From: Escherichia phage vB_EcoM_Lh1B
Length of the DNA: 64,000 bases
Reading direction: 5' to 3' (one strand)
Sequence record: OK428535.1
In this document: positions 1 to 64,000 of the stretch, piece after piece
Layout of the letters: every line of letters begins with the position of its first letter
Position numbering within the stretch: position 1 is the first letter of the stretch
Notes under the pieces: model-generated
Database searches by the model: none
What the model saw: the letters and a program-made list of their open reading frames with translations, nothing else
Told to the model about the DNA's origin: nothing
Translations under genes and position numbers: made by a program

Positions 1-1
1 G

Positions 2-634
2 CCTGATTGGAGTAAACCGCCGTCAATCACCTCTATCCTGTCACTGACCAGCAAATTGGGGTCGGTGAACGTATATGGGGAGTGGGGAACTCTTAGCACG
101 ACTGATGCTAACTTCCTGGATTACGTGTGGTTACGACACCAGTTCGGTGCCGACCAAGCGTATTACCAGTCTATCAGTGGGAGCTATCGTTCATACACCT
201 ACATCTACACCTCTTCTGGCTTTTGGCCAATCCTGGAGATGTTTGATGTTGCCAATGAACCTGTGCCGTTGATTGACGAAGGTGCAGAATTAACATGGGC
301 ACCGTCCGTGGTTACTCTGACGGACATCGACCAAAATGAATCGCTTCGTGTGGTGCCTATTACGGAAACCTCCGCTGCAGCGAATCCACGTCCGTTAGTT
401 TTCAACACCGACAACACCGAAACTGCCACCCCTGCCTGGGTGCGGGAAACGTCATCAGACTCACCACGTCCTCTGCTTGCCACGACGGACAATGATGAAC
501 GTGCATATTCCGTCGCGGTAACAGGCATGGCTAGCGTTAAGATTAGACCGATTATTCTCACGACTGACCAAATCGCCCAACCTTCAAAAATTACTCTGGG
601 CGATACTAACGGTGAGTTGGATGGATTCCAATAA
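2..634 (+). CDS. 3' portion of a virion-module protein; 5' end lies upstream of the window
   Basis: Frame is open from position 2 with no stop (the track start at 56 is only the first TTG); C-terminal motif TNGELDGF is shared with CDS 9033-9581. Confidence 0.5.
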   Translation, partial: PDWSKPPSITSILSLTSKLGSVNVYGEWGTLSTTDANFLDYVWLRHQFGADQAYYQSISGSYRSYTYIYTSSGFWPILEMFDVANEPVPLIDEGAELTWAPSVVTLTDIDQNESLRVVPITETSAAANPRPLVFNTDNTETATPAWVRETSSDSPRPLLATTDNDERAYSVAVTGMASVKIRPIILTTDQIAQPSKITLGDTNGELDGFQ

Positions 635-646
635 GAGGTAACGACA

Positions 647-1636
647 ATGGCTTTTACAATTCGTTGGNCGAACAATAACCCTGGGGCTTCGACCGTGAAG
701 CTGTACCGCGACACCAAACCTCTGGTGCGTACGGCATTACCTGAACCCCTGGCAACGTTCACTAACGGGGAAACTGAGTATACTGACCGAACAGCGATAC
801 TGGGGACAACGTATTACTACATGACCACTGTGACAGTGGGAAGCCGAACACTGTTCAGTCCGCAGAAATCAATTCTAATTCAGAACCGTCGCGGTATCGG
901 CATCGTGGCTCCACAGTACGGTGATGACCGCTTTGCGTATTACGGGTACGTGGCGTACGGNGAATTACCTAGNGCGGGNGATTTTCCGCCAGGGTTTGNG
1001 GCCCTTTCTGGATACGACCCAACTGTTAAGCCGGGCTTGATGAAGTTCCAGCTAGACGGTAAAATTCTGTATCTGTTTAGTGGTCTTCGTGTGAACGGCA
1101 ACACGCTGTATAGCCGTGATGCGATTTATAACGCGGGTTTGCTGTACGGTGTGGCGGGACCTGGTCCGGAAGGCGGTCATGGCGATTTACCTGACGTTGA
1201 CCAGGCTGGGGAGTTTACGTGGTTGGGTGACCGCTATCGGATGCGCCTGCTGCGCGGTTTAACACTCGACAGTGAAAGCCCGGTCATGACACTCGATGCA
1301 CAGTGGGACGGTAAACTCCATGACGCGTCACCGTATACTGCCGATAGCGAATACAACCGACTCATCTATGGGATAAGTAGCTGGTTCCCAGAAAAGAAAA
1401 AAGTGATGTCCCTGATAAAGTGGTCGAACTCCAGCATATTTGGAAATGGATNNNTGGTGGCAGGCCGTGGGGCGCATTGTCAGGAGTTTGACCCAGAACN
1501 TAAGTTGGGGCTGACGCGCGGATTGGCGGCGGTGGATTCCACTGATACCGTGGATAACCTCCAGCGTATACAACATGTCCCTGGTGCGACCGTGGGCGGT
1601 ATTTGGATTCCAGTAATCGAGCTTATCGAGGATTAA
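647..1636 (+). CDS. hypothetical virion-associated protein with FN3/Ig-like N-terminal domain
   Basis: 329-aa ORF with GAGG-type RBS; N-terminal 80 aa are paralogous to the N-terminus of CDS 1639-2538. Confidence 0.6.
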   Translation: MAFTIRWXNNNPGASTVKLYRDTKPLVRTALPEPLATFTNGETEYTDRTAILGTTYYYMTTVTVGSRTLFSPQKSILIQNRRGIGIVAPQYGDDRFAYYGYVAYXELPXAXDFPPGFXALSGYDPTVKPGLMKFQLDGKILYLFSGLRVNGNTLYSRDAIYNAGLLYGVAGPGPEGGHGDLPDVDQAGEFTWLGDRYRMRLLRGLTLDSESPVMTLDAQWDGKLHDASPYTADSEYNRLIYGISSWFPEKKKVMSLIKWSNSSIFGNGXXVAGRGAHCQEFDPEXKLGLTRGLAAVDSTDTVDNLQRIQHVPGATVGGIWIPVIELIED

Positions 1637-1638
1637 TC

Positions 1639-2538
1639 ATGCCTATTACATTACACTTTGCACAACGGAAGCCACAGGCGCTCGATAACATCGAAATCTA
1701 TCGCAAGACGCCGGGCAACGCCACAATTGATGTTAATGCACCGGGAACGCCTCTGGCAACCCTTCCGGGTGACGCTACATCGTACGAAGACAACGCTGTG
1801 GAAAACAACACCACTTACCGTTATTGGATAGCTGCGGTTAAAGACGGTGAGCGTGTCTTCAANACCCCNNCCNCCCAAGGGTTTTTTTTANACNCCGGGN
1901 CNGGCCCCCANAAANTGTTATACGGNGNCNGGCACNCNGGATACTTTGGAANANNAACNCCAGNAGANTTATTCACTAACACGGAACTGAACGGCCTCGT
2001 GGTGAATATGTTCAGTTCCGCCGTTGGTGCCTGGCATAAATTCATTTACAAAAACCGTATTCTGTTTATGTCCGATAACTCGATAATAAACGCTAGCCCG
2101 CAGTTCATTTATAACCAGGGGATGATGTACGGCCAGGATGGCAATGGATATGTACCGGGCTGGGCTACTGCACGTAACCAACGGCGCACGGTGACGAAAA
2201 ACGGTTACGAATACGTGGTGCGCTTGCCGTATTTGTTCGACTACAAATTCTGGACGTCTTACGTTGGAAGCGGTAACACTGAGTTGTATCTCGACGGTGA
2301 GTGGTTTAACACCTTCGCGCGCCTGTACAACNACAGGGGGCGGTTTCCGCGCTTTTACGAACTTCCGGTCGGTTCAATCGATTCGGTTACTGCCCAACAA
2401 TCTGCATTCTTTGCGGCTATGAATAACACGTCCAGTCAGTGGTACAACCGTCCACCTTACCCTGAGTCGCCGTCGTGGAGTAACTACGGTACCACTACAA
2501 TACGCTCCATTGCGGTACTTGAACTCGTTCTGCCTTAA
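1639..2538 (+). CDS. hypothetical virion-associated protein (paralog of 647-1636)
   Basis: ATG at 1639 preceded by GAGGA and immediately after the upstream TAA; shared N-terminal domain (TYRYWIAAV versus TYYYMTTV region). Confidence 0.6.
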   Translation: MPITLHFAQRKPQALDNIEIYRKTPGNATIDVNAPGTPLATLPGDATSYEDNAVENNTTYRYWIAAVKDGERVFXTXXXQGFFLXXGXGPXKXLYXXXHXGYFGXXXPXXLFTNTELNGLVVNMFSSAVGAWHKFIYKNRILFMSDNSIINASPQFIYNQGMMYGQDGNGYVPGWATARNQRRTVTKNGYEYVVRLPYLFDYKFWTSYVGSGNTELYLDGEWFNTFARLYNXRGRFPRFYELPVGSIDSVTAQQSAFFAAMNNTSSQWYNRPPYPESPSWSNYGTTTIRSIAVLELVLP

Positions 2539-2585
2539 CAGGAGACTTCATGGGATNGNATAGCGNACTTCACCATAACAGCTAA

Positions 2586-2617
2586 AAATAGGCCCTTCAG
2601 GGCCTATTTTCTTTTTT
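2586..2617 (+). terminator. rho-independent terminator
   Basis: Hairpin aaataGGCCC-ttca-GGGCCtattt followed by a T-run; intergenic. Confidence 0.5.
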
Positions 2618-2628
2618 AGGACGTTGCA

Positions 2629-3948
2629 ATGATCAACTATAACAAACCTGTCATGCAGCTGGTTTGGGATCAGATTAATCGTGATAACCCGCAGCTCAAG
2701 AAACCACTCAACGCAACCAACGTGGCGTTATTACAAGGTCCTTTAACCAATGCCTTGCGCGATGGCCGCAACAGCCGTATAGTGGTAAACGGATTACAGG
2801 GTGGCGGTTACAGCGGTAAGATGGACATCTACTACGACCGCTTAAACCTTTCGCAGTATTTTAAAGGCGTCAGCGTACCGGTTAAAGTACCTTATCGGGC
2901 GACGTCCTACCGCGACATCATCGACCGGATTTCCGCAGCTTGTGGGCTGGTGCTTACTGCTGACGATTTAACGTATCCTGACAGCCAGTTTGCAATGATC
3001 ACTGTGGCAACGGGCGATCGGACGGTGGCGATTAAATCGGATAACCCCGCATTCACGGGTCACATTCCTATTAGCTTTATTCGTGAAGAGCCCAGCTTTG
3101 CCGACTTGTACCACACCACCGAAACCGGAGCTTGGGAACCCATGGATGTTTACAGCACGGTCTATCGACTCGACTGGAGCATGTACACCCAACAGATAAT
3201 CAATATCCCGATGGGTACCCCGCTGCGACTAAACAGTAACTCGTACATGACCCAGTTCATCGCGGCGCTGTCGGCATGGTCGGGCATCCCGTTCACTATC
3301 GGTAATGCTGCTACTGATAACCCGTATGACCTCTATGGGTATGTCGCTACACGCAATAACAACCCAGGCTTAGACCCTGATATGCGTGGGGAGTACAATT
3401 ACTGCGTGAAGTTGACGCCACCTGAGGATATGGGTAATCTCCGCCGTCCGTTCTTCTTGCACTTTGGTCCGAAAAATAACGTGGCCNATTTGGCGCAGGA
3501 AAAGGANGNCGAACGTTATGCGCGTTACATGAGGTTCCGGGAAACCAGCCCAAATTCGATGAGCGTCACGTTGTATCAAAACGAGTACGTGTTGACTCGG
3601 GCAGAATCGCCTGAAACTGCGGATGATTTAACGGGTTCCCCGTATGGCACTCGATACTGTACCGGGAGTATTCGACGGCTGATGCAACACGCGTTTCCGA
3701 CCGAAGAGATGTTCCAAGAAAGTATTGCTAACCGGCGTCGGGTACTGTACCACACTGCTTACACCACCACGACATCAGCTATTACTTACCAGGGACTATA
3801 CCGTAACGGATACCAATCCAAACAAATGACGAGCCTCTACTCGAATTACTGTAACTATTTCATCTATTACGACCCAAGCAAAGGCGGCTATATGGTCTAC
3901 AGTCCATATAGCAAAACCGCCCCGGTCCCTTGGTATCCACCGCTATAG
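2629..3948 (+). CDS. putative tail fibre / virion protein
   Basis: 439-aa ORF; C-terminal motif YYD..G.M...PY.K.AP.PW shared with the C-terminus of CDS 3963-6131. Confidence 0.6.
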   Translation: MINYNKPVMQLVWDQINRDNPQLKKPLNATNVALLQGPLTNALRDGRNSRIVVNGLQGGGYSGKMDIYYDRLNLSQYFKGVSVPVKVPYRATSYRDIIDRISAACGLVLTADDLTYPDSQFAMITVATGDRTVAIKSDNPAFTGHIPISFIREEPSFADLYHTTETGAWEPMDVYSTVYRLDWSMYTQQIINIPMGTPLRLNSNSYMTQFIAALSAWSGIPFTIGNAATDNPYDLYGYVATRNNNPGLDPDMRGEYNYCVKLTPPEDMGNLRRPFFLHFGPKNNVAXLAQEKXXERYARYMRFRETSPNSMSVTLYQNEYVLTRAESPETADDLTGSPYGTRYCTGSIRRLMQHAFPTEEMFQESIANRRRVLYHTAYTTTTSAITYQGLYRNGYQSKQMTSLYSNYCNYFIYYDPSKGGYMVYSPYSKTAPVPWYPPL

Positions 3949-3962
3949 ACTAAGGTGTCACC

Positions 3963-6131
3963 ATGTCCTACACTCCTGATTTAGTGGCGACCNTGATTCG
4001 GTCGCTCAACCGTAAAAACGCGGTCGCCAAAGCAGTAGACCCCGCTAACGTTCGCCTGGTGTCCGTGGAGCATCGTGACGAAAAAACCCTAGACGTCACA
4101 CTGACAGGGGGTCCGGGGTATTCAAGTTACGGTCAAATTACGGCCCAAGTGACGAAGCAAAATATTGCTGATTATTTCGCTAAGGTTAAGTTGGATGCCA
4201 TTCCCACCTGTGCATCCATCCACGAGCTGTTGCCGCATTTAGACACTCTACTAGGGATTACCTTTTTAACCGACGACTTTGAAGACCTGCCTATCACTTG
4301 GACAAACAATGCTGCGCGCATCACGTTCCAGGCGAAACAGACAAGTCTTATCTGGTACGGCAGCCAAACGCTAGATGTGATAAACGGTGACGTGGATATC
4401 AACACTGTCTACACTGTTACCAATATCATTCTCACGCTAAAGGCTGCGAATAAACAGCAGTGGATTAACTTCTACTCTAATGCAGCCAAACGGATCGTGG
4501 ATCTTGATAAAGTCGATGTCAGCGCCCCGATGTCCCCGGAGGATATAGGCCAAACCTCTGCGTATAACAGCGTCGTGGCTTTGACCGCTAGACCGGGGAG
4601 CGGGATGTTTGGAACGAAGTATGTGTTCTTCTCACGTAACAAACTCGAGACATATGCAGGCAAAACCACATACGTCCCGGATGATTTCACCGGTAGCCTG
4701 CACGATGCTCTGGCCATCGAGACACTCGGCATTCGGAGCGTTTTTGATGTAAACGAAATTGCTCCTGTAGAGAACCTGGCAGGCGAGTGGCCGAGACAAG
4801 TGCAATTGGCACCCGTAGAGGGTTCGTACAAAGTCATGGGCAGCGCCACGTTGAATGTGGCACGCTATCAAGATAACGAGCAAACCCTTAACCTGAACTA
4901 CACAACTACGTCGCAAGTTTCGGACAGCTACTGGGCCACGACGTTGACCAACCATGCGGCGTGCGGGCGTTTGTTTNTTAACGTGACCGTAGANGNGGGG
5001 GNTTTNGTTTTTCGCNCCAACAACCTAAAACCGACGTTCGTTATCGACGAATTGCCGCAAATTGGCGAGGTGGTTTGGAACTTCGTTAACCGGGGAACCA
5101 TTCTTGGTCGNGGTGGTTCGGGTATGGTCTATTCTCTGCCTGCGAACACATCAGCAGACGGAGCTGACGCAATCCACATTACCGATACCTTCCGCGGCAA
5201 AGTCACCATCGAAAACTACGGCACCATCGCCGGAGGTGGGGGTGGGGGCGACTACTATGCGTTTACCACCNCCAAGNTCGGTGGAGCTGGTGGTGCGCCT
5301 CTCGGGCCAGGCGCGGCGGTACCCAGCGGCACCAATAACCGTAACGGCTTAGCTGGGTCCCGTGACAAAGGCGGTGCTACCCAGTTAGTCGTCGCACAAT
5401 TTACCGGCTACCAGAGTCGCNACTATGGCGGTCCTGGTGGCGATTGGGGCCAGCCGGGACGATATACAGCGTTCGAGCAATGGAACACCCCGGCTACCGG
5501 CTCGCCGGTCTATGTCTACGGTCGTGAAGACGGGATGTCATGGACTCGCCCTGGGATGGCAGGCGAAGCCGTCGGTGGGAATAAAAGTATCGTCAACNGG
5601 GTATCCNTCGNAACGGGGAAACCNAATTTCACCNACGAGTACCAANAGTTCCNCNNCNACCNCNCAGATTTAGATNCCAACCGATTGGCCAGTGCGGATG
5701 GGATAGATAAAGTCACCGACCCAACCAAACCTGTAGTTGTGGAGTTCTTAGGTACGATTATTTCAGGTACGCTNTTCAAAAAGCAAAACATACCCGGCGG
5801 TTTGGTGGGAACACCATACGGCGATGCTGTAGCCAACTTACCGAGCACCACATTGTTTGGTATCATGGCACACTGTGTATCGGAGTTTGATATTGTGCAC
5901 GACACTTGGCGTTACAACCGTGCGGTAATGTTCACCCTAAAACCCNCNCCTACCGGGGCGATTGGCCTCGCTGTGGAACGCAACCGGGTGAAATCGGCTA
6001 CCAGTAGTACACCGGTGGAGAGGTTCTATGTCGATCGCTTCGTGTATTACGATGCGTATCTCGGTAAAATGATGGAATGTAATCCGTATACCAAATCTGC
6101 CCCTAAACCGTGGGTGCGGCCAACGATATGA
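3963..6131 (+). CDS. putative tail fibre protein with Gly-rich repeats
   Basis: 722-aa ORF with poly-Gly/GGxGG stretches (GGGGGGDYY..GGAGGAPLGPGA) typical of fibre shafts; shares its C-terminal module with CDS 2629-3948; contains n-runs. Confidence 0.65.
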   Translation: MSYTPDLVATXIRSLNRKNAVAKAVDPANVRLVSVEHRDEKTLDVTLTGGPGYSSYGQITAQVTKQNIADYFAKVKLDAIPTCASIHELLPHLDTLLGITFLTDDFEDLPITWTNNAARITFQAKQTSLIWYGSQTLDVINGDVDINTVYTVTNIILTLKAANKQQWINFYSNAAKRIVDLDKVDVSAPMSPEDIGQTSAYNSVVALTARPGSGMFGTKYVFFSRNKLETYAGKTTYVPDDFTGSLHDALAIETLGIRSVFDVNEIAPVENLAGEWPRQVQLAPVEGSYKVMGSATLNVARYQDNEQTLNLNYTTTSQVSDSYWATTLTNHAACGRLFXNVTVXXGXXVFRXNNLKPTFVIDELPQIGEVVWNFVNRGTILGXGGSGMVYSLPANTSADGADAIHITDTFRGKVTIENYGTIAGGGGGGDYYAFTTXKXGGAGGAPLGPGAAVPSGTNNRNGLAGSRDKGGATQLVVAQFTGYQSRXYGGPGGDWGQPGRYTAFEQWNTPATGSPVYVYGREDGMSWTRPGMAGEAVGGNKSIVNXVSXXTGKXNFTXEYQXFXXXXXDLDXNRLASADGIDKVTDPTKPVVVEFLGTIISGTXFKKQNIPGGLVGTPYGDAVANLPSTTLFGIMAHCVSEFDIVHDTWRYNRAVMFTLKPXPTGAIGLAVERNRVKSATSSTPVERFYVDRFVYYDAYLGKMMECNPYTKSAPKPWVRPTI

Positions 6132-6190
6132 TTATCGTAATTTAACGNGGAACTTGNCGGGTTTAAANCCNGAANANAACCCNNNCCCNN

Positions 6191-6218
6191 TTCCCCNCGG
6201 GGAAGNGGNTTTNTTTTT
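6191..6218 (+). terminator. probable terminator (low-quality sequence)
   Basis: ttcccc-n-cggggaa hairpin followed by a T-run, inside an n-rich patch. Confidence 0.3.
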
Positions 6219-6836
6219 ATGACCCTATCAACTCAGGAGGTTATCGTGGTCGATCGTTGGAGTAAAGAGGGCATTATTCGTGCCAAAGTAAACATCGAAG
6301 CCGGTTACGTTAATAACCCGAAAGATTTGGGCAAAGCAACGAACCGCGGTGTCACCGAACTCACTGCGCGAGAATATGGCTATAAAGGGGATATGCGTGA
6401 CCTGAGCTTAGAAATCGCGTTAGACATTTACAACAAGCTCTGGTGGCAGCGGATGCGTTTAGACCAGATTATGAAAATGAATGTCCTGCTAGCTGACCGA
6501 ATGTTTGATTTCGGCATCAACGCAGGACGCGGTAACTGTATCAAGTCCCTGCAACGTATTCTGAACGTATTAAACCGCCAGGGTAAACTATACGATGATA
6601 TCGATGCCGATGGTGGTATCGGGCCACGTACGTTAACAGCGTTAGAAGGCTTCATCAAAGCCCGTGGGGAAGAGGGCCTGAATCGACTGATGTTCGCTTT
6701 AACCTGTCATCAGGTTGCGTATTACACGGAAATCAGTGAAGGGCGTGAGGATAACGAAGAGTTTACTTACGGCTGGTATGGCCGCGTCTATCAGGAAATG
6801 CCAGACTACGTGGCTAAGTTGGGGATGTGCAAATGA
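6219..6836 (+). CDS. endolysin: GH108-type N-acetylmuramidase with PG_binding_3 domain
   Basis: N-terminal EAGYVNNPKDLGKATNRGVTE matches the GH108 EGGYvnDP..GG.T..GIT signature; C-terminal DADGGIGPRTLTAL matches the PG_binding_3 DG.iGp.T..AL motif; no signal peptide or TM segment. Confidence 0.8.
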   Translation: MTLSTQEVIVVDRWSKEGIIRAKVNIEAGYVNNPKDLGKATNRGVTELTAREYGYKGDMRDLSLEIALDIYNKLWWQRMRLDQIMKMNVLLADRMFDFGINAGRGNCIKSLQRILNVLNRQGKLYDDIDADGGIGPRTLTALEGFIKARGEEGLNRLMFALTCHQVAYYTEISEGREDNEEFTYGWYGRVYQEMPDYVAKLGMCK

Positions 6837-7024
6837 AACAGAATTGGTTTGCTGCCTTAATGAAAGCTATCTGGCGCGCCCTTGTTTTTGCCNNAAGGAG
6901 AAAACGAAATGACCCACCGTCCAACTCCGCCTAAGTTCCCCGAAGTACAAACCGTTCCGGAAACGTATTACGATTCTGGGTTCTTCAAACTATTACGCGC
7001 GATCTTCTGTCGGAGGGTAAAGCC

Positions 7025-7117
7025 ATGCAATACGACAACGACGACTGGCCGAAAGGCTTAATGCCCATTTTACTGGGATTAATGGTCCTCACGATGCTCG
7101 TGCGTTATATGACGTGA
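7025..7117 (+). CDS. tiny single-TM peptide (30 aa)
   Basis: ATG preceded by GGAGGG; MQYDNDDWPKGLMPILLGLMVLTMLVRYMT has one hydrophobic helix; below the ORF-track length cut-off. Confidence 0.3.
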   Translation: MQYDNDDWPKGLMPILLGLMVLTMLVRYMT

Positions 7118-7124
7118 GGTCAGT

Positions 7125-7766
7125 ATGGAAGCACTTAAGTATAAGTTGTTAGAGAAGCCGTGGTTTATCCTCACGGATGATTTCCATTTCGAGTTTACGT
7201 TGCGCAGCCTCTATCGTGAGCACACCGGAATGGATGCGATGGTAGCATTAACAGGTGTACACCCGGATACTCCGTTATGGGTAACGGTACCGAAAGGATT
7301 TGTAACGGACCTGGCAAGCATTCCAGAAGCGNTNCNNCCTATCCTNCNNCCGGANGGGCCTTGGGCCGCNGCCNCTTGTGTGCATGATTTGTTTTACCAG
7401 AAACGTTCATCGGGGGTCTTGTACCCTGACACTGTCGAAGGTAATCTATCTCGTGCATGTGACAAAACATTCGCTGACCTGATGTTCTTACGTATCATGG
7501 AGGCATTAGGCGTTGACACCTTTATTCGTAAGTCCTTCTACCATGCCGTTCACGAGTTTGGTTGGCCGTCCTATGTAGACGATAACTCTAAGGTGGTTTA
7601 TAGCCGGCCGGTAGAAAAGACGTTGTCCTATAATCGCAACTACCTGTTCTTTAGAACGTCGCGTACGTTAGCGATTCCTGAACACGAACGTGTTGACATT
7701 ACTAATGGGCAACCGGTAAACGTGCAGTATTTGAATATCAAACGTGCGTTCCTGACTACCCCTTAA
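7125..7766 (+). CDS. hypothetical protein (DUF1353-like motif?)
   Basis: 213-aa ORF with GAGG RBS; motif VTDLASIP...CVHDLFY resembles the DUF1353 signature from memory. Confidence 0.55.
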   Translation: MEALKYKLLEKPWFILTDDFHFEFTLRSLYREHTGMDAMVALTGVHPDTPLWVTVPKGFVTDLASIPEAXXPIXXPXGPWAXAXCVHDLFYQKRSSGVLYPDTVEGNLSRACDKTFADLMFLRIMEALGVDTFIRKSFYHAVHEFGWPSYVDDNSKVVYSRPVEKTLSYNRNYLFFRTSRTLAIPEHERVDITNGQPVNVQYLNIKRAFLTTP

Positions 7767-7775
7767 GGAGAGAAA

Positions 7776-8291
7776 ATGTTTCATCCGAATCCTGCCAACT
7801 TCGCGTTAAAAGAGTTGATGCCGCAGGAGTACATCGCGAAATATGGTGAAGGTGCTATTCGTTTCCTTAATCCGTTACTGCTAATCTCGCTCCAACAGAT
7901 TCGTAATCGTTTTGGGCGGATGGTGATTTTAACCAGTTCCCAGCAACAGCGTAGTCTGCGTACCCTGCAGTTCTTTATTAATCAAGAGAAACCAAAGGGT
8001 GGAGATTGGCAAACTCGTGCAAACAAACTGTACGCCGAATCAGGCAGTATGCATAAATTCGGTAATGCGTTTGATGCAACAATGCTTGATACACCGTTGC
8101 AGAAAGTACACGACTATATTGCCGCGAACCCTAACGAGTTTCCGTTTATTCACTTTATCGAGTGCGATATTACCTGGCTGCATGTTGACGTACGCAACCA
8201 GCCTGATATCACCTTCTGGTCACCGACACGTGGTACCGTTAAAGTGGTTAAGCAACAACCCATCGATTGGAGCAAGCTAGTTAAAATCTAA
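7776..8291 (+). CDS. peptidase M15-family (Peptidase_M15_3-like) cell-wall peptidase
   Basis: AAGGAG RBS; motifs SMHKFGNAFDAT and WLHVDVRN match the Zn-binding S.H..G.A.D / HVDVR signature of M15 D-Ala-D-Ala / L-Ala-D-Glu peptidases. Confidence 0.6.
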   Translation: MFHPNPANFALKELMPQEYIAKYGEGAIRFLNPLLLISLQQIRNRFGRMVILTSSQQQRSLRTLQFFINQEKPKGGDWQTRANKLYAESGSMHKFGNAFDATMLDTPLQKVHDYIAANPNEFPFIHFIECDITWLHVDVRNQPDITFWSPTRGTVKVVKQQPIDWSKLVKI

Positions 8292-8383
8292 GCCACTTTA
8301 ATCAAAAGTAATATCATTTATCATTTGATACGTTTAATGCGCTTAGAGAGCGTTACAGAGCGTTTTAGAGGGTAAATAAAGCC

Positions 8384-8414
8384 CTTACCCACTCCCCTTA
8401 CGGGAGTGGGTAAG
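8384..8414. terminator. bidirectional rho-independent terminator
   Basis: Stem CTTACCCACTCCC / GGGAGTGGGTAAG with A-rich 5' and T-rich 3' flanks, between convergent genes. Confidence 0.6.
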
Positions 8415-8416
8415 CA

Positions 8417-8908
8417 TTATTTATTTTCTTCTAACGGAACAATCGTAATCGGAGTAGGAACTTCACCGATAAACCCGCTGCTGCAGCGAAAGAATGTCAT
8501 CCCTTTACCTTCGCCGGTATACGGGTTCACATCCGAAAAAGAATAAGTGGGGCTATCGTTTACGGTTTTATTAATACGGTAATAACGCTCACCTGTGGTG
8601 GTGTTAACATTCCCGTCGATTTTGCCGATCACGTCTTTAAACATCATCGGTGACTCTAGTTTGCCACCGTCCCACGCTGCTACCCAGTTTGCACCCACAT
8701 CCATTACTGTTACTGACCGCGGCATCATTTGTAGGTTGTCCAGTACCGGACGGTAGTCTACAAACTTCTCCTGCGTCCCTGTGCATGTATAAATCACCAA
8801 GTCGTGATTCTTTACTGGTGTGGCGCTAAATTGTCCTATGTTGCTTGGCGACTGAACACAACCGGCCAACAGGTTTATAATCGCGAATACGATAAATAGA
8901 CGTTTCAT
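8417..8908 (-). CDS. lipoprotein (possible superinfection-exclusion or receptor-masking protein)
   Basis: Signal peptide with lipobox MKRLFIVFAIINLLAGC; AGGA RBS. Confidence 0.65.
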   Translation of the reverse strand: MKRLFIVFAIINLLAGCVQSPSNIGQFSATPVKNHDLVIYTCTGTQEKFVDYRPVLDNLQMMPRSVTVMDVGANWVAAWDGGKLESPMMFKDVIGKIDGNVNTTTGERYYRINKTVNDSPTYSFSDVNPYTGEGKGMTFFRCSSGFIGEVPTPITIVPLEENK

Positions 8909-9032
8909 AGAGTATCCTTTCAGTGGTAAAAACTTTCTCGTTTAACAGCCAACTTTACTGTCATATTAAGCCCACTATGTTGTTTTTAGAACGATTTAGT
9001 ATGCACCACAAACCTACTATAAGGAAACAACC

Positions 9033-9581
9033 ATGGCAGTCATCTCTGCAAAAGACCAACTCGTCGCGCTGTTTAATGCTGCAAACAGCGGACTGTCTAG
9101 TCCGTTAACTACTGCTGACGTTACATTCGGCGCTGTTGCTGACTATTCACCAGCAGATTCTGGAGACACTCGCAACTCCAAACTCACCATCACTGCCACC
9201 GCGGAATCCGCTAACTTTACGGGCGAGAAAGAGCTGCACTATACCCGCCTCGATTCATTGAACATCATCGGTGCGAAAGCAGTTACCGCTGACCAGGCAG
9301 AATGGGATACCGATGAAGAAGTGCTTGCTTTTGTCAACGCAGATCTAATTGCCGCCGGTAAAACGGAAGATGCGTTTGCATTGTCTGAACTCACCATTTC
9401 ACGCGAGGACGGCGACAGTGGTGAGAAAATCATCACTGTTATGGTGAAAGAAGGCCACATTAAATACCAGCCTGCCAGCCTTGCAGTTTATACTGTAACG
9501 CAGCCAATCGTTAAAACTGACCTGAGCACCACCAACGGTGAACTAGACGGATTCGTTTCACAAAACAACGTTAGTATGTAA
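9033..9581 (+). CDS. hypothetical protein sharing a C-terminal motif with the first CDS
   Basis: 182-aa ORF; C-terminus DLSTTNGELDGFVSQ is paralogous to the TNGELDGFQ end of CDS 2-634. Confidence 0.55.
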   Translation: MAVISAKDQLVALFNAANSGLSSPLTTADVTFGAVADYSPADSGDTRNSKLTITATAESANFTGEKELHYTRLDSLNIIGAKAVTADQAEWDTDEEVLAFVNADLIAAGKTEDAFALSELTISREDGDSGEKIITVMVKEGHIKYQPASLAVYTVTQPIVKTDLSTTNGELDGFVSQNNVSM

Positions 9582-9620
9582 CTAAGAAATTAGTAGTTTC
9601 TAAGAAATAAATAAAAGGTA

Positions 9621-9644
9621 CCTACCTCCCTTCGGGGAGGTAGG
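9621..9644. terminator. bidirectional rho-independent terminator
   Basis: CCTACCTCCC-ttcg-GGGAGGTAGG hairpin with TTCG tetraloop and A/T-rich flanks, between convergent genes. Confidence 0.6.
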
Positions 9645-9661
9645 GCCTTTATTTTCTTTGC

Positions 9662-10333
9662 TTACATGCCGAGTGACTCGGACAATGTTTTTAATCCGGT
9701 GTAATCGCGCTTTTCAGCTAACTCACGGATTTGGCGTTTGTTATCTGCCATTGCTGAGTGCAACACTTGGTCACGTGCAACAATAGCGGCCAGCAACGCT
9801 TTACATTGGGCTACTGTAAACGGACTGTGCTTAGTATTCAGCGTATCGAGCCAGTATTCTGGTGCGGTATCTGCCTGAATGTATTGACCGAGGATGGTAC
9901 GCGACGATTCATCGGCTTGAAAGTGACTACCTTCAAACTCGATATAACCATGGCGCTCATCTTCGTAGCGGTGGTCGAGTTCCAACAGCATCTTCTGCAC
10001 GTCTTCGTAAATGTAACGTGCGGTAGATTTCAGATTCCCGCGAATTTCGTCGAGGTCAATCTCCAGCACATTAGCAATAAACTCTTTCGTGCGTTTCAAT
10101 GTGAAGTTAGCTTCAATCTCCGACATCTCATACAGCTTCATGCGTGCCAGGGCTTCTTTATCAGACATCCCTTCGATGAGATGGTAATGGAGTAATGCAC
10201 AAAATCCGGTACGACCCTGATCCTGCGCACCGATTCGTTCCATGAAATTACCGTGACGATCAATCGGCAAATCACGCTGGAAATAACNGGCGCGGATCTC
10301 TTCGTTCGTTAAGCTTTTGTCAGTAACAGACAT
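9662..10333 (-). CDS. hypothetical protein, last gene of the rSAM/Cys-peptide operon
   Basis: 223-aa ORF with GAGGAGG RBS; overlaps the upstream gene by 25 nt. Confidence 0.55.
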   Translation of the reverse strand: MSVTDKSLTNEEIRAXYFQRDLPIDRHGNFMERIGAQDQGRTGFCALLHYHLIEGMSDKEALARMKLYEMSEIEANFTLKRTKEFIANVLEIDLDEIRGNLKSTARYIYEDVQKMLLELDHRYEDERHGYIEFEGSHFQADESSRTILGQYIQADTAPEYWLDTLNTKHSPFTVAQCKALLAAIVARDQVLHSAMADNKRQIRELAEKRDYTGLKTLSESLGM

Positions 10334-10875
10334 TCGTCCTCCTCAATCAGGCCAAGTTCTAACAACAAACCGAAGTCCAGCATCTGGAAGTCCTGATCGA
10401 GGTTACCGGCCCACAACAGAGAAATGTTGTGTTGCTCTTCTTCTTCCAACTGCGGGAGCAGGTGTTCTTCGAAGATTTGACGTTCTGTGTAATAAGCGTC
10501 AACCGGGTTATTGGAGCGTAAGTTACGAATACGCATCCGCGGGAATGACAAGCCCAATGCCACTAAACTTTCAGGACTGGCTTCATCAATAGAGTGACGT
10601 AGCAGTTCGATTTTGTGGCGTGGGTATGCAAGCAGTCGCTTCTCAAAGCCAGGGTTGCGCTTTTCGATTTCCGCGACAGACTCGTGTCCTTTCTCAACGC
10701 AGTAGACCGGGATCATCACATTCAGCCCGTATTTAATCAACAGGCTTTGGATTTCATCAGTGAAGTCTTCCCCTGCCACAATTGCGTGCACATTGTACAG
10801 CTTGCTTTTGCGCAGGAAGCGATCGACCAAGTGCAGTTTACGCTTCGTAAAATTGTGAATCAGTATTGACTTCAT
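10309..10875 (-). CDS. hypothetical protein (start uncertain)
   Basis: ORF 10309-10953; most plausible start is the ATG at 10875 (MKSILIHNF...) with GGAG RBS; overlaps the rSAM/SPASM gene. Confidence 0.5.
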   Translation of the reverse strand: MKSILIHNFTKRKLHLVDRFLRKSKLYNVHAIVAGEDFTDEIQSLLIKYGLNVMIPVYCVEKGHESVAEIEKRNPGFEKRLLAYPRHKIELLRHSIDEASPESLVALGLSFPRMRIRNLRSNNPVDAYYTERQIFEEHLLPQLEEEEQHNISLLWAGNLDQDFQMLDFGLLLELGLIEEDECLLLTKA

Positions 10876-12166
10876 TCTGGGCTCCGTTTTGTAATTTTTC
10901 TGCTTCGGCACGTTGGCGTACACAACGTGAACAATAGCACATGGATTTATCATGCAAATCTGATGCGCGAGTCGTACCAGTTTTCTGATACCAATATTCC
11001 GCCGCCATCAGCTTCGCAGTAGTCCAACCACACTGACGACGCTCGGCGTGATACGCTTTACGGTCTTCCAGTGTACCTTCACCGTTTTCGTACGATGCTG
11101 CTGCGCAGCTACCGCAGCTGTGTTTCATCGGACACCCTAAACAAGTTTCTGGGTAGTTGGTGTACTGCGTTTGAATCTCTTCTAACAGCTTACCGCCGTC
11201 CAGGCTCACAAACTCACGACCGACCAGTTCCGCTACAGCAGAGCGGGAAGTTACCGTGGACATGAAACGGTTACAACCGTAAATCTTGCGATCAAAGCCG
11301 AGACAGGTCATGTGCGTCAACGTACCGCAGTACGGTTTCAGGCGTTCTGGGTCGAGACGAACAGAGTCGTCATGTAAGAGTTTGTCACGCCAATCCGGGT
11401 CCCAAGTTGCCATAAAGTTCAGGCCATCCGGGATGATGTGCGTAATCGTGTTACGCGGGTTGGTGTGCAGACCCTTCTCAATCCAGTAGTCCATCACGTC
11501 CATCATCTGGTTCGCGATATCCAACGCCATATGGCGCGGCAGGATATCTTCGTACGTCACGTTACCAGAAATGGTACCACCGCCGGACATGTCAATTAAC
11601 GATTTCATGCTGGCGGCATAGTGCGGCAATGTATCGATCGTAAACGTCGCCTTTACGCCCAGTTCAGCGATGCCAACACTCTTCAGATAATTGTAACCGC
11701 GTACCGCAGCTTCGTACGACCCTTCACGCGTCGTGGTAAAGATACGATATTTGTCATGGACTTCAGGTAAACCATCGATGGAGACCCCAATAGACAGTTT
11801 GTCTTTCCAGCGCTCGATAATTTCTTTGTTCAGCGGACGGTCCAGAAGCGTACCGTTCGTGGAGATACTGAACATATACGGGCGATTGTGTTCTGCGCAT
11901 AACTTCTCTGCGGTTTCAAAGGCCGCCAAAAGAAGTTTAGGCTGCATGAACGGCTCACCACCGATGATATCGATGATGACTTCAACGTTCGGGATATCTT
12001 TATCACGCTCGAAACAAGCGTGGATAAAATCAATCACGTCTGCTACTTTGTTGTTACGCGGATATTTACGCTCGTAGCAGTATTCGCAGTCCAGGTTACA
12101 TGACAAGTTAGTCACAACCTGATACGTGCGTGGTGTGTACTGGATTTGCTGTTCGTTATTACTCAT
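10838..12166 (-). CDS. radical SAM enzyme with SPASM-type C-terminal Cys cluster (anSME/peptide-maturase-like)
   Basis: CNLDCEYC (Cx3Cx2C) at residues 23-30; C-terminal CLGCPMKHSCGSC plus further Cys residues typical of SPASM auxiliary Fe-S domains. Confidence 0.8.
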   Translation of the reverse strand: MSNNEQQIQYTPRTYQVVTNLSCNLDCEYCYERKYPRNNKVADVIDFIHACFERDKDIPNVEVIIDIIGGEPFMQPKLLLAAFETAEKLCAEHNRPYMFSISTNGTLLDRPLNKEIIERWKDKLSIGVSIDGLPEVHDKYRIFTTTREGSYEAAVRGYNYLKSVGIAELGVKATFTIDTLPHYAASMKSLIDMSGGGTISGNVTYEDILPRHMALDIANQMMDVMDYWIEKGLHTNPRNTITHIIPDGLNFMATWDPDWRDKLLHDDSVRLDPERLKPYCGTLTHMTCLGFDRKIYGCNRFMSTVTSRSAVAELVGREFVSLDGGKLLEEIQTQYTNYPETCLGCPMKHSCGSCAAASYENGEGTLEDRKAYHAERRQCGWTTAKLMAAEYWYQKTGTTRASDLHDKSMCYCSRCVRQRAEAEKLQNGAQNEVNTDSQFYEA

Positions 12167-13073
12167 TGTTCGCCGCCCGTTTACGCTTAGCAGAAATTAC
12201 ACGGTTGATGTAGTTATACGCATCAACGCCGATAGAACGCGCCAGGCGATTACAGCCGACTTCCAATATCTCTGGGGCGTTCTGAATTTGCTCCTGCGTA
12301 CCGTCGGCGTTAAGCCACAGCACTTCACTGCACGTGTTGCACTCGGTATCGAACATTTTACTGATCGCAAGCCCACATTCAGAATCGTTCTGCATGTTAA
12401 GGCGTTCGATATTGTCGAGTATTTTCCAATACCCGTACATGAAGTTCATGACGTGGTCTGGCGATAACGGTTTCGGCATCATCGCATCAAACAACAACGA
12501 CACACCACCTGGACGGTAATGATAGATTGCTCGGTGCAGCTCGATGAAATCTTCGTACCAGCGTTTATCGCCTAACTGGTCACGCGTCATCACACCCCAG
12601 GTGTAATAATTGTCCAGCTCGTACAGCACTTCCAGCGCTTCGTGATTACCACCGTTTACAAAGTTCATAAACGGACGTTCCGACTTCTTGTAGCCGTCAA
12701 TGGACACAAAGATAAGGTCGAACTGTTTCAGCAACGGCAGATGTGATTTACGCATCTTTAAACCGTTGGTGTACATGTGATGACGGAGGTTCGGATGAGA
12801 CTCCTTCAACTCGTTCACGAAGTCTTCAATCTTACGCTGCGCTAACAGCGGCTCACCGCCCGTCCAATGAATCTCACCGATATCCGGATTCTTCTCTAAA
12901 ATCGAGAGAATCTCTTCACGTTGAAACTCACGAGAAGTATCTTCTCTATCCATGTAATAAGCCCCTCCACAGAAGCTACAGTCTAAGTTACACTTAGAAG
13001 TTGCGACAACCGACAGAATTGACGGTTTGTCGTACAGTTCAGACGAGATCCTGGATTCTACTTGATCTGTCAT
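12159..13073 (-). CDS. radical SAM enzyme (second, shorter)
   Basis: CNLDCSFC Cx3Cx2C motif near the N-terminus; C-terminal ECNTCSE...GCN partial Cys cluster; stop overlaps the start of the downstream rSAM gene by 8 nt. Confidence 0.75.
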   Translation of the reverse strand: MTDQVESRISSELYDKPSILSVVATSKCNLDCSFCGGAYYMDREDTSREFQREEILSILEKNPDIGEIHWTGGEPLLAQRKIEDFVNELKESHPNLRHHMYTNGLKMRKSHLPLLKQFDLIFVSIDGYKKSERPFMNFVNGGNHEALEVLYELDNYYTWGVMTRDQLGDKRWYEDFIELHRAIYHYRPGGVSLLFDAMMPKPLSPDHVMNFMYGYWKILDNIERLNMQNDSECGLAISKMFDTECNTCSEVLWLNADGTQEQIQNAPEILEVGCNRLARSIGVDAYNYINRVISAKRKRAANNE

Positions 13074-13094
13074 TGCAGGTTGCTCCAGTATTTT

Positions 13095-13982
13095 TTAAAT
13101 ATAATCAATGGCGAATAAAGGATCTTCGTCTACGTTAGCGCCAGGCACCAGTAACATCGGGTCGTGATAGGCAGCTAAAATTTTGTTCAGGTCGGCGTGT
13201 CTTTCGTTCAGACGTTTCAAATCGGCCAACGTTACCGAACGACCACGAATCTCAGAAACAGCTTCTGCTTCTTCTTTCGTTAAATCCACCTTCGTTAAGA
13301 GGAAACTTACCAGCTTACTCAAATCCGCTTCTGTCGCCGGGTAATCCCCATATCGGGTTTGAACCAGGTGTTGCATCCACGGCTTACGAATACGTTTGGT
13401 GATTTCAAAATCGTCAGTCAGCGCATACCAGACAGAACGCTTTTTATCCCACACGAACTTATAGCTATACGCCATCATGTCCGCTAAACGGGTGATGCCG
13501 AGTTCTTTATACCCCTCGATATCGATGTATGGTTCGGTGTCGAAATACGTTTCCGTATCGGCAGGTACCAGTACAAAGTAGTAAGGGAACGAGCCCAGAT
13601 AGTCCGGACTCCACCAACGGCGCGCCATCGGTTTTGCTTCAAGTTCGTCAAACGGTGTAAACATCAGTTCTAAATCGACGCTGTTGTTCAAAATCCCTTC
13701 GCTGAAGAAATACTTACCGTCGACTAACACGCCACGAGAGTTACCATCGCCGTTAAAGATAACGATGGCCTCTGCAACCATATCACGGATCTTAAACGTA
13801 TTTTCTACGGTGTAGTTCTTCTTGTCGGTCAAGAAGCGACCACGAACCTTTGGCCACTCACCAGGAATCTGTGCAATCAGTCTGACTTTGTCAGCAAGGT
13901 GCGCACGCACTGAATCTGGGGAAGATAGATGCAGCGGGTGGTTGAATGTGGTTTTATACGCAAGATGCAAATCGTTTTTCAT
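13095..13982 (-). CDS. hypothetical protein co-operonic with rSAM enzymes
   Basis: 295-aa ORF with GGAG RBS immediately after the peptide genes; no motif recognised. Confidence 0.55.
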   Translation of the reverse strand: MKNDLHLAYKTTFNHPLHLSSPDSVRAHLADKVRLIAQIPGEWPKVRGRFLTDKKNYTVENTFKIRDMVAEAIVIFNGDGNSRGVLVDGKYFFSEGILNNSVDLELMFTPFDELEAKPMARRWWSPDYLGSFPYYFVLVPADTETYFDTEPYIDIEGYKELGITRLADMMAYSYKFVWDKKRSVWYALTDDFEITKRIRKPWMQHLVQTRYGDYPATEADLSKLVSFLLTKVDLTKEEAEAVSEIRGRSVTLADLKRLNERHADLNKILAAYHDPMLLVPGANVDEDPLFAIDYI

Positions 13983-14004
13983 TTAATACTCCGAACGTTT
14001 TCTG

Positions 14005-14211
14005 TTATCGATTCCCCGCTCCACGGCTACAGCTTCCGCTGCAGGACCAGCTACACCCACCATTACAGTTATAGTGAGAAAGCGGTAAGCCAGCCAGGTT
14101 ATTTGTGGTCGACACGGTGCCCTGGTTAGCGATATAGTTGTTTGCCTGTGCGGTTGTAATGTAACCTTCTACCGTAACGAGACGGTTTCGAATAGTCTTG
14201 AGACTGATCAT
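14005..14211 (-). CDS. Cys-rich peptide, short paralog (leader + truncated core)
   Basis: 68 aa; leader MISLKTIRNRL... and core SHYNCNGGCSWSCSGSC are paralogous to the two larger peptides; GGAGG RBS. Confidence 0.55.
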   Translation of the reverse strand: MISLKTIRNRLVTVEGYITTAQANNYIANQGTVSTTNNLAGLPLSHYNCNGGCSWSCSGSCSRGAGNR

Positions 14212-14226
14212 ATAAGCCTCCGTCAG

Positions 14227-14631
14227 TTAGGAGTTAGGACCTGAACAACCACCAGAACACGCGCCGGAGCAGTTTGCGGAACAGGATTTGCCACAGCCGC
14301 CAGAGCAGTTACCAGTACACGTTCCGCTACAACCACCAGAACATGAAGAGCTGCAACCCGTACAGCTGCTGCTACAGCCCGATACACAGTTTGCGGAACA
14401 AGTCGACCCACAACCACCCGTAGCAGACCCAGTACACCCGCCAGAACAACTCGAGCAACTAAAAGAGCATGTGCCACCACAGTCATAGTGCGAACGGCCT
14501 TGACCTGCGAACAAGTCGGCGTTATTCGTAGCTTTATTGCGAATGTAGTTTTGCACATTCGTGGTGTTCTTTAAAGCGTTTGCATCGATCGTGTTTAATC
14601 GGTTATTCAGTTCTTTTAATCCAATTGCCAT
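14227..14631 (-). CDS. Cys/Gly/Ser-rich repeat peptide (candidate rSAM substrate)
   Basis: 134 aa; about 45-aa helical leader (MAIGLKELNNRLNTIDANALKN...) followed by an about 85-aa core of CSGGCSG-type repeats with more than 20 Cys. Confidence 0.65.
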   Translation of the reverse strand: MAIGLKELNNRLNTIDANALKNTTNVQNYIRNKATNNADLFAGQGRSHYDCGGTCSFSCSSCSGGCTGSATGGCGSTCSANCVSGCSSSCTGCSSSCSGGCSGTCTGNCSGGCGKSCSANCSGACSGGCSGPNS

Positions 14632-14641
14632 TTAATCCCCC

Positions 14642-15034
14642 TTAGCGACCTGAACAGCCGCCGGNGCAGGCCCCGGNGCAGTTTGCGGAANAGNAGCCNC
14701 CNCAACCNNCTGAAAAGTTACCGGTACAGCTACTACTGCAACCACCAGAACAACCAGAGCAACCAGAACAGTTACCGCCACACGTCGAAGAACAGCTACC
14801 GATACAAGAAGCAGAACAGCTTCCTGAACAGCTCGAACAGCCATGCGAGCAACCGTTAGAGCANGTCCAAGAACATGTCCCGCCGCAATCTAGCTGTGCT
14901 TTCGTCCAACCCCCAAATCGGTCTGCTGCATTATGGGCTTTAGAGGCCACTTGCGCCTCGATGCGGGGGCCTGTCGCCATGTTAGCTTCGACNATCTGGA
15001 CGCGGTTTCTGACGTCTTTAATAGATATCGCCAT
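14642..15034 (-). CDS. Cys/Gly/Ser-rich repeat peptide (candidate rSAM substrate)
   Basis: 130 aa; same leader/core architecture (..LDCGGTCSW.CSNGCSHGCSSCSGSC..); AAGGAAG RBS. Confidence 0.65.
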   Translation of the reverse strand: MAISIKDVRNRVQXVEANMATGPRIEAQVASKAHNAADRFGGWTKAQLDCGGTCSWXCSNGCSHGCSSCSGSCSASCIGSCSSTCGGNCSGCSGCSGGCSSSCTGNFSXGXXGXXSANCXGACXGGCSGR

Positions 15035-15045
15035 TACGCTTCCTT

Positions 15046-15090
15046 AAAAAGTAGAACGAGCGGACTATGTCCATAAACATAGTCCGGCTC
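15046..15090 (-). terminator. stem-loop / partial terminator between fibre gene and peptide genes
   Basis: Inverted repeat CGGACTATG...CATAGTCCG with T-run on the minus strand, directly upstream of the RBS of the first peptide gene. Confidence 0.4.
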
Positions 15091-15099
15091 GTAAACAAG

Positions 15100-16302
15100 T
15101 TACTTAGTACCCGCTTCAGCTTGAACATCGTCGCGCGAGGTGAGGCTGTTGTTGACGTGAACAGCAGCCTGCACAACACCTCCATACTGTTTATGGAGGT
15201 AATTCGGGTGTGGGTTATCCGCAGCCGCATGGTTCGCCAGATTCTGGTTTGCCTGCGAAATTGCGTTGGTGTTGTTTATAACCTGAGTTTTAAGACTGTT
15301 GATTTGTCCTTGCAGGTTATCAATTTGCTGTTGGAAGTCTTTGCCCTGATTCTCAAGATCCGTGACGCGCTGATTTGTTTCATTCAGTGCAGACTGAAGA
15401 TCGTTAACCATCTTCTGTAATTGCAACACCAGAGAATTAAGGTTAGCTAATGCTAACGACATTTTCTGGTAATTTTGAGCAACCACGTTAAGCTGGTCGT
15501 TCCACGCGGCTAACGAAGCCACAATTGCATCGATGCGTTGCCCCAACGCCGTGTCTGCTNCTCTTAAGTCGCCGATATCGTTGATAGTGGCGTCAATGGC
15601 AGTCTGTACACTTTGAATCAGGGCACGAATCTCCGTCTCCGTCAGGCCATTAACCTGATGAATGTCGAGATTGTGTACGTTACCTTCGGCGTTGATGTGT
15701 GTATTTAAGGCGTCGAGGAAGTCGTTTCTCAGACCGTCCAGAATACCTTTAATTTCTTCCAGCTGTACTGCAGAGCCGGAGTTAATCGCATCTTTAATCC
15801 CCGCGAGTACGGTAATGATATACTCAAAACCGTAGATATCGCCAAGGTCTTTATACGTCGGGGCGGACGGGAACGTATCGGGTACGTTTCGAAGATCCTT
15901 GAAGTCCACCACACGGTCTTCAATTTTCAGCGACGCAATCGCTTGTCGGATGCCTTCGACGTTCGCGGACTGAAAACCACCAACGACTTGCGCAGAGACT
16001 TCGATATCAGTAGGAATGGCCGAGTTAGTTACCACCACACCCATGACCACTTCGCGGTTCTTGGTCATTTTCTGATATGCAGTATGTGCAAAAATCAGTT
16101 CGTAGTCTGTGCCGCGTTTGTACGGGTAGACACCTGGTTTATTCGCAGCTGCCAAGCGGAAGGTATCCGCGTAGAAAGCTCCGTCAGGAAAAGCAAAAGC
16201 CCGGTTAACTTTACCAGAACCTAACGTAATACGCCGTGTAACGGCGTTCGACGTTAATGTCCCGGTAAGGTCGAGCGGGTACTGATGAATGATTTCGGCC
16301 AT
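15100..16302 (-). CDS. short fibre-like protein: N-terminal tail-attachment domain plus coiled coil
   Basis: ATG at 16302 with AAGGAG RBS; N-terminal PxGxFY...RGTDYEL motif shared with the three large fibre proteins; long heptad-like Q/N/L-rich segment. Confidence 0.65.
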   Translation of the reverse strand: MAEIIHQYPLDLTGTLTSNAVTRRITLGSGKVNRAFAFPDGAFYADTFRLAAANKPGVYPYKRGTDYELIFAHTAYQKMTKNREVVMGVVVTNSAIPTDIEVSAQVVGGFQSANVEGIRQAIASLKIEDRVVDFKDLRNVPDTFPSAPTYKDLGDIYGFEYIITVLAGIKDAINSGSAVQLEEIKGILDGLRNDFLDALNTHINAEGNVHNLDIHQVNGLTETEIRALIQSVQTAIDATINDIGDLRXADTALGQRIDAIVASLAAWNDQLNVVAQNYQKMSLALANLNSLVLQLQKMVNDLQSALNETNQRVTDLENQGKDFQQQIDNLQGQINSLKTQVINNTNAISQANQNLANHAAADNPHPNYLHKQYGGVVQAAVHVNNSLTSRDDVQAEAGTK

Positions 16303-16349
16303 TGCCAAACTCCTTTGATTGGGGCTTCCTTGCCCCATAGCGCTATCTG

Positions 16350-19300
16350 TTAGGTACGGAACATAAGATTGACCTGGATAATATCAGGCTGTTGACGTCC
16401 TCTCTCGTTCACCCAATCGTGTGCAATCGTTAACGTAAGATCATCGCCTTCCCACGACACGATCGGTGGTGGGAATAAACCCTGAGCGCCCGTGGTAACA
16501 ACCGGGATTGCACCTGCCACATTCGTAAACGTATAGCTACGACTGTTCAGAACAACCGGTGTGCCGTGGGTCTCTCCCGGCTGTGGTAAGATTTGAATCT
16601 TACTATCCGAAAGATCGGTGGTGATTGGTAGACCCCCAGCGTCCGTGAAAAGCCAAGAGCAAATATNCTGGTTNGCTGTTTCGAGCGCTGAAGAACTCTT
16701 CACAGCCGCGAAAGTAAAGGTGCACGGCACGCCTGCTGGCAGAGAGTGCTGTTTGTGGTGCACGGTATGTGGTGACGGCAATAACACTTCTGGATTTTCG
16801 TCAATGTTAACATCCGTACCTTCCGCCTCGACGTTGTAGAAAAAGCCATCCACCGCCTCCCATGGGGCAACGTGGACATTAAAGGTCGTTTCTACTCCCG
16901 GTGTACCTGGGACGACGAATTTACTTTGCACCACCACCATCATAGTTCTTGAGGTCGGTGAGAAAGCGGGCGTTGGAATACCTACCCACTCCATTCCCAA
17001 CGATGCCGCTTCACCGTTCTCATCAGCCGTTACCGTCGCGATTGTTGTAGGATGTTTCCAAAACGCCCCCGACTTGTTTGCCTGAGTAAACGCCGGCAAA
17101 GTTTTCAAGCCTTCGAAACGTTTGGACACCATCGCTTTACCGCGACGCTGTGCGTCAGATACGGTATAAAGCAACTGACTATCCAGATAGCCTTTCGTAG
17201 CATCGATCGACAAAGGACCCATCGCTTCTTTACGCAATGGTGCCAGTCTGCCCGTTGCTGCATCCCTTCCCACTTCCACATCATGCTTATTCTCAACCGC
17301 CGCATGTTCCAACAGTTGTTTCACCGCCCCCAATCGCTTAGCATGTTCGACGTTAGTCTCGACGACTCGTGACGAGCCCGTTTTAACATACCCGATATAG
17401 AGTTCCGTTTCAGTGTCTGGATGTTGAATCACGTCCATTACGTACTTCGGTGTACCATTTTCTACCTTGGCGTGCAGGTAGAATGTCCGGTTCTGATGGT
17501 TTGTTGGAAATGCTGCGCTGAGGTCAATATACCACGTAGGCAGCTTATAAGTGCTCGAGCCGAAACGCAGGTCAACTTCCTCAGTCACATATACCAGCCA
17601 ACCTTCGGCTGTTTCCACNCCAGCAATGACGACCGATTCAGTCGGGCCACTAAAATTAGGAGCCGCGACAAAATCACTCGACGACATTGCGATACCACCA
17701 CAATAGACGTAGTCGAGAGATGAGTTGTGTAGCATCACCTGATCACGATGAGCCAGATAAGCTGGGCTGACTGGAGTGTGTGATGGTGCCATGCGTCCAA
17801 TGCCGTGTGGAGCAGAAGAACGCGTCCAGGTACCATTAGACAGCGTAAGACCAACACCGTAGTTAAGCGCACCCAAGTCGCCAATTTGGCGCAAGGTTAA
17901 CGTGTGTGGAAGATACAACCCGAACTGCGTACCATCTACTGACACCAGTGTAGGTTGTCCCGGCCGGCGTGTTTTTCCTCCCGTTATCTCACCCAACGTA
18001 GCATAGTTCAAGCCATAGTCGAGGTTGTTATAGAAGTCAAACAATGCCAATATCGCTGCCGGGAATGTTACCTGCCCGTTACTGATTGTTGGTTTCAGTG
18101 TAAAGTAGTAGATATCCAACAAGTTAACATTGTTCACAGTACGCGTACATGCTACTTGTGCTAACGTGAGCGGTGTGGCCGTACCAATGCCGATGAACCA
18201 AATGGAGAACAGTGCCTTTCCGGCGTTATTTGCGGCAAGGATAAATTCCGAAGCATAACCATTCGCAGCGCCAGCCGGTGCGCCGTCGATAATCATCTGC
18301 TTCATCTTATCCCATTCGGCTTGTGACAGCGTCAACCGATCGGCATGAATCGTGAAAGTGCCAGAAACGTTGTGGTAAGGGAATGTTTCTGGTCCTGTGC
18401 AATACCAGCCGTTTAACTCTGTACCAGGCGACGCCGGTGTAACAATGTGGCACATCTGCGACAGATTCTCGTACGTGGTAGAATCTACTACACGACGATT
18501 GTTAGTTGGTCCATACCCCGCTTTACCTGAATAAGTGGTGTTCGGATCAAACTCAACTTCAATTGCCAAACGGGTACGCGGCTGTGACAACCAGATAAGT
18601 CTGGAATTCGCTCCCAGAGTCAGCGGATACGCCATGCCCAGCTCGTAGATAGAACCACGACCTTGGTTTAACATTACCGCACTAAAACTTCTGGCAGTGA
18701 AGTTGTAGTCGCACGACAGGTACTCGTACCAACTCACACCGTCATCTAACGTTGTAATCGTGACATAAGGCATTAGGTCGCGATCGCCTGCATGTCCTTG
18801 CGAAACGATATACTTGTCTTGCGATGTTGCAAAGGTTCGGTTATTAGCTTGACCTTCGCCCCATTTCCGGCTCGGAATCCCAATCTCAGCGCCACCGTTA
18901 TAACGAACCGTGGTAAGATCGGCCACAATAGGGAATCGATCAGCACCTTCCAGCGTTATCGTCATTGAACTACAATCAACAACAAAGCTTGACACCCATT
19001 GTTTAAAGTTAATAGTTTGCCCTGTAGTAGAAGCAAACCAAACCGTTGGAGTTAAACCAACACGAAAGTTCAGCCCATCCACACCAATCGCGTGATTACA
19101 TTCCGGACCATGGACAAATTTCGTCGCACTATTCCACTTCGCCGATGCGTCTGCGTAGATTTGTGTTACTGGCGCTACCAACACATCTGTATCAGAACGN
19201 TTCTGACCCTGACGCAAGTAGATATTATCTCCCGACGTTAACATCCCACCTGTTAACACATCCGCCACAAACGTGTTGCTACCACCCAGATTAAGTTCGT

Positions 19301-21533
19301 CGAGTGCGATGCTACGCATACTCACGAAATAGTCACCGGAGGTAAGCACAGTACGGAGCAGATAAACCCGCTCGTTGCAAACGATCAAATCGTTTGTTGA
19401 TGGATCAACAACCCATGGAGCGGTTGTAACTGACACCGGCCCGTTACCATTTCGGTAATCGCCCAACTGAACTTTAACAACACGATGATGTTTTGCATGG
19501 TCAATGGTGCCGTCAAAGATGACCAGGTAGTACGCACCGTCACTGCCTAAGCAGATCATTGCATCTGTACCGGTAATCACAATAGCAACCAGATTCACCC
19601 CAGGATACGCCGACATTCCAGCGGGTCGATAACGTACGGACGTCTGCTGCATATTTTCCAGCGTATTGCTTGGCGACACATCAGCATAGGCGTAATAGAT
19701 AGCCCAGTCACCTGGTGGATTCCCGTTAGAACCATTACGGAGCGAGTAAACCTTACCAGACTCGTAACGCGCCAAACCTTTCTGCCAGGTTTGGTTTTTG
19801 GTATACCCTTCGTAGTTCCCCTGGACAGGTATAGGCAAGAAGTTATTGTTGCCGTACGATGATCCGCCGACAGTCCATGCGGGCAACAGCGTAGCAATCT
19901 TGTCATTCAGTGTGTCAATCTTTTGTTCAAGCAAGAAGCCCTGACGCGAAGTGACCATCTTATCCGAGGTAGTGTCGATTGCATCCCACAGTTTAGCCAA
20001 ACCTGTAACAGACGTGGATGCGTACGGCACGTTATCGAGATCTGCAATGGTGTGGGTGTGCGTTGTAAGCGCTTTGCCTGATAGCACGGTGCGCAACGCA
20101 TTAGTAACCGGTTTCTCCAGCGGCCCGGTATTGTTCATCTTCTCAATACCGAAATCTGCCGCGGTTAAGGTCAGATGCATCTGCCCGTTTGAATCTAATA
20201 CAAACCCTTTACCATTGACTGTATACGTGTCGTCCACATATCCGTCGAGTTTGTTCTTCAAGTCAGTAACAGCTTTTTGGGAAATCGCTGTGGANGCCGC
20301 AGCGGACGCCGAAAGGTTAGTAATCGCAAACAAACCCTGCACAGTTGTGGTTGCTGCAGGCAGCTCCGCATTCATGTAAACTTTGTTTGTTTCTTTACCA
20401 GAGCCGTAAATCTTCAACGTGTCGCTGGACTTGAAGTAGGCGTTTGCTGGAAGTATCTTCACCGAGGTCAAGTACATCTTAACCATATCCGGTGTAACGA
20501 GATACACGCTGTTATACACAGGTGCAAGCACACCTGCATCATAAGCGCCCCACTTGTCACCTGCTTTACCCGAGTGAACCCAAAGCGTGTTCAGACCAGC
20601 ACTGAACTCCGTAGCGATACCCGGTTCGTTGTTATCCCGGTCAGCTTTTAATACCAGCGGTTTTGTCGAGGTGATAATGAACTTCTCACCCTTCATGCTG
20701 ATAACGTGACCAGACGTTGTTTGGAACGTAATCGCGTCGTTATTCAGAACACGCATACGGCCCAGTAAATCGCCCAGGGTATTATCCAGAAGCATGTCAA
20801 CGTGTTTCTGTTGGATGCCACTGGTAGACATTAACGTCACTAACTCTGCCAGTGTACGTCCAAACGCTTTAGTCGCATCCACGGCCTTACCGAGCACAGG
20901 GAGTGCGCCAATGTCACCGCAGGTGTAACCATGTGCATTTTTAATCAGGTGGTGTTGATACATTTCGTCATCAAACACCTGTTTACCGTTCTGATAAATC
21001 AAATCGGTAACTTCGGCAAATGCCTCATCCAGTTCGTGGGCGCGCTCTAAAATACCCAGACGGATATCTTCCAACGCCTTTACGATTTCATCGCGAAGAA
21101 TCGCTTCTTCGAGATCTTTTGGCGGGTCGATTGGCGAGATAATCGGTGGATATTTCATCAGCTCAGACCAATCGCAGTTGCGCGGGTCTTTCATATCCGT
21201 CTTAACCAGATACTTGCCGATTTCAGAAGCAGGGATGCGGTACTGTCGACCAACCGACAACAACTCGTATTCTACCTCTGTGGCGTTCAGCAGCATTATG
21301 CTGCCGTATATTGCATCGTTCTCAGCCTCGGCTAATTCCTGGAAGTAATGTCCTAAGAAATAATCAAGACCTTCTATTAACTTGCGTTTGGTTCCGGTTA
21401 TTTTATCGGTAACGGTTAACGTTAACCCGATGCGATAGAACGGTGCTTCGACGGGAATGACCGTCGAATAACGGTTCGGGTAAGTAGCGGTACTGAGGGT
21501 ACCGTTAAACTGCGCCGCATCTTCTCTCGGCAT
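16350..21533 (-). CDS. tail fibre protein (about 1727 aa)
   Basis: Giant ORF; ATG at 21533 with AGGAGT RBS; N-terminal anchor motif (PFY...GLDYF) shared with the other fibre genes. Confidence 0.7.
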   Translation of the reverse strand: MPREDAAQFNGTLSTATYPNRYSTVIPVEAPFYRIGLTLTVTDKITGTKRKLIEGLDYFLGHYFQELAEAENDAIYGSIMLLNATEVEYELLSVGRQYRIPASEIGKYLVKTDMKDPRNCDWSELMKYPPIISPIDPPKDLEEAILRDEIVKALEDIRLGILERAHELDEAFAEVTDLIYQNGKQVFDDEMYQHHLIKNAHGYTCGDIGALPVLGKAVDATKAFGRTLAELVTLMSTSGIQQKHVDMLLDNTLGDLLGRMRVLNNDAITFQTTSGHVISMKGEKFIITSTKPLVLKADRDNNEPGIATEFSAGLNTLWVHSGKAGDKWGAYDAGVLAPVYNSVYLVTPDMVKMYLTSVKILPANAYFKSSDTLKIYGSGKETNKVYMNAELPAATTTVQGLFAITNLSASAAXSTAISQKAVTDLKNKLDGYVDDTYTVNGKGFVLDSNGQMHLTLTAADFGIEKMNNTGPLEKPVTNALRTVLSGKALTTHTHTIADLDNVPYASTSVTGLAKLWDAIDTTSDKMVTSRQGFLLEQKIDTLNDKIATLLPAWTVGGSSYGNNNFLPIPVQGNYEGYTKNQTWQKGLARYESGKVYSLRNGSNGNPPGDWAIYYAYADVSPSNTLENMQQTSVRYRPAGMSAYPGVNLVAIVITGTDAMICLGSDGAYYLVIFDGTIDHAKHHRVVKVQLGDYRNGNGPVSVTTAPWVVDPSTNDLIVCNERVYLLRTVLTSGDYFVSMRSIALDELNLGGSNTFVADVLTGGMLTSGDNIYLRQGQXRSDTDVLVAPVTQIYADASAKWNSATKFVHGPECNHAIGVDGLNFRVGLTPTVWFASTTGQTINFKQWVSSFVVDCSSMTITLEGADRFPIVADLTTVRYNGGAEIGIPSRKWGEGQANNRTFATSQDKYIVSQGHAGDRDLMPYVTITTLDDGVSWYEYLSCDYNFTARSFSAVMLNQGRGSIYELGMAYPLTLGANSRLIWLSQPRTRLAIEVEFDPNTTYSGKAGYGPTNNRRVVDSTTYENLSQMCHIVTPASPGTELNGWYCTGPETFPYHNVSGTFTIHADRLTLSQAEWDKMKQMIIDGAPAGAANGYASEFILAANNAGKALFSIWFIGIGTATPLTLAQVACTRTVNNVNLLDIYYFTLKPTISNGQVTFPAAILALFDFYNNLDYGLNYATLGEITGGKTRRPGQPTLVSVDGTQFGLYLPHTLTLRQIGDLGALNYGVGLTLSNGTWTRSSAPHGIGRMAPSHTPVSPAYLAHRDQVMLHNSSLDYVYCGGIAMSSSDFVAAPNFSGPTESVVIAXVETAEGWLVYVTEEVDLRFGSSTYKLPTWYIDLSAAFPTNHQNRTFYLHAKVENGTPKYVMDVIQHPDTETELYIGYVKTGSSRVVETNVEHAKRLGAVKQLLEHAAVENKHDVEVGRDAATGRLAPLRKEAMGPLSIDATKGYLDSQLLYTVSDAQRRGKAMVSKRFEGLKTLPAFTQANKSGAFWKHPTTIATVTADENGEAASLGMEWVGIPTPAFSPTSRTMMVVVQSKFVVPGTPGVETTFNVHVAPWEAVDGFFYNVEAEGTDVNIDENPEVLLPSPHTVHHKQHSLPAGVPCTFTFAAVKSSSALETXNQXICSWLFTDAGGLPITTDLSDSKIQILPQPGETHGTPVVLNSRSYTFTNVAGAIPVVTTGAQGLFPPPIVSWEGDDLTLTIAHDWVNERGRQQPDIIQVNLMFRT

Positions 21534-21546
21534 TGCAAACACTCCT

Positions 21547-21592
21547 AATCTGTAATAAAACGGAGACCGCCCTCCCAATAACGGAAGGGCGG
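21547..21592 (-). terminator. intra-operon terminator/attenuator
   Basis: Hairpin CCGCCCTCC...GGAAGGGCGG followed on the minus strand by TTTTATT, between the 1376-aa and 1727-aa fibre genes. Confidence 0.4.
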
Positions 21593-21628
21593 TTTACCTA
21601 CGGACTACCCGCCCGTAGGCAGTCCGTC

Positions 21629-24600
21629 CTAAGAGGCCCACTCACCCGAGTTGTTGCCTTCGTTTCTACGTTCAGTATCCAACGTTTGTAAAATCCAATC
21701 CCATGTCCTGGTGGGGATGTGGAATGGATTACGCTTCTCAATGAGAATCGTCTCGCCACCCGTGCGAAGTTCCACCGGTGTCGTTTCAGTAATCACGAAC
21801 ATCGGATTACCACTACTACCCACACCGTTAATAGTGAACTTCGCTTGTAGCGGCGGCACAGAACCTTCCGGAGGCACGAACACGATGTGAATTGGCTGCA
21901 TCGGTTTCGTGCGGGCAAGAGTCCCAGATATCTGAACAGCTGTTGTCGATGCACTGAAAGGTATAACATTACCCGGAATTTTCTCACTACCCACGACGAT
22001 ATATCCAGGGTAGTTAGAGAGCATTGTCCCATTTACCGACACAAAACGCTCAGTTTGAGTTGGGCGATAAGCCCGCATAAAGCCGTACTTCCATTCACCA
22101 CCGTTAGACGTATAGTCTGCAGGAGCCGACTCAAGTAGCGGAGCACCACGTTTCTGCAGCCCTTTATAAAACGGCGCTGGGAGTTTACCGTTCGGTGCAA
22201 GTTCCGGATAACCCTCACTTGCAGCAGACATCGTGATGTATTCCGTAACCGGGTGATCAACGTTATCTCCAAATGACGCAAAAGGTACCGTTGTTACTGT
22301 CATCTCCTCGTGGCCGGAAGACTGTCTATCTGGTGTCCTTTCAATATACGACTCAAACAGTGAACGTAAATAATGGAAACGATTTATATCCACATCTGAG
22401 ATGATCGGCTGCATCAAACCGTGGTTAATAGTCACGTTGTCTCCAGTTTCAATACCGGAAACGTGGATGGCTAGCGCCCCACCTTTAAAGTAATCGATCG
22501 CATCAAACGGAATGTCGTATTCCATTTCGTAAACCTGCACCAGCGGATTGGCTATCAACTTAGAAACCATTGAGATGCGCAGTACCTGCGTATCAACAAT
22601 GTATCGATAACGTACAAGCCAACGATCTCCAAGCGGCGCAAGCTCACTATCGGTATGAACCGAAAGAAAATCTAAACACTCGGTAGATTGGCTCGTCAGG
22701 TTTTTAATTACCCTCGGATTTTCAAGCACCTTATTTGTAACACTGCCCTGCGTGGTCGAGATGATGCCTCCAGTTGCTTGGTTATAAGGAGACGTGATGA
22801 AGCCACAATTCAATTCTGGACGATTGCCACTCCATCTCAGTACCCTAGTCTTGCTTTTATCATCTGCAGACGGGGCCATGAAGTTTAATGTGATATCGCG
22901 ATCGCGAACAGTTTGCGCTTCCGACAAATCAACATCGACCACCACAGAACCTTCAAACGTCGCCATCCCTTTTTCTTTCGGGTTGCTTGGTGTAAACCAG
23001 CAGTACGGTGATGCGCTTTCTGTGGAGACAACCGCTCCAACAAACACTAGGCTTGAAATGGTGCTATCAAATTTATAATCGAATAACCCTCGGTCTAATC
23101 GAATATAGTGGTTACCAGAAACTGGACTATTAGGGTACGCATAAAGCCACTGTTTAGGCAACGGATCGACTTTGTTTAGCGGTAACATTTTTGGGTTATC
23201 CGTCAACGACCAGTCGGCATTACTCACTCCGTGTGCCAGACGTGTTTCGAAGTGCCGTTTAAGTTCGGACGCCATGCCAAAATCAAACGTCGTTTCAAAC
23301 TCGTAAGTCGTACCTGCAACCAATCCCGTCTCTGGTACATCAATATGTCCGATATAGCCGCGTTCCAAGTTAATACCTTCCGTGTCCACAATAGGTTCGG
23401 CGCGCGAATATAACGCATCGGTTATCATGTTCACATAGAGGTAATGCCTTAAACCATTCGGCGTCTTAACAAACTCCTGCAGGCGGGCAACTTTGGTGTT
23501 TTTATCCGAGGCCCCAACCGCAAAGTCACCGTCGTAAATTGTGAAACGAATTGCGGCTGCTTTAGCGCTATCGTTACACTCGGCACGGAATGCTAAGCAG
23601 TGTTGCTTCCACCCCTCCTTGACAGTCGCCTCCAGATACCCCGCTTCTGTAATACCCGCACCGATAATTTCACCGTCCAGATAAACAGAAACAGCACCAC
23701 CGCCACGAACCCAAATCCGCAGCTTACCAGAGTCGCAACGAACCCACGTTTTCGCCAAGAGGTTAACGACTGACAAATCACCCATTCCGGTTGTCGTTAA
23801 ACCAATCTGCGCACCGTAGTTCGTTTCCGGGACGGCAACCTCAAACCCACTAAAATCAATACCGGCACCGGTATTAATTACCGCGTTCTGCCACGTTCTT
23901 TCCATACGGTTATCTGGAGAGAACCACTGGAACATCGGTGTGGTTTGCAGGTCTATCGAACCAGATACCGTCCCCTCTTTACGTGCGCCATTTAACAGAT
24001 AGAAATAATTCAAATCCGTTATGGCGAGTGTGGTACGTGCTGACCCCACAGTCCAAGTCTTACCACGCACAGCGGCAAAATCGGTCACGGAATCCTCTTT
24101 CGCGTTTGCTAGCGCAGCTGCAACTACGTCTAAACGTTTTGACAAATCGTTCAGAACGTTCGGGGTAACGCCGCGATTACCCGACAAGCCGTTTAGGTTG
24201 GTAGAATATCGAGCGATACCGGGAACTGTTTGAGAAGCCGTTGGGATCTGTAAATCGGCGAAGTTGTGATGATGGCCTTTATCGCTAAGACCGGTAACTG
24301 CTTCTGCCAACGCATCAGAAAGTGGTTTATCGACGTCAGCTGTGTTATCAGCCAAGTCCAGACCCAAATCCTTTTTCGTTAGCGTTCGGCTACCAGTGTC
24401 CATCGGCTGGTTATTCAGCAGCGTTGTCTTCCTGACGTACGAAGACAGATCACCCTCGTACGGTAAGAGCGAAGCTGGGGTGGCTGCTTGTCCTTTGACT
24501 ACATCGCTCGGCTTATCAGTCAGCGTCACAACGCCGGGTTCAGAGGTCGTGGCGGGTTTGGCTGTAACCTTCCCGGTGACGGGATCGGCTTTTGACCCTT

Positions 24601-25759
24601 TGCCCGTGAAAGTAATACCGTTCACCCCGCTAATGTACAGTTTGTTGTCATCCGGGTCAACGGTACCGCCGCCGGTACCAGGGTCTTGTTGATAGCCCAT
24701 GAGAGCGGTGGTGGTCAGCAACGTTGTTCCGTTAAGTGTCAGCTTATCCATCCCCAAGGCACTGCCGGTTGACTCAATACGTAACGTATTGATGCCTGCT
24801 TTCCACTCCATAAACCGGACGGTTCCAGTAGTGTCAGCATACCCACACGCCAGCACGACAGAGCCATTAGATTTAAGAGTGAATGCCTCAGCAGAGAACA
24901 CAATTTCGGATTCGCCAGCAGGAGAACGGAACAGGGCACGAGTACCAGATATCGTCGCGTTAAACACCCCTTTGGATTCTTTCGATACCCATTTAGAAAT
25001 GTACTTGTCGATATCCGATTGTTGCAGGCCCAGTGCACGGACCTCGCTGGTTAATTGACGCAACGTCTTTCCATACGCCAGGAAAGTATCTGGCGTTTTC
25101 AGGTTGACAGGATGCGCCCCGGCCTGCGCCGCGGTAGTCCCATGAGGGTTAGTGGACGCAATGTGTCCGGGGTAGTTAAATGTGGCGATTTCAGTTCCTA
25201 AGCCCAGAACCGTATCTTTCAGCTCGGTAAGCTTTTCACGAATCTGCTCGTTGGCCGCCCCGGCATCTAACTCCACATCATGCACTGCAGAGGCAACATA
25301 CTTTTTATTCAGCATGTCTGACCAAGCTACCGCTGCGGGGGTGGCTGGGTACAGGGAAGGTCGATTACCTAAAAGCAGCCAATCTGCAGCCGTTGGATTG
25401 TTGAGAGCCTTAATTAACTCATCCAACATCTCAATCAGACCACTGTAAAACGTACCCCCGAGCATCTGGCCTTCAAAGACCACTGCACCACGCAGTTTAG
25501 GGTTAATAAGATGCACCCCACAGAACACCGGGGTCGTCACCGAGTCGTCCAACGGCGTTAAAGCATACTCCAGCTCATAGTCCGTCCCGCGGGTAAGCGG
25601 TATGGTCGAGCCGGCGAGCATTACCACCAATCCTTCGAAAAATGGGCGATGATCTAGCATCACCACCCGATCGTTAGGATTGTCGGAGTCGATGATACGT
25701 TCCTCGATGAAGTGACACTCGGGATTTACACCCCGAGGATCGTAAGGATACGTTTTCAT
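21629..25759 (-). CDS. tail fibre protein (1376 aa)
   Basis: Giant ORF with AAGGAG RBS; N-terminal PFFEGLVV...RGTDYELEY anchor motif. Confidence 0.7.
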   Translation of the reverse strand: MKTYPYDPRGVNPECHFIEERIIDSDNPNDRVVMLDHRPFFEGLVVMLAGSTIPLTRGTDYELEYALTPLDDSVTTPVFCGVHLINPKLRGAVVFEGQMLGGTFYSGLIEMLDELIKALNNPTAADWLLLGNRPSLYPATPAAVAWSDMLNKKYVASAVHDVELDAGAANEQIREKLTELKDTVLGLGTEIATFNYPGHIASTNPHGTTAAQAGAHPVNLKTPDTFLAYGKTLRQLTSEVRALGLQQSDIDKYISKWVSKESKGVFNATISGTRALFRSPAGESEIVFSAEAFTLKSNGSVVLACGYADTTGTVRFMEWKAGINTLRIESTGSALGMDKLTLNGTTLLTTTALMGYQQDPGTGGGTVDPDDNKLYISGVNGITFTGKGSKADPVTGKVTAKPATTSEPGVVTLTDKPSDVVKGQAATPASLLPYEGDLSSYVRKTTLLNNQPMDTGSRTLTKKDLGLDLADNTADVDKPLSDALAEAVTGLSDKGHHHNFADLQIPTASQTVPGIARYSTNLNGLSGNRGVTPNVLNDLSKRLDVVAAALANAKEDSVTDFAAVRGKTWTVGSARTTLAITDLNYFYLLNGARKEGTVSGSIDLQTTPMFQWFSPDNRMERTWQNAVINTGAGIDFSGFEVAVPETNYGAQIGLTTTGMGDLSVVNLLAKTWVRCDSGKLRIWVRGGGAVSVYLDGEIIGAGITEAGYLEATVKEGWKQHCLAFRAECNDSAKAAAIRFTIYDGDFAVGASDKNTKVARLQEFVKTPNGLRHYLYVNMITDALYSRAEPIVDTEGINLERGYIGHIDVPETGLVAGTTYEFETTFDFGMASELKRHFETRLAHGVSNADWSLTDNPKMLPLNKVDPLPKQWLYAYPNSPVSGNHYIRLDRGLFDYKFDSTISSLVFVGAVVSTESASPYCWFTPSNPKEKGMATFEGSVVVDVDLSEAQTVRDRDITLNFMAPSADDKSKTRVLRWSGNRPELNCGFITSPYNQATGGIISTTQGSVTNKVLENPRVIKNLTSQSTECLDFLSVHTDSELAPLGDRWLVRYRYIVDTQVLRISMVSKLIANPLVQVYEMEYDIPFDAIDYFKGGALAIHVSGIETGDNVTINHGLMQPIISDVDINRFHYLRSLFESYIERTPDRQSSGHEEMTVTTVPFASFGDNVDHPVTEYITMSAASEGYPELAPNGKLPAPFYKGLQKRGAPLLESAPADYTSNGGEWKYGFMRAYRPTQTERFVSVNGTMLSNYPGYIVVGSEKIPGNVIPFSASTTAVQISGTLARTKPMQPIHIVFVPPEGSVPPLQAKFTINGVGSSGNPMFVITETTPVELRTGGETILIEKRNPFHIPTRTWDWILQTLDTERRNEGNNSGEWAS

Positions 25760-25771
25760 TCAAAAATCTCC

Positions 25772-28700
25772 TTAATCACGAATAATAAGTGTTCGACCTG
25801 ACGTGTTTTTCGGATTGAACGTCATCATCTTGGATGGGTGCGCCGCCGGTGGAATTTTACCTGTATCCACTGGTCGGAACGAACTGTATGAATAGTTGCA
25901 CATCGCGCTGTTCATCTCATTAATCGTTGAACCTGCATCCACCACGCCAGTAAAGAATCTTGCGCGGTTTAAGCCGGAATAGTTAATCGCATAGTCAAGG
26001 AACGTGGCGTAATAACGATTCTTTGTCGGCATCGTGTTCAGGTTAGCGTAAGTCAAACGCGCTTCTGTGTCGGAACTAAACAAACCACCCACGCCGTGAT
26101 AAATCGGCGTACTCGGATCGGTAATCAGTTTCGTCAAGTCGATATAGTCAGGACGGAGACGGGTAGACAAATCCTCAGTCCACGACTCGCCGGTCGACTG
26201 CAAGGTGTATTTCAGCGTCTTTGTTGTCGCGGTTAGCGTCAGCTCAAAGTTGATCGTTTTGGAATCGATGTTAATCGTTCCCACGAACGAAATACCGTCC
26301 GCTGTTCGCGCGTGGCTGAAACGCACCGATGGATTAAGTGCCGTCCAGTCATGGCCGGAACCAGTGACGCCGTTCAAGCCAATAACAACCTGTGCAGCAC
26401 GTCCGTAGTTAACCGCGATTCCCGCATACGTGCTCACGCCGCCTGGAGTGGTAATACGCCCTGCGGTGCGTGCGACGAGTACAGAAATACGGTGCATGAA
26501 CGTGGCCGAGTGATGGCAACACCCAATTACCGTTTCTAGCACACTGTCCGCTGTTGCGGTTAAAGGTGTCCACGTCGCGGTAATGCCGTTATTCTGGAAC
26601 ATCGGGAATGTGTTGTGGACAAAACGATAATNGGTTACAGATAAACTGGTTGTTTTAAACGTCCATTTATCAGCAGCCGGATCGTAGTCCGCTTTCAACA
26701 TAGGCGTATAGCTGCTAGCCTGCGCGTAACGCCAATCGGCATCTATACGTTTTGTACCCGGTGCACCCGTGGACCACACAGGCCCGCCCGTACCGTAAGT
26801 AAATCCGAAATCAGCTTGCGTCATGCCCCGACGAATATGGGCGTTATCATCCTCGATATGCTCGCCTAATTCACGGAACTCACCTAAACGCGTCACGTTG
26901 CGGATTTCTACAAAAACCACACCGGTTTCACTGGTGACGATGGAACCTATTTTGGTCATCGTCTCAGTTTCTGCCGTGTTTGGATTTTCGTAGATAATGT
27001 ACTTGCCATCATNGCCCGCCGCGTCAACATACACGCCAAACTCGGCATCTTCGTGCGTCGCTGGGAATAGCTCAGCCAAGTTAAATGTGGAGAGAGGTAC
27101 TTTGTACTCGCGACCAACGAAATAATCGTTCGCTTTAATAGTAACCATCCAGTCGGTGTAAGTGATGCCGTTTTCAATGATATCCGTGCCGGGTAAACCG
27201 TAACGAATAATGTTGATTGAAGCACCAGAGTCGACTGTCTTCGCAACCTTCTCTATCTCTGTGATGGCGTCCGCCTGTCGGATGACCTCAGCGCCGTCTA
27301 ATGCCAGCGTGGCATCGTCAACCGCGGTGCCGAACTGTACTAAACCGAACTCCGTCGTTGTTGCACGCTTAATCCCGAGCGCATCAGGAGTGTGTGTGTG
27401 ACCGACGACTGCATACTTGTCCAGCTCAGCTCGTTGGAGCGGGGAAATCGGCAATTGCACATCTGGGATGTTCTGTACGTTCGATAAGCCGAAGTTAGTT
27501 TTATCGATGTAAATGGAACNCGTCAGCGGCATGTCGTTGATGTACGATTTAACGGCAACCAACTTGCCCGTAAACTGCTGATCCAATTTCTTGATGAGTG
27601 CCGGCGTTGCGGCCAAGTCCTCACGATCACCGAATTCAGTAGCCAACAAACGGACAGCCATCAGGCCAAGGTCATCGGACTCCGGTGGAACAAAAGTACA
27701 AATGAACGGAACAGACTGAATACCGTTACCGTTAATGGTTACAGTAGCTGTGGATGTTCCGTAAAACAGTCCATCACCACCCGACTCGTTACCCGGCAGG
27801 TACGGCCCGACCGTAGTAGGGTCCAACAGTTTCTTACCGTTGAACTCCAATCCACGGGAATCCGGATAAAGGATGAGTTGGTTAGCCCCACCTTGCCATG
27901 TAATCGGATTGTTCCCGGCGTTAACGGTTTGCGAATCGCGTCCAATAAAACGNATAACCCTCGGGTCAACCGTAAATTGTGCACCCACGCCTTCAGACTC
28001 ATCGGTACCCACTGCCGACGTTATTGAAGTCAGGCCAGGCTTCATGCCGAACGTGCCGTTGATAGACTGTGCAGCCGTCGGTAAACGTAAAAGCTTATTC
28101 GCCAGCGCTGACAGTTTCGGCAACAGATTGTTAACGTAATCTGTCAGCTGCGGTTGCGTTTTTCCGTATACCAGTGTCGCGTCCGAAGCAATACCGTTAT
28201 TCTCCAAAGCACGGATTGCGCCCCACGAATCGCGATGCGGGTTATCCTTGCGCGGCACGTGTGTGTGTGCCGGTGCATCACGGTACAGTTTATCGACAAT
28301 CTGGTGATATTTTACCAGCAGCTGGTACACGTCATTGTTAACGTCAGGTGACGGTGCGCCTGGTAATGAACGAATCTGGACGTAATCGTTCTCACCCGCC
28401 CACCAGTTTAGGTTGACGCCCGATTTAAACTTCAACCATTTAGCGACATCAGTTTTCTGATACCCTGGTGCAAATTCGCTCGGCGGGTTGTCAACGTTAA
28501 AGCTGTAGTTAACGGTTTGCTTGCTTGTTTTAACGGTGATGTCGTAAATGCCGTTACCTTCGCGTCTGACCACGCTAAACTCAACCTCACCCGCCAACTC
28601 GGCATCGGTCAGGCCAGTCGTCAACGTATAGCTGTAATTAGACGAACCGGAACCAATCGCTGTCGTTAAGGTAAGATAAATCGCGCGTTGCTTCAACTGA

Positions 28701-29485
28701 AGACGCAGGATACTTGCCCCACCGTTTGCGTAACAGAGCATCCAATCGATCAACTCGCCTGGATTCAACGTTGTTTCCGGTGGAATGCTCGGTAAACGGT
28801 ATTTTACCGCTAACGAATACGCACCGAACGTCGTGTTCTGGTAAGATAACGAATAACGACGACGCGACGCGTTATACGTGTAGCCGCCAGTACCGTCGTA
28901 CGTCGCATACTGCTCGGATGTGATAAGCGTGACACCGGCGCGATATTGAAGGTCTAACGTGTTACGAGCAATCGGGTCAACGCGACTGATCGCTTCACCG
29001 AGCTTAGCACCAACCGCAACAATGGCTTCCATCAACTCGGATTCGCCACGCCAGTTTTCCCAGTCGAACTTAATATCGACCGGTGGGAAATATAAGTCCC
29101 CAATGACGTTATCCCATTGGCAGTCTACGGGATAGCGATCTTTATTCGCTTCTCGTTCTGCGGCGATCATTTCTGCAGTGGCTTCACCGATGCCAATTGC
29201 GTGGTAATCGAGTGTAAAGCCACTCTGATATTTCGGGTTGGTAATCCACACGCCGCCGTGACAAACATGGCCAGTGCGTGCCATGCCCGTAACGTACGCA
29301 TGGGTGATGACGTAATCATCACCTAATGTTAATTTCTTGCCGCCACTCTTGACCACCAGGGATGTGGTATAAAAGGGGGCGTGTGCGGGGAACAGCATCC
29401 GGTACTTAGTACCGATCGGCGTTACCGCTTCACCGGTCTGCATATTCCCCGGTTCTTGATAGTGCGGGTCAGGGACGACAGCCAT
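25772..29485 (-). CDS. tail fibre protein (1237 aa)
   Basis: Giant ORF with AAGGAG RBS; N-terminal APFYTTSLVV...LGDDYVITH anchor motif; first gene of the minus-strand block. Confidence 0.7.
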   Translation of the reverse strand: MAVVPDPHYQEPGNMQTGEAVTPIGTKYRMLFPAHAPFYTTSLVVKSGGKKLTLGDDYVITHAYVTGMARTGHVCHGGVWITNPKYQSGFTLDYHAIGIGEATAEMIAAEREANKDRYPVDCQWDNVIGDLYFPPVDIKFDWENWRGESELMEAIVAVGAKLGEAISRVDPIARNTLDLQYRAGVTLITSEQYATYDGTGGYTYNASRRRYSLSYQNTTFGAYSLAVKYRLPSIPPETTLNPGELIDWMLCYANGGASILRLQLKQRAIYLTLTTAIGSGSSNYSYTLTTGLTDAELAGEVEFSVVRREGNGIYDITVKTSKQTVNYSFNVDNPPSEFAPGYQKTDVAKWLKFKSGVNLNWWAGENDYVQIRSLPGAPSPDVNNDVYQLLVKYHQIVDKLYRDAPAHTHVPRKDNPHRDSWGAIRALENNGIASDATLVYGKTQPQLTDYVNNLLPKLSALANKLLRLPTAAQSINGTFGMKPGLTSITSAVGTDESEGVGAQFTVDPRVXRFIGRDSQTVNAGNNPITWQGGANQLILYPDSRGLEFNGKKLLDPTTVGPYLPGNESGGDGLFYGTSTATVTINGNGIQSVPFICTFVPPESDDLGLMAVRLLATEFGDREDLAATPALIKKLDQQFTGKLVAVKSYINDMPLTXSIYIDKTNFGLSNVQNIPDVQLPISPLQRAELDKYAVVGHTHTPDALGIKRATTTEFGLVQFGTAVDDATLALDGAEVIRQADAITEIEKVAKTVDSGASINIIRYGLPGTDIIENGITYTDWMVTIKANDYFVGREYKVPLSTFNLAELFPATHEDAEFGVYVDAAGXDGKYIIYENPNTAETETMTKIGSIVTSETGVVFVEIRNVTRLGEFRELGEHIEDDNAHIRRGMTQADFGFTYGTGGPVWSTGAPGTKRIDADWRYAQASSYTPMLKADYDPAADKWTFKTTSLSVTXYRFVHNTFPMFQNNGITATWTPLTATADSVLETVIGCCHHSATFMHRISVLVARTAGRITTPGGVSTYAGIAVNYGRAAQVVIGLNGVTGSGHDWTALNPSVRFSHARTADGISFVGTINIDSKTINFELTLTATTKTLKYTLQSTGESWTEDLSTRLRPDYIDLTKLITDPSTPIYHGVGGLFSSDTEARLTYANLNTMPTKNRYYATFLDYAINYSGLNRARFFTGVVDAGSTINEMNSAMCNYSYSSFRPVDTGKIPPAAHPSKMMTFNPKNTSGRTLIIRD

Positions 29486-29552
29486 TTTACACTCCTTTTC
29501 TCTGAGGGCGTCGAGTTCATACTATGACCCGAATCCTTAGAGGAAACAGCCA

Positions 29553-30815
29553 ATGACTACTGCTTATCAAGTGCGGGCCGACAGCGCTTTTGGCTTCTCT
29601 CGAGACACCCGAACTTGGGGAACCATCGATGTCACGCAGCCCTTAAATACCCTTTGTGCTAACTACCACTTTTTCGAAGTAGGACTAGAAGCACTAGGTG
29701 CTGAATACACCTTCTATAGCCAGTATCACCTGGCTGATTTACAAAACCGTACGGACACGTTGCAAGATTGGTTAAACACCAANNCAGGAACCCCGATTCC
29801 CACGCTTGGGAAGGGCCTNCCGAANCTCNAATTNNTTGNGGCANATTACCAGTCTATTAATGCAGATGTGCCCGTAGAAACGCACCTGTGCCCTCCTGGG
29901 TACCACTACACTCAGGACTTCAATCCTGATGATGCACACGACGTTGTTGTAGTCTGCGACGATGAGTGGAAAGAGAAATACCGTACTGGGGTACTGTACA
30001 ACATCAACGGTCAATGGGTACCGCACCAATCTGACCCAGTGGGTGTTCGCTTAACCGGCGCTGGTAACATCGTGCGGAGAGCCAACACACCCNACANCGG
30101 CNGTCTAGTGATGGCGAATATTGGTAAAGTGAAGACTTACCCCATATCCGGTTTAACGATGAACAAACTCGATACTACGCGAGATTACTATTCTTCGTTA
30201 ATGTTGACCTTACCCGATTCCATTACAGGGAAAACCGTTGGGTTCGTCATCGGGGGTATTCTGCATTGGTTGCCACCGCAGGGCTATTTCAGCGACCGTG
30301 CGATTATGCTGAGTCTGCCAAACCTTAGCGTGGCGAAGATTGTATTGGAAACCCGTCGCTATTACGATTGGGACGCCATCGGTGTAGGTGATTTAAGTAC
30401 GCCTACGTCCGTTCAACGTATTCGTAACTCAGAAACGTTAAAAGCGTTGCTGACGCACGAATCCTCGTTTATCTTTACGATAGACAACCCGTATCTCGAA
30501 AAAGAGATTCACGGAATAAGCCACAACGCTATCTGGGGCCGGTTCTATTTAAAAGACCCGACTGACCCAGATGGGAAGAAGACGCTAGGTCCTATCTTTA
30601 ACCGTATTGGTAAATGTGTAGGGTACTGGCCGACCTGGGAAGAAGGGGAGTGGGTCTTTAATACCACATTCTTCGACCGGGAAAACTTTTTNTTGGGGAA
30701 CGCACGTTGGTNTAACCAGAATTTGGNAAANGACNCNCAGGNAATNGNNGGGCCTTTCGGGGNTTGGGGTAAGCCGTTTNTTGAAATGCATCGCTACAAA
30801 GNAAGAAAAAAATAA
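29553..30815 (+). CDS. hypothetical protein
   Basis: 420-aa ORF with GAGGAA RBS, divergent from the fibre operon; n-rich at the 3' end. Confidence 0.55.
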   Translation: MTTAYQVRADSAFGFSRDTRTWGTIDVTQPLNTLCANYHFFEVGLEALGAEYTFYSQYHLADLQNRTDTLQDWLNTXXGTPIPTLGKGXPXLXXXXAXYQSINADVPVETHLCPPGYHYTQDFNPDDAHDVVVVCDDEWKEKYRTGVLYNINGQWVPHQSDPVGVRLTGAGNIVRRANTPXXGXLVMANIGKVKTYPISGLTMNKLDTTRDYYSSLMLTLPDSITGKTVGFVIGGILHWLPPQGYFSDRAIMLSLPNLSVAKIVLETRRYYDWDAIGVGDLSTPTSVQRIRNSETLKALLTHESSFIFTIDNPYLEKEIHGISHNAIWGRFYLKDPTDPDGKKTLGPIFNRIGKCVGYWPTWEEGEWVFNTTFFDRENFXLGNARWXNQNLXXDXQXXXGPFGXWGKPFXEMHRYKXRKK

Positions 30816-30823
30816 AAGGTAAA

Positions 30824-30846
30824 CCCTACTCCCAATGGGAGNAGGG
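30824..30846. terminator. bidirectional rho-independent terminator
   Basis: CCCTACTCCC-aat-GGGAGnAGGG hairpin with A-rich and T-rich flanks. Confidence 0.55.
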
Positions 30847-30877
30847 NACCTATATNTTTTTTTTGCCNGNNGGCCGA

Positions 30878-31087
30878 TTACGCGTTTACNTAATANATGG
30901 CGTTGCCGAACATTTTGTTGTTGCCGCCACAAGCGGTAACTTTAAATGCTACGCCGCCTTCAGCTTCGGCTTTCTTAGCCAGCGCTTCGGTAACTTCGGT
31001 AACGGTGCTCAGTCCAGAAACCTGAACGGTGCCTGCTTCTACCAGACCAGAAACGTCGCTGCCTGCGGTGATTTCACGAATGCTCAT
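30878..31087 (-). CDS. small protein with YdgH/BhsA/McbA (DUF1471)-like domain, no signal peptide
   Basis: 69 aa with GGAGA RBS; GTVQVSGLSTVTEVTEALAKKAEAEGGVAFKVTACGGNNKMFGNA.Y fits the DUF1471 pattern as recalled. Confidence 0.45.
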   Translation of the reverse strand: MSIREITAGSDVSGLVEAGTVQVSGLSTVTEVTEALAKKAEAEGGVAFKVTACGGNNKMFGNAXYXVNA

Positions 31088-31295
31088 TTACTTATCTCCA
31101 TTAACAAATGATAGCAGAAGAACCCTATGTTCAACTACTTGTACTTCGAGGCATATTAACTGCCCCGTCTCGTAAATTAGTTGACAATAAACCGGCTTTT
31201 GTGCGAAAAAAGTGGCTAACCGTGTACAAGCGATTTGGGTTATCGTTNCAGTTAGGNGGTTTATTGTCACAATATACAGCTCACACGTAATTAAA

Positions 31296-32228
31296 TTAGT
31301 GCGGTGTGCTAGTGTCGTTGCCCGGACCATGGCCAGTATGCAAGTGAAGACTAAAGGTAATGCCGCCGATAACCGATTCGGTAACTGTGAATGTACCCTT
31401 ACCTTCACCCTTGCCATTATAGAGGAAATCCTTACCTACTTCCAGGTTGCCGGTAAATAGATTCGTTGGACAATCGGTCTTCCAGTCTTCAGTCGTCCAT
31501 GCCATGTTTTTCGACGCTGTAGAGTTGCGAGTTTCGCACTTCTCGTTAATCGTTTTTGTCTCGAGATTAATAGAACGTTTAGCATAAATGAAAGCGTCCT
31601 CTTTATTGATATTAACCTTCGATCGGCAGGCGTTTTCAAACCCTAAGTCATCCTCTGGGGAGTTAAGGTAGAACTTACGCCCTTCGTCATCTACTAACTG
31701 GAAAAACCCATCGCGTGTGTTCAATTGAAATAGATACGCATTTTTCTCACCGTTAGTCATACTGGTACGTAAAGTAACGTGACCATCCATCGGGGAGATA
31801 TTCAGTACGTAGGCGTTAGAGAGGTCATCGGCCATCTGGTTTACTGGGTCAGCAGACCAGGCGTATACCCCATCTTCCAGTCGCTTAACGTTACTGTTGT
31901 TTAAATCTTCCCAGAAGTACATATCAGTTTCACCGATACGCCAGATTCTTACGTAGTCTTCTTTTTTCACATCCGGAGGGTTAACCCGGTTGCTGTTGGA
32001 CTTCATCCATTTTGCAGTGATGGCATTACCTTGCTTTACAGTAAGGTTGTCAGTACCACTTAAACTGTTGTGTTGCTTCTCTACAGGTGTCTCTGTTGCA
32101 TCGACAGCTGTAGGATTAATAAAGTTAACTTCGATAGGGATGACTTTAACTCGAGTGGCACCACGAGGTTTATCTTCCGCGACGATACCTATCGAGAAGA
32201 TGTGCAACCCTGACTTAGATTTATTCAT
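31296..32228 (-). CDS. hypothetical protein
   Basis: 310-aa ORF with GAGGAGGG RBS. Confidence 0.55.
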   Translation of the reverse strand: MNKSKSGLHIFSIGIVAEDKPRGATRVKVIPIEVNFINPTAVDATETPVEKQHNSLSGTDNLTVKQGNAITAKWMKSNSNRVNPPDVKKEDYVRIWRIGETDMYFWEDLNNSNVKRLEDGVYAWSADPVNQMADDLSNAYVLNISPMDGHVTLRTSMTNGEKNAYLFQLNTRDGFFQLVDDEGRKFYLNSPEDDLGFENACRSKVNINKEDAFIYAKRSINLETKTINEKCETRNSTASKNMAWTTEDWKTDCPTNLFTGNLEVGKDFLYNGKGEGKGTFTVTESVIGGITFSLHLHTGHGPGNDTSTPH

Positions 32229-32408
32229 ACCACCCTCCTCTCATACTACACTTTTTTACGTTTCGATCTCATCGTTTGACAATCGAGGAGTGTACGGGGG
32301 TAAGGGGGTTTATGTATTGGATGCGAACATAAACGGAGGTATCCGTAGGATACCGACATCCTTTTTGTAGTTGACCTTGACTTTTAACCTAACGAGGAGT
32401 GCAGTACC

Positions 32409-32726
32409 ATGTCTTTATTTCAAACCATTAAAAGTGCATTAGAGCGTAATGATGCAGACAGTGCCTTTACTGCGTTACAGAAAGCCAGTAACGGGAAGCT
32501 AGACAGCGTCTTTGCTAACAATCAAAGAATGCGCTTTTACAAAGTGGGGGAAGTAGACCAGTTCTACGACGAACTGTTTACGGGGGTAGTGCAAAGCGCG
32601 GTATACGCCATGCCGACTGAACAATTAAGTCAGTTTGAAAAAGGGATGCGTTACCAGCGGTTAAGTAACGACTACGCATTACTGAATCTGGCTATCGATG
32701 ACTGCGTCGTGCTGGTCGTATACTAA
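32409..32726 (+). CDS. hypothetical protein
   Basis: 105-aa ORF with GAGGAG RBS. Confidence 0.5.
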   Translation: MSLFQTIKSALERNDADSAFTALQKASNGKLDSVFANNQRMRFYKVGEVDQFYDELFTGVVQSAVYAMPTEQLSQFEKGMRYQRLSNDYALLNLAIDDCVVLVVY

Positions 32727-32732
32727 GTTTTT

Positions 32733-32751
32733 ACAGATAGATGTCATCTTA
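32733..32751 (+). promoter_or_regulatory. partial copy of the recurring intergenic motif (candidate phage promoter element)
   Basis: ACAGATAGATGTCATCTTA resembles the CTCAGA-YAGATATTATCTA motif seen upstream of other plus-strand genes. Confidence 0.25.
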
Positions 32752-32846
32752 GTGAGCATTGTGTATAAACCCACAGTCGCTTAAACACCAACTGTTCTTT
32801 AGTAACAGTTTTTGGTCGCTTTAGTGTACTTTAAAGGAAATACCAA

Positions 32847-34085
32847 ATGTATAACGAATACGAATTAGTTTACCAGACACCGAAAGAAGCATTCTTTAAT
32901 GCAGTAATTACTAACTCAATTGTACTGTTGGGAATGCAGTTCAGTATTCGGAGTATGGCTTACAGCGACGTAACGTGGCAGGATTGTGCGTACCTGCCAC
33001 AAAAGCTCTCAACCGTTGTCGAAAAGCGGCTGCTTGACAAAGGGGAAGTAAAGTGCCGTTTAGGCCACCACGTCTCTGACTTTGAGCCGTGGGTTGAGTT
33101 AACCATGACATTCGAAGGGGATTCGCGGGTAGCTTACCTATCGGGTAATCAAAACATCGGACGCGCCATTGCTGAGGGTAACACAATGTGGGTGCACTAC
33201 ATTCTTACTCTGCTGACCGGTAAACCGGTGTTCGAGTTAACACCTGACATGCCCGCACTAAGCGATAGCAACTGGTGGACTGGCGGAGAGCTGAATACAG
33301 GGTTTAATGAGAAATTACAAAACTTTAATTCAGAGCGACTCGATGTTGATGCGGAAGTGTTAGTGCAGCAGTTCCCCGAATTCACTGCGTACCAAATTAC
33401 TACCGTATGGAATAGAGCGGTAAGCAAGCGCAGATTCTACACGAAAAACGCACCGCGTGAAGCAGCCAAACCTGTGGAAATTGACGAAGACACCAAAGAA
33501 GCACTGCGTGATCTAGTCACCATAGCCAATGATAGCAATATGATGTTCTGGACATCTGATGAAAACGCTAACCATTATTTCGGTGAGATGTTAGACGCCG
33601 ATGTTTGGTCAGTAATGCCGATAGCAGAGCCCGGAAACCTTAAAGATTACCATAAGGTCGAAAAAGGCGATGTGGTTAATGAGAAGGTCGTCACCCTTCT
33701 TAACGTTTTCCGCGAAGTTATCCAGTCAGAAATACTGTTAAGCATCTATAAACGCAAGACCCCGGCCAGTGAAAATGACACGGCGTGGGTATTTGACTGT
33801 CGACCGACAAATACAATATCGCCTGCGTTCTGGATACAGGTGACAGGAAAGCTGCAGCGTGTGAACAGTTCCGTTGTTTCTCGCCTGCCAGATTCTGAAA
33901 NGCGCTCCGTTGCCGAACCTGCTTATTTGNTGTCGGNGAAGGNGGTANGGGATGCGTGGGGTACCAACGAACTGAAACAGTGGCATTACGATGCCATCAT
34001 CAAATGGGGTGTTAACAATGGCTGGAAAGAAGTGACTAAGTACGGCCGTCAACTATTGTTTGTCGCTGATTTGCGTTTACTGTAA
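32847..34085 (+). CDS. hypothetical protein
   Basis: 412-aa ORF. Confidence 0.55.
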   Translation: MYNEYELVYQTPKEAFFNAVITNSIVLLGMQFSIRSMAYSDVTWQDCAYLPQKLSTVVEKRLLDKGEVKCRLGHHVSDFEPWVELTMTFEGDSRVAYLSGNQNIGRAIAEGNTMWVHYILTLLTGKPVFELTPDMPALSDSNWWTGGELNTGFNEKLQNFNSERLDVDAEVLVQQFPEFTAYQITTVWNRAVSKRRFYTKNAPREAAKPVEIDEDTKEALRDLVTIANDSNMMFWTSDENANHYFGEMLDADVWSVMPIAEPGNLKDYHKVEKGDVVNEKVVTLLNVFREVIQSEILLSIYKRKTPASENDTAWVFDCRPTNTISPAFWIQVTGKLQRVNSSVVSRLPDSEXRSVAEPAYLXSXKXVXDAWGTNELKQWHYDAIIKWGVNNGWKEVTKYGRQLLFVADLRLL

Positions 34086-34095
34086 TCTCGTCATC

Positions 34096-34126
34096 GGGGG
34101 TCTTGTACCCCCTTCTTATTTTTTAA
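34096..34126 (+). terminator. rho-independent terminator
   Basis: GGGGGT-cttg-TACCCCC hairpin followed by TTCTTATTTTTT. Confidence 0.5.
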
Positions 34127-34145
34127 CCGTAAAGAGTATTTAACC

Positions 34146-34727
34146 ATGCCACAACCAATTATTGAACAACATGAAATGAACTACGAAGAACTGACCCGCC
34201 GCTATCGCGTGAAAGCCCCACGGGTAGTAGAAGGTTGCGAGAAATACAAAGAAGCAGACTTCGTGGTATTCCAACGCGAAGGTGTTCCGATGCTGGTGTT
34301 CGTAAAACACGTCACCACCGATAACGACGACCGTCTAGTGATGCTGTATAACGTGATGGCTACCGTACTAGATACTGATATTGGGTTGTTACGTCGTTAT
34401 AAATCATCCTACGAACAGAAAGCGAAGGTGGTTGCTTTTGACTTACCACGCACGGTACTAGTAGATGGTTCCCGTCCGGCTATTCTTCGTTTTACGAAAA
34501 GCGAAGACGACAGTAACCCAGCGCATATTGTTCAGCCACTAACGCTGTCGCAAGATACGTTACAGCAGAACGGTGGGATGGATTGGCTAAACGTCATGTT
34601 ACCGGGCCTAGCTGAAGGTCAGGAACTGCATCTGGTTTGCTACACCCCATCCGTCGAGCACACCTATGCGCGTTACCTTACCGAAGAACACGGTTTCCGT
34701 AACCACCGTGGTATTTACATTGCGTAA
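34146..34727 (+). CDS. hypothetical protein
   Basis: 193-aa ORF. Confidence 0.55.
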   Translation: MPQPIIEQHEMNYEELTRRYRVKAPRVVEGCEKYKEADFVVFQREGVPMLVFVKHVTTDNDDRLVMLYNVMATVLDTDIGLLRRYKSSYEQKAKVVAFDLPRTVLVDGSRPAILRFTKSEDDSNPAHIVQPLTLSQDTLQQNGGMDWLNVMLPGLAEGQELHLVCYTPSVEHTYARYLTEEHGFRNHRGIYIA

Positions 34728-34736
34728 GGTGAGTGT

Positions 34737-35300
34737 ATGTTCCGTTTACTAGAAATTCGAAACGATATCTGGCAAGAGCACATCCGCAACGATCCGGAGT
34801 GGGAAGGGGTTGAAAGTGATTTACCGGATAACCCCGACCAGCTGTTGGTGTTCCTTTATAGCGATAAAGCCAAACAGATCAAGGGGATATTTGAACGTAA
34901 AACGACAAGCTTGTCGACCTTACTGAGCTGCATTTGCTGTGGCGTCAGTGAGCTTGATCCCAATCTATTCACCAACTATCTTGCGCGTAAAGTCCGTACA
35001 CCGCTACTGGAGGTTACACTCCCGCCAGATATTCGTATCAGTAAAACTGTACCGACTGTTTTGCGTTTACAGGATGTCTCTGGCAGCAGCGACGACGGGG
35101 AAACAACGATTACCCTTTCCTCGTCAGAGAGTGAACTCGCAACCGAATCGTTTCTTAGCGAAGTCGAGGCCGGATTAAAGCAGGACGTAATCGTCTATAA
35201 TCTCGGCGGTGTGCCCATTGAGCCCATTTTACACTTCTTTGAAAGCCAAACCTGCCATCTCGTAGAGAGCTTAACATATCACTTTAAAGGAGCCTTATAA
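34737..35300 (+). CDS. hypothetical protein
   Basis: 187-aa ORF. Confidence 0.55.
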   Translation: MFRLLEIRNDIWQEHIRNDPEWEGVESDLPDNPDQLLVFLYSDKAKQIKGIFERKTTSLSTLLSCICCGVSELDPNLFTNYLARKVRTPLLEVTLPPDIRISKTVPTVLRLQDVSGSSDDGETTITLSSSESELATESFLSEVEAGLKQDVIVYNLGGVPIEPILHFFESQTCHLVESLTYHFKGAL

Positions 35301-35584
35301 TGAAACTCGAAGGTTATATTGTTACTGATAAGCCGTTTGTTGAGGCTAACCTTTCACGTTCTCAAGTTGTCTATAAAGACATCGATGTCCCTGCTGAAAT
35401 TGTTAAAGCGAANCCCAGCTGGCNAATCAACCNCGTTTCTTTGGAAATCACNAANCCGTTTATCAACGANCCAACCGNCCCATTTGTCGACATGGGTAAT
35501 TTCCGCGAGATTCTTTCCCCGCATCAATACCAGACAGTTGCACAGAAGAAAGGGAAGCTGCTCATTGAAACGTTGAGTGTGTAG
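35300..35584 (+). CDS. hypothetical protein
   Basis: 94-aa ORF; start overlaps the upstream stop; n-rich. Confidence 0.45.
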   Translation: MKLEGYIVTDKPFVEANLSRSQVVYKDIDVPAEIVKAXPSWXINXVSLEIXXPFINXPTXPFVDMGNFREILSPHQYQTVAQKKGKLLIETLSV

Positions 35585-35589
35585 TTTAT

Positions 35590-35630
35590 CTCCAGTAACC
35601 ACGAGGGTTACTGGAGTCCTCTTATTTTTT
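35590..35630 (+). terminator. rho-independent terminator
   Basis: CTCCAGTAACC-acgag-GGTTACTGGAG hairpin followed by a T-run. Confidence 0.6.
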
Positions 35631-35663
35631 ACACTTAACTCAAATTAATTTGAGGTGTGGTAT

Positions 35664-36251
35664 ATGACAGAACGTATTTTACGACTGCAAGAGAACAAGT
35701 TAGAAGACCTGCACGTAATGCGTAGTCGTGGCTTGTTTCCGGTGGGGCTTGATGTGAGTGGATTATTAACTGCCGCAGAGCACGGGGATAGGGTCATTAC
35801 AATGCATTCGCGTGGGAGCGAAGTGGTCTCTGCGATTTTCATCGATAAGGTTATTCCAGACTCGGAAAGCGGTAGGGAGGCAGGACACATCATTTACGAA
35901 TACTTTCGCAGCATTCTATACGAGGAAAAGATAAATGTCAAAACTTTTATGGAGTACGCTAAGCGAAATAACTACATCGATGCGCGACTGATGGTCACGG
36001 AAGGCACCCCAACTATAAACGGTAAAGTCCATCATCGTTTACTTGGGGCGCAGTTGCCGAGACTGGGTGAGTTACCGACGNNGNTAGAGCTANACCAAAA
36101 AACAGATTGGCGACACAAAATCGAAGTGCTTCACAAGCTTTACGATTTATCGATCGTTCAAATCAAACTGGTGGACTTCACGCCTGCAAATATGCAAATC
36201 GCTAAGCGAGCATTGGGTTTTCGTATTCTTAACACAACCTTCACATTGTAA
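35664..36251 (+). CDS. hypothetical protein
   Basis: ATG at 35664 with GAGGTG RBS. Confidence 0.55.
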   Translation: MTERILRLQENKLEDLHVMRSRGLFPVGLDVSGLLTAAEHGDRVITMHSRGSEVVSAIFIDKVIPDSESGREAGHIIYEYFRSILYEEKINVKTFMEYAKRNNYIDARLMVTEGTPTINGKVHHRLLGAQLPRLGELPTXXELXQKTDWRHKIEVLHKLYDLSIVQIKLVDFTPANMQIAKRALGFRILNTTFTL

Positions 36252-36255
36252 AATA

Positions 36256-36277
36256 TCTCAGATATATATTACCTAGG
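36256..36277 (+). promoter_or_regulatory. recurring intergenic motif (candidate phage promoter element)
   Basis: TCTCAGATATATATTACCTAGG upstream of the secreted-protein gene cluster. Confidence 0.3.
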
Positions 36278-36302
36278 TGAGAGTTAAGAGATTAACTCAA
36301 CT

Positions 36303-36331
36303 GGCTACCCTCGGGTAGCCTATTCTTTTTT
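36303..36331 (+). terminator. rho-independent terminator
   Basis: GGCTACC-ctcg-GGTAGCC hairpin followed by TATTCTTTTTT. Confidence 0.5.
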
Positions 36332-36356
36332 AAACCAATCGACTATAGAGTAAAAC

Positions 36357-36758
36357 ATGACTATCAAGAAGTTCTTACAAGCAGTAGTAGTTCTGGCCGC
36401 ATGTGGTATTGCAGCAACTTATGCTTTCGATAAGCCAGACGTGACTGAATACACATCAGCTGATTCGGATTATGGCATTGCACCGAATGAAAAACCGGAA
36501 CTGATGCGTGAGGTCGAACAGTTACAAATCTACAGACTGACGGACGGTAAGAACTGCACAGGGCTGGTTATCGCTGATAAGAAATTGAAAATGTATCAGC
36601 GGTTAATCGACATATCGTGCAATCAACCAAAAGTCACCTCGGTCAGTGTATCGCCACTGGAATTACCGAATTTGGTTGCTGTGAGCTTTTATCACAACGA
36701 TGTGCTCGTCGGTCGCATCACCCTCAATCGTGGAGATATCAAAAATGAAATGCAATAA
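36357..36758 (+). CDS. putative lipoprotein / secreted protein
   Basis: Signal peptide MTIKKFLQAVVVLAACG with lipobox-like LAAC. Confidence 0.55.
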   Translation: MTIKKFLQAVVVLAACGIAATYAFDKPDVTEYTSADSDYGIAPNEKPELMREVEQLQIYRLTDGKNCTGLVIADKKLKMYQRLIDISCNQPKVTSVSVSPLELPNLVAVSFYHNDVLVGRITLNRGDIKNEMQ

Positions 36759-37236
36759 CGTCAATCGCCNCTTGGCCAAAGTGGTGCTTTTTACTGTGCT
36801 GTTGATGGCAGTTGTTGTTGGGCTACGGATTTCTAAGGCACGCGCTGACGAATTCAGCGGGTTCCAGGGCAGTATTAACGGCAGCATTCCAGCATATACC
36901 CGCACCATCAATCTTAATGATAAGCCGTTCTGGTGCAATGCGCGTAAGCTGCTTAAGAAACAGTGTCGTGTAGTTGACATATCCTTCAACGGTCGTGTCG
37001 CTATCGTACACCGTCCTGGCGATAAAGATTGCCCAGGTGGTTGGTGGGGTGCAGTCGACCGTCACAATGGTGACGCGTTATGGCTTATCCCTAATCGTGA
37101 TGAACTATCAGTGGAGAAAATTTGCAGCAAAGATTTCAGGGCCGGTTTTGTACAGCGACCGGATACCAAAACTCTGGCCTCCATCGCTATGTACTACGGT
37201 ATGGAAACCATCAAAACAATCGACTATTCAGAATAA
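36745..37236 (+). CDS. secreted Cys-containing protein (paralog family member A)
   Basis: ATG at 36745 with GGAGA RBS; signal peptide; PFWC-x-C motif shared with 37259-37669. Confidence 0.55.
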   Translation: MKCNNVNRXLAKVVLFTVLLMAVVVGLRISKARADEFSGFQGSINGSIPAYTRTINLNDKPFWCNARKLLKKQCRVVDISFNGRVAIVHRPGDKDCPGGWWGAVDRHNGDALWLIPNRDELSVEKICSKDFRAGFVQRPDTKTLASIAMYYGMETIKTIDYSE

Positions 37237-37258
37237 CTCAAAAAATTGAGGTACTATT

Positions 37259-37669
37259 ATGAAACATTTTTTATTACCAGTTTTACTTGCTACTCTGGCC
37301 ATTAGCTTCTTCGCTCGCGCTGGAAGTATCGAGTTACCAAAAGTTGTTAACGATCACGAATACGGCGGGCCGTTCTGGTGCCAGAACTCTGACGTACAAG
37401 GCGGTAGCTGTCAGATCGTTGCGATGTCCGATAACAACCGTTACCTGTTAGTGAAAACGATGGGCGGTGTCGCATGTGGCGACCCTGAATACGGGGTTAT
37501 TAACATGGCAACAGGTCAGGCCGAATCCATGAACTACAATGATAACCAAGCCTGCAGTGGTGAAGCCGTTGCTGAGTTTACTCGCGACCCAGGTGATAAT
37601 GCCCTGACGGTTATCATGTACGACCCTACGATTAAGAAAAACGTGGGCATCAATAAACTCGACTTTTAA
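37259..37669 (+). CDS. secreted Cys-containing protein (paralog family member B)
   Basis: Signal peptide MKHFLLPVLLATLAISFFARA; GGPFWCQNSDVQGGSC motif. Confidence 0.6.
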   Translation: MKHFLLPVLLATLAISFFARAGSIELPKVVNDHEYGGPFWCQNSDVQGGSCQIVAMSDNNRYLLVKTMGGVACGDPEYGVINMATGQAESMNYNDNQACSGEAVAEFTRDPGDNALTVIMYDPTIKKNVGINKLDF

Positions 37670-37682
37670 GTAAGGAAACAAC

Positions 37683-38066
37683 ATGCGTGGACTTATGGGT
37701 ATTATCGCGGCGGTGTTCTTGACCGCTTCTGCTTCAGCTACAACCAGCGTAGAAGATTTACTGCCAGGCACACCGTATCAGTACAACCCGCCTTCATTCG
37801 AAGTCTGTACTGGCGACAATGGCAGATGTGAAGAAGTCAGCCGTCACGACGAGTATATCCTGGTCCACGCAAAGGGCGAGGAAACTTGTCCGGCTGGTTA
37901 CTACTTCTTGTTGAACTCAAAGGCACAAGAGATTGTGCCGGTAGAGACAATAACGTGCGACCCGACGCTTCGCGCGTCGCTCGCTTACAATACGAAAACC
38001 AAACAACGCCTCCTGGTTATTGAACAGCAAGGGGTGGTGCGTGGTTCAGTAGCGCTCGACCAGTAA
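37683..38066 (+). CDS. secreted Cys-containing protein (paralog family member C)
   Basis: Signal peptide MRGLMGIIAAVFLTASASA; similar Cys spacing (C.GDNGRC...C). Confidence 0.6.
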   Translation: MRGLMGIIAAVFLTASASATTSVEDLLPGTPYQYNPPSFEVCTGDNGRCEEVSRHDEYILVHAKGEETCPAGYYFLLNSKAQEIVPVETITCDPTLRASLAYNTKTKQRLLVIEQQGVVRGSVALDQ

Positions 38067-38076
38067 CCGAAAAGTT

Positions 38077-38100
38077 TTCAGACAGATGTTATAACGTGAG
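38077..38100 (+). promoter_or_regulatory. recurring intergenic motif (candidate promoter element)
   Basis: TTCAGACAGATGTTATAACGTGAG; variant of the CTCAGA-YAGATATTATCTA motif. Confidence 0.25.
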
Positions 38101-38120
38101 ATGACGACCCATCTCACTTT

Positions 38121-38166
38121 GGCCCTGCGGTGATTTCCCCAACACTTAGCCGCAGGGTCCTTTTTA
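38121..38166 (+). terminator. stem-loop / terminator
   Basis: GGCCCTGCGG ... CCGCAGGGTCC inverted repeat with 19-nt loop followed by TTTTT. Confidence 0.45.
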
Positions 38167-38195
38167 ATCGACTATTACTCGTAAGGATTAAGCAA

Positions 38196-38696
38196 ATGAA
38201 CATGAACATTCTCGACGATACCCGTTCTTCTTTCTTTACTCAGATGAACGTCAATCCCGAACGTACCCNTGCCATTCTTTCCACTGGCTGGAAGTTAAAG
38301 CTGTTAGGCGAGTTAACCCTAAACCGCACCGACTGGCCAGAAGAAGCGACCGTATTGATTAACAGCATTCACAGCGAGTGGCTAGATGCTGCGTTGAATG
38401 CCCCACAACTACGTCCGTACTATCGGATGCTTCATGCGGGTTATGAAGTATACCGCAAAGGTTGGTACGCTGCAGCCACTTATTGCAAAACCCCTGAAGG
38501 TCGTGAAGACAACACTGTCGACCACGTATTAGTAAACAATTTCTGGGGCGACCAAATCGAAGTCTTACAACTTTCCACCGGNGACCGTATTCCGGCCTGT
38601 GAGTTATTCGAAACTAACGCACAAATGTACGAACCATATGCAATGATTCGTGGCCGTAAGGTCCCAATCATTTCCCTTATGCATATGGGGCTGTAA
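38196..38696 (+). CDS. hypothetical protein
   Basis: ATG at 38196 with AAGGA RBS (track start 38130 lies inside the upstream stem-loop). Confidence 0.5.
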   Translation: MNMNILDDTRSSFFTQMNVNPERTXAILSTGWKLKLLGELTLNRTDWPEEATVLINSIHSEWLDAALNAPQLRPYYRMLHAGYEVYRKGWYAAATYCKTPEGREDNTVDHVLVNNFWGDQIEVLQLSTXDRIPACELFETNAQMYEPYAMIRGRKVPIISLMHMGL

Positions 38697-38704
38697 ATAC
38701 GAGA

Positions 38705-38733
38705 GGTAGCCCGTAGGCTACCTTCTTTTTTTG
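38705..38733 (+). terminator. rho-independent terminator
   Basis: GGTAGCC-cgta-GGCTACC hairpin followed by TTCTTTTTTT. Confidence 0.55.
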
Positions 38734-38750
38734 TTGAAGAAGGATTAAAC

Positions 38751-39377
38751 ATGAACGAGATTACCCTGATTCGTTTCATCGACGACATGGTGACGTGTCA
38801 GAAAGCGAATCGTCAGGATACCAAACTGCGTATCAATCTGATGGAAGAAGAGGTAGAAGGGTTTCTGGAATACCCGCGATTGGTGAAGTGGTTTAAAGAA
38901 GCGCTGCCGCGTAGCTGGGAACAGCTAGAAGCGTGGTTTGCTCTACCTATTGCAGAACGTAATCCCAATAATACGATCTTCACCGGAACTACTGCATTAG
39001 ATTTGGCTGGTTCGGTGGAGCAACCTAAACGTTTAGTTTTCTTCTACGTCAATGGCGATTCAATAATGGCTGATACAGTTAACTGGATTTCCGATGAGTT
39101 AACTGTAAACACCACTTTGGTCGGTAGCGCTGCTGATGCCTGGGTTGTTGGTCAGCACCAATCGCAACCGTACGAAGAAATCAAAACCGGTTATTTAATC
39201 CCGATATATCTCGACGGCGTGGCACCGGGTCGCAGCGCAGAACTGTTCAAATTCCTGCTTACTGAAACGTTAAAGGTTGTCGATTCTGATGCCGGGCGTG
39301 CGTGGTATGAATTAACCAAAGAGCGCACCGATAGTTTTTGGGAATCACTCGGACACCGTAAGTTTATTCCGCAATAA
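38751..39377 (+). CDS. hypothetical protein
   Basis: 208-aa ORF with AAGGA RBS. Confidence 0.55.
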   Translation: MNEITLIRFIDDMVTCQKANRQDTKLRINLMEEEVEGFLEYPRLVKWFKEALPRSWEQLEAWFALPIAERNPNNTIFTGTTALDLAGSVEQPKRLVFFYVNGDSIMADTVNWISDELTVNTTLVGSAADAWVVGQHQSQPYEEIKTGYLIPIYLDGVAPGRSAELFKFLLTETLKVVDSDAGRAWYELTKERTDSFWESLGHRKFIPQ

Positions 39378-39387
39378 CTCTCCTCTC

Positions 39388-39420
39388 TGGAACCCTTCGG
39401 GGTTCCATTTNTTCTTTTTT
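39388..39420 (+). terminator. rho-independent terminator
   Basis: TGGAACCC-ttcg-GGGTTCCA hairpin followed by a T-run. Confidence 0.55.
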
Positions 39421-39473
39421 ACGCATGACCTTTTGGATATGAACNNCTAATNCTTTCTCATTANAAGGCAAAC

Positions 39474-41984
39474 ATGCACAAGGTCGAACGTATCATTTTN
39501 AAAGNNTTTACCGGCATGGGGTTACATGAAANNNAAANNTTTGATTTCACCCTTAANTCAACCGTTACCANCATCCTCGGTGGCAACGGCTGCGGTAAAA
39601 CAAGCCTCCTGTCTGTTTTTCTCCCCTTAGCTCCAGCAAAATCAGAATTCCGTGAAGGTGGTTCCTACACTAACTACGCGTTAGTTGGGGACGACCGTCT
39701 TAAGTTTGAAGTCCTGCGTCGTGGCTCTTCTCTGTCTTGTAGTATTTTCAATATCACTAAAGGTGTCTCCATCGTAGACTCGGTAAACGCCAAAGTTTAC
39801 AACTCCATGGTGGAGCAATTAACCGGAATCACCAAAGAAATCAAAGAGTTAATTAATGGTGAGACCTTATTAACTGACGCCACTACCGAAGTTCGTCGTA
39901 AATGGTTTACGTTAATGTCAGAATCTGATCTGACGTACGTTGTTGGTTGCTATCGACGTTTGCGTAAACTCGCTTCCAGTTTAAGTGGGGCCATTGAGCA
40001 CACCGGCCGTAAAATCGGTGAGGCAAAAATGCGCGTGGTGGACGATGAAGAAGATCGTGCACGTTTAGAAGTTCGTTTGAAAGAACTCGATGCTGAGCTT
40101 CAGGAATTAAACCGCACAATTGAAGCGAGACCCGGTTTAGATAACGCCGTTTCGGTTGATAGTATCCGGAAACGCATTGCTTCGTTGCAACCGGCTGTAA
40201 AACTCATTATGGAACGTTATGGCGTTCTGCCTTCTGACGAACTGATTAACGAGTTTCAAAGTCGTGTGGTTGCCTGGCGTGAGCAAGCTGCCTCTGCTGA
40301 AACTGAATGCAACATGTACAATAAAGAGTTGTCACAGCTACTGGATGAGGAGTCGCGTCAAGCGTATCTGATGCGCAACCATACCGGTCTAAAACAAACA
40401 ATCGACAGCTTAAAACAGGAACTGGCAACGTTCCAACAGAACTGGATGTTCCCGGCTCTGTTTGAAGGTACCCGCATTGATGTGGATAGCATTCAGAACG
40501 CGTTAAACGATGCCTGTAACTGGAATTTACCGTTGTCCATGCATCTGGACCAGTTAAAGACAACAGATCGCCTGGGAGCGTTAGAGAAGCGTTTACAGGG
40601 TATGGATTTAACCTCTGCGGGTCTATCTGAAAAGCTGCAACGTTGTGAGAATGTGCTACACGGTTTATACCACGACCGTCAACACTTCTTAGAAACTGCA
40701 GAAGTTGATTGTCCACAGTGTAACCACCGTTTCCGTCCTGGGATTCGTAAGTCGTTACCTGAAATTGAAAAGGCCATCAACGATAATGAAGGTTGGAAGA
40801 AGCAGCTGAAAGACGAAATGGATAGTCTTTTGCGTGACCGCAAAGAGATTGAAGAGGACGTCCGTAGCTTACGTACGATTCGCGAAATCGTCATGTCGTA
40901 TTCCAACCATCCTGTTGTCGGTTTGTTTTTCCGTAAACTGCAGGAGCTGGATATCTTCACCACGGCGCGGGATCGTTACGGTGCCATTGCACGTGCCTTT
41001 ACTGAAGAGCTAGATTCGGCCATGATGTATCTGCGTCAATCGGCGAAGCTTGCAACAGCGGAACGGGAATGGCAAGAGGCTGTTGCCGCAGTAGGTAACG
41101 TTGATGGTGCGCTGAGCCAGAAAATTGAACATATCCGTTCACAACTGGACGGGGCTAACCGTCGACTGATAGAATACCGCAGACAAGCCAATGAGCTGGA
41201 ACGCGAAACCACCCAACTGCAACAAACCAAAGAAGCAATCGAACGTTTCCAAAAAGGCTACGAACATCTGGTATCGGAAATGAACATCTCCGTTAACAAC
41301 GTCGTGGTTCGTGAGTTGTTAAACCGACGCGAAGCGAAGCTCGATGCGTATACTTCAGCTCGTGAACGGTTTCGTCAAATGGAAGGGGCTATTGCACGTT
41401 TAGCGGAATTGGAAAAAGAGCAAGCTGAGTTGCTCAAAGAACACCATCNNGNCNGATTGATTATCAATGCCGTCTCACCCGAAAAAGGATTATTGCGTCG
41501 TTACTTTTATGCTGCGATTACCCGCATCATGGATTTAATGAATCGGTATATCGAAATGGTGTGGGCATATCCGATGCAGGTTATTCCATGCGATCTAACC
41601 GACGGGGATTTGGATTATACTTTCCCGGTGCGATTAAAAGACCATGAAGAACTGGTGCCGGATGTGAAGAAAGGTTCGAAGGCACAGCGTATTATCTTTA
41701 ACATGATGTTTCGTTTAACGGCGTATAAAGCGCTTGGTTTACAAAACTATCCTTTGTTNTTNGATNAANCCNCNNAAGGCATGGATGAANAACANAAAAA
41801 NCGCCTGGTCAACTTCTTTAAATCGTTGGNGTTGTTGGGGGAGTTTTCTNAANTGCTGGTCGTTTCGCATGAAGCGGAAGTTCATTCTAAACTTAACGAA
41901 GCCACCTACTGTGTCGTGGAGCCAGAAGGTGTAACGCTTCCACCGGTTTATAACGAAGGGGTAATAATCAAATATGCATCATAA
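39474..41984 (+). CDS. SbcC/Rad50-like recombination ATPase
   Basis: N-terminal Walker A ILGGNGCGKTSLL; very long central coiled coil with central CPQC zinc-hook-like motif; C-terminal Walker B/D-loop (..GMDE..) and LVVSHEAEV H-loop. Confidence 0.75.
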   Translation: MHKVERIIXKXFTGMGLHEXXXFDFTLXSTVTXILGGNGCGKTSLLSVFLPLAPAKSEFREGGSYTNYALVGDDRLKFEVLRRGSSLSCSIFNITKGVSIVDSVNAKVYNSMVEQLTGITKEIKELINGETLLTDATTEVRRKWFTLMSESDLTYVVGCYRRLRKLASSLSGAIEHTGRKIGEAKMRVVDDEEDRARLEVRLKELDAELQELNRTIEARPGLDNAVSVDSIRKRIASLQPAVKLIMERYGVLPSDELINEFQSRVVAWREQAASAETECNMYNKELSQLLDEESRQAYLMRNHTGLKQTIDSLKQELATFQQNWMFPALFEGTRIDVDSIQNALNDACNWNLPLSMHLDQLKTTDRLGALEKRLQGMDLTSAGLSEKLQRCENVLHGLYHDRQHFLETAEVDCPQCNHRFRPGIRKSLPEIEKAINDNEGWKKQLKDEMDSLLRDRKEIEEDVRSLRTIREIVMSYSNHPVVGLFFRKLQELDIFTTARDRYGAIARAFTEELDSAMMYLRQSAKLATAEREWQEAVAAVGNVDGALSQKIEHIRSQLDGANRRLIEYRRQANELERETTQLQQTKEAIERFQKGYEHLVSEMNISVNNVVVRELLNRREAKLDAYTSARERFRQMEGAIARLAELEKEQAELLKEHHXXXLIINAVSPEKGLLRRYFYAAITRIMDLMNRYIEMVWAYPMQVIPCDLTDGDLDYTFPVRLKDHEELVPDVKKGSKAQRIIFNMMFRLTAYKALGLQNYPLXXDXXXXGMDEXXKXRLVNFFKSLXLLGEFSXXLVVSHEAEVHSKLNEATYCVVEPEGVTLPPVYNEGVIIKYAS

Positions 41985-42165
41985 AGGTTGGCGCTTATGG
42001 GCTTGGTGGGGTTTCCAGTTCCTTCAGTTTGTTGTGATGGTACTGTACCTCTCCTTTTGTGCAACCGTAGTGGTTATCGCTGCGGTCGTTTATTTAGCTG
42101 CTGCTCTTAAAGAACGTCTGTTCGACACGCGTTGTGAGTGGCGAGATATGGGGGAACGGACATGA
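41974..42165 (+). CDS. small membrane protein (63 aa)
   Basis: One long hydrophobic segment FVVMVLYLSFCATVVVIAAVVYLAAAL; overlaps the SbcC-like stop. Confidence 0.4.
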   Translation: MHHKGWRLWAWWGFQFLQFVVMVLYLSFCATVVVIAAVVYLAAALKERLFDTRCEWRDMGERT

Positions 42166-42266
42166 TTGAAGGTATCGTATTAACCGGTATTGCACTGTGG
42201 TTGATTCGTGGTGCCTGGGGTTGGATTATCCGCACGAAAGGATGGGCGTTCCATGGCAACACGTAA
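42162..42266 (+). CDS. tiny TM peptide (34 aa)
   Basis: ATGA overlap with the upstream stop; MIEGIVLTGIALWLIRGAWGWIIRTKGWAFHGNT. Confidence 0.3.
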   Translation: MIEGIVLTGIALWLIRGAWGWIIRTKGWAFHGNT

Positions 42267-42444
42267 ACCACGTCGCTTAAAATCTTGGGNGGTTGTGGTA
42301 ATGCACACTGTAGTGTTGCTGGGTNTTTTCTTGTCTCGTGCCACNCCTGCCTTTTGGGGCTTAGTTGTTTTGGTGTTCTTAGAAGGGGTTTACTTCGGTA
42401 ATCTGTGGAGCAAGCCCCCCGNGTTTAAGGGACCCGGCTTATGA
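42253..42444 (+). CDS. small membrane protein (about 63 aa)
   Basis: ATG at 42253; two hydrophobic stretches (VVVMHTVVLLG, FWGLVVLVFLEGV); contains n. Confidence 0.35.
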   Translation: MATRKPRRLKSWXVVVMHTVVLLGXFLSRAXPAFWGLVVLVFLEGVYFGNLWSKPPXFKGPGL

Positions 42445-42572
42445 CAGTCGTGAATAGTGTCAACGCGGCGATGATTGNAACGGGTGCGTATGACGGTGCC
42501 ACATGGACAGATGTTGGTATCACGCTTATCATTTGCGCAATCGGAGCGTTTGTAGCAACATGGTTATTTTAG
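42441..42572 (+). CDS. tiny TM peptide (43 aa)
   Basis: ATGA overlap; C-terminal hydrophobic helix VGITLIICAIGAFVATWLF. Confidence 0.3.
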   Translation: MTVVNSVNAAMIXTGAYDGATWTDVGITLIICAIGAFVATWLF

Positions 42573-43018
42573 TGAAATGGGTTGGGTGTATCGTCTGTAG
42601 CCTGATACTAGGAGCGGGCGCATACGCCCTAGGCGCAATCCTTGCATTGACGCAAGGTTGGTTTTAACAGGAGGGTAATTACGAAGTGGGAGAAGTATCA
42701 TGTAACAGTGAAACAGTCTCTGATCCCGTGGTCGTGGGTTCAGGGGCGGCCGAGCCAACCCGGCGTATCGTTCTTTCGAGCGCGGGGATGGCTATAGGGT
42801 CTTCAAAGAACCTTCTAGCAGACATCGCGGAAGTCTGCGGGCCGGATGATTTTGCAGTTTCACGTACAGTCGGGGAAGACTGGCGTGGTAATCAGAAGCG
42901 CCATGAGCGAATGTGGCGACGGAAGGTTACCTCAGCATCGCGACGTTTTCAACGTCGTTGCTGATTATAGACACGGTTCCGATAGAGAACTGGTCTTCAC
43001 CTCTGGCGGTATACACCG

Positions 43019-43042
43019 CTTAAGTTTACCGGTAAACTTAAG
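43019..43042. promoter_or_regulatory. perfect 24-bp palindrome (candidate operator / protein-binding site)
   Basis: CTTAAGTTTACCGGTAAACTTAAG equals its own reverse complement; adjacent smaller inverted repeat GCGGT-ata-ACCGC at 43005-43018. Confidence 0.35.
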
Positions 43043-43110
43043 AAAACACAAACCCAATTCTTCGTTACTCNCTTTCATCGCAGGTGAAAGCTCACTTAGG
43101 AATTCAGCTC

Positions 43111-43599
43111 ATGGCCGAAATTGTCATTCTTTCCTCATCCTCAGATTTAACGGAAGCACAAAATAAACAGCTGTTGGGGCTGCATTATAAATTTCTGAAC
43201 CACCAACGTACCATACTCCATATCGAAAAAGGTGAGATTCCGAACCTCACTCTGGAGAAACTGTTGGCGGGGAACCGTGCTTGTGTTGCTCTGGAAGGGG
43301 GTACCCCTGTTGGTTACTGTTTGTATCGCGTAATCGCTGGGGTTCTGAAGATTCGTACGATGTTCGTGTCTGAAATGGCACGCCGTCGTAAAACGATGAC
43401 GCAGATTTTTGATGCGCTTGATGTGAATGNGCAGTTCACCAGTGCGCATGGGGGAATATACGCTTGCCAGGAAGCTGGTATTGCGTTCTTTACCNCTCGC
43501 GGTTTTGACAAGACCGTCTCTACAGACGGACAATGGCTTGAATTTAAGAAGCAGGTTCTTGCGGAAGCAGATGAACCTTTAAGGACTGCGGTAGCATAG
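43111..43599 (+). CDS. hypothetical protein
   Basis: ATG at 43111 with AGGAA RBS; 162 aa. Confidence 0.5.
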   Translation: MAEIVILSSSSDLTEAQNKQLLGLHYKFLNHQRTILHIEKGEIPNLTLEKLLAGNRACVALEGGTPVGYCLYRVIAGVLKIRTMFVSEMARRRKTMTQIFDALDVNXQFTSAHGGIYACQEAGIAFFTXRGFDKTVSTDGQWLEFKKQVLAEADEPLRTAVA

Positions 43600-43634
43600 T
43601 CCTGTTTTAGCACTCCTTACGATTATGCCTCACT

Positions 43635-43880
43635 ATGAGTGGGGTATTTTTTACGCGAGGAGTGCTATTTATGTTTCACCGTCCCGGGTTTTCAGCTTTA
43701 AACACCGATGTCTGTTGGGCTGAGTACGAGCGGGTGAAGGAGTTCTTACCCGTAAATCCTAAACACATCAACGTGGGTACTATCGGGCGTGTTGCGTTCG
43801 ATGACACTCCGCTGAGTACGTGTATTAAAGCTGCGCTTGGTACGCTGCCGGCGTCTATAGTGTTTGAGGAATTAAAATGA
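43635..43880 (+). CDS. hypothetical small protein
   Basis: 81-aa ORF ending with an ATGA overlap into the next gene. Confidence 0.4.
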   Translation: MSGVFFTRGVLFMFHRPGFSALNTDVCWAEYERVKEFLPVNPKHINVGTIGRVAFDDTPLSTCIKAALGTLPASIVFEELK

Positions 43881-44395
43881 CGGACATTCGTGTTGACATA
43901 TATGGGGAAATTCATACCACGGCCGATCGTAATCGTGTTGAATGGGCTATCATCGATAACCATCGGAAAAAACCATACGATTTTTTACTGTGTGAAGAAC
44001 TGGGGCCGTATGAACATCACACTGCAAAAGCGCAAGATAAGGCATTAAAGGAGAAGATGTACTCTATTGGACCCATGGGGCTGGAGTTGGCTAAGAAACT
44101 CGGCATCCCTGCTATTGGGATCGATGACTGGAGCGACGCAACCTACGCTAAAGATATCAAGGATAAAAAGGGAATGGCTGTAAACTTTAGCCGTTCTTTT
44201 TATATTNGTGAAACTAAAATGGTTGCAAAAATTAAAAAGTATATGGCAAAAGGGCGTTGTGCTGTTATGCTTGGCGACTCACACTTGCGCACCACGAAAA
44301 CTAAAGAGCTTGGTGATGCGTCCCTTATCTGGGAAACGTTTAAGGATAATCCTGAAGTGAAGTTTCACAGGAGCCCTAAACGCGAGATTGATTAA
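43877..44395 (+). CDS. hypothetical protein
   Basis: 172-aa ORF. Confidence 0.55.
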   Translation: MTDIRVDIYGEIHTTADRNRVEWAIIDNHRKKPYDFLLCEELGPYEHHTAKAQDKALKEKMYSIGPMGLELAKKLGIPAIGIDDWSDATYAKDIKDKKGMAVNFSRSFYIXETKMVAKIKKYMAKGRCAVMLGDSHLRTTKTKELGDASLIWETFKDNPEVKFHRSPKREID

Positions 44396-44413
44396 ATCTA
44401 AAGGAGCATTAAA

Positions 44414-44836
44414 ATGGTTACCGCTATTCGCGAAACAAAATCACTATACGATCATTTATCAGAAGAAGAAACAGCCTTATTCTACGACCTGTTACCTGAA
44501 ACCAAAGCAAATGTTCAGTGGTGGTTACGTTTAGCGCTACGTGATAAAGTTGGGGAAACGCCGGTTAGTATTCTCGCACACACGTTGGACATGACACCCA
44601 TGATTGAAATCGCGATTACCCGCCCTAAATTCTGGCGACCTGGTATGGTGCGTGAGGCGTATCTACTCCAACGCTTAGGTGTTGACCCGGAGAAGTGTTG
44701 GCGTAAGATGGACGACCATCGCTACCGTGAAGAAATTACGAATAGCCTCAACACTATGTTGGCAATGAAACGACTCGGTATCGAANACGAAGGTTTCGAG
44801 TCTGCGGTGCAAGCGTGGGTGAGAAGGAATAGCTAA
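44414..44836 (+). CDS. hypothetical protein
   Basis: 140-aa ORF with AAGGAG RBS. Confidence 0.55.
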   Translation: MVTAIRETKSLYDHLSEEETALFYDLLPETKANVQWWLRLALRDKVGETPVSILAHTLDMTPMIEIAITRPKFWRPGMVREAYLLQRLGVDPEKCWRKMDDHRYREEITNSLNTMLAMKRLGIEXEGFESAVQAWVRRNS

Positions 44837-45085
44837 ATGCAAAAAACAATCATCGGAATAATGGTTAGTTCTTTCTGTGGTTTCCCTACCCCGCAGACAG
44901 AACCCCAATATTTGGGCGCAGGCAAACCTGATCCGGAAGTCCGTAAGTTGCGCGAAGAAGCAAAAGCCAGAGTTCTTACTGAGCTGGAATCGTTGCTTCA
45001 GTCTCCGGTTATTTCACAATGGGGTATGGCAATAGATGTCACTCGAACTGATCGACGAGGCTATTATCTCCCACGACCTGTTTAA
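44837..45085 (+). CDS. hypothetical small protein (overlaps next gene by 50 nt)
   Basis: 82-aa ORF with AGGAA RBS. Confidence 0.35.
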   Translation: MQKTIIGIMVSSFCGFPTPQTEPQYLGAGKPDPEVRKLREEAKARVLTELESLLQSPVISQWGMAIDVTRTDRRGYYLPRPV

Positions 45086-45536
45086 CGCGCCTGAGCGCTT
45101 CAAGGTCGTTACAGTTAACTGTGTTGGTGCAATGGGAAGGGGCATTGCCTTGGCGTGCCGAGAACGCTTCCCATCGCTTTATAATGACTATCGCCAGAAA
45201 TGTCGTAAAGAGCAAATCGTTATCGGTGAGGTCTATTGTTATCCTGAGGAAGGGGTAATACTCCTTCCTACTAAAACCCATTTTCGCTATAAATCGCAGA
45301 TTTACTATGTCACGTCCGGCATTGATGCGCTGGCGCGACTAGGGGAAGACTTAGAAGGAGGGATTGCGATACCNCCCCTAGGGATGGCTAACGGTTGGTT
45401 ACGTTACCATGAGCGATTGGAAATCTTTATACACTTACAGAAACGACTACAGCACACGGAGCAGACTTATCGATTCTATTTACCAGACACCCTGCTGAGG
45501 GAAGCAGAGAAAATCATCCCAAAAAGTTTCAAATAG
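45036..45536 (+). CDS. macrodomain protein, Macro_2/TARG1 (OARD1)-like; probable ADP-ribosyl hydrolase
   Basis: HDLFNAPE...VNCVGAMGRGIALACRERFP...IGEVYCY...LLPTK...PLGMANGW follows the TARG1 pattern GDLF.CP...C.....MGAGIA..F...F...GEV..L...K...IGCGLD (recalled from memory). Confidence 0.55.
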   Translation: MSLELIDEAIISHDLFNAPERFKVVTVNCVGAMGRGIALACRERFPSLYNDYRQKCRKEQIVIGEVYCYPEEGVILLPTKTHFRYKSQIYYVTSGIDALARLGEDLEGGIAIXPLGMANGWLRYHERLEIFIHLQKRLQHTEQTYRFYLPDTLLREAEKIIPKSFK

Positions 45537-45551
45537 ATATTATTATCAGGG
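45530..45551 (+). promoter_or_regulatory. recurring intergenic motif (candidate promoter element)
   Basis: CAAATAGATATTATTATCAGGG, overlapping the stop of the macrodomain gene. Confidence 0.25.
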
Positions 45552-45635
45552 CACATTACAAAGGAGCACAATGCCGTCCGCGCCGTCTTCCCGGATTGGG
45601 AACGGAAAAGTATAAATCCGTTTGGAGATACATCC

Positions 45636-46358
45636 ATGTTTCNCACCATTTTATTTCTTCTGGTAGCAGTGACCACATTCAACAGCAACGCTTCTTACCA
45701 GACCACCAGTAACAAACACCAAAAAGAATTCGTCCTTATCCAGGACCAGTTCAATGAGATTAAACCTCTCATCGTCACCGCATCTCGAAAACAAGGCGTA
45801 CATGCCGGGATGCTCGCGACCACCATTTATCGTGAATCCCGTTTTAATAAAAACGTGGGTAAGAATAAATCGAGCAGTGCTAGTAGTGTTGTCCAAATGA
45901 CGACAGGCACTAAACGCTCCATGATACGTCTGTATGGGAAACAACTTAACATCCCAAAGAATGCGGACCTTAATAAACCGAAGTATGCTGTACAGCTTGC
46001 TGCCGTTTACATGAAACACATCGAGGATCATCTGACAAAACAACTCAAACGCAAGCCGAGCACAGCCGAAATCGCTTTAGGCTATCGCTTCGGTGAGGGT
46101 GCCGCTGTTGCGATGATTAAAAAGAAATCACCGGTCGGGAAACGCTGGATGGCNNGCNACNGAAAAGACGCAGCATTCTACGGTGCGAAAATGACACCAC
46201 CGAAAGNTGAAANACNNCNGNTTNNNTTTGNGNAGGNAGNCCANGNCCAACGNGTCGCCGAACTTCAGAAAATCTGGGATACGCTGTACACCAAAATATC
46301 ACCTGCGGCCGGTACATTACTGGCAAATAACACTATCATGAAAGGAGCATTGCTATGA
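45636..46358 (+). CDS. SLT-domain lytic transglycosylase-like protein with N-terminal signal peptide
   Basis: Hydrophobic N-terminus; YRESRFNKNVG...SSASSVVQMTTGT...YAVQLAAVYMKH...ALGYRFGEG matches the ES / Q-M / AYN-G motif order of SLT domains; n-rich C-terminal part. Confidence 0.5.
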   Translation: MFXTILFLLVAVTTFNSNASYQTTSNKHQKEFVLIQDQFNEIKPLIVTASRKQGVHAGMLATTIYRESRFNKNVGKNKSSSASSVVQMTTGTKRSMIRLYGKQLNIPKNADLNKPKYAVQLAAVYMKHIEDHLTKQLKRKPSTAEIALGYRFGEGAAVAMIKKKSPVGKRWMXXXXKDAAFYGAKMTPPKXEXXXXXFXXXXXXQXVAELQKIWDTLYTKISPAAGTLLANNTIMKGALL

Positions 46359-46948
46359 CACTCGTAACACGCCCCTGGTATCCAGGTCTTAAAACAGCCG
46401 NACAAATCACCGCCAAAGACGTTTACGAACTGATTCGCGCGGGTGCGGAACACGTTCAAACCAATCCGAACTACGTTGAGCGTCCTATCGGTGAAGTCGA
46501 TGGGGAAGCTGTCGAAGCACCTGTCTACGTTGAGTACGGCGAATGGTTCGCAGAGAACCACGGTTTCTACGACGCGTTAAACGCGGCGTTTGGTGATGAC
46601 GAAGACGAAGGTATCGAATTCGACTGGAACGTTAATCTGGCGCTGATGTGGATTTGTGGTTTACGTCCAGCAATTAACGAAACCGAAGCAGGCTTCGTGC
46701 TGACGTGGCGACAGTCGGCGGGTTACGATAAAGAACTCGACTTCAAACAGGCGTATATGGATGTGTCGATTGCACTGCAGAAACTGTTCTTCGGCGATCG
46801 TGCTTTCTGCCAGCTCAGCTGGTTGACCATCCTGGAAAAACTGGCAACGTGCCACAAACTGTGGCGAGCAGAAGATGCCCCAGAACATCTTTTCGTGCTC
46901 GAATATGCAGTGGTACCGAACCAGCCGTTCTTTGAGGCCGAAGCGTAA
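46355..46948 (+). CDS. hypothetical protein
   Basis: 197-aa ORF, ATGA overlap with the upstream gene. Confidence 0.55.
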   Translation: MTLVTRPWYPGLKTAXQITAKDVYELIRAGAEHVQTNPNYVERPIGEVDGEAVEAPVYVEYGEWFAENHGFYDALNAAFGDDEDEGIEFDWNVNLALMWICGLRPAINETEAGFVLTWRQSAGYDKELDFKQAYMDVSIALQKLFFGDRAFCQLSWLTILEKLATCHKLWRAEDAPEHLFVLEYAVVPNQPFFEAEA

Positions 46949-46953
46949 TTAAC

Positions 46954-46986
46954 GGTCAGACCTTCGGGTCTGACCNCCTTTTATTT
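46954..46986 (+). terminator. rho-independent terminator
   Basis: GGTCAGACC-ttcg-GGTCTGACC hairpin followed by CTTTTATTT. Confidence 0.6.
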
Positions 46987-46999
46987 AATTCTTGGGTGT

Positions 47000-47266
47000 G
47001 TGTTCGTGAAACGTTTAATAAATATTCTCTACTGGATGGAGAAACGCTATAGCCACAACATTCCGATGATGTATAGTTTGTTATTCTCTACGGTAATGTT
47101 GGTGATCGGTGCGATTGTCGCGCATCTGATGGAACTCACGTCTCCATGGGCGCAACTCTTTCTTACCATCTGGATGTTGTTCTCAGGCTACCACATACGT
47201 GGTTTCATAACCCGATTCTTTCGCTGGCGTAGTACCTGGCACGTCTTTAATTCCGACCGTAACTAG
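47000..47266 (+). CDS. small membrane protein (GTG start)
   Basis: 88 aa with two hydrophobic segments; start codon GTG. Confidence 0.45.
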   Translation: MFVKRLINILYWMEKRYSHNIPMMYSLLFSTVMLVIGAIVAHLMELTSPWAQLFLTIWMLFSGYHIRGFITRFFRWRSTWHVFNSDRN

Positions 47267-47326
47267 TTTTTTACAGCAGTAACTAATCATCTGAAAATAC
47301 CATTGACTTTTATAAGGACTATTAAC

Positions 47327-48460
47327 ATGCAATTTCCAATTTCCGTAATCGAAGATATGGCTCGTGTAGTACGTGACCGTGCGTATGTGCTTAGCTACGA
47401 AGGTATTCGTGCATATTCAGAAGCTCTGATTGCACAACACGTCACTGGCACCGGTGTTATCAACCCGGATCTTTACAATGCGCTGGTCGATAACAATGTG
47501 GAGGCTTATCTGCCGCTGCCGCACCTGCGTAATAAGTTGTGCCTTTCTTCTCAAACTCTTCAGTTTGATAACCTGCCGCCACTGAAATATTCGCCAGATG
47601 ACCGTTGGGGAAGTATGCTGGGCGTAGCTTTCCAAAATTGCCACGCGCCTTATAACTGGTCTATTCTCGTTGAAGGTGTTGATGGTGTCTGGTATGCCAT
47701 TGCACATTCTGACGGATTCTTCTTCGAACCAGGTGAGTTGATTAAACCAGTAAGTGCCCCACAAGGTCGTGCTAAGGTTGGGCATTGTTACATTGAATTG
47801 ACTCATGTCCAGTGGACTATCGAAGACTGGCGTGCTGCCTCCGTTATCTTCGGTGACGGTAAACCACACTCAGTTACTTTCGAGCGTTGTGAAGCAGAGC
47901 ATGTTGAAGAGACTGACAATGACGAAGTGGGAGATCGTTACGCGCCGCTGGAAGAGTGTCGTAACATCGNNAACANCNACTGGGTGAAAGTCTTTACGGC
48001 CAACCCCGGTTTCCGTGGCCANACNATCAACCCCGGNGAAGNAACCTGGGAAGGTTTCGTACAACTCGCAGATAAACTCGGTTATGACGTGTGGGATTAT
48101 ACCTACAAACGTCCATACCCGAATGCGTCGGAAGATGAAGACCACGATGAAATCATTCTGGAAAACCTGGCTGATATCGAAAACGTGTTCATCGATGATG
48201 AAATCTTCATCACCCTCGGCATTGAGCGTCCGAAATCAACCGCATATCCGGTATCGGTTGCCAGCGTTATTCAGGAACTGGGCAAGATGCAGGAGCAGAC
48301 CGTCGAAGTGAAAATCGACGAAGAGCAAATGCATATCGTTGCACAGGTACAGAAAACTCTGAACCTGGATAAACTGTACGCGGAAATCCGCAAGCAGCCG
48401 AAAAAGAAACGTACTGCTGCCACAATCAAAGCAATGATGCGTGAAATTATCGGCAAGTAA
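47327..48460 (+). CDS. hypothetical protein
   Basis: ATG at 47327 with AAGGA RBS. Confidence 0.55.
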   Translation: MQFPISVIEDMARVVRDRAYVLSYEGIRAYSEALIAQHVTGTGVINPDLYNALVDNNVEAYLPLPHLRNKLCLSSQTLQFDNLPPLKYSPDDRWGSMLGVAFQNCHAPYNWSILVEGVDGVWYAIAHSDGFFFEPGELIKPVSAPQGRAKVGHCYIELTHVQWTIEDWRAASVIFGDGKPHSVTFERCEAEHVEETDNDEVGDRYAPLEECRNIXNXXWVKVFTANPGFRGXXINPXEXTWEGFVQLADKLGYDVWDYTYKRPYPNASEDEDHDEIILENLADIENVFIDDEIFITLGIERPKSTAYPVSVASVIQELGKMQEQTVEVKIDEEQMHIVAQVQKTLNLDKLYAEIRKQPKKKRTAATIKAMMREIIGK

Positions 48461-48479
48461 TGCGATAAAAAATAAAAGC

Positions 48480-48505
48480 CTACCTACTCCCAAGGGAGTA
48501 GGTAG
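48480..48505. terminator. bidirectional rho-independent terminator
   Basis: CTACCTACTCCC / GGGAGTAGGTAG stem with A-rich and T-rich flanks between convergent genes. Confidence 0.6.
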
Positions 48506-48517
48506 TTCTTTTTTTCT

Positions 48518-49141
48518 TTAATTTGTTAACCCGTTATCTTTCAGGATTTTCAACATCGCATCATTCAACGCCTGCAGTTCTTGATTCTGCTTAGTGAGTG
48601 TTGCAACTTGTTCTGTCAGAGGAACCTGCTCACGGATTTTGGCTTTACGCACCGCTTCCATTTGCAAGTGTTCTTCTTCCGTCACCGTCCCTTCGTAATC
48701 CATCGATGTGATGTCCACACGTGCATCGATTCCTAAACCGCGTTCTAAGATGCTTTTCAGGTCGTTCGTTAGCAGTGTGACATCGACGTATTCGGGTATT
48801 AATGCCAGGTCAATAACCACCACATTGCGTCTATAATTTAACCCGTTCAGTCCAGGATACGTCTCAATGTACGTATCAGGCAACTCGTAGACTTGACCGT
48901 CCCTCGACTTTAATGTTACAATCGAGGCTTCGACATTAGCGTCGCTGATATAGTCGTCACGAGTTAGGCCGACAGGTTTATAATACTTGTTATAAACGTC
49001 AATATTATTACGTTGGAGTTTCGGAAAGTTCTGTACCGCGTCAACACGGTAAATCACTTTATCTGGCAACGTATAAGGTGCCTTAACCTTGAACAACCCC
49101 TCAAGGTTAACCTGAGGCGTGTTAGGCAACAGTTGTGCCAT
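48518..49141 (-). CDS. hypothetical protein (possibly structural)
   Basis: 207-aa ORF downstream of the 459-aa ORF. Confidence 0.55.
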   Translation of the reverse strand: MAQLLPNTPQVNLEGLFKVKAPYTLPDKVIYRVDAVQNFPKLQRNNIDVYNKYYKPVGLTRDDYISDANVEASIVTLKSRDGQVYELPDTYIETYPGLNGLNYRRNVVVIDLALIPEYVDVTLLTNDLKSILERGLGIDARVDITSMDYEGTVTEEEHLQMEAVRKAKIREQVPLTEQVATLTKQNQELQALNDAMLKILKDNGLTN

Positions 49142-49151
49142 TTAACCCTCC

Positions 49152-50531
49152 TTAGGCTTCTGGCTCTGCCNCAGGGACATCCCAAACAGCTTTGCGGGCC
49201 AAGACACGATACTCCACGTTATCGAATTCGAAGACGTAGAAGTAAACGTTAGGATCGACGTCGTCTACGAGCTTCACGATATCCAGCGGGGTGGAATGTG
49301 GGTGATACTCTTCCGCTGCGATTAACGCCTGGAAGAACAAGTCCAGCCACTCGGTGGTTTTCTTCGACATTCTCGCAATATCTGCATTGTTAGTGCCGAT
49401 TAATGCGTAGTCGGGAATCGTATCATGCAGGGTCGTTTTGCGTGAATCGTTTTCAGGGCCCGCGATAACTACAGCGTTTAGTGATTTATAGATGGACGGT
49501 AAATCCGTTACATCGGTAGTTGGAGTTGAGATTGCTCCACTATTTTTTTCCGTAATGGTTTGAACAGTCCACTCCCCAAATCGGGAGATTGCTTTGACCC
49601 AGAAATCATATGGGAGAATCGGCGAGTATAATGCCGCAACGTCTTCCTCATTTGGAANCCCACNAATTGACCAACCGGGAACAATTGTGAANTTGGNGGT
49701 CGTAAANATTTCTGGGAACACCTTGACACCCAACGCCACAGNAAAACTGGNGTTTNCCAAAATGTAATCACNNAACNCTTGTTTAATCCTGNTCGGGTTA
49801 CGACCCGCGCGTCCGTAGATGATAGCCGACATCGGTATCGGTAAGGTGGAATCAAAGTCTTCCTGGTCGTGCCAAGTATAGATGTTAGTAATCAGGCTAG
49901 TGTACGGATAACCGTCAGCTAATTCGTTAATCTTATTATGGTGATCCGGAAGGTTGAACCCTTCCATTGCCTTTTCGACTACAGATTTCACAGCCAAGAA
50001 AGTATCAACCGGTAATATCGGCATTTGGACTTCAATTTCAAATCCGGTATAGTCCTGATTGAAATCTTCATCAGCAAACCAGAGAATAATCTGGTTATTC
50101 ACATCAGATGGGTCTTCGACTTTATCTGCTGTGGTTTCAAGTTTCCAACTGACCCAACGTGGGAACCAGTTACTGTTAGTCTGAATCATCGCGCCAGACT
50201 GAACACCGCTGATGACACTATTAAATTGCCCCAACAGCAAACGCTGGAATTCAACTTCGTCGTTTCTTAAGTTGCCCAGGATAGACTGTTGGTAGATCCA
50301 TTGGGAAACAGTAAGAACGTGGTCGCTAAAGACGGCCGGGGTCTTAATAGGCAACTCGTCACGTTTAGAAGTAAAAGCAACCAGTTCCACCTGCAGATTT
50401 TCTTTAGTAAAATACTGCTTGCTTTTAGCGAACGAATATGACAGCTCAGACAACTCACCTACCGGAGCGGTGTTGCCAGGGCCATTATCAATCAGAGCCG
50501 CTATTTGAATAAAGCCTTGTAAATCATACAT
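49152..50531 (-). CDS. hypothetical protein (possibly structural)
   Basis: 459-aa ORF; contains n-run. Confidence 0.6.
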   Translation of the reverse strand: MYDLQGFIQIAALIDNGPGNTAPVGELSELSYSFAKSKQYFTKENLQVELVAFTSKRDELPIKTPAVFSDHVLTVSQWIYQQSILGNLRNDEVEFQRLLLGQFNSVISGVQSGAMIQTNSNWFPRWVSWKLETTADKVEDPSDVNNQIILWFADEDFNQDYTGFEIEVQMPILPVDTFLAVKSVVEKAMEGFNLPDHHNKINELADGYPYTSLITNIYTWHDQEDFDSTLPIPMSAIIYGRAGRNPXRIKQXXXDYILXNXSFXVALGVKVFPEXFTTXXFTIVPGWSIXGXPNEEDVAALYSPILPYDFWVKAISRFGEWTVQTITEKNSGAISTPTTDVTDLPSIYKSLNAVVIAGPENDSRKTTLHDTIPDYALIGTNNADIARMSKKTTEWLDLFFQALIAAEEYHPHSTPLDIVKLVDDVDPNVYFYVFEFDNVEYRVLARKAVWDVPXAEPEA

Positions 50532-50549
50532 AATTAAAAACTCTCCGAG

Positions 50550-51065
50550 GTGAGCATGATAGCATCAGTTTTCAAACTGCTTCCATTCTTACAAATGCTG
50601 TGGGAAGCATTTAAACCGGGCGAGGGGGAGAAAGTAACACGAGCCGGGAAAATAGTGACACTAGTGATAGTGGCACTGATCGCGTTCTCTGCATTTGTCT
50701 CATACGCCTACATTGTTCAATACCACACACTGGTTAGCGTTCAATCGCGTACTCAGTATCTGGAGATATCCTATAAGGAGCTAAAAGAGAAGTCCGATCA
50801 TGGCGAAGTGGAGAACAATAAGTTGTACGATCGTCTCTTCACGTGCCTGGGTTCTCGACCGCCATATGATGGTACCAAATCTCCAACAGGAACAGGCACT
50901 GAGGCCGCGGTTCCGCCTGTANAAANCAANCCNGTAANNCCNCCGGCNCCGTTNAATCCNTCTANCCCNCCNNCCAAGAAATACCNGGCCNCTTCTCNCC
51001 CGGTAGGGTCGCAGGAGGCAAATGATTTCCGACAGGAGATTATCAGTACGCTTAATAATCCATGA
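50550..51065 (+). CDS. membrane protein with periplasmic coiled coil (i-spanin candidate)
   Basis: TM segment IVTLVIVALIAFSAFVSYAYIV followed by charged helical region (ISYKELKEKSDHGEVENNKLYDRL); n-rich C-terminus. Confidence 0.4.
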   Translation: MSMIASVFKLLPFLQMLWEAFKPGEGEKVTRAGKIVTLVIVALIAFSAFVSYAYIVQYHTLVSVQSRTQYLEISYKELKEKSDHGEVENNKLYDRLFTCLGSRPPYDGTKSPTGTGTEAAVPPVXXXXVXXPXPXNXSXXXXKKYXAXSXPVGSQEANDFRQEIISTLNNP

Positions 51066-51074
51066 GGAGCATAC

Positions 51075-51554
51075 ATGAAGTTATTTTTGGTGGCGATACT
51101 GGTGCTATTGTTGACAGGATGCCCTGGAGCCATCCGTCACGTAGACCCAGATTACTCCTCAACCGGAGATTGGCCTTTTCGTCCTTTAGAACACCCACCA
51201 GTTTATGCTGGTGGGAACAGTCCTGAGGCGAAAAAGCTGGCAGGGAAAATGTTTGTTGCGGATGTGAACGCTTATGCTTATTACGTTTATCTGTACGCTA
51301 AGTCGTTGAACAATTACGCAGAAGCTAAGGGGTGGCGCACCCCGATGGCCGCACCGCTTTGTGAAGAGTTTATTCGCCCCACTCTTCATGATATACCCTC
51401 CGGGATATATCTCGACCCTGGTTCTCGTAGCCCTCAAGACATTAGTCGTGATTTGTCACGACAGATTAAGTCNCTCATTCGCAGCTATCGCGAAGACAGA
51501 GAGTCTTTTAATCATGCCTACGAACGGCACAAAAGTAGTTGCCTTGTGCAATGA
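51075..51554 (+). CDS. lipoprotein (o-spanin candidate)
   Basis: MKLFLVAILVLLLTGC lipobox immediately downstream of the membrane protein. Confidence 0.55.
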   Translation: MKLFLVAILVLLLTGCPGAIRHVDPDYSSTGDWPFRPLEHPPVYAGGNSPEAKKLAGKMFVADVNAYAYYVYLYAKSLNNYAEAKGWRTPMAAPLCEEFIRPTLHDIPSGIYLDPGSRSPQDISRDLSRQIKXLIRSYREDRESFNHAYERHKSSCLVQ

Positions 51555-51560
51555 AAACTC

Positions 51561-51597
51561 CCTCTTACCTTCGGGTAAGAGGGGATTTCCTTTTTTA
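51561..51597 (+). terminator. rho-independent terminator
   Basis: CCTCTTACC-ttcg-GGTAAGAGG hairpin followed by a T-run. Confidence 0.6.
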
Positions 51598-51614
51598 NNT
51601 TAATANTCAATANT

Positions 51615-51629
51615 GTGATATATAATCTC
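51615..51629 (+). promoter_or_regulatory. recurring intergenic motif (candidate promoter element)
   Basis: GTGATATATAATCTC upstream of the exonuclease gene. Confidence 0.25.
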
Positions 51630-51642
51630 NTGGNGAGTTGAA

Positions 51643-52362
51643 ATGACATATCCTAAAATTCTGCCTGTTTTAACGCCCACCGTTGTTGTTGGGACGGACT
51701 TAGAGACCCTGGCTTTACGTCCAGATGCCTACATCTTAACGTTGGCAAACGTGGCATTCGATGTTCCGACAATGAAAATGATCGGTTCATGTTACCACAA
51801 AATCGACCCCAATGATGCAAAAGCAAAAGAAATCTTCTACATCGATCCACAAACGGTCGGTTATTGGGAAGGTAAAGGCGACCCCGAATACGCACCGAGC
51901 GAGAAAGCACGTATTGAAGCGTTTTCTGGGACCACTCCACTGCCAGAAGCACTGTGGGCGGCCAAAAAATGGTTGGATGATCTGGGCAACGTGAAAATGG
52001 TTATCACCATGCGCGGTCCCGATTTCGATGCTCCAATTCTGATGAACGCATTCGCGCAGTGCGATATCCCGCCGGGCAAGTACCGCAAGTTTTCTATATT
52101 GGACTCTGACCGGACTGCAGAACGTATTGCATATGCGTTTGGCCTGGAACCGAACTGGCACGCAGAAGCGCACCATTGGACCCGTGGCAAAGAAGCGTAC
52201 GAGCATAACGCTAGCTTCGATGCTGCGAAGGAAGCGTATTCTACGGCACGCATCTATCATTTGGCCCTGGTCGCGCGTACGTACGGCTTCGAACGCATGT
52301 TAGAAGCCCACCGCGAAATGTGCACAGGTGAATACATTCCACCGCAGTTGCGAGGAGAATAA
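51643..52362 (+). CDS. DEDD-family (DnaQ-like) 3'-5' exonuclease
   Basis: Exo I motif VVGTDLETLALRP (DxE) near the N-terminus; Exo III-like H..S.DA (HNASFDA) near the C-terminus. Confidence 0.5.
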   Translation: MTYPKILPVLTPTVVVGTDLETLALRPDAYILTLANVAFDVPTMKMIGSCYHKIDPNDAKAKEIFYIDPQTVGYWEGKGDPEYAPSEKARIEAFSGTTPLPEALWAAKKWLDDLGNVKMVITMRGPDFDAPILMNAFAQCDIPPGKYRKFSILDSDRTAERIAYAFGLEPNWHAEAHHWTRGKEAYEHNASFDAAKEAYSTARIYHLALVARTYGFERMLEAHREMCTGEYIPPQLRGE

Positions 52363-53876
52363 TGAAAGACGTCGACGTAGCGGTTATTTATACCGATGGT
52401 AGTCATACTGAGTCCCCGAAAGGTTCGGGGGCTGGTATTCATGGTTATTTATTCAACAACGGAGATTTGGAAGACAGTCAGGCTTATAGCCATCCGGGTG
52501 TTTCANAANGGATTACCACTGTTGGATANAAAAAAGNGCCGCAGGNTGNGAAGTGTCCGGNGTTGCCGGACACCGTTNAATTTNTNGACGCCGTTNTTCC
52601 CGTTCCNAAANAGTTNTNCNCAGATGTGGGNGNGTTAATCNCCTTCATCACGTTNTTTGAGAACGCGCCCTTCCGCGCGAAGAACTATATCATCTACGTG
52701 GATGCCAGTTACGTTGTAAACACTTTTAACGAGTGGATAGACGGCTGGCATAAACGTGGTTGGGTTCGTGCTGACGGTACTCCGCTGGCGAACAAAGAAC
52801 TTATTGTTCGTATCTGGGAAATCAAACAGCAGATGAAAAAAGAAGGACGGGGTGTTAAGGTTATCAAAATCAAAGGACACTCCGGCCACTACGGTAACGA
52901 CCGGGCGGACGAATTGGCTAGAAAAGGTTCAGCCATCACAGCGACCAACGACGGCGTTCCATATCAGCCGTACTGGTCGAAGGATGAGTTGCCTGCATCC
53001 GCGGAACCCGAGCCCATCGCCGCTGGGATGAACCTTGCGGCATATCCGCCTATTTGTACGGTTAAATATTGCTATCCGTTGGTGAACGAGGACCATCCTA
53101 CTGTAAAAGTGAAAGATGAAACTTTCTATTACATGTTTGGTGGCAACCATGCAAAGAACAAGGACGACTTGGTGTTTATTGGGAAAATGATTCCTGATGC
53201 ACACTTTTCCGTAATGTTCACTAAACAACCGTGGGATAACATCTACACGATTGTAAATACCCACGCCGCCCTGGCATGGAAAGATACACCGAAGATGCGG
53301 CAGTATGATCCAATCGGTGTTGTTAACAATGAGTTCGTTAAACGTAAGAAGTTCGTTGATGTGGCAGGTGATGGATTACCGGCAGACAAGATGCATTTCA
53401 GTGGAGAAGATTCCAATGTCTGGTTCTTTGAAGACCTGGCCATCTCCAGAATGCTTCGCCCGCCCTTATTGTCGTACCGTGCGCTGGATATTCGTGATGA
53501 ACTCGCTACAACGTTGCGAGATGTTCTGCATCAGGAAAAGGGTTACGTCTTAAACGACATTACCGACTTGCTATTCGACGACAAAGGTAAACCTGTCAAG
53601 GAATACTACCGTAGCGTCGATAAGTCAATAACGTTAAAGATTGACTTTCCGATGGGTAAACGACCTGTCTCGGTTATTTTGACTCGCGGTATCGATATTC
53701 CATCACGTACGGAAATCAACCGTATTAAAGAACCCGAAGGCCGTTATTACATCGCGGTGTGTCGTCCTGAAAAATACTACATCCGTTACTTCTTAATCTA
53801 TATCGGTAAAGAGTATCATGGGTTGTGGTGTGCGTATTACGCAAACCGTCGCATACTGCGAGAAGAAGAGGTGTAA
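52362..53876 (+). CDS. RNase H-domain protein with about 300-aa C-terminal extension
   Basis: IYTDGS ... NEWIDGWHKRGW ... KGHSGHYGNDRADELARKG match the RNase HI catalytic signature; ATGA overlap with the exonuclease stop; n-run inside the domain. Confidence 0.6.
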   Translation: MKDVDVAVIYTDGSHTESPKGSGAGIHGYLFNNGDLEDSQAYSHPGVSXXITTVGXKKXPQXXKCPXLPDTVXFXDAVXPVXKXXXXDVXXLIXFITXFENAPFRAKNYIIYVDASYVVNTFNEWIDGWHKRGWVRADGTPLANKELIVRIWEIKQQMKKEGRGVKVIKIKGHSGHYGNDRADELARKGSAITATNDGVPYQPYWSKDELPASAEPEPIAAGMNLAAYPPICTVKYCYPLVNEDHPTVKVKDETFYYMFGGNHAKNKDDLVFIGKMIPDAHFSVMFTKQPWDNIYTIVNTHAALAWKDTPKMRQYDPIGVVNNEFVKRKKFVDVAGDGLPADKMHFSGEDSNVWFFEDLAISRMLRPPLLSYRALDIRDELATTLRDVLHQEKGYVLNDITDLLFDDKGKPVKEYYRSVDKSITLKIDFPMGKRPVSVILTRGIDIPSRTEINRIKEPEGRYYIAVCRPEKYYIRYFLIYIGKEYHGLWCAYYANRRILREEEV

Positions 53877-53877
53877 C

Positions 53878-54618
53878 ATGTTGCGAGTCGTGAGTGAATC
53901 GCTCACGCTCCACACACAAAGTCTGATTAACTGTGTGGAGCAATACGGATGGATGTCGTGGATGGCAACGAACCGTGAGTTTGGTGCTGCGCCCATGGAA
54001 GATTACGACGTGTTGTACAAGTGGGGATTTGAAGCGGCTTGTGATGTTGTGGCAGAGCTGGTTACCGAAACAATTGCGCGTTACAACGCAAGATGTGATG
54101 AACCGATGCCTAAACAAGTCCCGCCGCAAATACCTCCGCTACCGACAATCGATCGTGAGCATTGTCGAATCTGGACAATGGAAGAGTTGTACGACGAACA
54201 CGTTAGAATGCTGAAACCGAACGAGCTAATAACCGGTGCGTTGAACTGGTTCTTACATCGTTTCTGGACAGAGTTGGTCGATGTGGCGGGTGACGAAGAT
54301 AATTGTTCTCAGGTTATTTGGTACGATCGAGCGATGTTTCATCGCAGTCTTAAAGATCGTAGTCTCTGCAACCTGTATATTGTTGACCCGTGTGAAGACA
54401 TTGTAAAGGTTGCAGAAGGTAACTCTTATTCCGACTTGGTGATGCCCGTGGTAGAAAAACCGATGGGTATTTTCCTGCAGGGNGACGNTTGGGTTTTAAC
54501 GGATGATATCTCGGGCTACCTGCTGGACCCGGATGACATTCACTCGGACGAACCTGATACCATCGAGTATTTTCACTTTACAGAACAGGCAGCACGCTTC
54601 TTGCATCTCTTAAAGTAA
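53878..54618 (+). CDS. hypothetical protein
   Basis: ATG at 53878; N-terminus MLRVVSESL is paralogous to that of CDS 55802-56209. Confidence 0.5.
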   Translation: MLRVVSESLTLHTQSLINCVEQYGWMSWMATNREFGAAPMEDYDVLYKWGFEAACDVVAELVTETIARYNARCDEPMPKQVPPQIPPLPTIDREHCRIWTMEELYDEHVRMLKPNELITGALNWFLHRFWTELVDVAGDEDNCSQVIWYDRAMFHRSLKDRSLCNLYIVDPCEDIVKVAEGNSYSDLVMPVVEKPMGIFLQXDXWVLTDDISGYLLDPDDIHSDEPDTIEYFHFTEQAARFLHLLK

Positions 54619-54619
54619 T

Positions 54620-54640
54620 CTGAGATAGATATTATCTACA
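54620..54640 (+). promoter_or_regulatory. recurring intergenic motif (candidate promoter element)
   Basis: CTGAGATAGATATTATCTACA, preceded by TTGCAT at 54601. Confidence 0.3.
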
Positions 54641-54671
54641 GGGACGTAACCTTAAGGAGAATTTATTCACG

Positions 54672-55406
54672 ATGCTTAAAGTCGAAGTGCCAGTGCTTTT
54701 AAACCTCACGCCCCAGTTCTTTGAAGCGTTGTTCGAAAAGCATTGGCCCGCGTTCGCGAAGAACGAACTAAAGGATAACCCACAGTGGTATCCACTGCGC
54801 GATGAATTCAAGTACACAGCCATCAACGTCTGTATAGAAGTCTTCACTGCGTGGTTACAAGAGATGTACGACTGCATCAACACCGAACGGTTGTTCACGC
54901 TAGAACATGTAGAGATTAATGTTGTTGACGTCTACGAAGGTTACACCTACGAAGAAGGCATTACTGCCACGGGGTTAAGCCAACAAGACGTTGAAGAACA
55001 AATCTTTGCGTGGATCGAGTGGTTCACGGAAAAGTTGATGCTGGCTGATTTTGTCACGCAGGTGGAAGATGTATTCATCCCAATGTACGAGCGGTTAGCT
55101 GAGATACGTCGTAACCATCGTCTGCTCGGTTACTGGTATGACACTTATACCACCTCCTCAACATTGTGGTCTTCCGCTACTGCCGCATTTGGCATAACTG
55201 AAGGCGATTACGATGTCATTCATTCCGGCCCTTGGCAGTATGGTTTCGGCACCCTGTGGCACGAGCTGACCGATGCCATGTGCCTGGACTTTTATCTGTG
55301 TGGAGGTAAGTTTTACACGGATAACTGCGTGAGCCAAATTCCGAATGGTGCGATGGTGGTGATGTGTCGCATCCGTAAAGAAGTCGCTGAGAAACTAAAC
55401 TACTGA
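54672..55406 (+). CDS. hypothetical protein
   Basis: 244-aa ORF with AAGGAG RBS. Confidence 0.55.
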   Translation: MLKVEVPVLLNLTPQFFEALFEKHWPAFAKNELKDNPQWYPLRDEFKYTAINVCIEVFTAWLQEMYDCINTERLFTLEHVEINVVDVYEGYTYEEGITATGLSQQDVEEQIFAWIEWFTEKLMLADFVTQVEDVFIPMYERLAEIRRNHRLLGYWYDTYTTSSTLWSSATAAFGITEGDYDVIHSGPWQYGFGTLWHELTDAMCLDFYLCGGKFYTDNCVSQIPNGAMVVMCRIRKEVAEKLNY

Positions 55407-55419
55407 AGGAGTATTTAAA

Positions 55420-55791
55420 ATGACGCAAGACGAATTTGAAACGATGGTAAAACAGTATTACAAAGAAGGGACTATTCTGTACATAGTCGCACCCGAGAGC
55501 GAAAACTGGTTGACGTTATCGTCGCGGGTAACCACCCTACGCGGCCCAGTTTCTCAAGAAATAAGACAGATGGCTCGTATAGTTCGAGATACCGCCATCC
55601 AGGGCGGTAAAGTCGTCAGCTTCTCCCACCTCTCTCCGATCGGCCACTCTAACTTAGAAACCGAAGTTGATGTCGTTGCTACTGTTGGTTTTGATTTAGA
55701 TGGCTCTCCAGGCTCGAACCTTGTCGTGATTAAGAAATGGCGTGGATACGATGCAATCCCATCGCCAGGGGTGTGGCCGGCAACCAACTAG
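55420..55791 (+). CDS. hypothetical protein
   Basis: 123-aa ORF with AAGGAG RBS. Confidence 0.5.
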   Translation: MTQDEFETMVKQYYKEGTILYIVAPESENWLTLSSRVTTLRGPVSQEIRQMARIVRDTAIQGGKVVSFSHLSPIGHSNLETEVDVVATVGFDLDGSPGSNLVVIKKWRGYDAIPSPGVWPATN

Positions 55792-55801
55792 AGGGGTCGC
55801 T

Positions 55802-56209
55802 ATGTTAAAGGTGTATAGCGAGTCATTGATGGACTTGCAAGAGTATCTAAAGCATGTGGAAATTAACGGCAACCGTGGAATGATATACTCCATGGTTGTC
55901 GAGATTTTAATTAAAATCGTGCTTGTTTCATTCCACGTAGCAGAAAATGGCACTGCTGTACCAGGAGATGTTTATAAAGGCGTTATTAAGCATCTTAGCG
56001 AGCGCTACAGTTGTTTACGTGAACCGGATATCTTTAATGAGGTGCAGCGTGTTGTGTTGCTTATCCTCGACAACCGTGAAGACTTGGCGTACAAGCTTGC
56101 GCATGAATTGGCAGACACGTCACAGCACGGTGGACAACTGAAATATAACGTTGTGGATCTCGTAGCGTGCAGATACTGGTATACGCAGCCCGAGGTAAGT
56201 AACTTTTAA
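55802..56209 (+). CDS. hypothetical protein
   Basis: ATG at 55802 with GAGGGG RBS; N-terminus MLKVYSESL. Confidence 0.5.
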   Translation: MLKVYSESLMDLQEYLKHVEINGNRGMIYSMVVEILIKIVLVSFHVAENGTAVPGDVYKGVIKHLSERYSCLREPDIFNEVQRVVLLILDNREDLAYKLAHELADTSQHGGQLKYNVVDLVACRYWYTQPEVSNF

Positions 56210-56219
56210 GGAGCATTAG

Positions 56220-56759
56220 ATGCAAATCGTAATTGACTTCGCTCTGTCGGAGTCGAGACGTCAGCTAGATGAAATTCTGTTAGGATTAAAACGTGACGTG
56301 GAATTTGAACTTCACGATGCGTTGGCCGTCCACGAAAATCGTTTGTCTGACGAAATAGGTTCGGGTGTAGATGTGGCTATCTGTGACACTGGGGATATGG
56401 TAAATCAGCTTATTGAACGTATGTTCACGCGGCTGCGTAACATTCTGAACTATCCCCATCGTTTTGAACTGGTAGAAGGGACGGACCAAATCACCGACTT
56501 ATTGAGTGAAGCCTTTGATAAGGTTGGTGAATCTCTGGCGGGGTTACATCAAGAGAACCTGGGCGAGACATATGTTGCTGTGGTCATTAACGGGCAAACG
56601 TCGAACGTTACGGATACGGTAACATGGTCCGATATCGTTGACCAGCCAATCATTGACAAAATCACCAAGCTGTATCNTGAGGCGGAGATGAAGGTGCTGG
56701 CTATCTGTCGTCGCGAACTGCTCTATCTCGGCGAGAAATATGGGAAACCTGTTGAATGA
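56220..56759 (+). CDS. hypothetical protein
   Basis: 179-aa ORF with AAGGAG RBS. Confidence 0.55.
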   Translation: MQIVIDFALSESRRQLDEILLGLKRDVEFELHDALAVHENRLSDEIGSGVDVAICDTGDMVNQLIERMFTRLRNILNYPHRFELVEGTDQITDLLSEAFDKVGESLAGLHQENLGETYVAVVINGQTSNVTDTVTWSDIVDQPIIDKITKLYXEAEMKVLAICRRELLYLGEKYGKPVE

Positions 56760-57298
56760 AAATATTCATTGATTTACTCGATGACGAATTTCGTGAAATA
56801 TTTCCAGCGGCGTTGTTCGAGTTTAAGCGTAAGTGTGAAGACTATCTGATACCGAAGAATATCGATCGTCAACACCTCGCTGGACTTATCTCTGCGGCGT
56901 ACGTCAATATCGCGGTAAATGAAGTTCATCAACTCGCGCAACGTATTGCGTGTTTCGAATACAACGACGAAGACATTGAAGACGGCTTCCTGCAGTCTAA
57001 GATGGGTCGCTTCTCACTCGAACTCAAGACCGATGAGGTTATTGATAAGGTCGGTAAAGCCTTTGATGAAATGAAGGACATCGAAATGATGATTAAGATG
57101 TCTGGACCGGAAGCAGGCCCATTGAAAGAAGCGTGGGAACATCTCAACCGCGACGAGTATAAAGAGATGTACATGGGTGAGTTCACCACCATGCTACGTC
57201 ACCTCGAAGCACAGGTCTGGGAGCATATCGTTTCACGTCTGAAAGAAATACTGATTGTGATTGAGCCAATGCAGCCACTCGCTATTAGTAAATTCTAG
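56756..57298 (+). CDS. hypothetical protein
   Basis: 180-aa ORF, ATGA overlap. Confidence 0.55.
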   Translation: MKIFIDLLDDEFREIFPAALFEFKRKCEDYLIPKNIDRQHLAGLISAAYVNIAVNEVHQLAQRIACFEYNDEDIEDGFLQSKMGRFSLELKTDEVIDKVGKAFDEMKDIEMMIKMSGPEAGPLKEAWEHLNRDEYKEMYMGEFTTMLRHLEAQVWEHIVSRLKEILIVIEPMQPLAISKF

Positions 57299-57302
57299 TT
57301 AA

Positions 57303-57337
57303 ACGGACACTCTTCGGGGTGTCCGTAGTTTTATTTT
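57303..57337 (+). terminator. rho-independent terminator
   Basis: ACGGACAC ... GTGTCCGT hairpin followed by AGTTTTATTTT. Confidence 0.55.
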
Positions 57338-57366
57338 AATCGACCATTAATCTAAAGGAGTATTAA

Positions 57367-58290
57367 ATGGACAGCTTTCTTTTTGATTTGGCAGAATCGG
57401 TAAATGTAGATGTAATCGGTATGCGCGAATCCCCGAGTAATTTCTTAAACGGTCTTACTAAAATCGACGAACGTGTGAAATCCAGAAGTGGAGATCCCGC
57501 CATCATCGAGCAATACGCAATAGCCCATTGTGGCGAGATAGGCCAGCACTTTATACCGATTGAGGCGTTCCTAAAGAACTGCTTCGCCGAAGAATGCACC
57601 GCAGACTTCCTGTCTCTTGCCTACGGCTGGCGATACGGGGGTATCCAAATGGAATTTGATCTTAATATTTTTGAACAAGTTCTACTTGGCGACGTTCTCA
57701 CTGAGATACCACGCAGCTGGATAGACAAGATTCCCGGTTGGGCCGTCTCCTTTTCAGTGTGCTATCGCGCTAAAGATATCGGTATCCAAGAAAAGACTTA
57801 CGTTTTCGGTCGGCGAATGTTTAAAGGGAAAGATTGTTTAACAATGATGATTTTTGGAAAACGTATCGAGGGGGAAACCTTTGAAATCGTGGACGTGGGT
57901 GACGGCTTTGTATCCTTGCGTGTGGCGGAAACTGGTACGCCGGCCAATGAGAAAACGTTACGCATTGTCGGCGCTACCATGTTTACATTCTCACTGATCC
58001 CGCACAACCCTACACCCGTCAAACTGAGACAATTAACTGGAAAGAAACGTATCGCCAATTACCACATTGAACCAAAATCTAAACCGACTGTCCTCTCCAC
58101 CGTAAAAGCACAAAGCGAGTATCTTGAAGAATTTGATACTGATACGGAGAAAAGAACACAAGGTAGCAGATGTGCGCATATGCGTCGTGCACACTGGTGT
58201 ACTTACTGGCTCGGTCCACGTGACGGGAATCGGACAAAGATTTTGAAATGGATACCGCCGACATTTGTCAACGGTTCTAAATGCAAATAA
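57367..58290 (+). CDS. hypothetical protein
   Basis: 307-aa ORF with AAGGAG RBS. Confidence 0.55.
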   Translation: MDSFLFDLAESVNVDVIGMRESPSNFLNGLTKIDERVKSRSGDPAIIEQYAIAHCGEIGQHFIPIEAFLKNCFAEECTADFLSLAYGWRYGGIQMEFDLNIFEQVLLGDVLTEIPRSWIDKIPGWAVSFSVCYRAKDIGIQEKTYVFGRRMFKGKDCLTMMIFGKRIEGETFEIVDVGDGFVSLRVAETGTPANEKTLRIVGATMFTFSLIPHNPTPVKLRQLTGKKRIANYHIEPKSKPTVLSTVKAQSEYLEEFDTDTEKRTQGSRCAHMRRAHWCTYWLGPRDGNRTKILKWIPPTFVNGSKCK

Positions 58291-58299
58291 AATAAAGCC

Positions 58300-58326
58300 T
58301 ACCCACTCCCGTAAGGGGAGTGGGTA
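58300..58326. terminator. bidirectional rho-independent terminator
   Basis: TACCCACTCCC-gtaa-GGGGAGTGGGTA; same stem sequence as the terminator at 8384. Confidence 0.6.
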
Positions 58327-58341
58327 CTGCTTACTTNNTNT

Positions 58342-59097
58342 TTATTTTTTGTTTGCTTTCAGGGTCTTGAGGCGATCACCGGTTACGTTCAGACATTCTG
58401 TCAGTTCATTAATCTGTTTCATAAACAGTCCGAACAGCTCAACCCAGTCAGCACCCATGTCAGCCATTTTCACTAACTCTGCCGCCACATTAGGATGGAC
58501 TTGTGAATTAGAGATAATGTCTACAGAGACGTTGATGCTTTCAACTGTACGGTCAATACCTTTCTGGAGTTTCTTAGTCACTTCCAGGTTCAGCGCTTTG
58601 GCACGATTAAACGCAACGTCAATCTCACCTGCACTGTGGTAGGTCTTTTCAATCGCACGCTGGTCGATCACATTGTTGGTGTACGACTTCGCCAGTTTTT
58701 CAACCAGGTCTTTCGGATTGATGTTTTTCAGTGGATAGTTCAGGTCTTTGAACTTAAACCNAATCGNNNGAGTTAACATGCCCNGGTCGTGTGTCATCGC
58801 GCCGAAACGTTTGTCGATGGGACTTAAAACCCCTTCCTGAATCTTCTGGAGCACAGCCCATACAGATTCCAACCGTTCTATGTGGTCCATCACATACGTG
58901 TTGAAGCCCGGTGGTACGGGTACAAGCATTCCGGTAAAGTTTAAAAACTTCTCTTGCTGCATCCACTTGGACACATCAGACATGTCGTCATAGGTGGTCA
59001 GCGCGAGTTCCTGTTGAGAGCCGCTGAAGGCTTTAGGCAGAATCGTGGATGCTTTGGCAACAAAGCCCGACAACGCTGCAAGTGGATTAACATTCAT
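58342..59097 (-). CDS. hypothetical protein
   Basis: 251-aa ORF on the minus strand, flanked by terminator. Confidence 0.55.
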   Translation of the reverse strand: MNVNPLAALSGFVAKASTILPKAFSGSQQELALTTYDDMSDVSKWMQQEKFLNFTGMLVPVPPGFNTYVMDHIERLESVWAVLQKIQEGVLSPIDKRFGAMTHDXGMLTXXIXFKFKDLNYPLKNINPKDLVEKLAKSYTNNVIDQRAIEKTYHSAGEIDVAFNRAKALNLEVTKKLQKGIDRTVESINVSVDIISNSQVHPNVAAELVKMADMGADWVELFGLFMKQINELTECLNVTGDRLKTLKANKK

Positions 59098-59195
59098 TCT
59101 ATCAACCTCGAATATATAAGGGATTGGGCTACATAGTAAGTCTTTTACGTATCACCCAAACCTTATGTACGAGAACTGCAAAAAGGTAACACCTG

Positions 59196-59495
59196 ATGAA
59201 AATCAAATTACTGACTCGTGCTTTAACCTCTCGTATCGAACCTGAGATTTACACCACCCCGACGAAGAAGAATACCGATGGTAGTCCGATCGTGGTTGGT
59301 AAAATCCTGAACGTGACCACACGTGCTGATGGTCAACGCGTTCTGGAAATCGAAATCGACGAACGTAACCGTAACCGCTTCAAAAGCATTTCTAACATCA
59401 ATCCTAAGGATGACAACCAAGTCACCGAGTGGGCAGAAGTGCATTTCGAAGTTTGGCATAAACGTCGTCTGTTACTCCCACTGAAAAAACGCTAA
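59196..59495 (+). CDS. hypothetical protein
   Basis: 99-aa ORF. Confidence 0.5.
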   Translation: MKIKLLTRALTSRIEPEIYTTPTKKNTDGSPIVVGKILNVTTRADGQRVLEIEIDERNRNRFKSISNINPKDDNQVTEWAEVHFEVWHKRRLLLPLKKR

Positions 59496-59510
59496 TTGAC
59501 GGNGCGNTAA

Positions 59511-61004
59511 ATGGCAGGTCCAGCTAAACAAGTCATGGGTGAAGTGATTCGCCCTCGTTTTAACGTATATACCATCATGGACCACGCTCTCGGTAACTAC
59601 GAGCGCGGGGAAGATGGTTTGTACTACCTCAACGGTGGTTTTGCCCACATCATGGGCTTCGCAGGTCGTGGGAATACCTTTAAGTCTACCTTATTGGACT
59701 TCTGTATTTTCATGATTCTGCAACGTTATAATGCAGCCTGGGGATCGAAATACGATACCGAAGTTACGGCAGCATTAAGTCGTCTGGAAACGGGGTACAT
59801 TTCCGCAGCGAAAGCAAACGGATTAGAAGTATCGCCAACAGGCGGCGTGCTGGACCTGATCCACGAAGGTCGTTACAACATGGTTGGCTCGGATATCATG
59901 GCGGGTGAGGAGTATTACTCTGCTTATATCCGTGACGAAGTCGAAAAACGTTTCAAAGAGTATATGGCTGGTAAGGCACGTGAAACACCGTTCCCGGACC
60001 CAATCCGTCGCTCTGCGAAAAAGATTCTCGACCCGTGGTTGTACTCGATTGACTCCCTGTCCGAATGGCACACCTCTTCCCTGGAAGAGAAACACGCCAA
60101 ATCAGAAGTCGGTGATTCTGAACAGAACATCCTGAACGCCCACGATGCGCTGCAGAAATCGAACATGATGAGCCGTTGGCCGTCTGCGTTTGCGCGTGGT
60201 GGTTTCTATATGGGCTTCGTTGCTCAGTTGGCCGACGATGCGGGNAAAGCAATGGCGGCAGGTGGCCGGGGTGGACCGAAGGCGAACGGTAAACTGTTGG
60301 ACGATGCAGGCGATGATCTGAAGTTTGCGGGTATCCCGCGCCGTCAGTTGTCGTTCTTAACTAACTCCCTGCTGGTTGCAACCAAGTCTGGTGAGTTGAA
60401 GCAGGATCAGACTTACAACGCGAAGACCGGTGTAAACGAAGAGAAATACCCGACTGCGCGTTCGAAAGCAATGAATGCTTCGGTGAACGACCTGAAAGAA
60501 ATTGTTTTCACGCAGTACCGTGCGAAGGGTGGTCACACAGGCGTTAAGTTCAAAATGGTCTTCTCGCAGGAGATGGGTCTGCTTTATCACCTCTCTCTGT
60601 GGCATTACCTGAGCGACACACTGAAAGATGAATGGGGCTACAAACGTAGTGGTGCTAACTATACCCTCGATTTGCTACCTGGTACATCTTTCATGCGTAC
60701 CACGATTCGCGACATGTGTGACAGCAACCCGCGTTTGCGCCGTGCGTTGGAAATCACCGCCGCACTAGCGTACATGCAGAATAACTACCACCGACTGGAA
60801 ATGAAGTACCATCTCTCACCGGCGGAGCTTTATAAAGTTATCGACGAAAAGTGGGACTGGAATGAAATTCTGGACAATACAGTGGAATACTGGATGTTCA
60901 AGGATCAGGAAGTCAAAGGTGGTAAGCGTTGCTTAACAGCAATGTCATTACTGGCGATGGCCGTGGATGGTCTGGAACCTAAGTTCTTGACTAAGAAGAA
61001 ATAA
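59511..61004 (+). CDS. hypothetical protein
   Basis: 497-aa ORF followed by a strong terminator. Confidence 0.6.
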   Translation: MAGPAKQVMGEVIRPRFNVYTIMDHALGNYERGEDGLYYLNGGFAHIMGFAGRGNTFKSTLLDFCIFMILQRYNAAWGSKYDTEVTAALSRLETGYISAAKANGLEVSPTGGVLDLIHEGRYNMVGSDIMAGEEYYSAYIRDEVEKRFKEYMAGKARETPFPDPIRRSAKKILDPWLYSIDSLSEWHTSSLEEKHAKSEVGDSEQNILNAHDALQKSNMMSRWPSAFARGGFYMGFVAQLADDAXKAMAAGGRGGPKANGKLLDDAGDDLKFAGIPRRQLSFLTNSLLVATKSGELKQDQTYNAKTGVNEEKYPTARSKAMNASVNDLKEIVFTQYRAKGGHTGVKFKMVFSQEMGLLYHLSLWHYLSDTLKDEWGYKRSGANYTLDLLPGTSFMRTTIRDMCDSNPRLRRALEITAALAYMQNNYHRLEMKYHLSPAELYKVIDEKWDWNEILDNTVEYWMFKDQEVKGGKRCLTAMSLLAMAVDGLEPKFLTKKK

Positions 61005-61009
61005 GCATG

Positions 61010-61034
61010 GGCGGGGCAACCCGCCTGTTTTTTC
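61010..61034 (+). terminator. rho-independent terminator
   Basis: GGCGGG-gcaa-CCCGCC hairpin (GNRA loop) followed by TGTTTTTT. Confidence 0.5.
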
Positions 61035-61049
61035 CCCTNAGGATTAGCG

Positions 61050-61325
61050 ATGCGTTATCAGAAAGATATTGTAGAGCGTCTGTGTCTGGGTCTCGCTGGT
61101 ATTAGCCAGGAACTTAGCACCGCGTTCCATAACGAGTTCTCAGCACCGCGACATGCACTGTCTGAATTTAGTCATCAGGTAAATGCCCATTACGGCAACC
61201 TGATTAATGATAAACCGAAGGTTGATGCGGTCGGTGTGCCTGAACACAATGAAGATATCCCGTACTGGATTGAAGACCTGGAACGTGTGGTTCTTCCAGT
61301 GCTCCGTGAGAGGATGAAAAAATGA
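61050..61325 (+). CDS. hypothetical protein
   Basis: 91-aa ORF. Confidence 0.5.
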   Translation: MRYQKDIVERLCLGLAGISQELSTAFHNEFSAPRHALSEFSHQVNAHYGNLINDKPKVDAVGVPEHNEDIPYWIEDLERVVLPVLRERMKK

Positions 61326-61990
61326 GATTAGACCCGGCACGGCGAAAAAAAGCAGAAGCTTATGCTTTACAGTTACTGAACTTAGTTGACCCGACCGGGA
61401 TTAACGCGGAAGCTGCCAAGCGCGCTTTCTCACGAATGTCTGACGAAGAGTTCAATCGTCTGCGCGAAGGGTTGCCTGTTTACAACCCAACTGGTGNCAA
61501 GGTCAAAATTGACCATATGCGCAATATTAAAATTTGCGAAGCGATGGGACTGAACTTGTGTCAGCGCCTGTGGCTCACGGAACCGAAAACCGGTATCCTG
61601 CAGCGTACCCGTTACCCCCATTTAGTCTTCCGCCTGCCTGCACGTCGCCAGACGCAGATGCAAGAGAAGAAAATGGCGGTGGCGAAGAACGATAAAGTCC
61701 GCGATAAACTCTCAGGTCAGGTAGTAGGGCCTTCCAAAGCTTCGGGTGTTTCGTTTCCAGAAGCGTACATCATGTACTCGGATGGACACGACTCAACGCT
61801 CCAGGAGTTCCTGTGGGCGCGTGGTGGTAACGATACGTTACAACGTGCGTTCTATCAATCGCTACGGCAAACCGGTAAAGGTCGCATCAACCTGGAAGGG
61901 GCTGAGCGTACCAGTTCAAAAGCGCCGCGTACATGGTCTTCGTACTTTAAAGCAATGCACATCGGTAACAACTTAGGACGCCCGGAATGA
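61322..61990 (+). CDS. hypothetical protein
   Basis: 222-aa ORF, ATGA overlap. Confidence 0.55.
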   Translation: MRLDPARRKKAEAYALQLLNLVDPTGINAEAAKRAFSRMSDEEFNRLREGLPVYNPTGXKVKIDHMRNIKICEAMGLNLCQRLWLTEPKTGILQRTRYPHLVFRLPARRQTQMQEKKMAVAKNDKVRDKLSGQVVGPSKASGVSFPEAYIMYSDGHDSTLQEFLWARGGNDTLQRAFYQSLRQTGKGRINLEGAERTSSKAPRTWSSYFKAMHIGNNLGRPE

Positions 61991-62715
61991 GATTAGGACG
62001 CCGTTTCTTAGTCGATATCGACACAATCTTCGATACACGAATTGGTTGGGCGAAAGTGTTGCAGCCTGATGTATTAGAGAAGCTTGATTTAGAAGTGTAT
62101 CGGATGCGGTTCACGGATGCGTGGGCCGAAGTGGTAGGAATTCAGGACTGGAATAAAAAGTTCGCGGAGCGTGATAAACGCGCGTTGCAGAACGCGCAGC
62201 CAACAGAAATGTTGCTTACGCTAAAGAACGAAGTACAGGCAATGTTAATGACGATACAGATGCACGCTCCTATCGAGCGACCAGTCTTAACGTTTAACCT
62301 GTGGCCGTACGCCGATCTCGATGATGAAGAACGTCATGCGTTTTTGGAAGAACTGCGTTACTACTATAACGAAGTGCAAGTAGACGTCGTTGTTATTCCT
62401 CACAGCGATCTTACACCAGGACGACTTGCTTCGGCGTGGGACGGTTGGATAATGTACGACTGGTACCCGTGGATAGAACAACACGCGGGCCATTTCCAGA
62501 AACCGATTCCGGACTTCACTATTACCCGACCGAGTATGCTGACCAGCGAATTAACGGAAGAAGCCATCGCGCAAATAAAAAGAGATAAGGTGAACCCCTT
62601 TAAGGAGTCCACCCGTTTTCTTGCTCAGTACGTCGGTACTGACGTAAAGGACACTGCGCTGTTTAGTCTTCGTCGTCATCAGCAGGACGACGACTCGCAA
62701 ACGCAGACGCCATGA
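61987..62715 (+). CDS. hypothetical protein
   Basis: 242-aa ORF, ATGA overlap. Confidence 0.55.
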   Translation: MRLGRRFLVDIDTIFDTRIGWAKVLQPDVLEKLDLEVYRMRFTDAWAEVVGIQDWNKKFAERDKRALQNAQPTEMLLTLKNEVQAMLMTIQMHAPIERPVLTFNLWPYADLDDEERHAFLEELRYYYNEVQVDVVVIPHSDLTPGRLASAWDGWIMYDWYPWIEQHAGHFQKPIPDFTITRPSMLTSELTEEAIAQIKRDKVNPFKESTRFLAQYVGTDVKDTALFSLRRHQQDDDSQTQTP

Positions 62716-63133
62716 TCTGGTCAACGTCAATCTTTTCGCCTACTGGTGCCAACTCACCTTCTTTCGGAGGCCGTACTGCGGCAATCTGTGGGACGGTGGG
62801 TTGGTATCCGTTATTTAAATCTTCTTCATCGTCGTGACGTTTGATACCAACGCCAGCACGGGTCATTAAGAAGCCGTTTAAACTGTTGGCCAAATNTTGA
62901 GTCGCCTCAGCGCCTTTCNCAGCAGCTTTAATTTTCCGCTTCGTCATGACCTGTTTGTCGATGCCGTTGATTAGGCGTTCGATTCGGTCGACGGCTTTTA
63001 AGTCTTTGTGTACTTCACCGTCGTTCACCATATCCGTGACGAGCTTAACGCGTAGCTGTTGTGTTTGGCGGAGAAGCGAATCTTCGTTGTCCACATCTCC
63101 GTCGAACGCTTGGTATTTCACTTCTTCGCTCAT
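62663..63133 (-). CDS. hypothetical acidic protein (convergent, 3' ends overlap by about 50 nt)
   Basis: 156-aa ORF with GAGGT RBS on the minus strand. Confidence 0.45.
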   Translation of the reverse strand: MSEEVKYQAFDGDVDNEDSLLRQTQQLRVKLVTDMVNDGEVHKDLKAVDRIERLINGIDKQVMTKRKIKAAXKGAEATQXLANSLNGFLMTRAGVGIKRHDDEEDLNNGYQPTVPQIAAVRPPKEGELAPVGEKIDVDQIMASAFASRRPADDDED

Positions 63134-63157
63134 GGGATAACCTCATCTCAAAAAGAA

Positions 63158-63179
63158 CTCAGACAGATATTATCTATCC
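63158..63179 (+). promoter_or_regulatory. recurring intergenic motif (candidate promoter element)
   Basis: CTCAGACAGATATTATCTATCC upstream of CDS 63210. Confidence 0.3.
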
Positions 63180-63209
63180 GAGACAACATCTCATAATAGG
63201 ATAACACCT

Positions 63210-63740
63210 ATGCTTTTTAAATGGCTTTCAACACTCCTGCGTCGTAAGGCTGTAGAAGCTCGCAGACGCTCTTTGGAGGCTGAGTTTCATAAGAATACCC
63301 ATAACACCCTACACAGAGTGATGGTGGGCTTAGAACTCATTACAGAGCCTCTGGAATATAATGGGAAAGAATACCTTCCTTTTTCATTGCGTGGACAACT
63401 CGAATTACGTATTCGAGATTTTGACACGTTGGTGGAGCGATTGGAATTCTTCATTTCTGAGTATAACCGTGTATCCAGTAGCAACATTCCCAATCAACGT
63501 TGGTTAGAGTTGCCTGAGGCAATCGATAGAAAAGGAGAGAGTTCAGAACCACGATGGCTTGATCATTATTTCGGTGCATCCGATCCTGAAGTCGCGCGCG
63601 AAAAACTGCGCACAGTCTTCGCTATGTTAGAACTGTATCAGCGTGCATTTGATAAACAAACACCCGAACAGGATACGCTGTTTAATCAAACCGCACATAT
63701 CTTCCGCGAGTTAGAAGTGATAGTGGAACACTATCTCTAA
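63210..63740 (+). CDS. hypothetical protein
   Basis: 176-aa ORF. Confidence 0.55.
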   Translation: MLFKWLSTLLRRKAVEARRRSLEAEFHKNTHNTLHRVMVGLELITEPLEYNGKEYLPFSLRGQLELRIRDFDTLVERLEFFISEYNRVSSSNIPNQRWLELPEAIDRKGESSEPRWLDHYFGASDPEVAREKLRTVFAMLELYQRAFDKQTPEQDTLFNQTAHIFRELEVIVEHYL

Positions 63741-63773
63741 CTTTTAATCTATTCCCTTGTAACAAGGTGATGT

Positions 63774-64000
63774 ATGGATGATGAGAAAAAGCCGCCGCTG
63801 AATAGCACACGCGAGCAAATTTGGCACGGTACGCCACCGGCGTCAGATTCCAGCTACCCGTTAAGGAAAGCTTATTGGAATCTGGTTAAGTTGATGGGTA
63901 TTAGCGACGGGATATGGAAAGACCTTATCCGTCAACATGTCAACGACCCGGAGTATCTGAAACAGTTTCGCGACAGCAAACTGACCACGATGACCGACCG
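63774..64000 (+). CDS. hypothetical protein, 3'-truncated by window end
   Basis: ATG at 63774 with AAGGTG RBS; frame open to the end of the window. Confidence 0.45.
   Translation, partial: MDDEKKPPLNSTREQIWHGTPPASDSSYPLRKAYWNLVKLMGISDGIWKDLIRQHVNDPEYLKQFRDSKLTTMTD

Follow-up and report, generated by a model that had tools for sequence, protein, structure and literature searches.

A DEDDh exonuclease gene coupled to the gene for the RNase H-clamp protein Rhc in Escherichia phage vB_EcoM_Lh1B

The 64,000-nucleotide stretch of Escherichia phage vB_EcoM_Lh1B DNA analyzed here (record OK428535.1, referred to as the window) includes two adjoining genes, ORF1 and ORF2, that raise the question of what a DnaQ-like exonuclease and an RNase H-domain protein do side by side. 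An initial annotation, made from the letters alone, had proposed that they form a primer-removal or RNA-DNA hybrid processing module with an unusual accessory domain. Both ORFs exist as it described them, and the span that it gave matches the open reading frame listing exactly (ORF1, 51643..52362, + strand, 239 amino acids; ORF2, 52362..53876, + strand, 504 amino acids; both start with ATG). The window shares about 98% identity with the Salmonella jumbo phage SPN3US, in which the two genes are SPN3US_0206 (ORF1) and SPN3US_0207 (ORF2), i.e. gp206 and gp207. SPN3US is listed as nucleus-forming, and a homologue of DNAP-C was found in its lineage. Our reading, which we consider very probable, is that the locus is a replication module of the SPN3US lineage of chimalliviruses consisting of Rhc and a coupled DEDDh exonuclease. 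The features of ORF2 are as follows.

52362..53876, + strand: Rhc (RNase H-clamp), 504 amino acids, SPN3US_0207 / YP_009153501, orthologue of phiKZ gp155/Nlp2 and Goslar gp190
52362..52964, + strand: RNase HI domain, amino acids 1 to about 201, from profile, motifs and full-length structure model; the basic-protrusion segment WIDGWHKRGWVRADGTPLAN is present
52395-52397, 52632-52634, 52701-52703, 52878-52880 and 52908-52910, + strand: RNase HI catalytic codons D12, E91, D114, H173 and D183
52455..52577, + strand: family-specific insertion of about 40 residues, amino acids about 32-72, between beta2 and beta3 (model pLDDT about 90)
52506..52655, no strand: ambiguous-N stretch, 20 N bases and 17 X codons (amino acids 49-98), a data-quality feature and not biology
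52989..53006, + strand: flexible interdomain linker, amino acids about 210-215 (pLDDT below 50 in the structure model)
53007..53873, + strand: sliding-clamp-derived domain, amino acids 216-504, with a clamp-like fold

Residues 105-190 of ORF2 matched the Pfam profile RNase_H (PF00075) with 72.7 bits, and the N-free homologue P0001 scored 78.4 bits, the cut-off being 25.8 in both cases. Residues D12, E91, D114 and D183, together with H173, correspond to the E. coli set D10, E48, D70 and D134 plus His124; the profile match and this set bear out the RNase HI motifs that had been noticed in the N-terminal 200 residues or so. The set is kept in 15 of the 16 Rhc sequences compared (E91 reads X in the window), and the Rhc of lineage L017 is a natural copy with a degenerate RNase H site. 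PDB chains of RNase HI and H1 were matched with phmmer E values of 1e-11 to 3e-13. On the other hand, the score against the NCBIfam RnhA equivalog NF001236 was 70.4 bits, far below its cut-off of 160, and therefore ORF2 is to be regarded as an RNase HI-domain protein rather than as an RnhA equivalog. The first catalytic Asp and the Glu are 79 residues apart (D12-E91) as compared to 38 in E. coli (D10-E48), which reflects the insertion of about 40 residues, a feature independent of the Ns and common to the phiKZ and Goslar Rhc proteins.

What had been described as an n-rich insertion is no Asn-rich segment but a misreading of the 20 ambiguous N bases. Throughout the window there are 315 such bases in about 59 clusters, and within ORF2 they fall at all three codon positions, which points to low-quality or masked base calls and not to natural polymorphism. 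For this reason, and because 17 of the 20 destroy a codon while the flanking differences are synonymous, hypervariable or diversity-generating sites were rejected as an explanation of the clusters. The codon for the catalytic Glu91 reads gNg in the window and GAG in SPN3US. The idea that a stop or an indel under the Ns breaks the 504-amino acid frame in the Lh1B genome, the fusion being a pseudogene or two genes, is almost certainly wrong. Four of the N-containing codons (NAA twice, TAN and NAG) could encode stops, and several GenBank SPFM records have the gene split into four to five ORFs, but SPN3US has GAA, TAC, CAA and GAG for these codons, the N-affected region has the same length as in SPN3US, and the frame and length of the whole of ORF2 are likewise those of SPN3US with no indel. 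All 13 of the 13 resolved, non-N substitutions with respect to SPN3US are synonymous, which argues against a pseudogene. Moreover, an intact frame of about 500 amino acids is found in more than 20 related genomes and 45 homologues, and the split SPFM records, which align in 34 pieces, resemble indel-ridden assemblies.

The additional C-terminal part of about 300 amino acids that had been recognized after the RNase H portion is indeed present and has a sliding-clamp-like fold. The structures that it matched best are those of ring clamps (9-1-1, PCNA, gp45 and beta). In a Foldseek search of the PDB the PCNA matches were only sub-significant (best E value 1.2e-3); they are consistent with the clamp assignment, short of proof. 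Structural scores were low, and no sequence similarity of this domain to sliding clamps was detectable. When positions known from the orthologues were compared, a basic residue is kept at three of the five DNA-contact positions (K235, K265 and K329) and three of the five polymerase-assembly positions keep their character (L370, Y372 and I498), the remaining two in each set differing or sitting in poorly aligned loops. Since the top matches are ring clamps, the size of the domain (about 290 amino acids) is that of one two-domain PCNA-type protomer, and no other clamp or loader is known in chimalliviruses, one could think of a true ring-forming clamp, a homotrimer like PCNA or gp45, instead of a monomeric DNA-binding subunit. 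We consider this very unlikely. Basu et al. report that the oligomerisation elements are missing in the orthologue, which is a single subunit in the cryo-EM structure (PMC13648687), and for this reason the ORF2 domain was classified as clamp-derived and not as a clamp. It is not the unusual accessory domain of the initial annotation either: in phiKZ gp155 and Goslar gp190 the corresponding domain stimulates synthesis and binds both the DNA polymerase and its duplex product (PMC13648687; PMC13648698).

ORF2 is the chimallivirus Rhc. It matched phrog_3265 ("ribonuclease") with an E value of 6e-178 over its full length, residues 1-504, and tblastn reached phiKZ-type phages with 97% coverage and an E value of 1e-26. 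The Goslar gene has the locus tag Goslar_00246, as the tags do not follow the gp numbers of the paper. The main finding on this protein is thus already known from its orthologues, for which nuclear import, essentiality, and binding and stimulation of the polymerase have been shown by others. Both phiKZ gp155 and Goslar gp190 cleave the RNA strand of RNA:DNA hybrids in vitro. In phiKZ the essential function of Rhc does not require RNase H catalysis, as the D102N variant complements (PMC12571901), and in Goslar catalysis is needed for full replication and late transcription (PMC13648687; PMC13648698). [quoted passage not shown]

The gene located upstream and the junction between the two genes have the following features.

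51643..52362, + strand: DEDDh 3'-5' exonuclease, 239 amino acids, SPN3US_0206 / YP_009153500, predicted from profiles and motifs
51697-51699, 51703-51705, 52027-52029, 52204-52206 and 52219-52221, + strand: ORF1 catalytic codons D19, E21, D129, H188 and D193
52352..52364, + strand: translational-coupling junction; the Shine-Dalgarno sequence GAGGAG (52352-52357) lies within the end of the exonuclease gene and is followed by TAATG, in which stop and start share one base

ORF1 matched PF16473 (Rv2179c-like) with 35.5 bits, above the gathering cut-off of 27, and phrog_255 ("exonuclease") with an E value of 4e-53. The Exo I DxE, Exo II D and Exo III H-x4-D motifs are all present, and these results agree with the DEDD, DnaQ-like assignment made at the outset. 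The five catalytic residues are invariant in all 30 homologues of an alignment (A4) and in 12 of 13 loci, and an SDRT block at amino acids 155-158 is also invariant. The proteins group tightly in a subfamily of their own, which comprises about 30 clusters at 50% identity. Comparison with solved structures was less informative: phmmer gave nothing meaningful for ORF1, and the only match of the family profile was a weak one to RNase T (E value 0.19) covering motifs II-III. No NCBIfam match was found. GenBank labels for proteins of this type conflict (endodeoxyribonuclease, exonuclease, 3'-5' exoribonuclease), domain names being their only basis. Judging from its motifs, ORF1 is predicted to be an active DEDDh 3'-5' exonuclease that belongs to the Rv2179c/RNase T type.

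The close coupling of the two genes stated in the initial annotation holds, but not through an ATGA overlap. The junction reads gaggagaaTAATGaaa; the exonuclease stop codon is TAA (52360-52362) and the Rhc ATG occupies 52362-52364, so that the true overlap is TAATG, of 1 nt, and the TGA within ATGA is merely a second in-frame stop behind TAA. The surroundings of the pair include three further features.

51559..51597, + strand: terminator-like hairpin and T-run, with an 11-bp stem (51559-51584), a TTCG loop and the tail ATTTCCTTTT
53878..57298, + strand: six co-oriented, closely spaced genes of unknown function, SPN3US_0208-0213 (phrog_9472, 8219, 17265, 18239, 8379 and 9806)
57303..57336, + strand: terminator-like hairpin and T-run, with a 10-bp stem

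The first hairpin, which resembles an intrinsic terminator, would close an upstream two-gene unit, the exonuclease-Rhc unit beginning after it. The six genes downstream are probably transcribed together with the pair, and the second hairpin probably ends this eight-gene unit. A search for a recurring promoter motif, taking GTGATATATAATC upstream of the exonuclease gene and allowing up to two mismatches, gave one occurrence, no more than chance, and sigma-70-like sites were not enriched (7 found, 10.6 expected).

The association of the two genes is conserved. In all 14 exonuclease-bearing genomes the exonuclease gene is located directly upstream of the Rhc gene, and in nearly all lineages the two ORFs overlap or abut one another, even where protein identity is as low as 22-30%. 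The exonuclease subfamily was found at no other place than this site (14 of 14 loci) and is confined to the SPN3US/Erwinia/Cronobacter/Vibrio branch of the chimalliviruses; neither phiKZ nor Goslar has it, and in Goslar the gene preceding Rhc (183 amino acids) showed no significant similarity to the exonuclease or to two small ORFs of the window. A block of about 10 genes including those flanking the pair is collinear in every genome examined. Two lineages depart from the common pattern of active sites: L016, which is abundant, has an intact exonuclease ORF that has lost the catalytic residues (a cluster of 36 members is of this type), and L017 retains the exonuclease and has lost the RNase H active site of Rhc. 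As gp207 is the already characterized Rhc, only the partnership with the exonuclease is undescribed; this conserved pairing is the sole such part of the locus, and its residual interest is modest.

A mode of action can be proposed from the homology with phiKZ gp155 and Goslar gp190. Rhc, consisting of an N-terminal RNase HI domain, a flexible linker and a C-terminal domain of DNA sliding-clamp origin, would be imported into the phage nucleus, where, as a monomer, it would use its clamp domain to dock on the split B-family polymerase (DNAP-N and DNAP-C) at the thumb and palm. The basic concave surface of the clamp domain would hold the newly made duplex, and Rhc would move the polymerase from exonucleolysis to synthesis, much like herpesvirus UL42. 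The tethered RNase H domain could cut template-annealed RNA, be it R-loops or primers. The exonuclease, which is co-transcribed and probably translationally coupled with Rhc, is most likely an auxiliary nuclease for 3' ends whose synthesis keeps pace with that of Rhc and that could, for example, trim RNA fragments or 3' ends that RNase H cleavage leaves behind; it is gene linkage that ties it to this chemistry. It is doubtful whether the exonuclease goes as far as being a fourth, lineage-specific part of the Rhc-polymerase machine in the SPN3US/Erwinia/Cronobacter/Vibrio branch, kept at a fixed ratio by the coupling, located in the nucleus and trimming RNA or 3' ends after RNase H. Its role might even be partly structural, as hinted by the dead exonuclease ORF kept in L016 and by the exonuclease kept beside a dead-site Rhc in L017.

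Could the pair instead be dedicated to primer removal or to the processing of RNA-DNA hybrids, with RNase H nicking, the exonuclease degrading and the C-terminal domain a mere accessory? Several facts would fit: the RNase HI site is intact in nearly all Rhc sequences, the orthologues cleave hybrids in vitro, full Goslar replication and late transcription depend on catalysis, primer removal was proposed for the chimallivirus RNase H1 by Iyer et al., and the exonuclease, translationally coupled to Rhc, has in Rv2179c a family founder that removes 3' overhangs of dsRNA. However, in phiKZ the catalytically dead Rhc complements fully and stimulation of the polymerase takes no more than the clamp domain, which means that the conserved core function lies elsewhere than in nuclease chemistry. 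In addition, the L017 Rhc has a degenerate site, no primase has been identified in chimalliviruses, primer removal has never been shown, and phiKZ and Goslar do without the exonuclease. We therefore find such a dedicated module unlikely; from the original proposal, hybrid processing (R-loops, template RNA) is retained as a supported secondary role of Rhc, while the essential phiKZ function is exerted without catalysis.

The exonuclease may, alternatively, be independent of Rhc, a cytoplasmic or general nuclease that might serve, for example, to salvage nucleotides from the RNA or DNA of the host, to turn over RNA or to counter host defences, its position being a consequence of rigid synteny. 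This is a real possibility, although short of an even chance. The collinearity of the whole block speaks for it, as do the retention of the block minus the exonuclease in Goslar and the fact that neither Rhc preprint reports an exonuclease partner. So does gp64 of Erwinia phage RAY, a putative exonuclease of about 250 amino acids that is likewise a chimallivirus PF16473 protein, has a cytoplasmic localisation and is encoded among nucleotide-metabolism genes, not beside Rhc as ORF1 is. Nevertheless, RAY gp64 is only a remote relative of ORF1 (hhalign probability 52%), the subfamily is confined to the site directly upstream of Rhc, and the overlap or abutment of the ORFs across such divergent lineages is tighter than synteny alone requires. 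A replication module in which the exonuclease accompanies Rhc remains our preferred reading.

Comparison with known systems places both proteins. ORF1 shares with the Rv2179c/RNase T-type DEDDh exonucleases the Pfam match and the DxE, D and Hx4D motifs, and adds a conserved C-terminal helical segment and the SDRT block. ORF2 has in common with E. coli RNase HI (RnhA) and human RNase H1 the DEDD plus His site and the basic-protrusion segment, and differs from them by the approximately 40 residues between beta2 and beta3 and by the fused C-terminal domain of about 290 amino acids. Unlike the sliding clamps and clamp-derived factors (9-1-1, PCNA, T4-type gp45, Pol III beta, and herpesvirus UL42/UL44/PF-8), this domain is fused to a nuclease, and the Rhc orthologue forms no ring, its contact with the polymerase being only transient. 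The closest known counterparts are phiKZ gp155 (Nlp2) and Goslar gp190, the third subunit of a split B-family DNA polymerase. They are 482-508 amino acids long (504 here), with full-length homology and a domain boundary near residue 210, and have the same D/E/D/H/D set, beta2-beta3 insertion and clamp-like C-terminal fold. Identity to ORF2 is only 24-26%, and in the alignment with Goslar two of the five DNA-contact and two of the five assembly residues differ. In phiKZ and Goslar Rhc is not preceded by a DEDDh exonuclease gene, as it is in the window.

The exonuclease and RNase H-clamp (Rhc) genes are found in the ORF listing exactly where the initial annotation had placed them:

51643-52362, + strand: ORF1, exonuclease gene (239 aa)
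52362-53876, + strand: ORF2, Rhc gene (504 aa)

At their junction, gaggagaaTAATGaaa, the exonuclease stop codon TAA (52360-52362) shares its A with the Rhc start codon ATG (52362-52364). The overlap is 1 nt (TAATG) rather than the 4-nt ATGA previously described, the TGA being a second in-frame stop codon. A GAGGAG ribosome-binding site is located 4 nt upstream of the Rhc start overlap. The two genes and six others of unknown function form an eight-gene unit bracketed by terminator-like hairpins at 51559-51584 and 57303-57326 of the window. The six tightly packed genes downstream of Rhc (SPN3US_0208-0213, window 53878-57298) correspond to PHROGs without known function, have no Pfam domain, and are probably in one transcription unit with Rhc. 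A cold-shock-domain gene (PF00313) is found two to three genes downstream of Rhc in the distant syntenic loci L012, L013, and L015.

Some 30 jumbo phages of the SPN3US type from Salmonella, Proteus, and Escherichia (Seoulvirus) match the 2.2-kb span at 97.4-98.4% identity. ORF1 corresponds to SPN3US_0206 (labeled "putative endodeoxyribonuclease", with "3'-5' exoribonuclease" as its RefSeq name) and ORF2 to SPN3US_0207 (labeled "putative ribonuclease H"); the conflicting names of the exonuclease are based on domain labels. The "n-rich insertion" reported for the 504-aa protein is not an Asn-rich segment; it reflects 20 ambiguous N bases at 52506-52655, which produce 17 X residues between amino acids 49 and 98 and stand for ordinary bases (G, C, A, and T) of SPN3US at all three codon positions. 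The codon of the catalytic Glu91 is among those masked (gNg, GAG in SPN3US). In principle, four of the codons with an N might be stops; in all close relatives they are sense codons. The whole window includes 315 Ns in about 59 clusters (for example at 1863-1968, 4977-6213, 30692-30896, 46154-46401, and 50922-50998) that look like low-quality or masked base calls and not natural variation. With respect to SPN3US there are no indels over the gene pair, the 13 further substitutions in the Rhc gene are all synonymous, and only one of 17 in the exonuclease gene changes an amino acid (S191N). This pattern indicates that both genes are intact and under purifying selection. Some GenBank records of SPN3US-type genomes (LR535912, LR535904, LR535903, and others, from SPFM14, 7, 5, 9, 20, 12, 1, 8, and 10) show the region as four to five fragmentary "hypothetical proteins", annotations that could mislead on whether the 504-aa frame is one gene. 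These genomes align in 34 BLAST pieces and have the look of indel-rich assemblies rather than of true gene splits.

The domain calls of the initial annotation, a DEDD exonuclease and an RNase HI, were correct. An RNase HI domain spans residues 1 to about 200 of Rhc (PF00075 score 72.7 bits; the N-free homolog P0001 scores 78.4 bits), and phmmer comparison with the E. coli, Thermus, and human RNase H1 structures gave E values of 3e-13 to 1e-11. The catalytic set D12, E91, D114, and D183 plus H173 corresponds to E. coli D10, E48, D70, D134, and H124. The catalytic Asp is invariant in a 52-sequence alignment, D114 is equivalent to the residue changed in the published phiKZ D102N and Goslar D119N catalytic mutants, and a basic-protrusion segment was found. 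A genuine insertion of about 40 residues lies between β2 and β3 (D12 and E91 are 79 residues apart versus 38 in E. coli); it is confidently modeled by AlphaFold and a shorter version exists in phiKZ.

The full-length AlphaFold model (mean pLDDT 89.5) has two domains separated by a disordered linker (residues 210-215), and residues 216-504 modeled alone on the window's own sequence reached pLDDT 90.7 and pTM 0.89. Three polymerase-interface positions, L370 (phiKZ M346, Goslar L363), Y372 (Goslar W365), and I498 (phiKZ I479, Goslar Y505), keep their hydrophobic or aromatic character in the 52-sequence alignment, and the DNA-contact positions K235, K265, and K329 (Goslar R233, K259, and R318) remain basic. 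The remaining two positions in each set differ or fall in poorly aligned loops. Full-length Rhc homologs are present in phiKZ-type phages at about 24% identity (that of OMKO1 shares 99% identity with PHIKZ155). Full-length homologs of phiKZ gp50 (DNAP-C) are found in SPN3US-type phages, encoded outside the window (34% identity, E ~1e-133). On this evidence, the 504-aa protein can be identified with high confidence as the SPN3US-lineage Rhc. Two short viral proteins in BFVD, I1VX43 (233 aa) and G4KKB4 (247 aa), match the clamp domain alone (Foldseek E values 2e-10 and 2e-4, respectively); they may represent clamp-derived domains that stand alone, or else gene models that are truncated.

The ORF1 product, gp206, matches PF16473, the Rv2179c-like 3'-5' exoribonuclease domain (35.5 bits, cut-off 27), and phrog_255 "exonuclease" (4e-53). 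Its DEDDh residues, D19 and E21 (Exo I), D129 in RGPDFD (Exo II), and H188-x4-D193 (Exo III), are invariant among 30 homologs, as is the SDRT block at 155-158. The sole profile match among solved structures was a weak one to RNase T (E 0.19) spanning motifs II-III. The gp206 protein is most likely a co-expressed DEDDh 3'-5' exonuclease, and its substrate may be RNA or DNA. Rv2179c itself has been described as RNase T-like, trimming 3' overhangs from dsRNA. An exhaustive HMMER search defined a discrete subfamily of 25 representatives at E ≤1e-30, followed by a drop to generic PF16473 proteins. A distant relative, gp64 of Erwinia phage RAY (L020 13674-14426), is a second PF16473 exonuclease in a chimallivirus; it is encoded elsewhere, among nucleotide-metabolism genes and not beside Rhc, and has been reported as cytoplasmic; PF16473 exonucleases therefore occur in more than one context within this family.

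In all 14 exonuclease-bearing genomes examined (the window, SPN3US type; Derbicus; pEa_SNUABM_43; Cronobacter CR5; Vibrio pVp-JHP1101; and nine metagenomic contigs), the next gene downstream of the exonuclease is of the Rhc type (504-598 aa), an arrangement that persists at protein identities as low as 22-30%. Among 13 loci compared at the DNA level, with the window and SPN3US entered separately, 12 have ORFs that overlap by 1-50 nt and the other has them 1 nt apart. The block order is constant: SLT transglycosylase, DUF7194 (-), a virion protein of about 440 aa (-), two small genes (+), exonuclease (+), and Rhc (+). Because the whole block is rigidly syntenic, adjacency alone is a weak sign of a functional link. 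phiKZ, Goslar, and one metagenomic relative of 25% identity have Rhc without the exonuclease, and neither Rhc preprint (PMC13648687, PMC13648698) mentions such an enzyme. A functional link between gp206 and Rhc is plausible, albeit unproven and on the whole doubtful.

The two small genes, kept at this position in all syntenic loci, are in the window at 50550-51065 (+) and 51075-51554 (+), with a strong terminator at their end (SPN3US_0204/0205, "hypothetical"; phrog_8719 and phrog_8165, function unknown). In one product a hydrophobic segment at the N terminus precedes a coiled-coil-like region, and the other begins MKLFLVAILVLLLTGC, a lipobox-like signal, so that by sequence they resemble an i-spanin/o-spanin-type pair. 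Goslar has instead a single 183-aa gene with TM and coiled-coil regions. Group I introns annotated in Goslar beside or inside RNA-polymerase-like genes (L008 19269-19645, L014 11817-12245), with an adjacent HNH/NUMOD gene, bear no relation to the exonuclease-Rhc pair.

Two loci carry natural variants of the pair. The Rhc homolog at L017 5942-7561 (539 aa; ENA ERZ27295583 k141_1277812, a 200-kb contig) has a decayed RNase H site, with S-I-D-N-D at the D-E-D-H-D positions, YISSA for YTDGS, AIV for AEL, the His lost beside a 12-residue insertion, and no PF00075 match in its record. The clamp domain retains its markers, and the upstream DEDDh exonuclease is intact. The partner exonuclease at L016 5001-5690 (229 aa; ENA ERZ17807519 NODE_417) has lost its catalytic residues (R-A-D-H-E, with SGHM replacing SDRT) in an intact ORF ending 1 nt before an intact Rhc; identities to SPN3US are 34% (exonuclease) and 48% (Rhc), and the lineage is abundant (its cluster has 36 members and appears in 258 index blocks). 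Given these two decayed sites, either catalytic activity seems dispensable in some lineage while the gene pair is retained. This fits a clamp-centered core function for Rhc, and the exonuclease may have a role that is partly structural.

Rhc orthologs have been studied in two phages. phiKZ gp155 (Nlp2) is imported into the phage nucleus via Imp1/PicA. When it is knocked down with antisense, the nucleus does not mature and genome amplification is blocked; in vitro it is a true RNase H, yet its D102N mutant complements fully (PMC12571901). The name Rhc comes from two October 2026 preprints (PMC13648687, PMC13648698). The phiKZ protein joins the split B-family polymerase gp82 + gp50 transiently, as its third subunit; cryo-EM places one Rhc clamp domain against thumb and palm, holding the product duplex, and Rhc switches the polymerase from primer degradation to extension without need of RNase H catalysis (PMC13648687). 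Goslar gp190 (508 aa, domain boundary 209/210) aids replication through both clamp and RNase H activity, and it has a supporting role in late transcription, probably through R-loop resolution (PMC13648698). SPN3US is on the list of phages with an experimentally shown nucleus, and Iyer et al. (2021) had earlier described this phage group as being without primase or clamp but invariably equipped with an RNase H1. By analogy, the window Rhc most likely works as in phiKZ and Goslar: gp207 would be a polymerase-associated, clamp-derived DNA-binding subunit carrying a tethered RNase H, an identity and general mode of action in which we have considerable confidence. The initial proposal saw a module for primer removal to which an odd accessory domain was attached, and so put the emphasis the wrong way round. 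The authors of the phiKZ study compare Rhc with HSV-1 UL42 and point out that Rhc has no ring-forming elements (PMC13648687). The main element of the locus is not new, having been annotated since 2011 and characterized mechanistically in 2025-2026. What remains new is that the exonuclease is coupled to Rhc in one clade, and that catalytic-dead variants occur in nature.

Follow-up and report, generated by a model that had tools for sequence, protein, structure and literature searches.

Candidate early promoters of an SPN3US-like jumbo phage share the core and start-site spacing of phiKZ and AR9 early promoters

The early promoters of the Pseudomonas phage phiKZ are said to be read by its virion RNA polymerase, a result credited to Ceyssens in 2014, and Lavysh in 2016 reportedly showed an early motif for every jumbo phage that encodes its own RNA polymerase (RNAP). 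A review of these phages states that each of them carries a bioinformatically detectable motif upstream of its early operons, which is AT-rich, about 10 nt long and located near -10, and that wherever transcripts have been profiled this motif is an early promoter read by the virion polymerase (PMC7598289). In AR9 the early promoter was defined by dRNA-seq and primer extension as AAATATATATTAT-(6N)-G+1 and is independent of protein synthesis, and in phiKZ and phiR1-37 the transcription start likewise lies 6 nt past an AT-rich element (PMC5312081). The genes of the non-virion RNAP are early genes in both phiKZ and AR9, transcribed by the virion polymerase, or vRNAP (PMC7598289, PMC13282480), and an early promoter motif with a primary transcription start site has been reported for PHIKZ054 (PMC8244752). 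The jumbo-phage virion RNAP has no sigma homolog (PMC5312081, PMC13282480). Since no such enzyme had been purified as of 2017, its recognition of promoters was deduced from chloramphenicol and rifampicin experiments on phiKZ and AR9 (PMC5312081).

Here we describe a family of sites with a similar architecture in Escherichia phage vB_EcoM_Lh1B (sequence record OK428535.1). The stretch analysed, hereafter the window, is 64,000 nt long and contains 315 scattered N letters. A 6-kb piece around the index site, at 54,620 to 54,640, matches about 30 SPN3US-type Salmonella jumbo phages, including JN03, SPN3US and the SPFM series, at 97-99% identity, and a few Erwinia phages at 60-80%. These phages, which belong to Seoulvirus and its relatives, are phiKZ-like and have two phage-encoded multisubunit RNA polymerases. 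Position 52000 of the window corresponds to JN03 180829 on the same strand, and the complete genome of this close relative allowed us to follow the sites beyond the window. In the literature searched we found no 5'-end or time-course transcript data for SPN3US-type phages, and no printed version of the consensus described below.

The initial annotation had listed seven close variants of an intergenic motif of about 20 nt, and all seven sequences are present at their coordinates. Six of them can be aligned without gaps over more than 30 nt and form one sharp family, in which the aligned element is longer than first described, at about 34 nt. The seventh, GTGATATATAATCTC at 51615-51629, does not belong with them: it scores less than 5 in the window and less than 10 in JN03, it lacks the upstream half of the element, the near-invariant T at -9 is broken, and the orthologous spacer in the Erwinia phage Asesino holds nothing similar. 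The family is well separated from background. The 13-mer YAGATATTATCTA with up to two mismatches gave 11 matches in the window against 1.8 expected, and the refined 16-mer CAGATAKATATTAYCT with up to three mismatches gave 7 against 0.97; none of 100 shuffles reached the observed count in either case. A weight matrix of 34 columns, covering -32 to +2, returned exactly six sites in the window with scores of 21.2-43.1, against a best score per sequence that averaged 5.5 and peaked at 19.4 in 200 random Markov-1 sequences of 64 kb. All six sites are on the plus strand upstream of a plus-strand gene, and where they are not fully intergenic, the overlap is confined to the final codons of the preceding gene. 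The core is also partly matched at 19215, within a gene on the minus strand, but the flanks are missing and the match is a chance one. Scanning viral contigs for the exact 16-mer gave 68 loci, mostly single chance matches in unrelated contigs, together with about ten contigs of jumbo size. An Rfam search of the whole window returned no family.

A scan of the JN03 genome found 24 sites, with scores of 21.5-38.4 and all on the plus strand, and the next-best scores, at most 15.3, arose mainly where the palindromic core of a true site was matched on the opposite strand. Each of the 24 lies upstream of a plus-strand gene, the start codon being 11-261 nt away (median about 50 nt), and 23 are intergenic in a genome that is roughly 95% coding. 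The description of the sites as intergenic and placed before plus-strand genes thus holds for the six members in the window and extends to JN03, and the equal frequency inside genes that the initial annotation had named as a sign against its reading is not what we observed. The single intragenic copy, at JN03 25949, does count against an early reading. The confinement to the 32-64 kb part that had been noted is real within the window and does not carry over to the genome, as the JN03 copies are spread across four regions.

We built the consensus on the 24 JN03 sites, numbering the conserved G as +1. The element consists of an A-tract, TTT, CAGATA, G or T, ATATTAT/C, CT, four variable bases and G(+1)A. 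An A at -29 is found in 24/24 sites and is followed by an A-rich stretch from -28 to -24 and a T-rich one from -23 to -21. The block C-A-G-A-T-A occupies -20 to -15, and -14 is G in 17 sites and T in 7. From -13 to -8 the sequence reads ATATTA, where A-13, T-12, T-10 and A-8 are invariant (24/24), with T or C at -7 and CT at -6 and -5. The four bases from -4 to -1 are weakly conserved, and they lead to the G at +1, which stands exactly 6 nt past the ATATTAT/C core in 23/24 sites, and an A at +2 in 20/24. The ATATTAT/C core, spanning -13 to -7, corresponds to the conserved AT-rich stretch, some 10 nt long with its centre near -10, by which jumbo-phage early promoters are recognised (PMC7598289). 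The sites fall into two sub-classes, CAGATAGATATTATCT, whose core TAGATA-T-TATCTA is a dyad, and CAGATATATATTACYTAGGTGAGAG; the dyad is restricted to the one sub-class, and the flanks are strongly asymmetric. This near-perfect dyad in the main sub-class counts against a pure promoter reading, in that the sites may have an operator role as well.

The first predicted promoter in the window, ACTAAGTTTTTACAGATAGATGTCATCTTAGTGA at 32722..32755 on the plus strand (matrix score 34.9, predicted +1 at G 32754), is predicted to drive a 412-aa gene at 32847-34085; its ortholog is at JN03 161313 and a syntenic copy is at Asesino 162896. Its leader (32754..32814, plus strand) is predicted to fold into a 5'-terminal stem-loop at 32754-32782 and, by fold prediction, a weak A/T-rich hairpin at 32790-32810 followed by a T-run, and Asesino retains both hairpins, though the stems differ in sequence. 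The second, TGTAAAATATCTCAGATATATATTACCTAGGTGA at 36247..36280 (plus strand, predicted +1 at G 36279), has the best score of the window at 43.1 and a core of the phiKZ type, TATATTAC, with an ortholog at JN03 165078 and a syntenic copy at Asesino 166019. Its leader, 36281..36331 on the plus strand (fold z = -3.99), contains a 5' stem-loop at 36281-36298 and then, from both terminator calling and folding, a hairpin resembling an intrinsic terminator at 36303-36320, followed by TATTCTTTTTT. A stop at this hairpin is predicted to give an RNA of about 53 nt, and read-through would continue into the genes at 36357-38066.

The third predicted promoter, CCGAAAAGTTTTCAGACAGATGTTATAACGTGAG at 38067..38100 on the plus strand, is the weakest member, its score of 21.2 being barely above the random maximum of 19.4, and the predicted +1 is G 38098 or A 38099. 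It has an ortholog at JN03 166898 and is the sole site lacking an Asesino counterpart, which together with the low score counts against an early reading. Its leader (38098..38166, plus strand; fold z = -4.32) begins with a 5'-terminal stem-loop at 38098-38115 and continues with a long G+C-rich hairpin at 38121-38159 that precedes CTTTTT, with a predicted short RNA of about 68 nt. The gene that follows has its real start codon at 38196, as the PHROG match covers the long open reading frame only from residue 23 onwards and the JN03 annotation agrees.

The fourth, CCCAAAAAGTTTCAAATAGATATTATTATCAGGG at 45518..45551 (plus strand, score 30.2, predicted +1 at G 45550), overlaps the stop codon of a macro-domain gene and has a syntenic copy at Asesino 177188. 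Downstream lies an SLT transglycosylase ('endolysin') gene at 45636-46358, in which the SLT domain was found; an early function for this lysin is not obvious, and this too counts against an early reading. A 14-codon upstream open reading frame at 45570-45614 is not conserved in Asesino, and we discarded it. The index site itself forms the fifth predicted promoter, TTAAAGTAATCTGAGATAGATATTATCTACAGGG at 54610..54643 on the plus strand (score 36.0, predicted +1 at G 54642), with a leader of 30 nt to the ATG at 54672 and an operon at 54672-57298 that ends in a terminator near 57305. The sixth, TCAAAAAGAACTCAGACAGATATTATCTATCCGA at 63148..63181 (plus strand, score 37.8, predicted +1 at G 63180), sits in a divergent intergenic region, with a 5' stem-loop at 63180-63192, a leader of 30 nt to the ATG at 63210 and a syntenic copy at Asesino 195721. 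Apart from the SLT transglycosylase, the genes downstream of the sites (5/6) belong to PHROGs of unknown function.

[quoted passage not shown] A gp218 homolog is encoded in the window at 61322..61990 on the plus strand (PHROG 3233, 'RNA polymerase beta subunit', E = 1.2e-93), and we propose that it is a subunit of the polymerase that would read the motif promoters. No early-type promoter was found directly upstream of this gene, and the vRNAP genes have no motif copy directly upstream. Motif copies do immediately precede SPN3US gp34-gp35 and, in a tandem pair, gp76-gp77, where gp35 is a beta' fragment and gp77 a beta N-terminal fragment of the non-virion RNAP (PMC5105663). Rpb2 and Rpb1 domains are found at JN03 29750-34092. 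Judged from these genes and from the 97-99% identity to SPN3US-type phages, the genome encodes both a virion-packaged multisubunit RNAP and a second, non-virion one. Two further copies, also in tandem, precede a 617-aa gene at JN03 16142-17995, which lies just upstream of a PHIKZ055 homolog (JN03 18249-19586, E = 2e-42) and is separated from it by a strong terminator. Synteny with the PHIKZ055 homolog hints that the 617-aa gene may be the chimallin, or PHIKZ054, homolog, but BLASTP detected no similarity, and the gene has no PDB and no Pfam match. An annotated structural gene is the first downstream gene at 0/24 JN03 sites. The motif in JN03 is therefore placed as in an early operon, before non-virion RNAP genes and not before virion structural genes.

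The six sites are very probably early promoters, at which the virion-packaged RNA polymerase of an SPN3US-like jumbo phage starts transcription, although here it is from sequence that we infer the start site, the early timing and the identity of the reading polymerase. The vRNAP would be injected from the virion together with the DNA, acting alone or with co-injected factors. It would bind the extended element from -32 to -5, recognising the AT-rich ATATTAT/C at -13 to -7 and also the CAGATA block (-20 to -15) and the A-tract (-29 to -24), and initiate at the conserved G, six bases past the core. Neither the host sigma-70 polymerase nor new protein synthesis would be needed. The first phage mRNAs from the window would then yield small early proteins of unknown function, and those from elsewhere in the genome the subunits of the non-virion polymerase, which would subsequently take over middle and late transcription.

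The leaders provide a separate view of the start site. We folded the first 26 nt from the predicted +1 and counted stems of at least 5 bp that start at nucleotide 1-2. Such +1-anchored stems were found at 9/24 JN03 sites and 10/23 Asesino sites; among 300 sets of random 26-mers starting with GA the mean was about 2 and the highest count 7, and the observed count fell to 1-6 when the start was shifted by 3-10 nt. Orthologous stems often differ in sequence while the pairing is kept, as in GATAGA...TCTATC versus GAGAGA...TCTCTC, or GAGAGTTAA...TTAACTC versus GAGCATTGA...TCAATGCTT. Selection for a stem that begins at one particular base would be expected if that base were the 5' end of the RNA, and the conserved G, 6 nt past the element, probably marks the transcription start. 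The 5'-terminal hairpins plausibly guard the early mRNAs against 5'-end-dependent decay. At the sites at 32733, 36256 and 38077 a hairpin with a T-run lies in the leader, 25-45 nt downstream. Terminator-like hairpins after three of the six window sites would abort many transcripts, which counts against an early reading. In phiKZ more than 90% of transcripts are cut short at a terminator in a 5'UTR, which leaves a 71-nt RNA (PMC10914365), and since this is the same arrangement, conditional termination or short RNAs would be expected here.

Both the sequence and the placement of the sites are conserved between genera. We scanned the whole genome of Asesino, an Erwinia phage of the genus Erskinevirus, and retained sites scoring above 17. 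There are 23, all on the plus strand and syntenic with 23/24 JN03 sites, so that the two genera have almost the same set of promoter sites. SPAsTU, pEa_SNUABM_29 and Asesino all retain the motif at the index site, with flanking genes that are about 66% identical and an adjacent 3' coding sequence that diverges. That the sites are retained across genera shows that purifying selection acts on the sequence of the motif as well as on its placement.

The proposal of a phage-specific promoter class in the initial annotation is thus borne out by the restriction to one strand, the intergenic position, the fixed distance to G, the conservation across genera and the homology to mapped promoters. Its suggestion that this class might be middle or late would make the motif a promoter of the non-virion RNA polymerase, and this we consider very unlikely. 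The motif is clearly phage-specific and directional, as such a promoter would be, and one copy precedes the SLT lysin gene. Some AR9 genes carry both early and late promoters (PMC5312081), and timing cannot for this reason be read from position alone. The known elements of the second polymerase are nevertheless of another kind. Late promoters of phiKZ have TATG at the start site, its middle promoters a weak AT-rich or TACT motif at about -22 to -24, and the late promoters of AR9 are AACA-(6N)-TA/G (PMC7598289, PMC8244752), whereas the consensus here contains no such element and has (g)(t)G(+1)A as its start region, where TATG is not conserved. Early motifs of these phages can be detected bioinformatically, but the middle and late promoters of the non-virion polymerase cannot (PMC7598289). 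Both the core and its spacing equal those of mapped early promoters, an architecture shared by AR9, phiKZ and phiR1-37, and the motif precedes the non-virion polymerase's own genes and no annotated structural gene. A middle or late assignment is most likely wrong because the non-virion RNAP genes must be expressed before the enzyme for middle and late transcription exists.

The initial annotation had offered a second option, a binding site for a phage transcription factor, and the motif could accordingly be an operator for a dimeric DNA-binding protein such as an early repressor, instead of or besides being a promoter. The 6-1-6 dyad TAGATA-T-TATCTA in the core of the main sub-class is what such a protein might bind, and a gene annotated as 'putative transcriptional regulator' (JN03 96904-97269) is itself preceded by the motif. 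However, the dyad is not kept in the other sub-class, with CAGATATATATTACCTAGG or TATATTAC, or at the phiKZ sites, and the information in the element is asymmetric over -32 to +2, running from the A-tract at one end to G(+1)A at the other. All 47 sites (24 in JN03 and 23 in Asesino) are on one strand, which a symmetric operator does not need, and 5'-terminal RNA stems begin at a fixed distance downstream. As the primary role of the motif, binding of a transcription factor therefore has little to recommend it, and we regard the operator explanation overall as very improbable. That the sites are instead immediate-early promoters of host sigma-70, with TATTAT as the -10 and the A-tract as an UP-like element, is most improbable: TATTAT at -12 to -7 does lie at the correct distance from the conserved G, an A-rich tract is present upstream and some RNAP-encoding jumbo phages are rifampicin-sensitive (PMC7598289), but a sigma-70 scan called 0/6 sites on the plus strand, in keeping with the poor fit remarked on earlier, sigma-70-like sites were not enriched in the window (15 versus 18.2 expected in shuffles), a -35 hexamer is lacking, conservation peaks (CAGATAG, -20 to -14) within the would-be spacer, and the element is common to phiKZ in Pseudomonas and AR9 in Bacillus, where early transcription is rifampicin-resistant.

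For early promoters read by the virion polymerase, the leaders offer one further and rather doubtful idea, that the promoter is the first piece of a conserved leader module, new for these phages, in which it is followed by the +1 stem-loop, terminators in some leaders (predicted to give RNAs of about 53-68 nt, at window 36279-36331 and 38098-38166) and a second box, TCGACYAT. In such a module the pairing of the +1 stem-loop would be kept by compensatory changes between genera. The TCGACYAT box is conserved about 8 nt upstream of the Shine-Dalgarno sequence. JN03 has 8 copies and Asesino 10, all of them on the plus strand; the window copies start at 38168 and 57340, and 36339 holds a variant. 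It is found in many motif leaders and also after plain terminators. If the module is real, TCGACYAT could mark a second regulatory layer, of which it would be the first signal detectable from sequence, either as a promoter or factor site for the non-virion polymerase or, alternatively, as an RNA-level site for the translation or processing of early mRNAs.

The promoter class is already known from phiKZ and AR9 and, according to the review, occurs in every such phage (PMC7598289), so that the finding is sound but ordinary and leaves the known view of jumbo-phage transcription unchanged. The syntenic conservation of 23/24 sites between genera, the +1-anchored stems and the TCGACYAT box may be new. 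What the sites add is a map of predicted early transcription units for SPN3US-type phages, with six starts in the window and 24 in the genome. These phages serve as a genetic model for giant nucleus-forming phages and are candidates for biocontrol of Salmonella and Erwinia. The map could be used in genome annotation, in choosing early genes for studies of host takeover, and as a source of templates for reconstituting the poorly characterised virion RNAP.

Among the systems with which the sites can be compared, the T4 promoters do not fit, as neither the MotA box nor the late TATAAATA promoter matches in sequence. Coliphage N4 is similar in that a virion-carried polymerase reads the early genes from phage-specific sites, and a stem of 5 bp with a 3-nt loop is conceivable in the core of the main sub-class. 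The N4 enzyme differs in being a single-subunit, T7-like polymerase that recognises a DNA hairpin. Hairpin recognition of the N4 kind is unlikely here because the dyad is not kept across the sub-classes or in phiKZ. The phage phiR1-37 has an extended AT-rich (A/dU-rich) consensus that was predicted and then confirmed by RNA-seq, with the start 6 nt downstream (PMC4848604). It is a uracil-DNA phage.

Comparison with the promoters of related phages, which the initial annotation had put forward as a check, shows the same core and the same 6-nt spacing to G in AR9 and phiKZ. Eleven of the 13 core positions are shared between the AR9 promoter and AGATAGATATTAT or AGATATATATTAC. AR9 has 41 such promoters, shown to be chloramphenicol-independent (PMC5312081), against 24 sites here. 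It differs in having uracil-containing DNA, no phage nucleus and a Bacillus host, and the upstream part of its promoter is purely A/T, whereas G-18 and C-20 are invariant here. For phiKZ we examined the plus-strand TATATTAC sites in the first 50 kb of the genome. All seven are intergenic and upstream of plus-strand genes, preceding gp005, 006, 010.1, 031, 036, 041.3 and 054, and all seven are preceded by an A-tract and AGAT and followed at exactly 6 nt by G. The differences from phiKZ are that most sites here read GATATTATCT and not TATATTACTA, that the conserved CAGATA block is longer and is accompanied by a GTGA start region, that the start sites here are predicted, and that the hosts are Salmonella and Erwinia in place of Pseudomonas. 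Against these stand an upstream A/T tract, AGAT, a TATATTAC-type core, 6 nt and G in the same order, an intergenic position on the leading strand before early genes, and terminators in the 5'UTR, predicted here, that in phiKZ give short RNAs of about 70 nt (PMC10914365). At the window site at 36256 the 8-mer core is identical, as TATATTAC-(6N)-G, and the early-promoter architecture of phiKZ and AR9, an AT-rich core followed after 6 nt by G, is conserved in the enterobacterial members of the group.

The early-type promoters, the approximately 34-nt motif that we infer to be recognised by the virion RNA polymerase (vRNAP), fall into two sub-classes, a dyad-symmetric CAGATAGATATTATCT form and a CAGATATATATTACYTAGGTGAGAG form, which set the site at 36247-36280 against the other five in the window. 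The CAGATATATATTACYTAGGTGAGAG form has an 8-mer core in common with phiKZ and, genome-wide, usually precedes a 5' hairpin and a TCGAC[CT]AT box, as if the three made up a duplicated leader cassette. The site at 51615-51629, proposed in the initial annotation as a variant of the motif and judged not to belong to this family, lies in a spacer (51555-51642) containing several N characters, which reduces its apparent similarity. The window as a whole holds 315 such isolated characters, most concentrated in the stretches 0-8, 30-32 and 46-54 kb; by their appearance they are ambiguous base calls or masked positions, not gaps.

The TCGAC[CT]AT sequence forms a second conserved box, followed after approximately 6-10 nt by AAGGAG and then by a start codon. 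Plus-strand copies lie at 38168-38175 and 57340-57347 in the window, with a variant at 36339-36346. In the complete genome of JN03, a close SPN3US-type Salmonella phage, we located eight (24568, 58925, 67784, 96875, 116948, 186169, 223698 and 224577) and in the Erwinia phage Asesino a further ten, every one of them on the plus strand; the core itself divided 20 to 5 between the strands in JN03 and 19 to 5 in Asesino. Many early-type leaders contain the box, and it is also found immediately past ordinary terminators. The box may serve as a second promoter or as a site for a factor, or may instead act at the RNA level.

G+C-rich hairpins with T-runs, resembling intrinsic terminators, were enriched (31 against 12.4 expected from shuffles) and are interspersed along the plus-strand gene array, often with TTTTTTA after them. 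Examples from 32000-46000 and elsewhere in the window are 34096-34112, 35590-35616, 38703-38724, 39388-39407 and 57305-57325.

One early-type promoter lies directly upstream of an SLT-domain transglycosylase annotated as an endolysin (45518-46358 together), an arrangement kept in Asesino. A lysin would not be expected among the early products. Within the leader of this gene, 86 nt in length, lies an ORF of 14 codons that has a good Shine-Dalgarno sequence; this ORF is not conserved in Asesino. A 222-aa plus-strand ORF at 61322-61990 matches PHROG 3233, 'RNA polymerase beta subunit' (E = 1e-93), and corresponds to SPN3US gp218, the virion RNA polymerase fragment that covers the C-terminal part of beta; its JN03 counterpart is annotated only as 'virion structural protein 22'.

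Outside the window, two tandem early-type promoters (JN03 15976 and 16069) precede a 617-aa gene (16142-17995), itself just upstream of the homolog of PHIKZ055, a non-virion RNA polymerase gene. In size and position the 617-aa gene agrees with PHIKZ054, the gene for the nuclear shell of phiKZ. Since BLASTP, Pfam and PDB sequence searches returned no similarity, its putative assignment as a chimallin, from position and size, is unproven.

Three predicted early transcripts begin with a 5'-terminal stem-loop and run within 25-65 nt into a terminator-like hairpin and T-run (36279-36331, 38098-38166 and, more weakly, 32754-32814), the first two folding with z = -4.0 and -4.3, respectively. With this arrangement, either short RNAs of approximately 53 and 68 nt would be released or read-through would be conditional; a similar RNA of 71 nt is documented in phiKZ.
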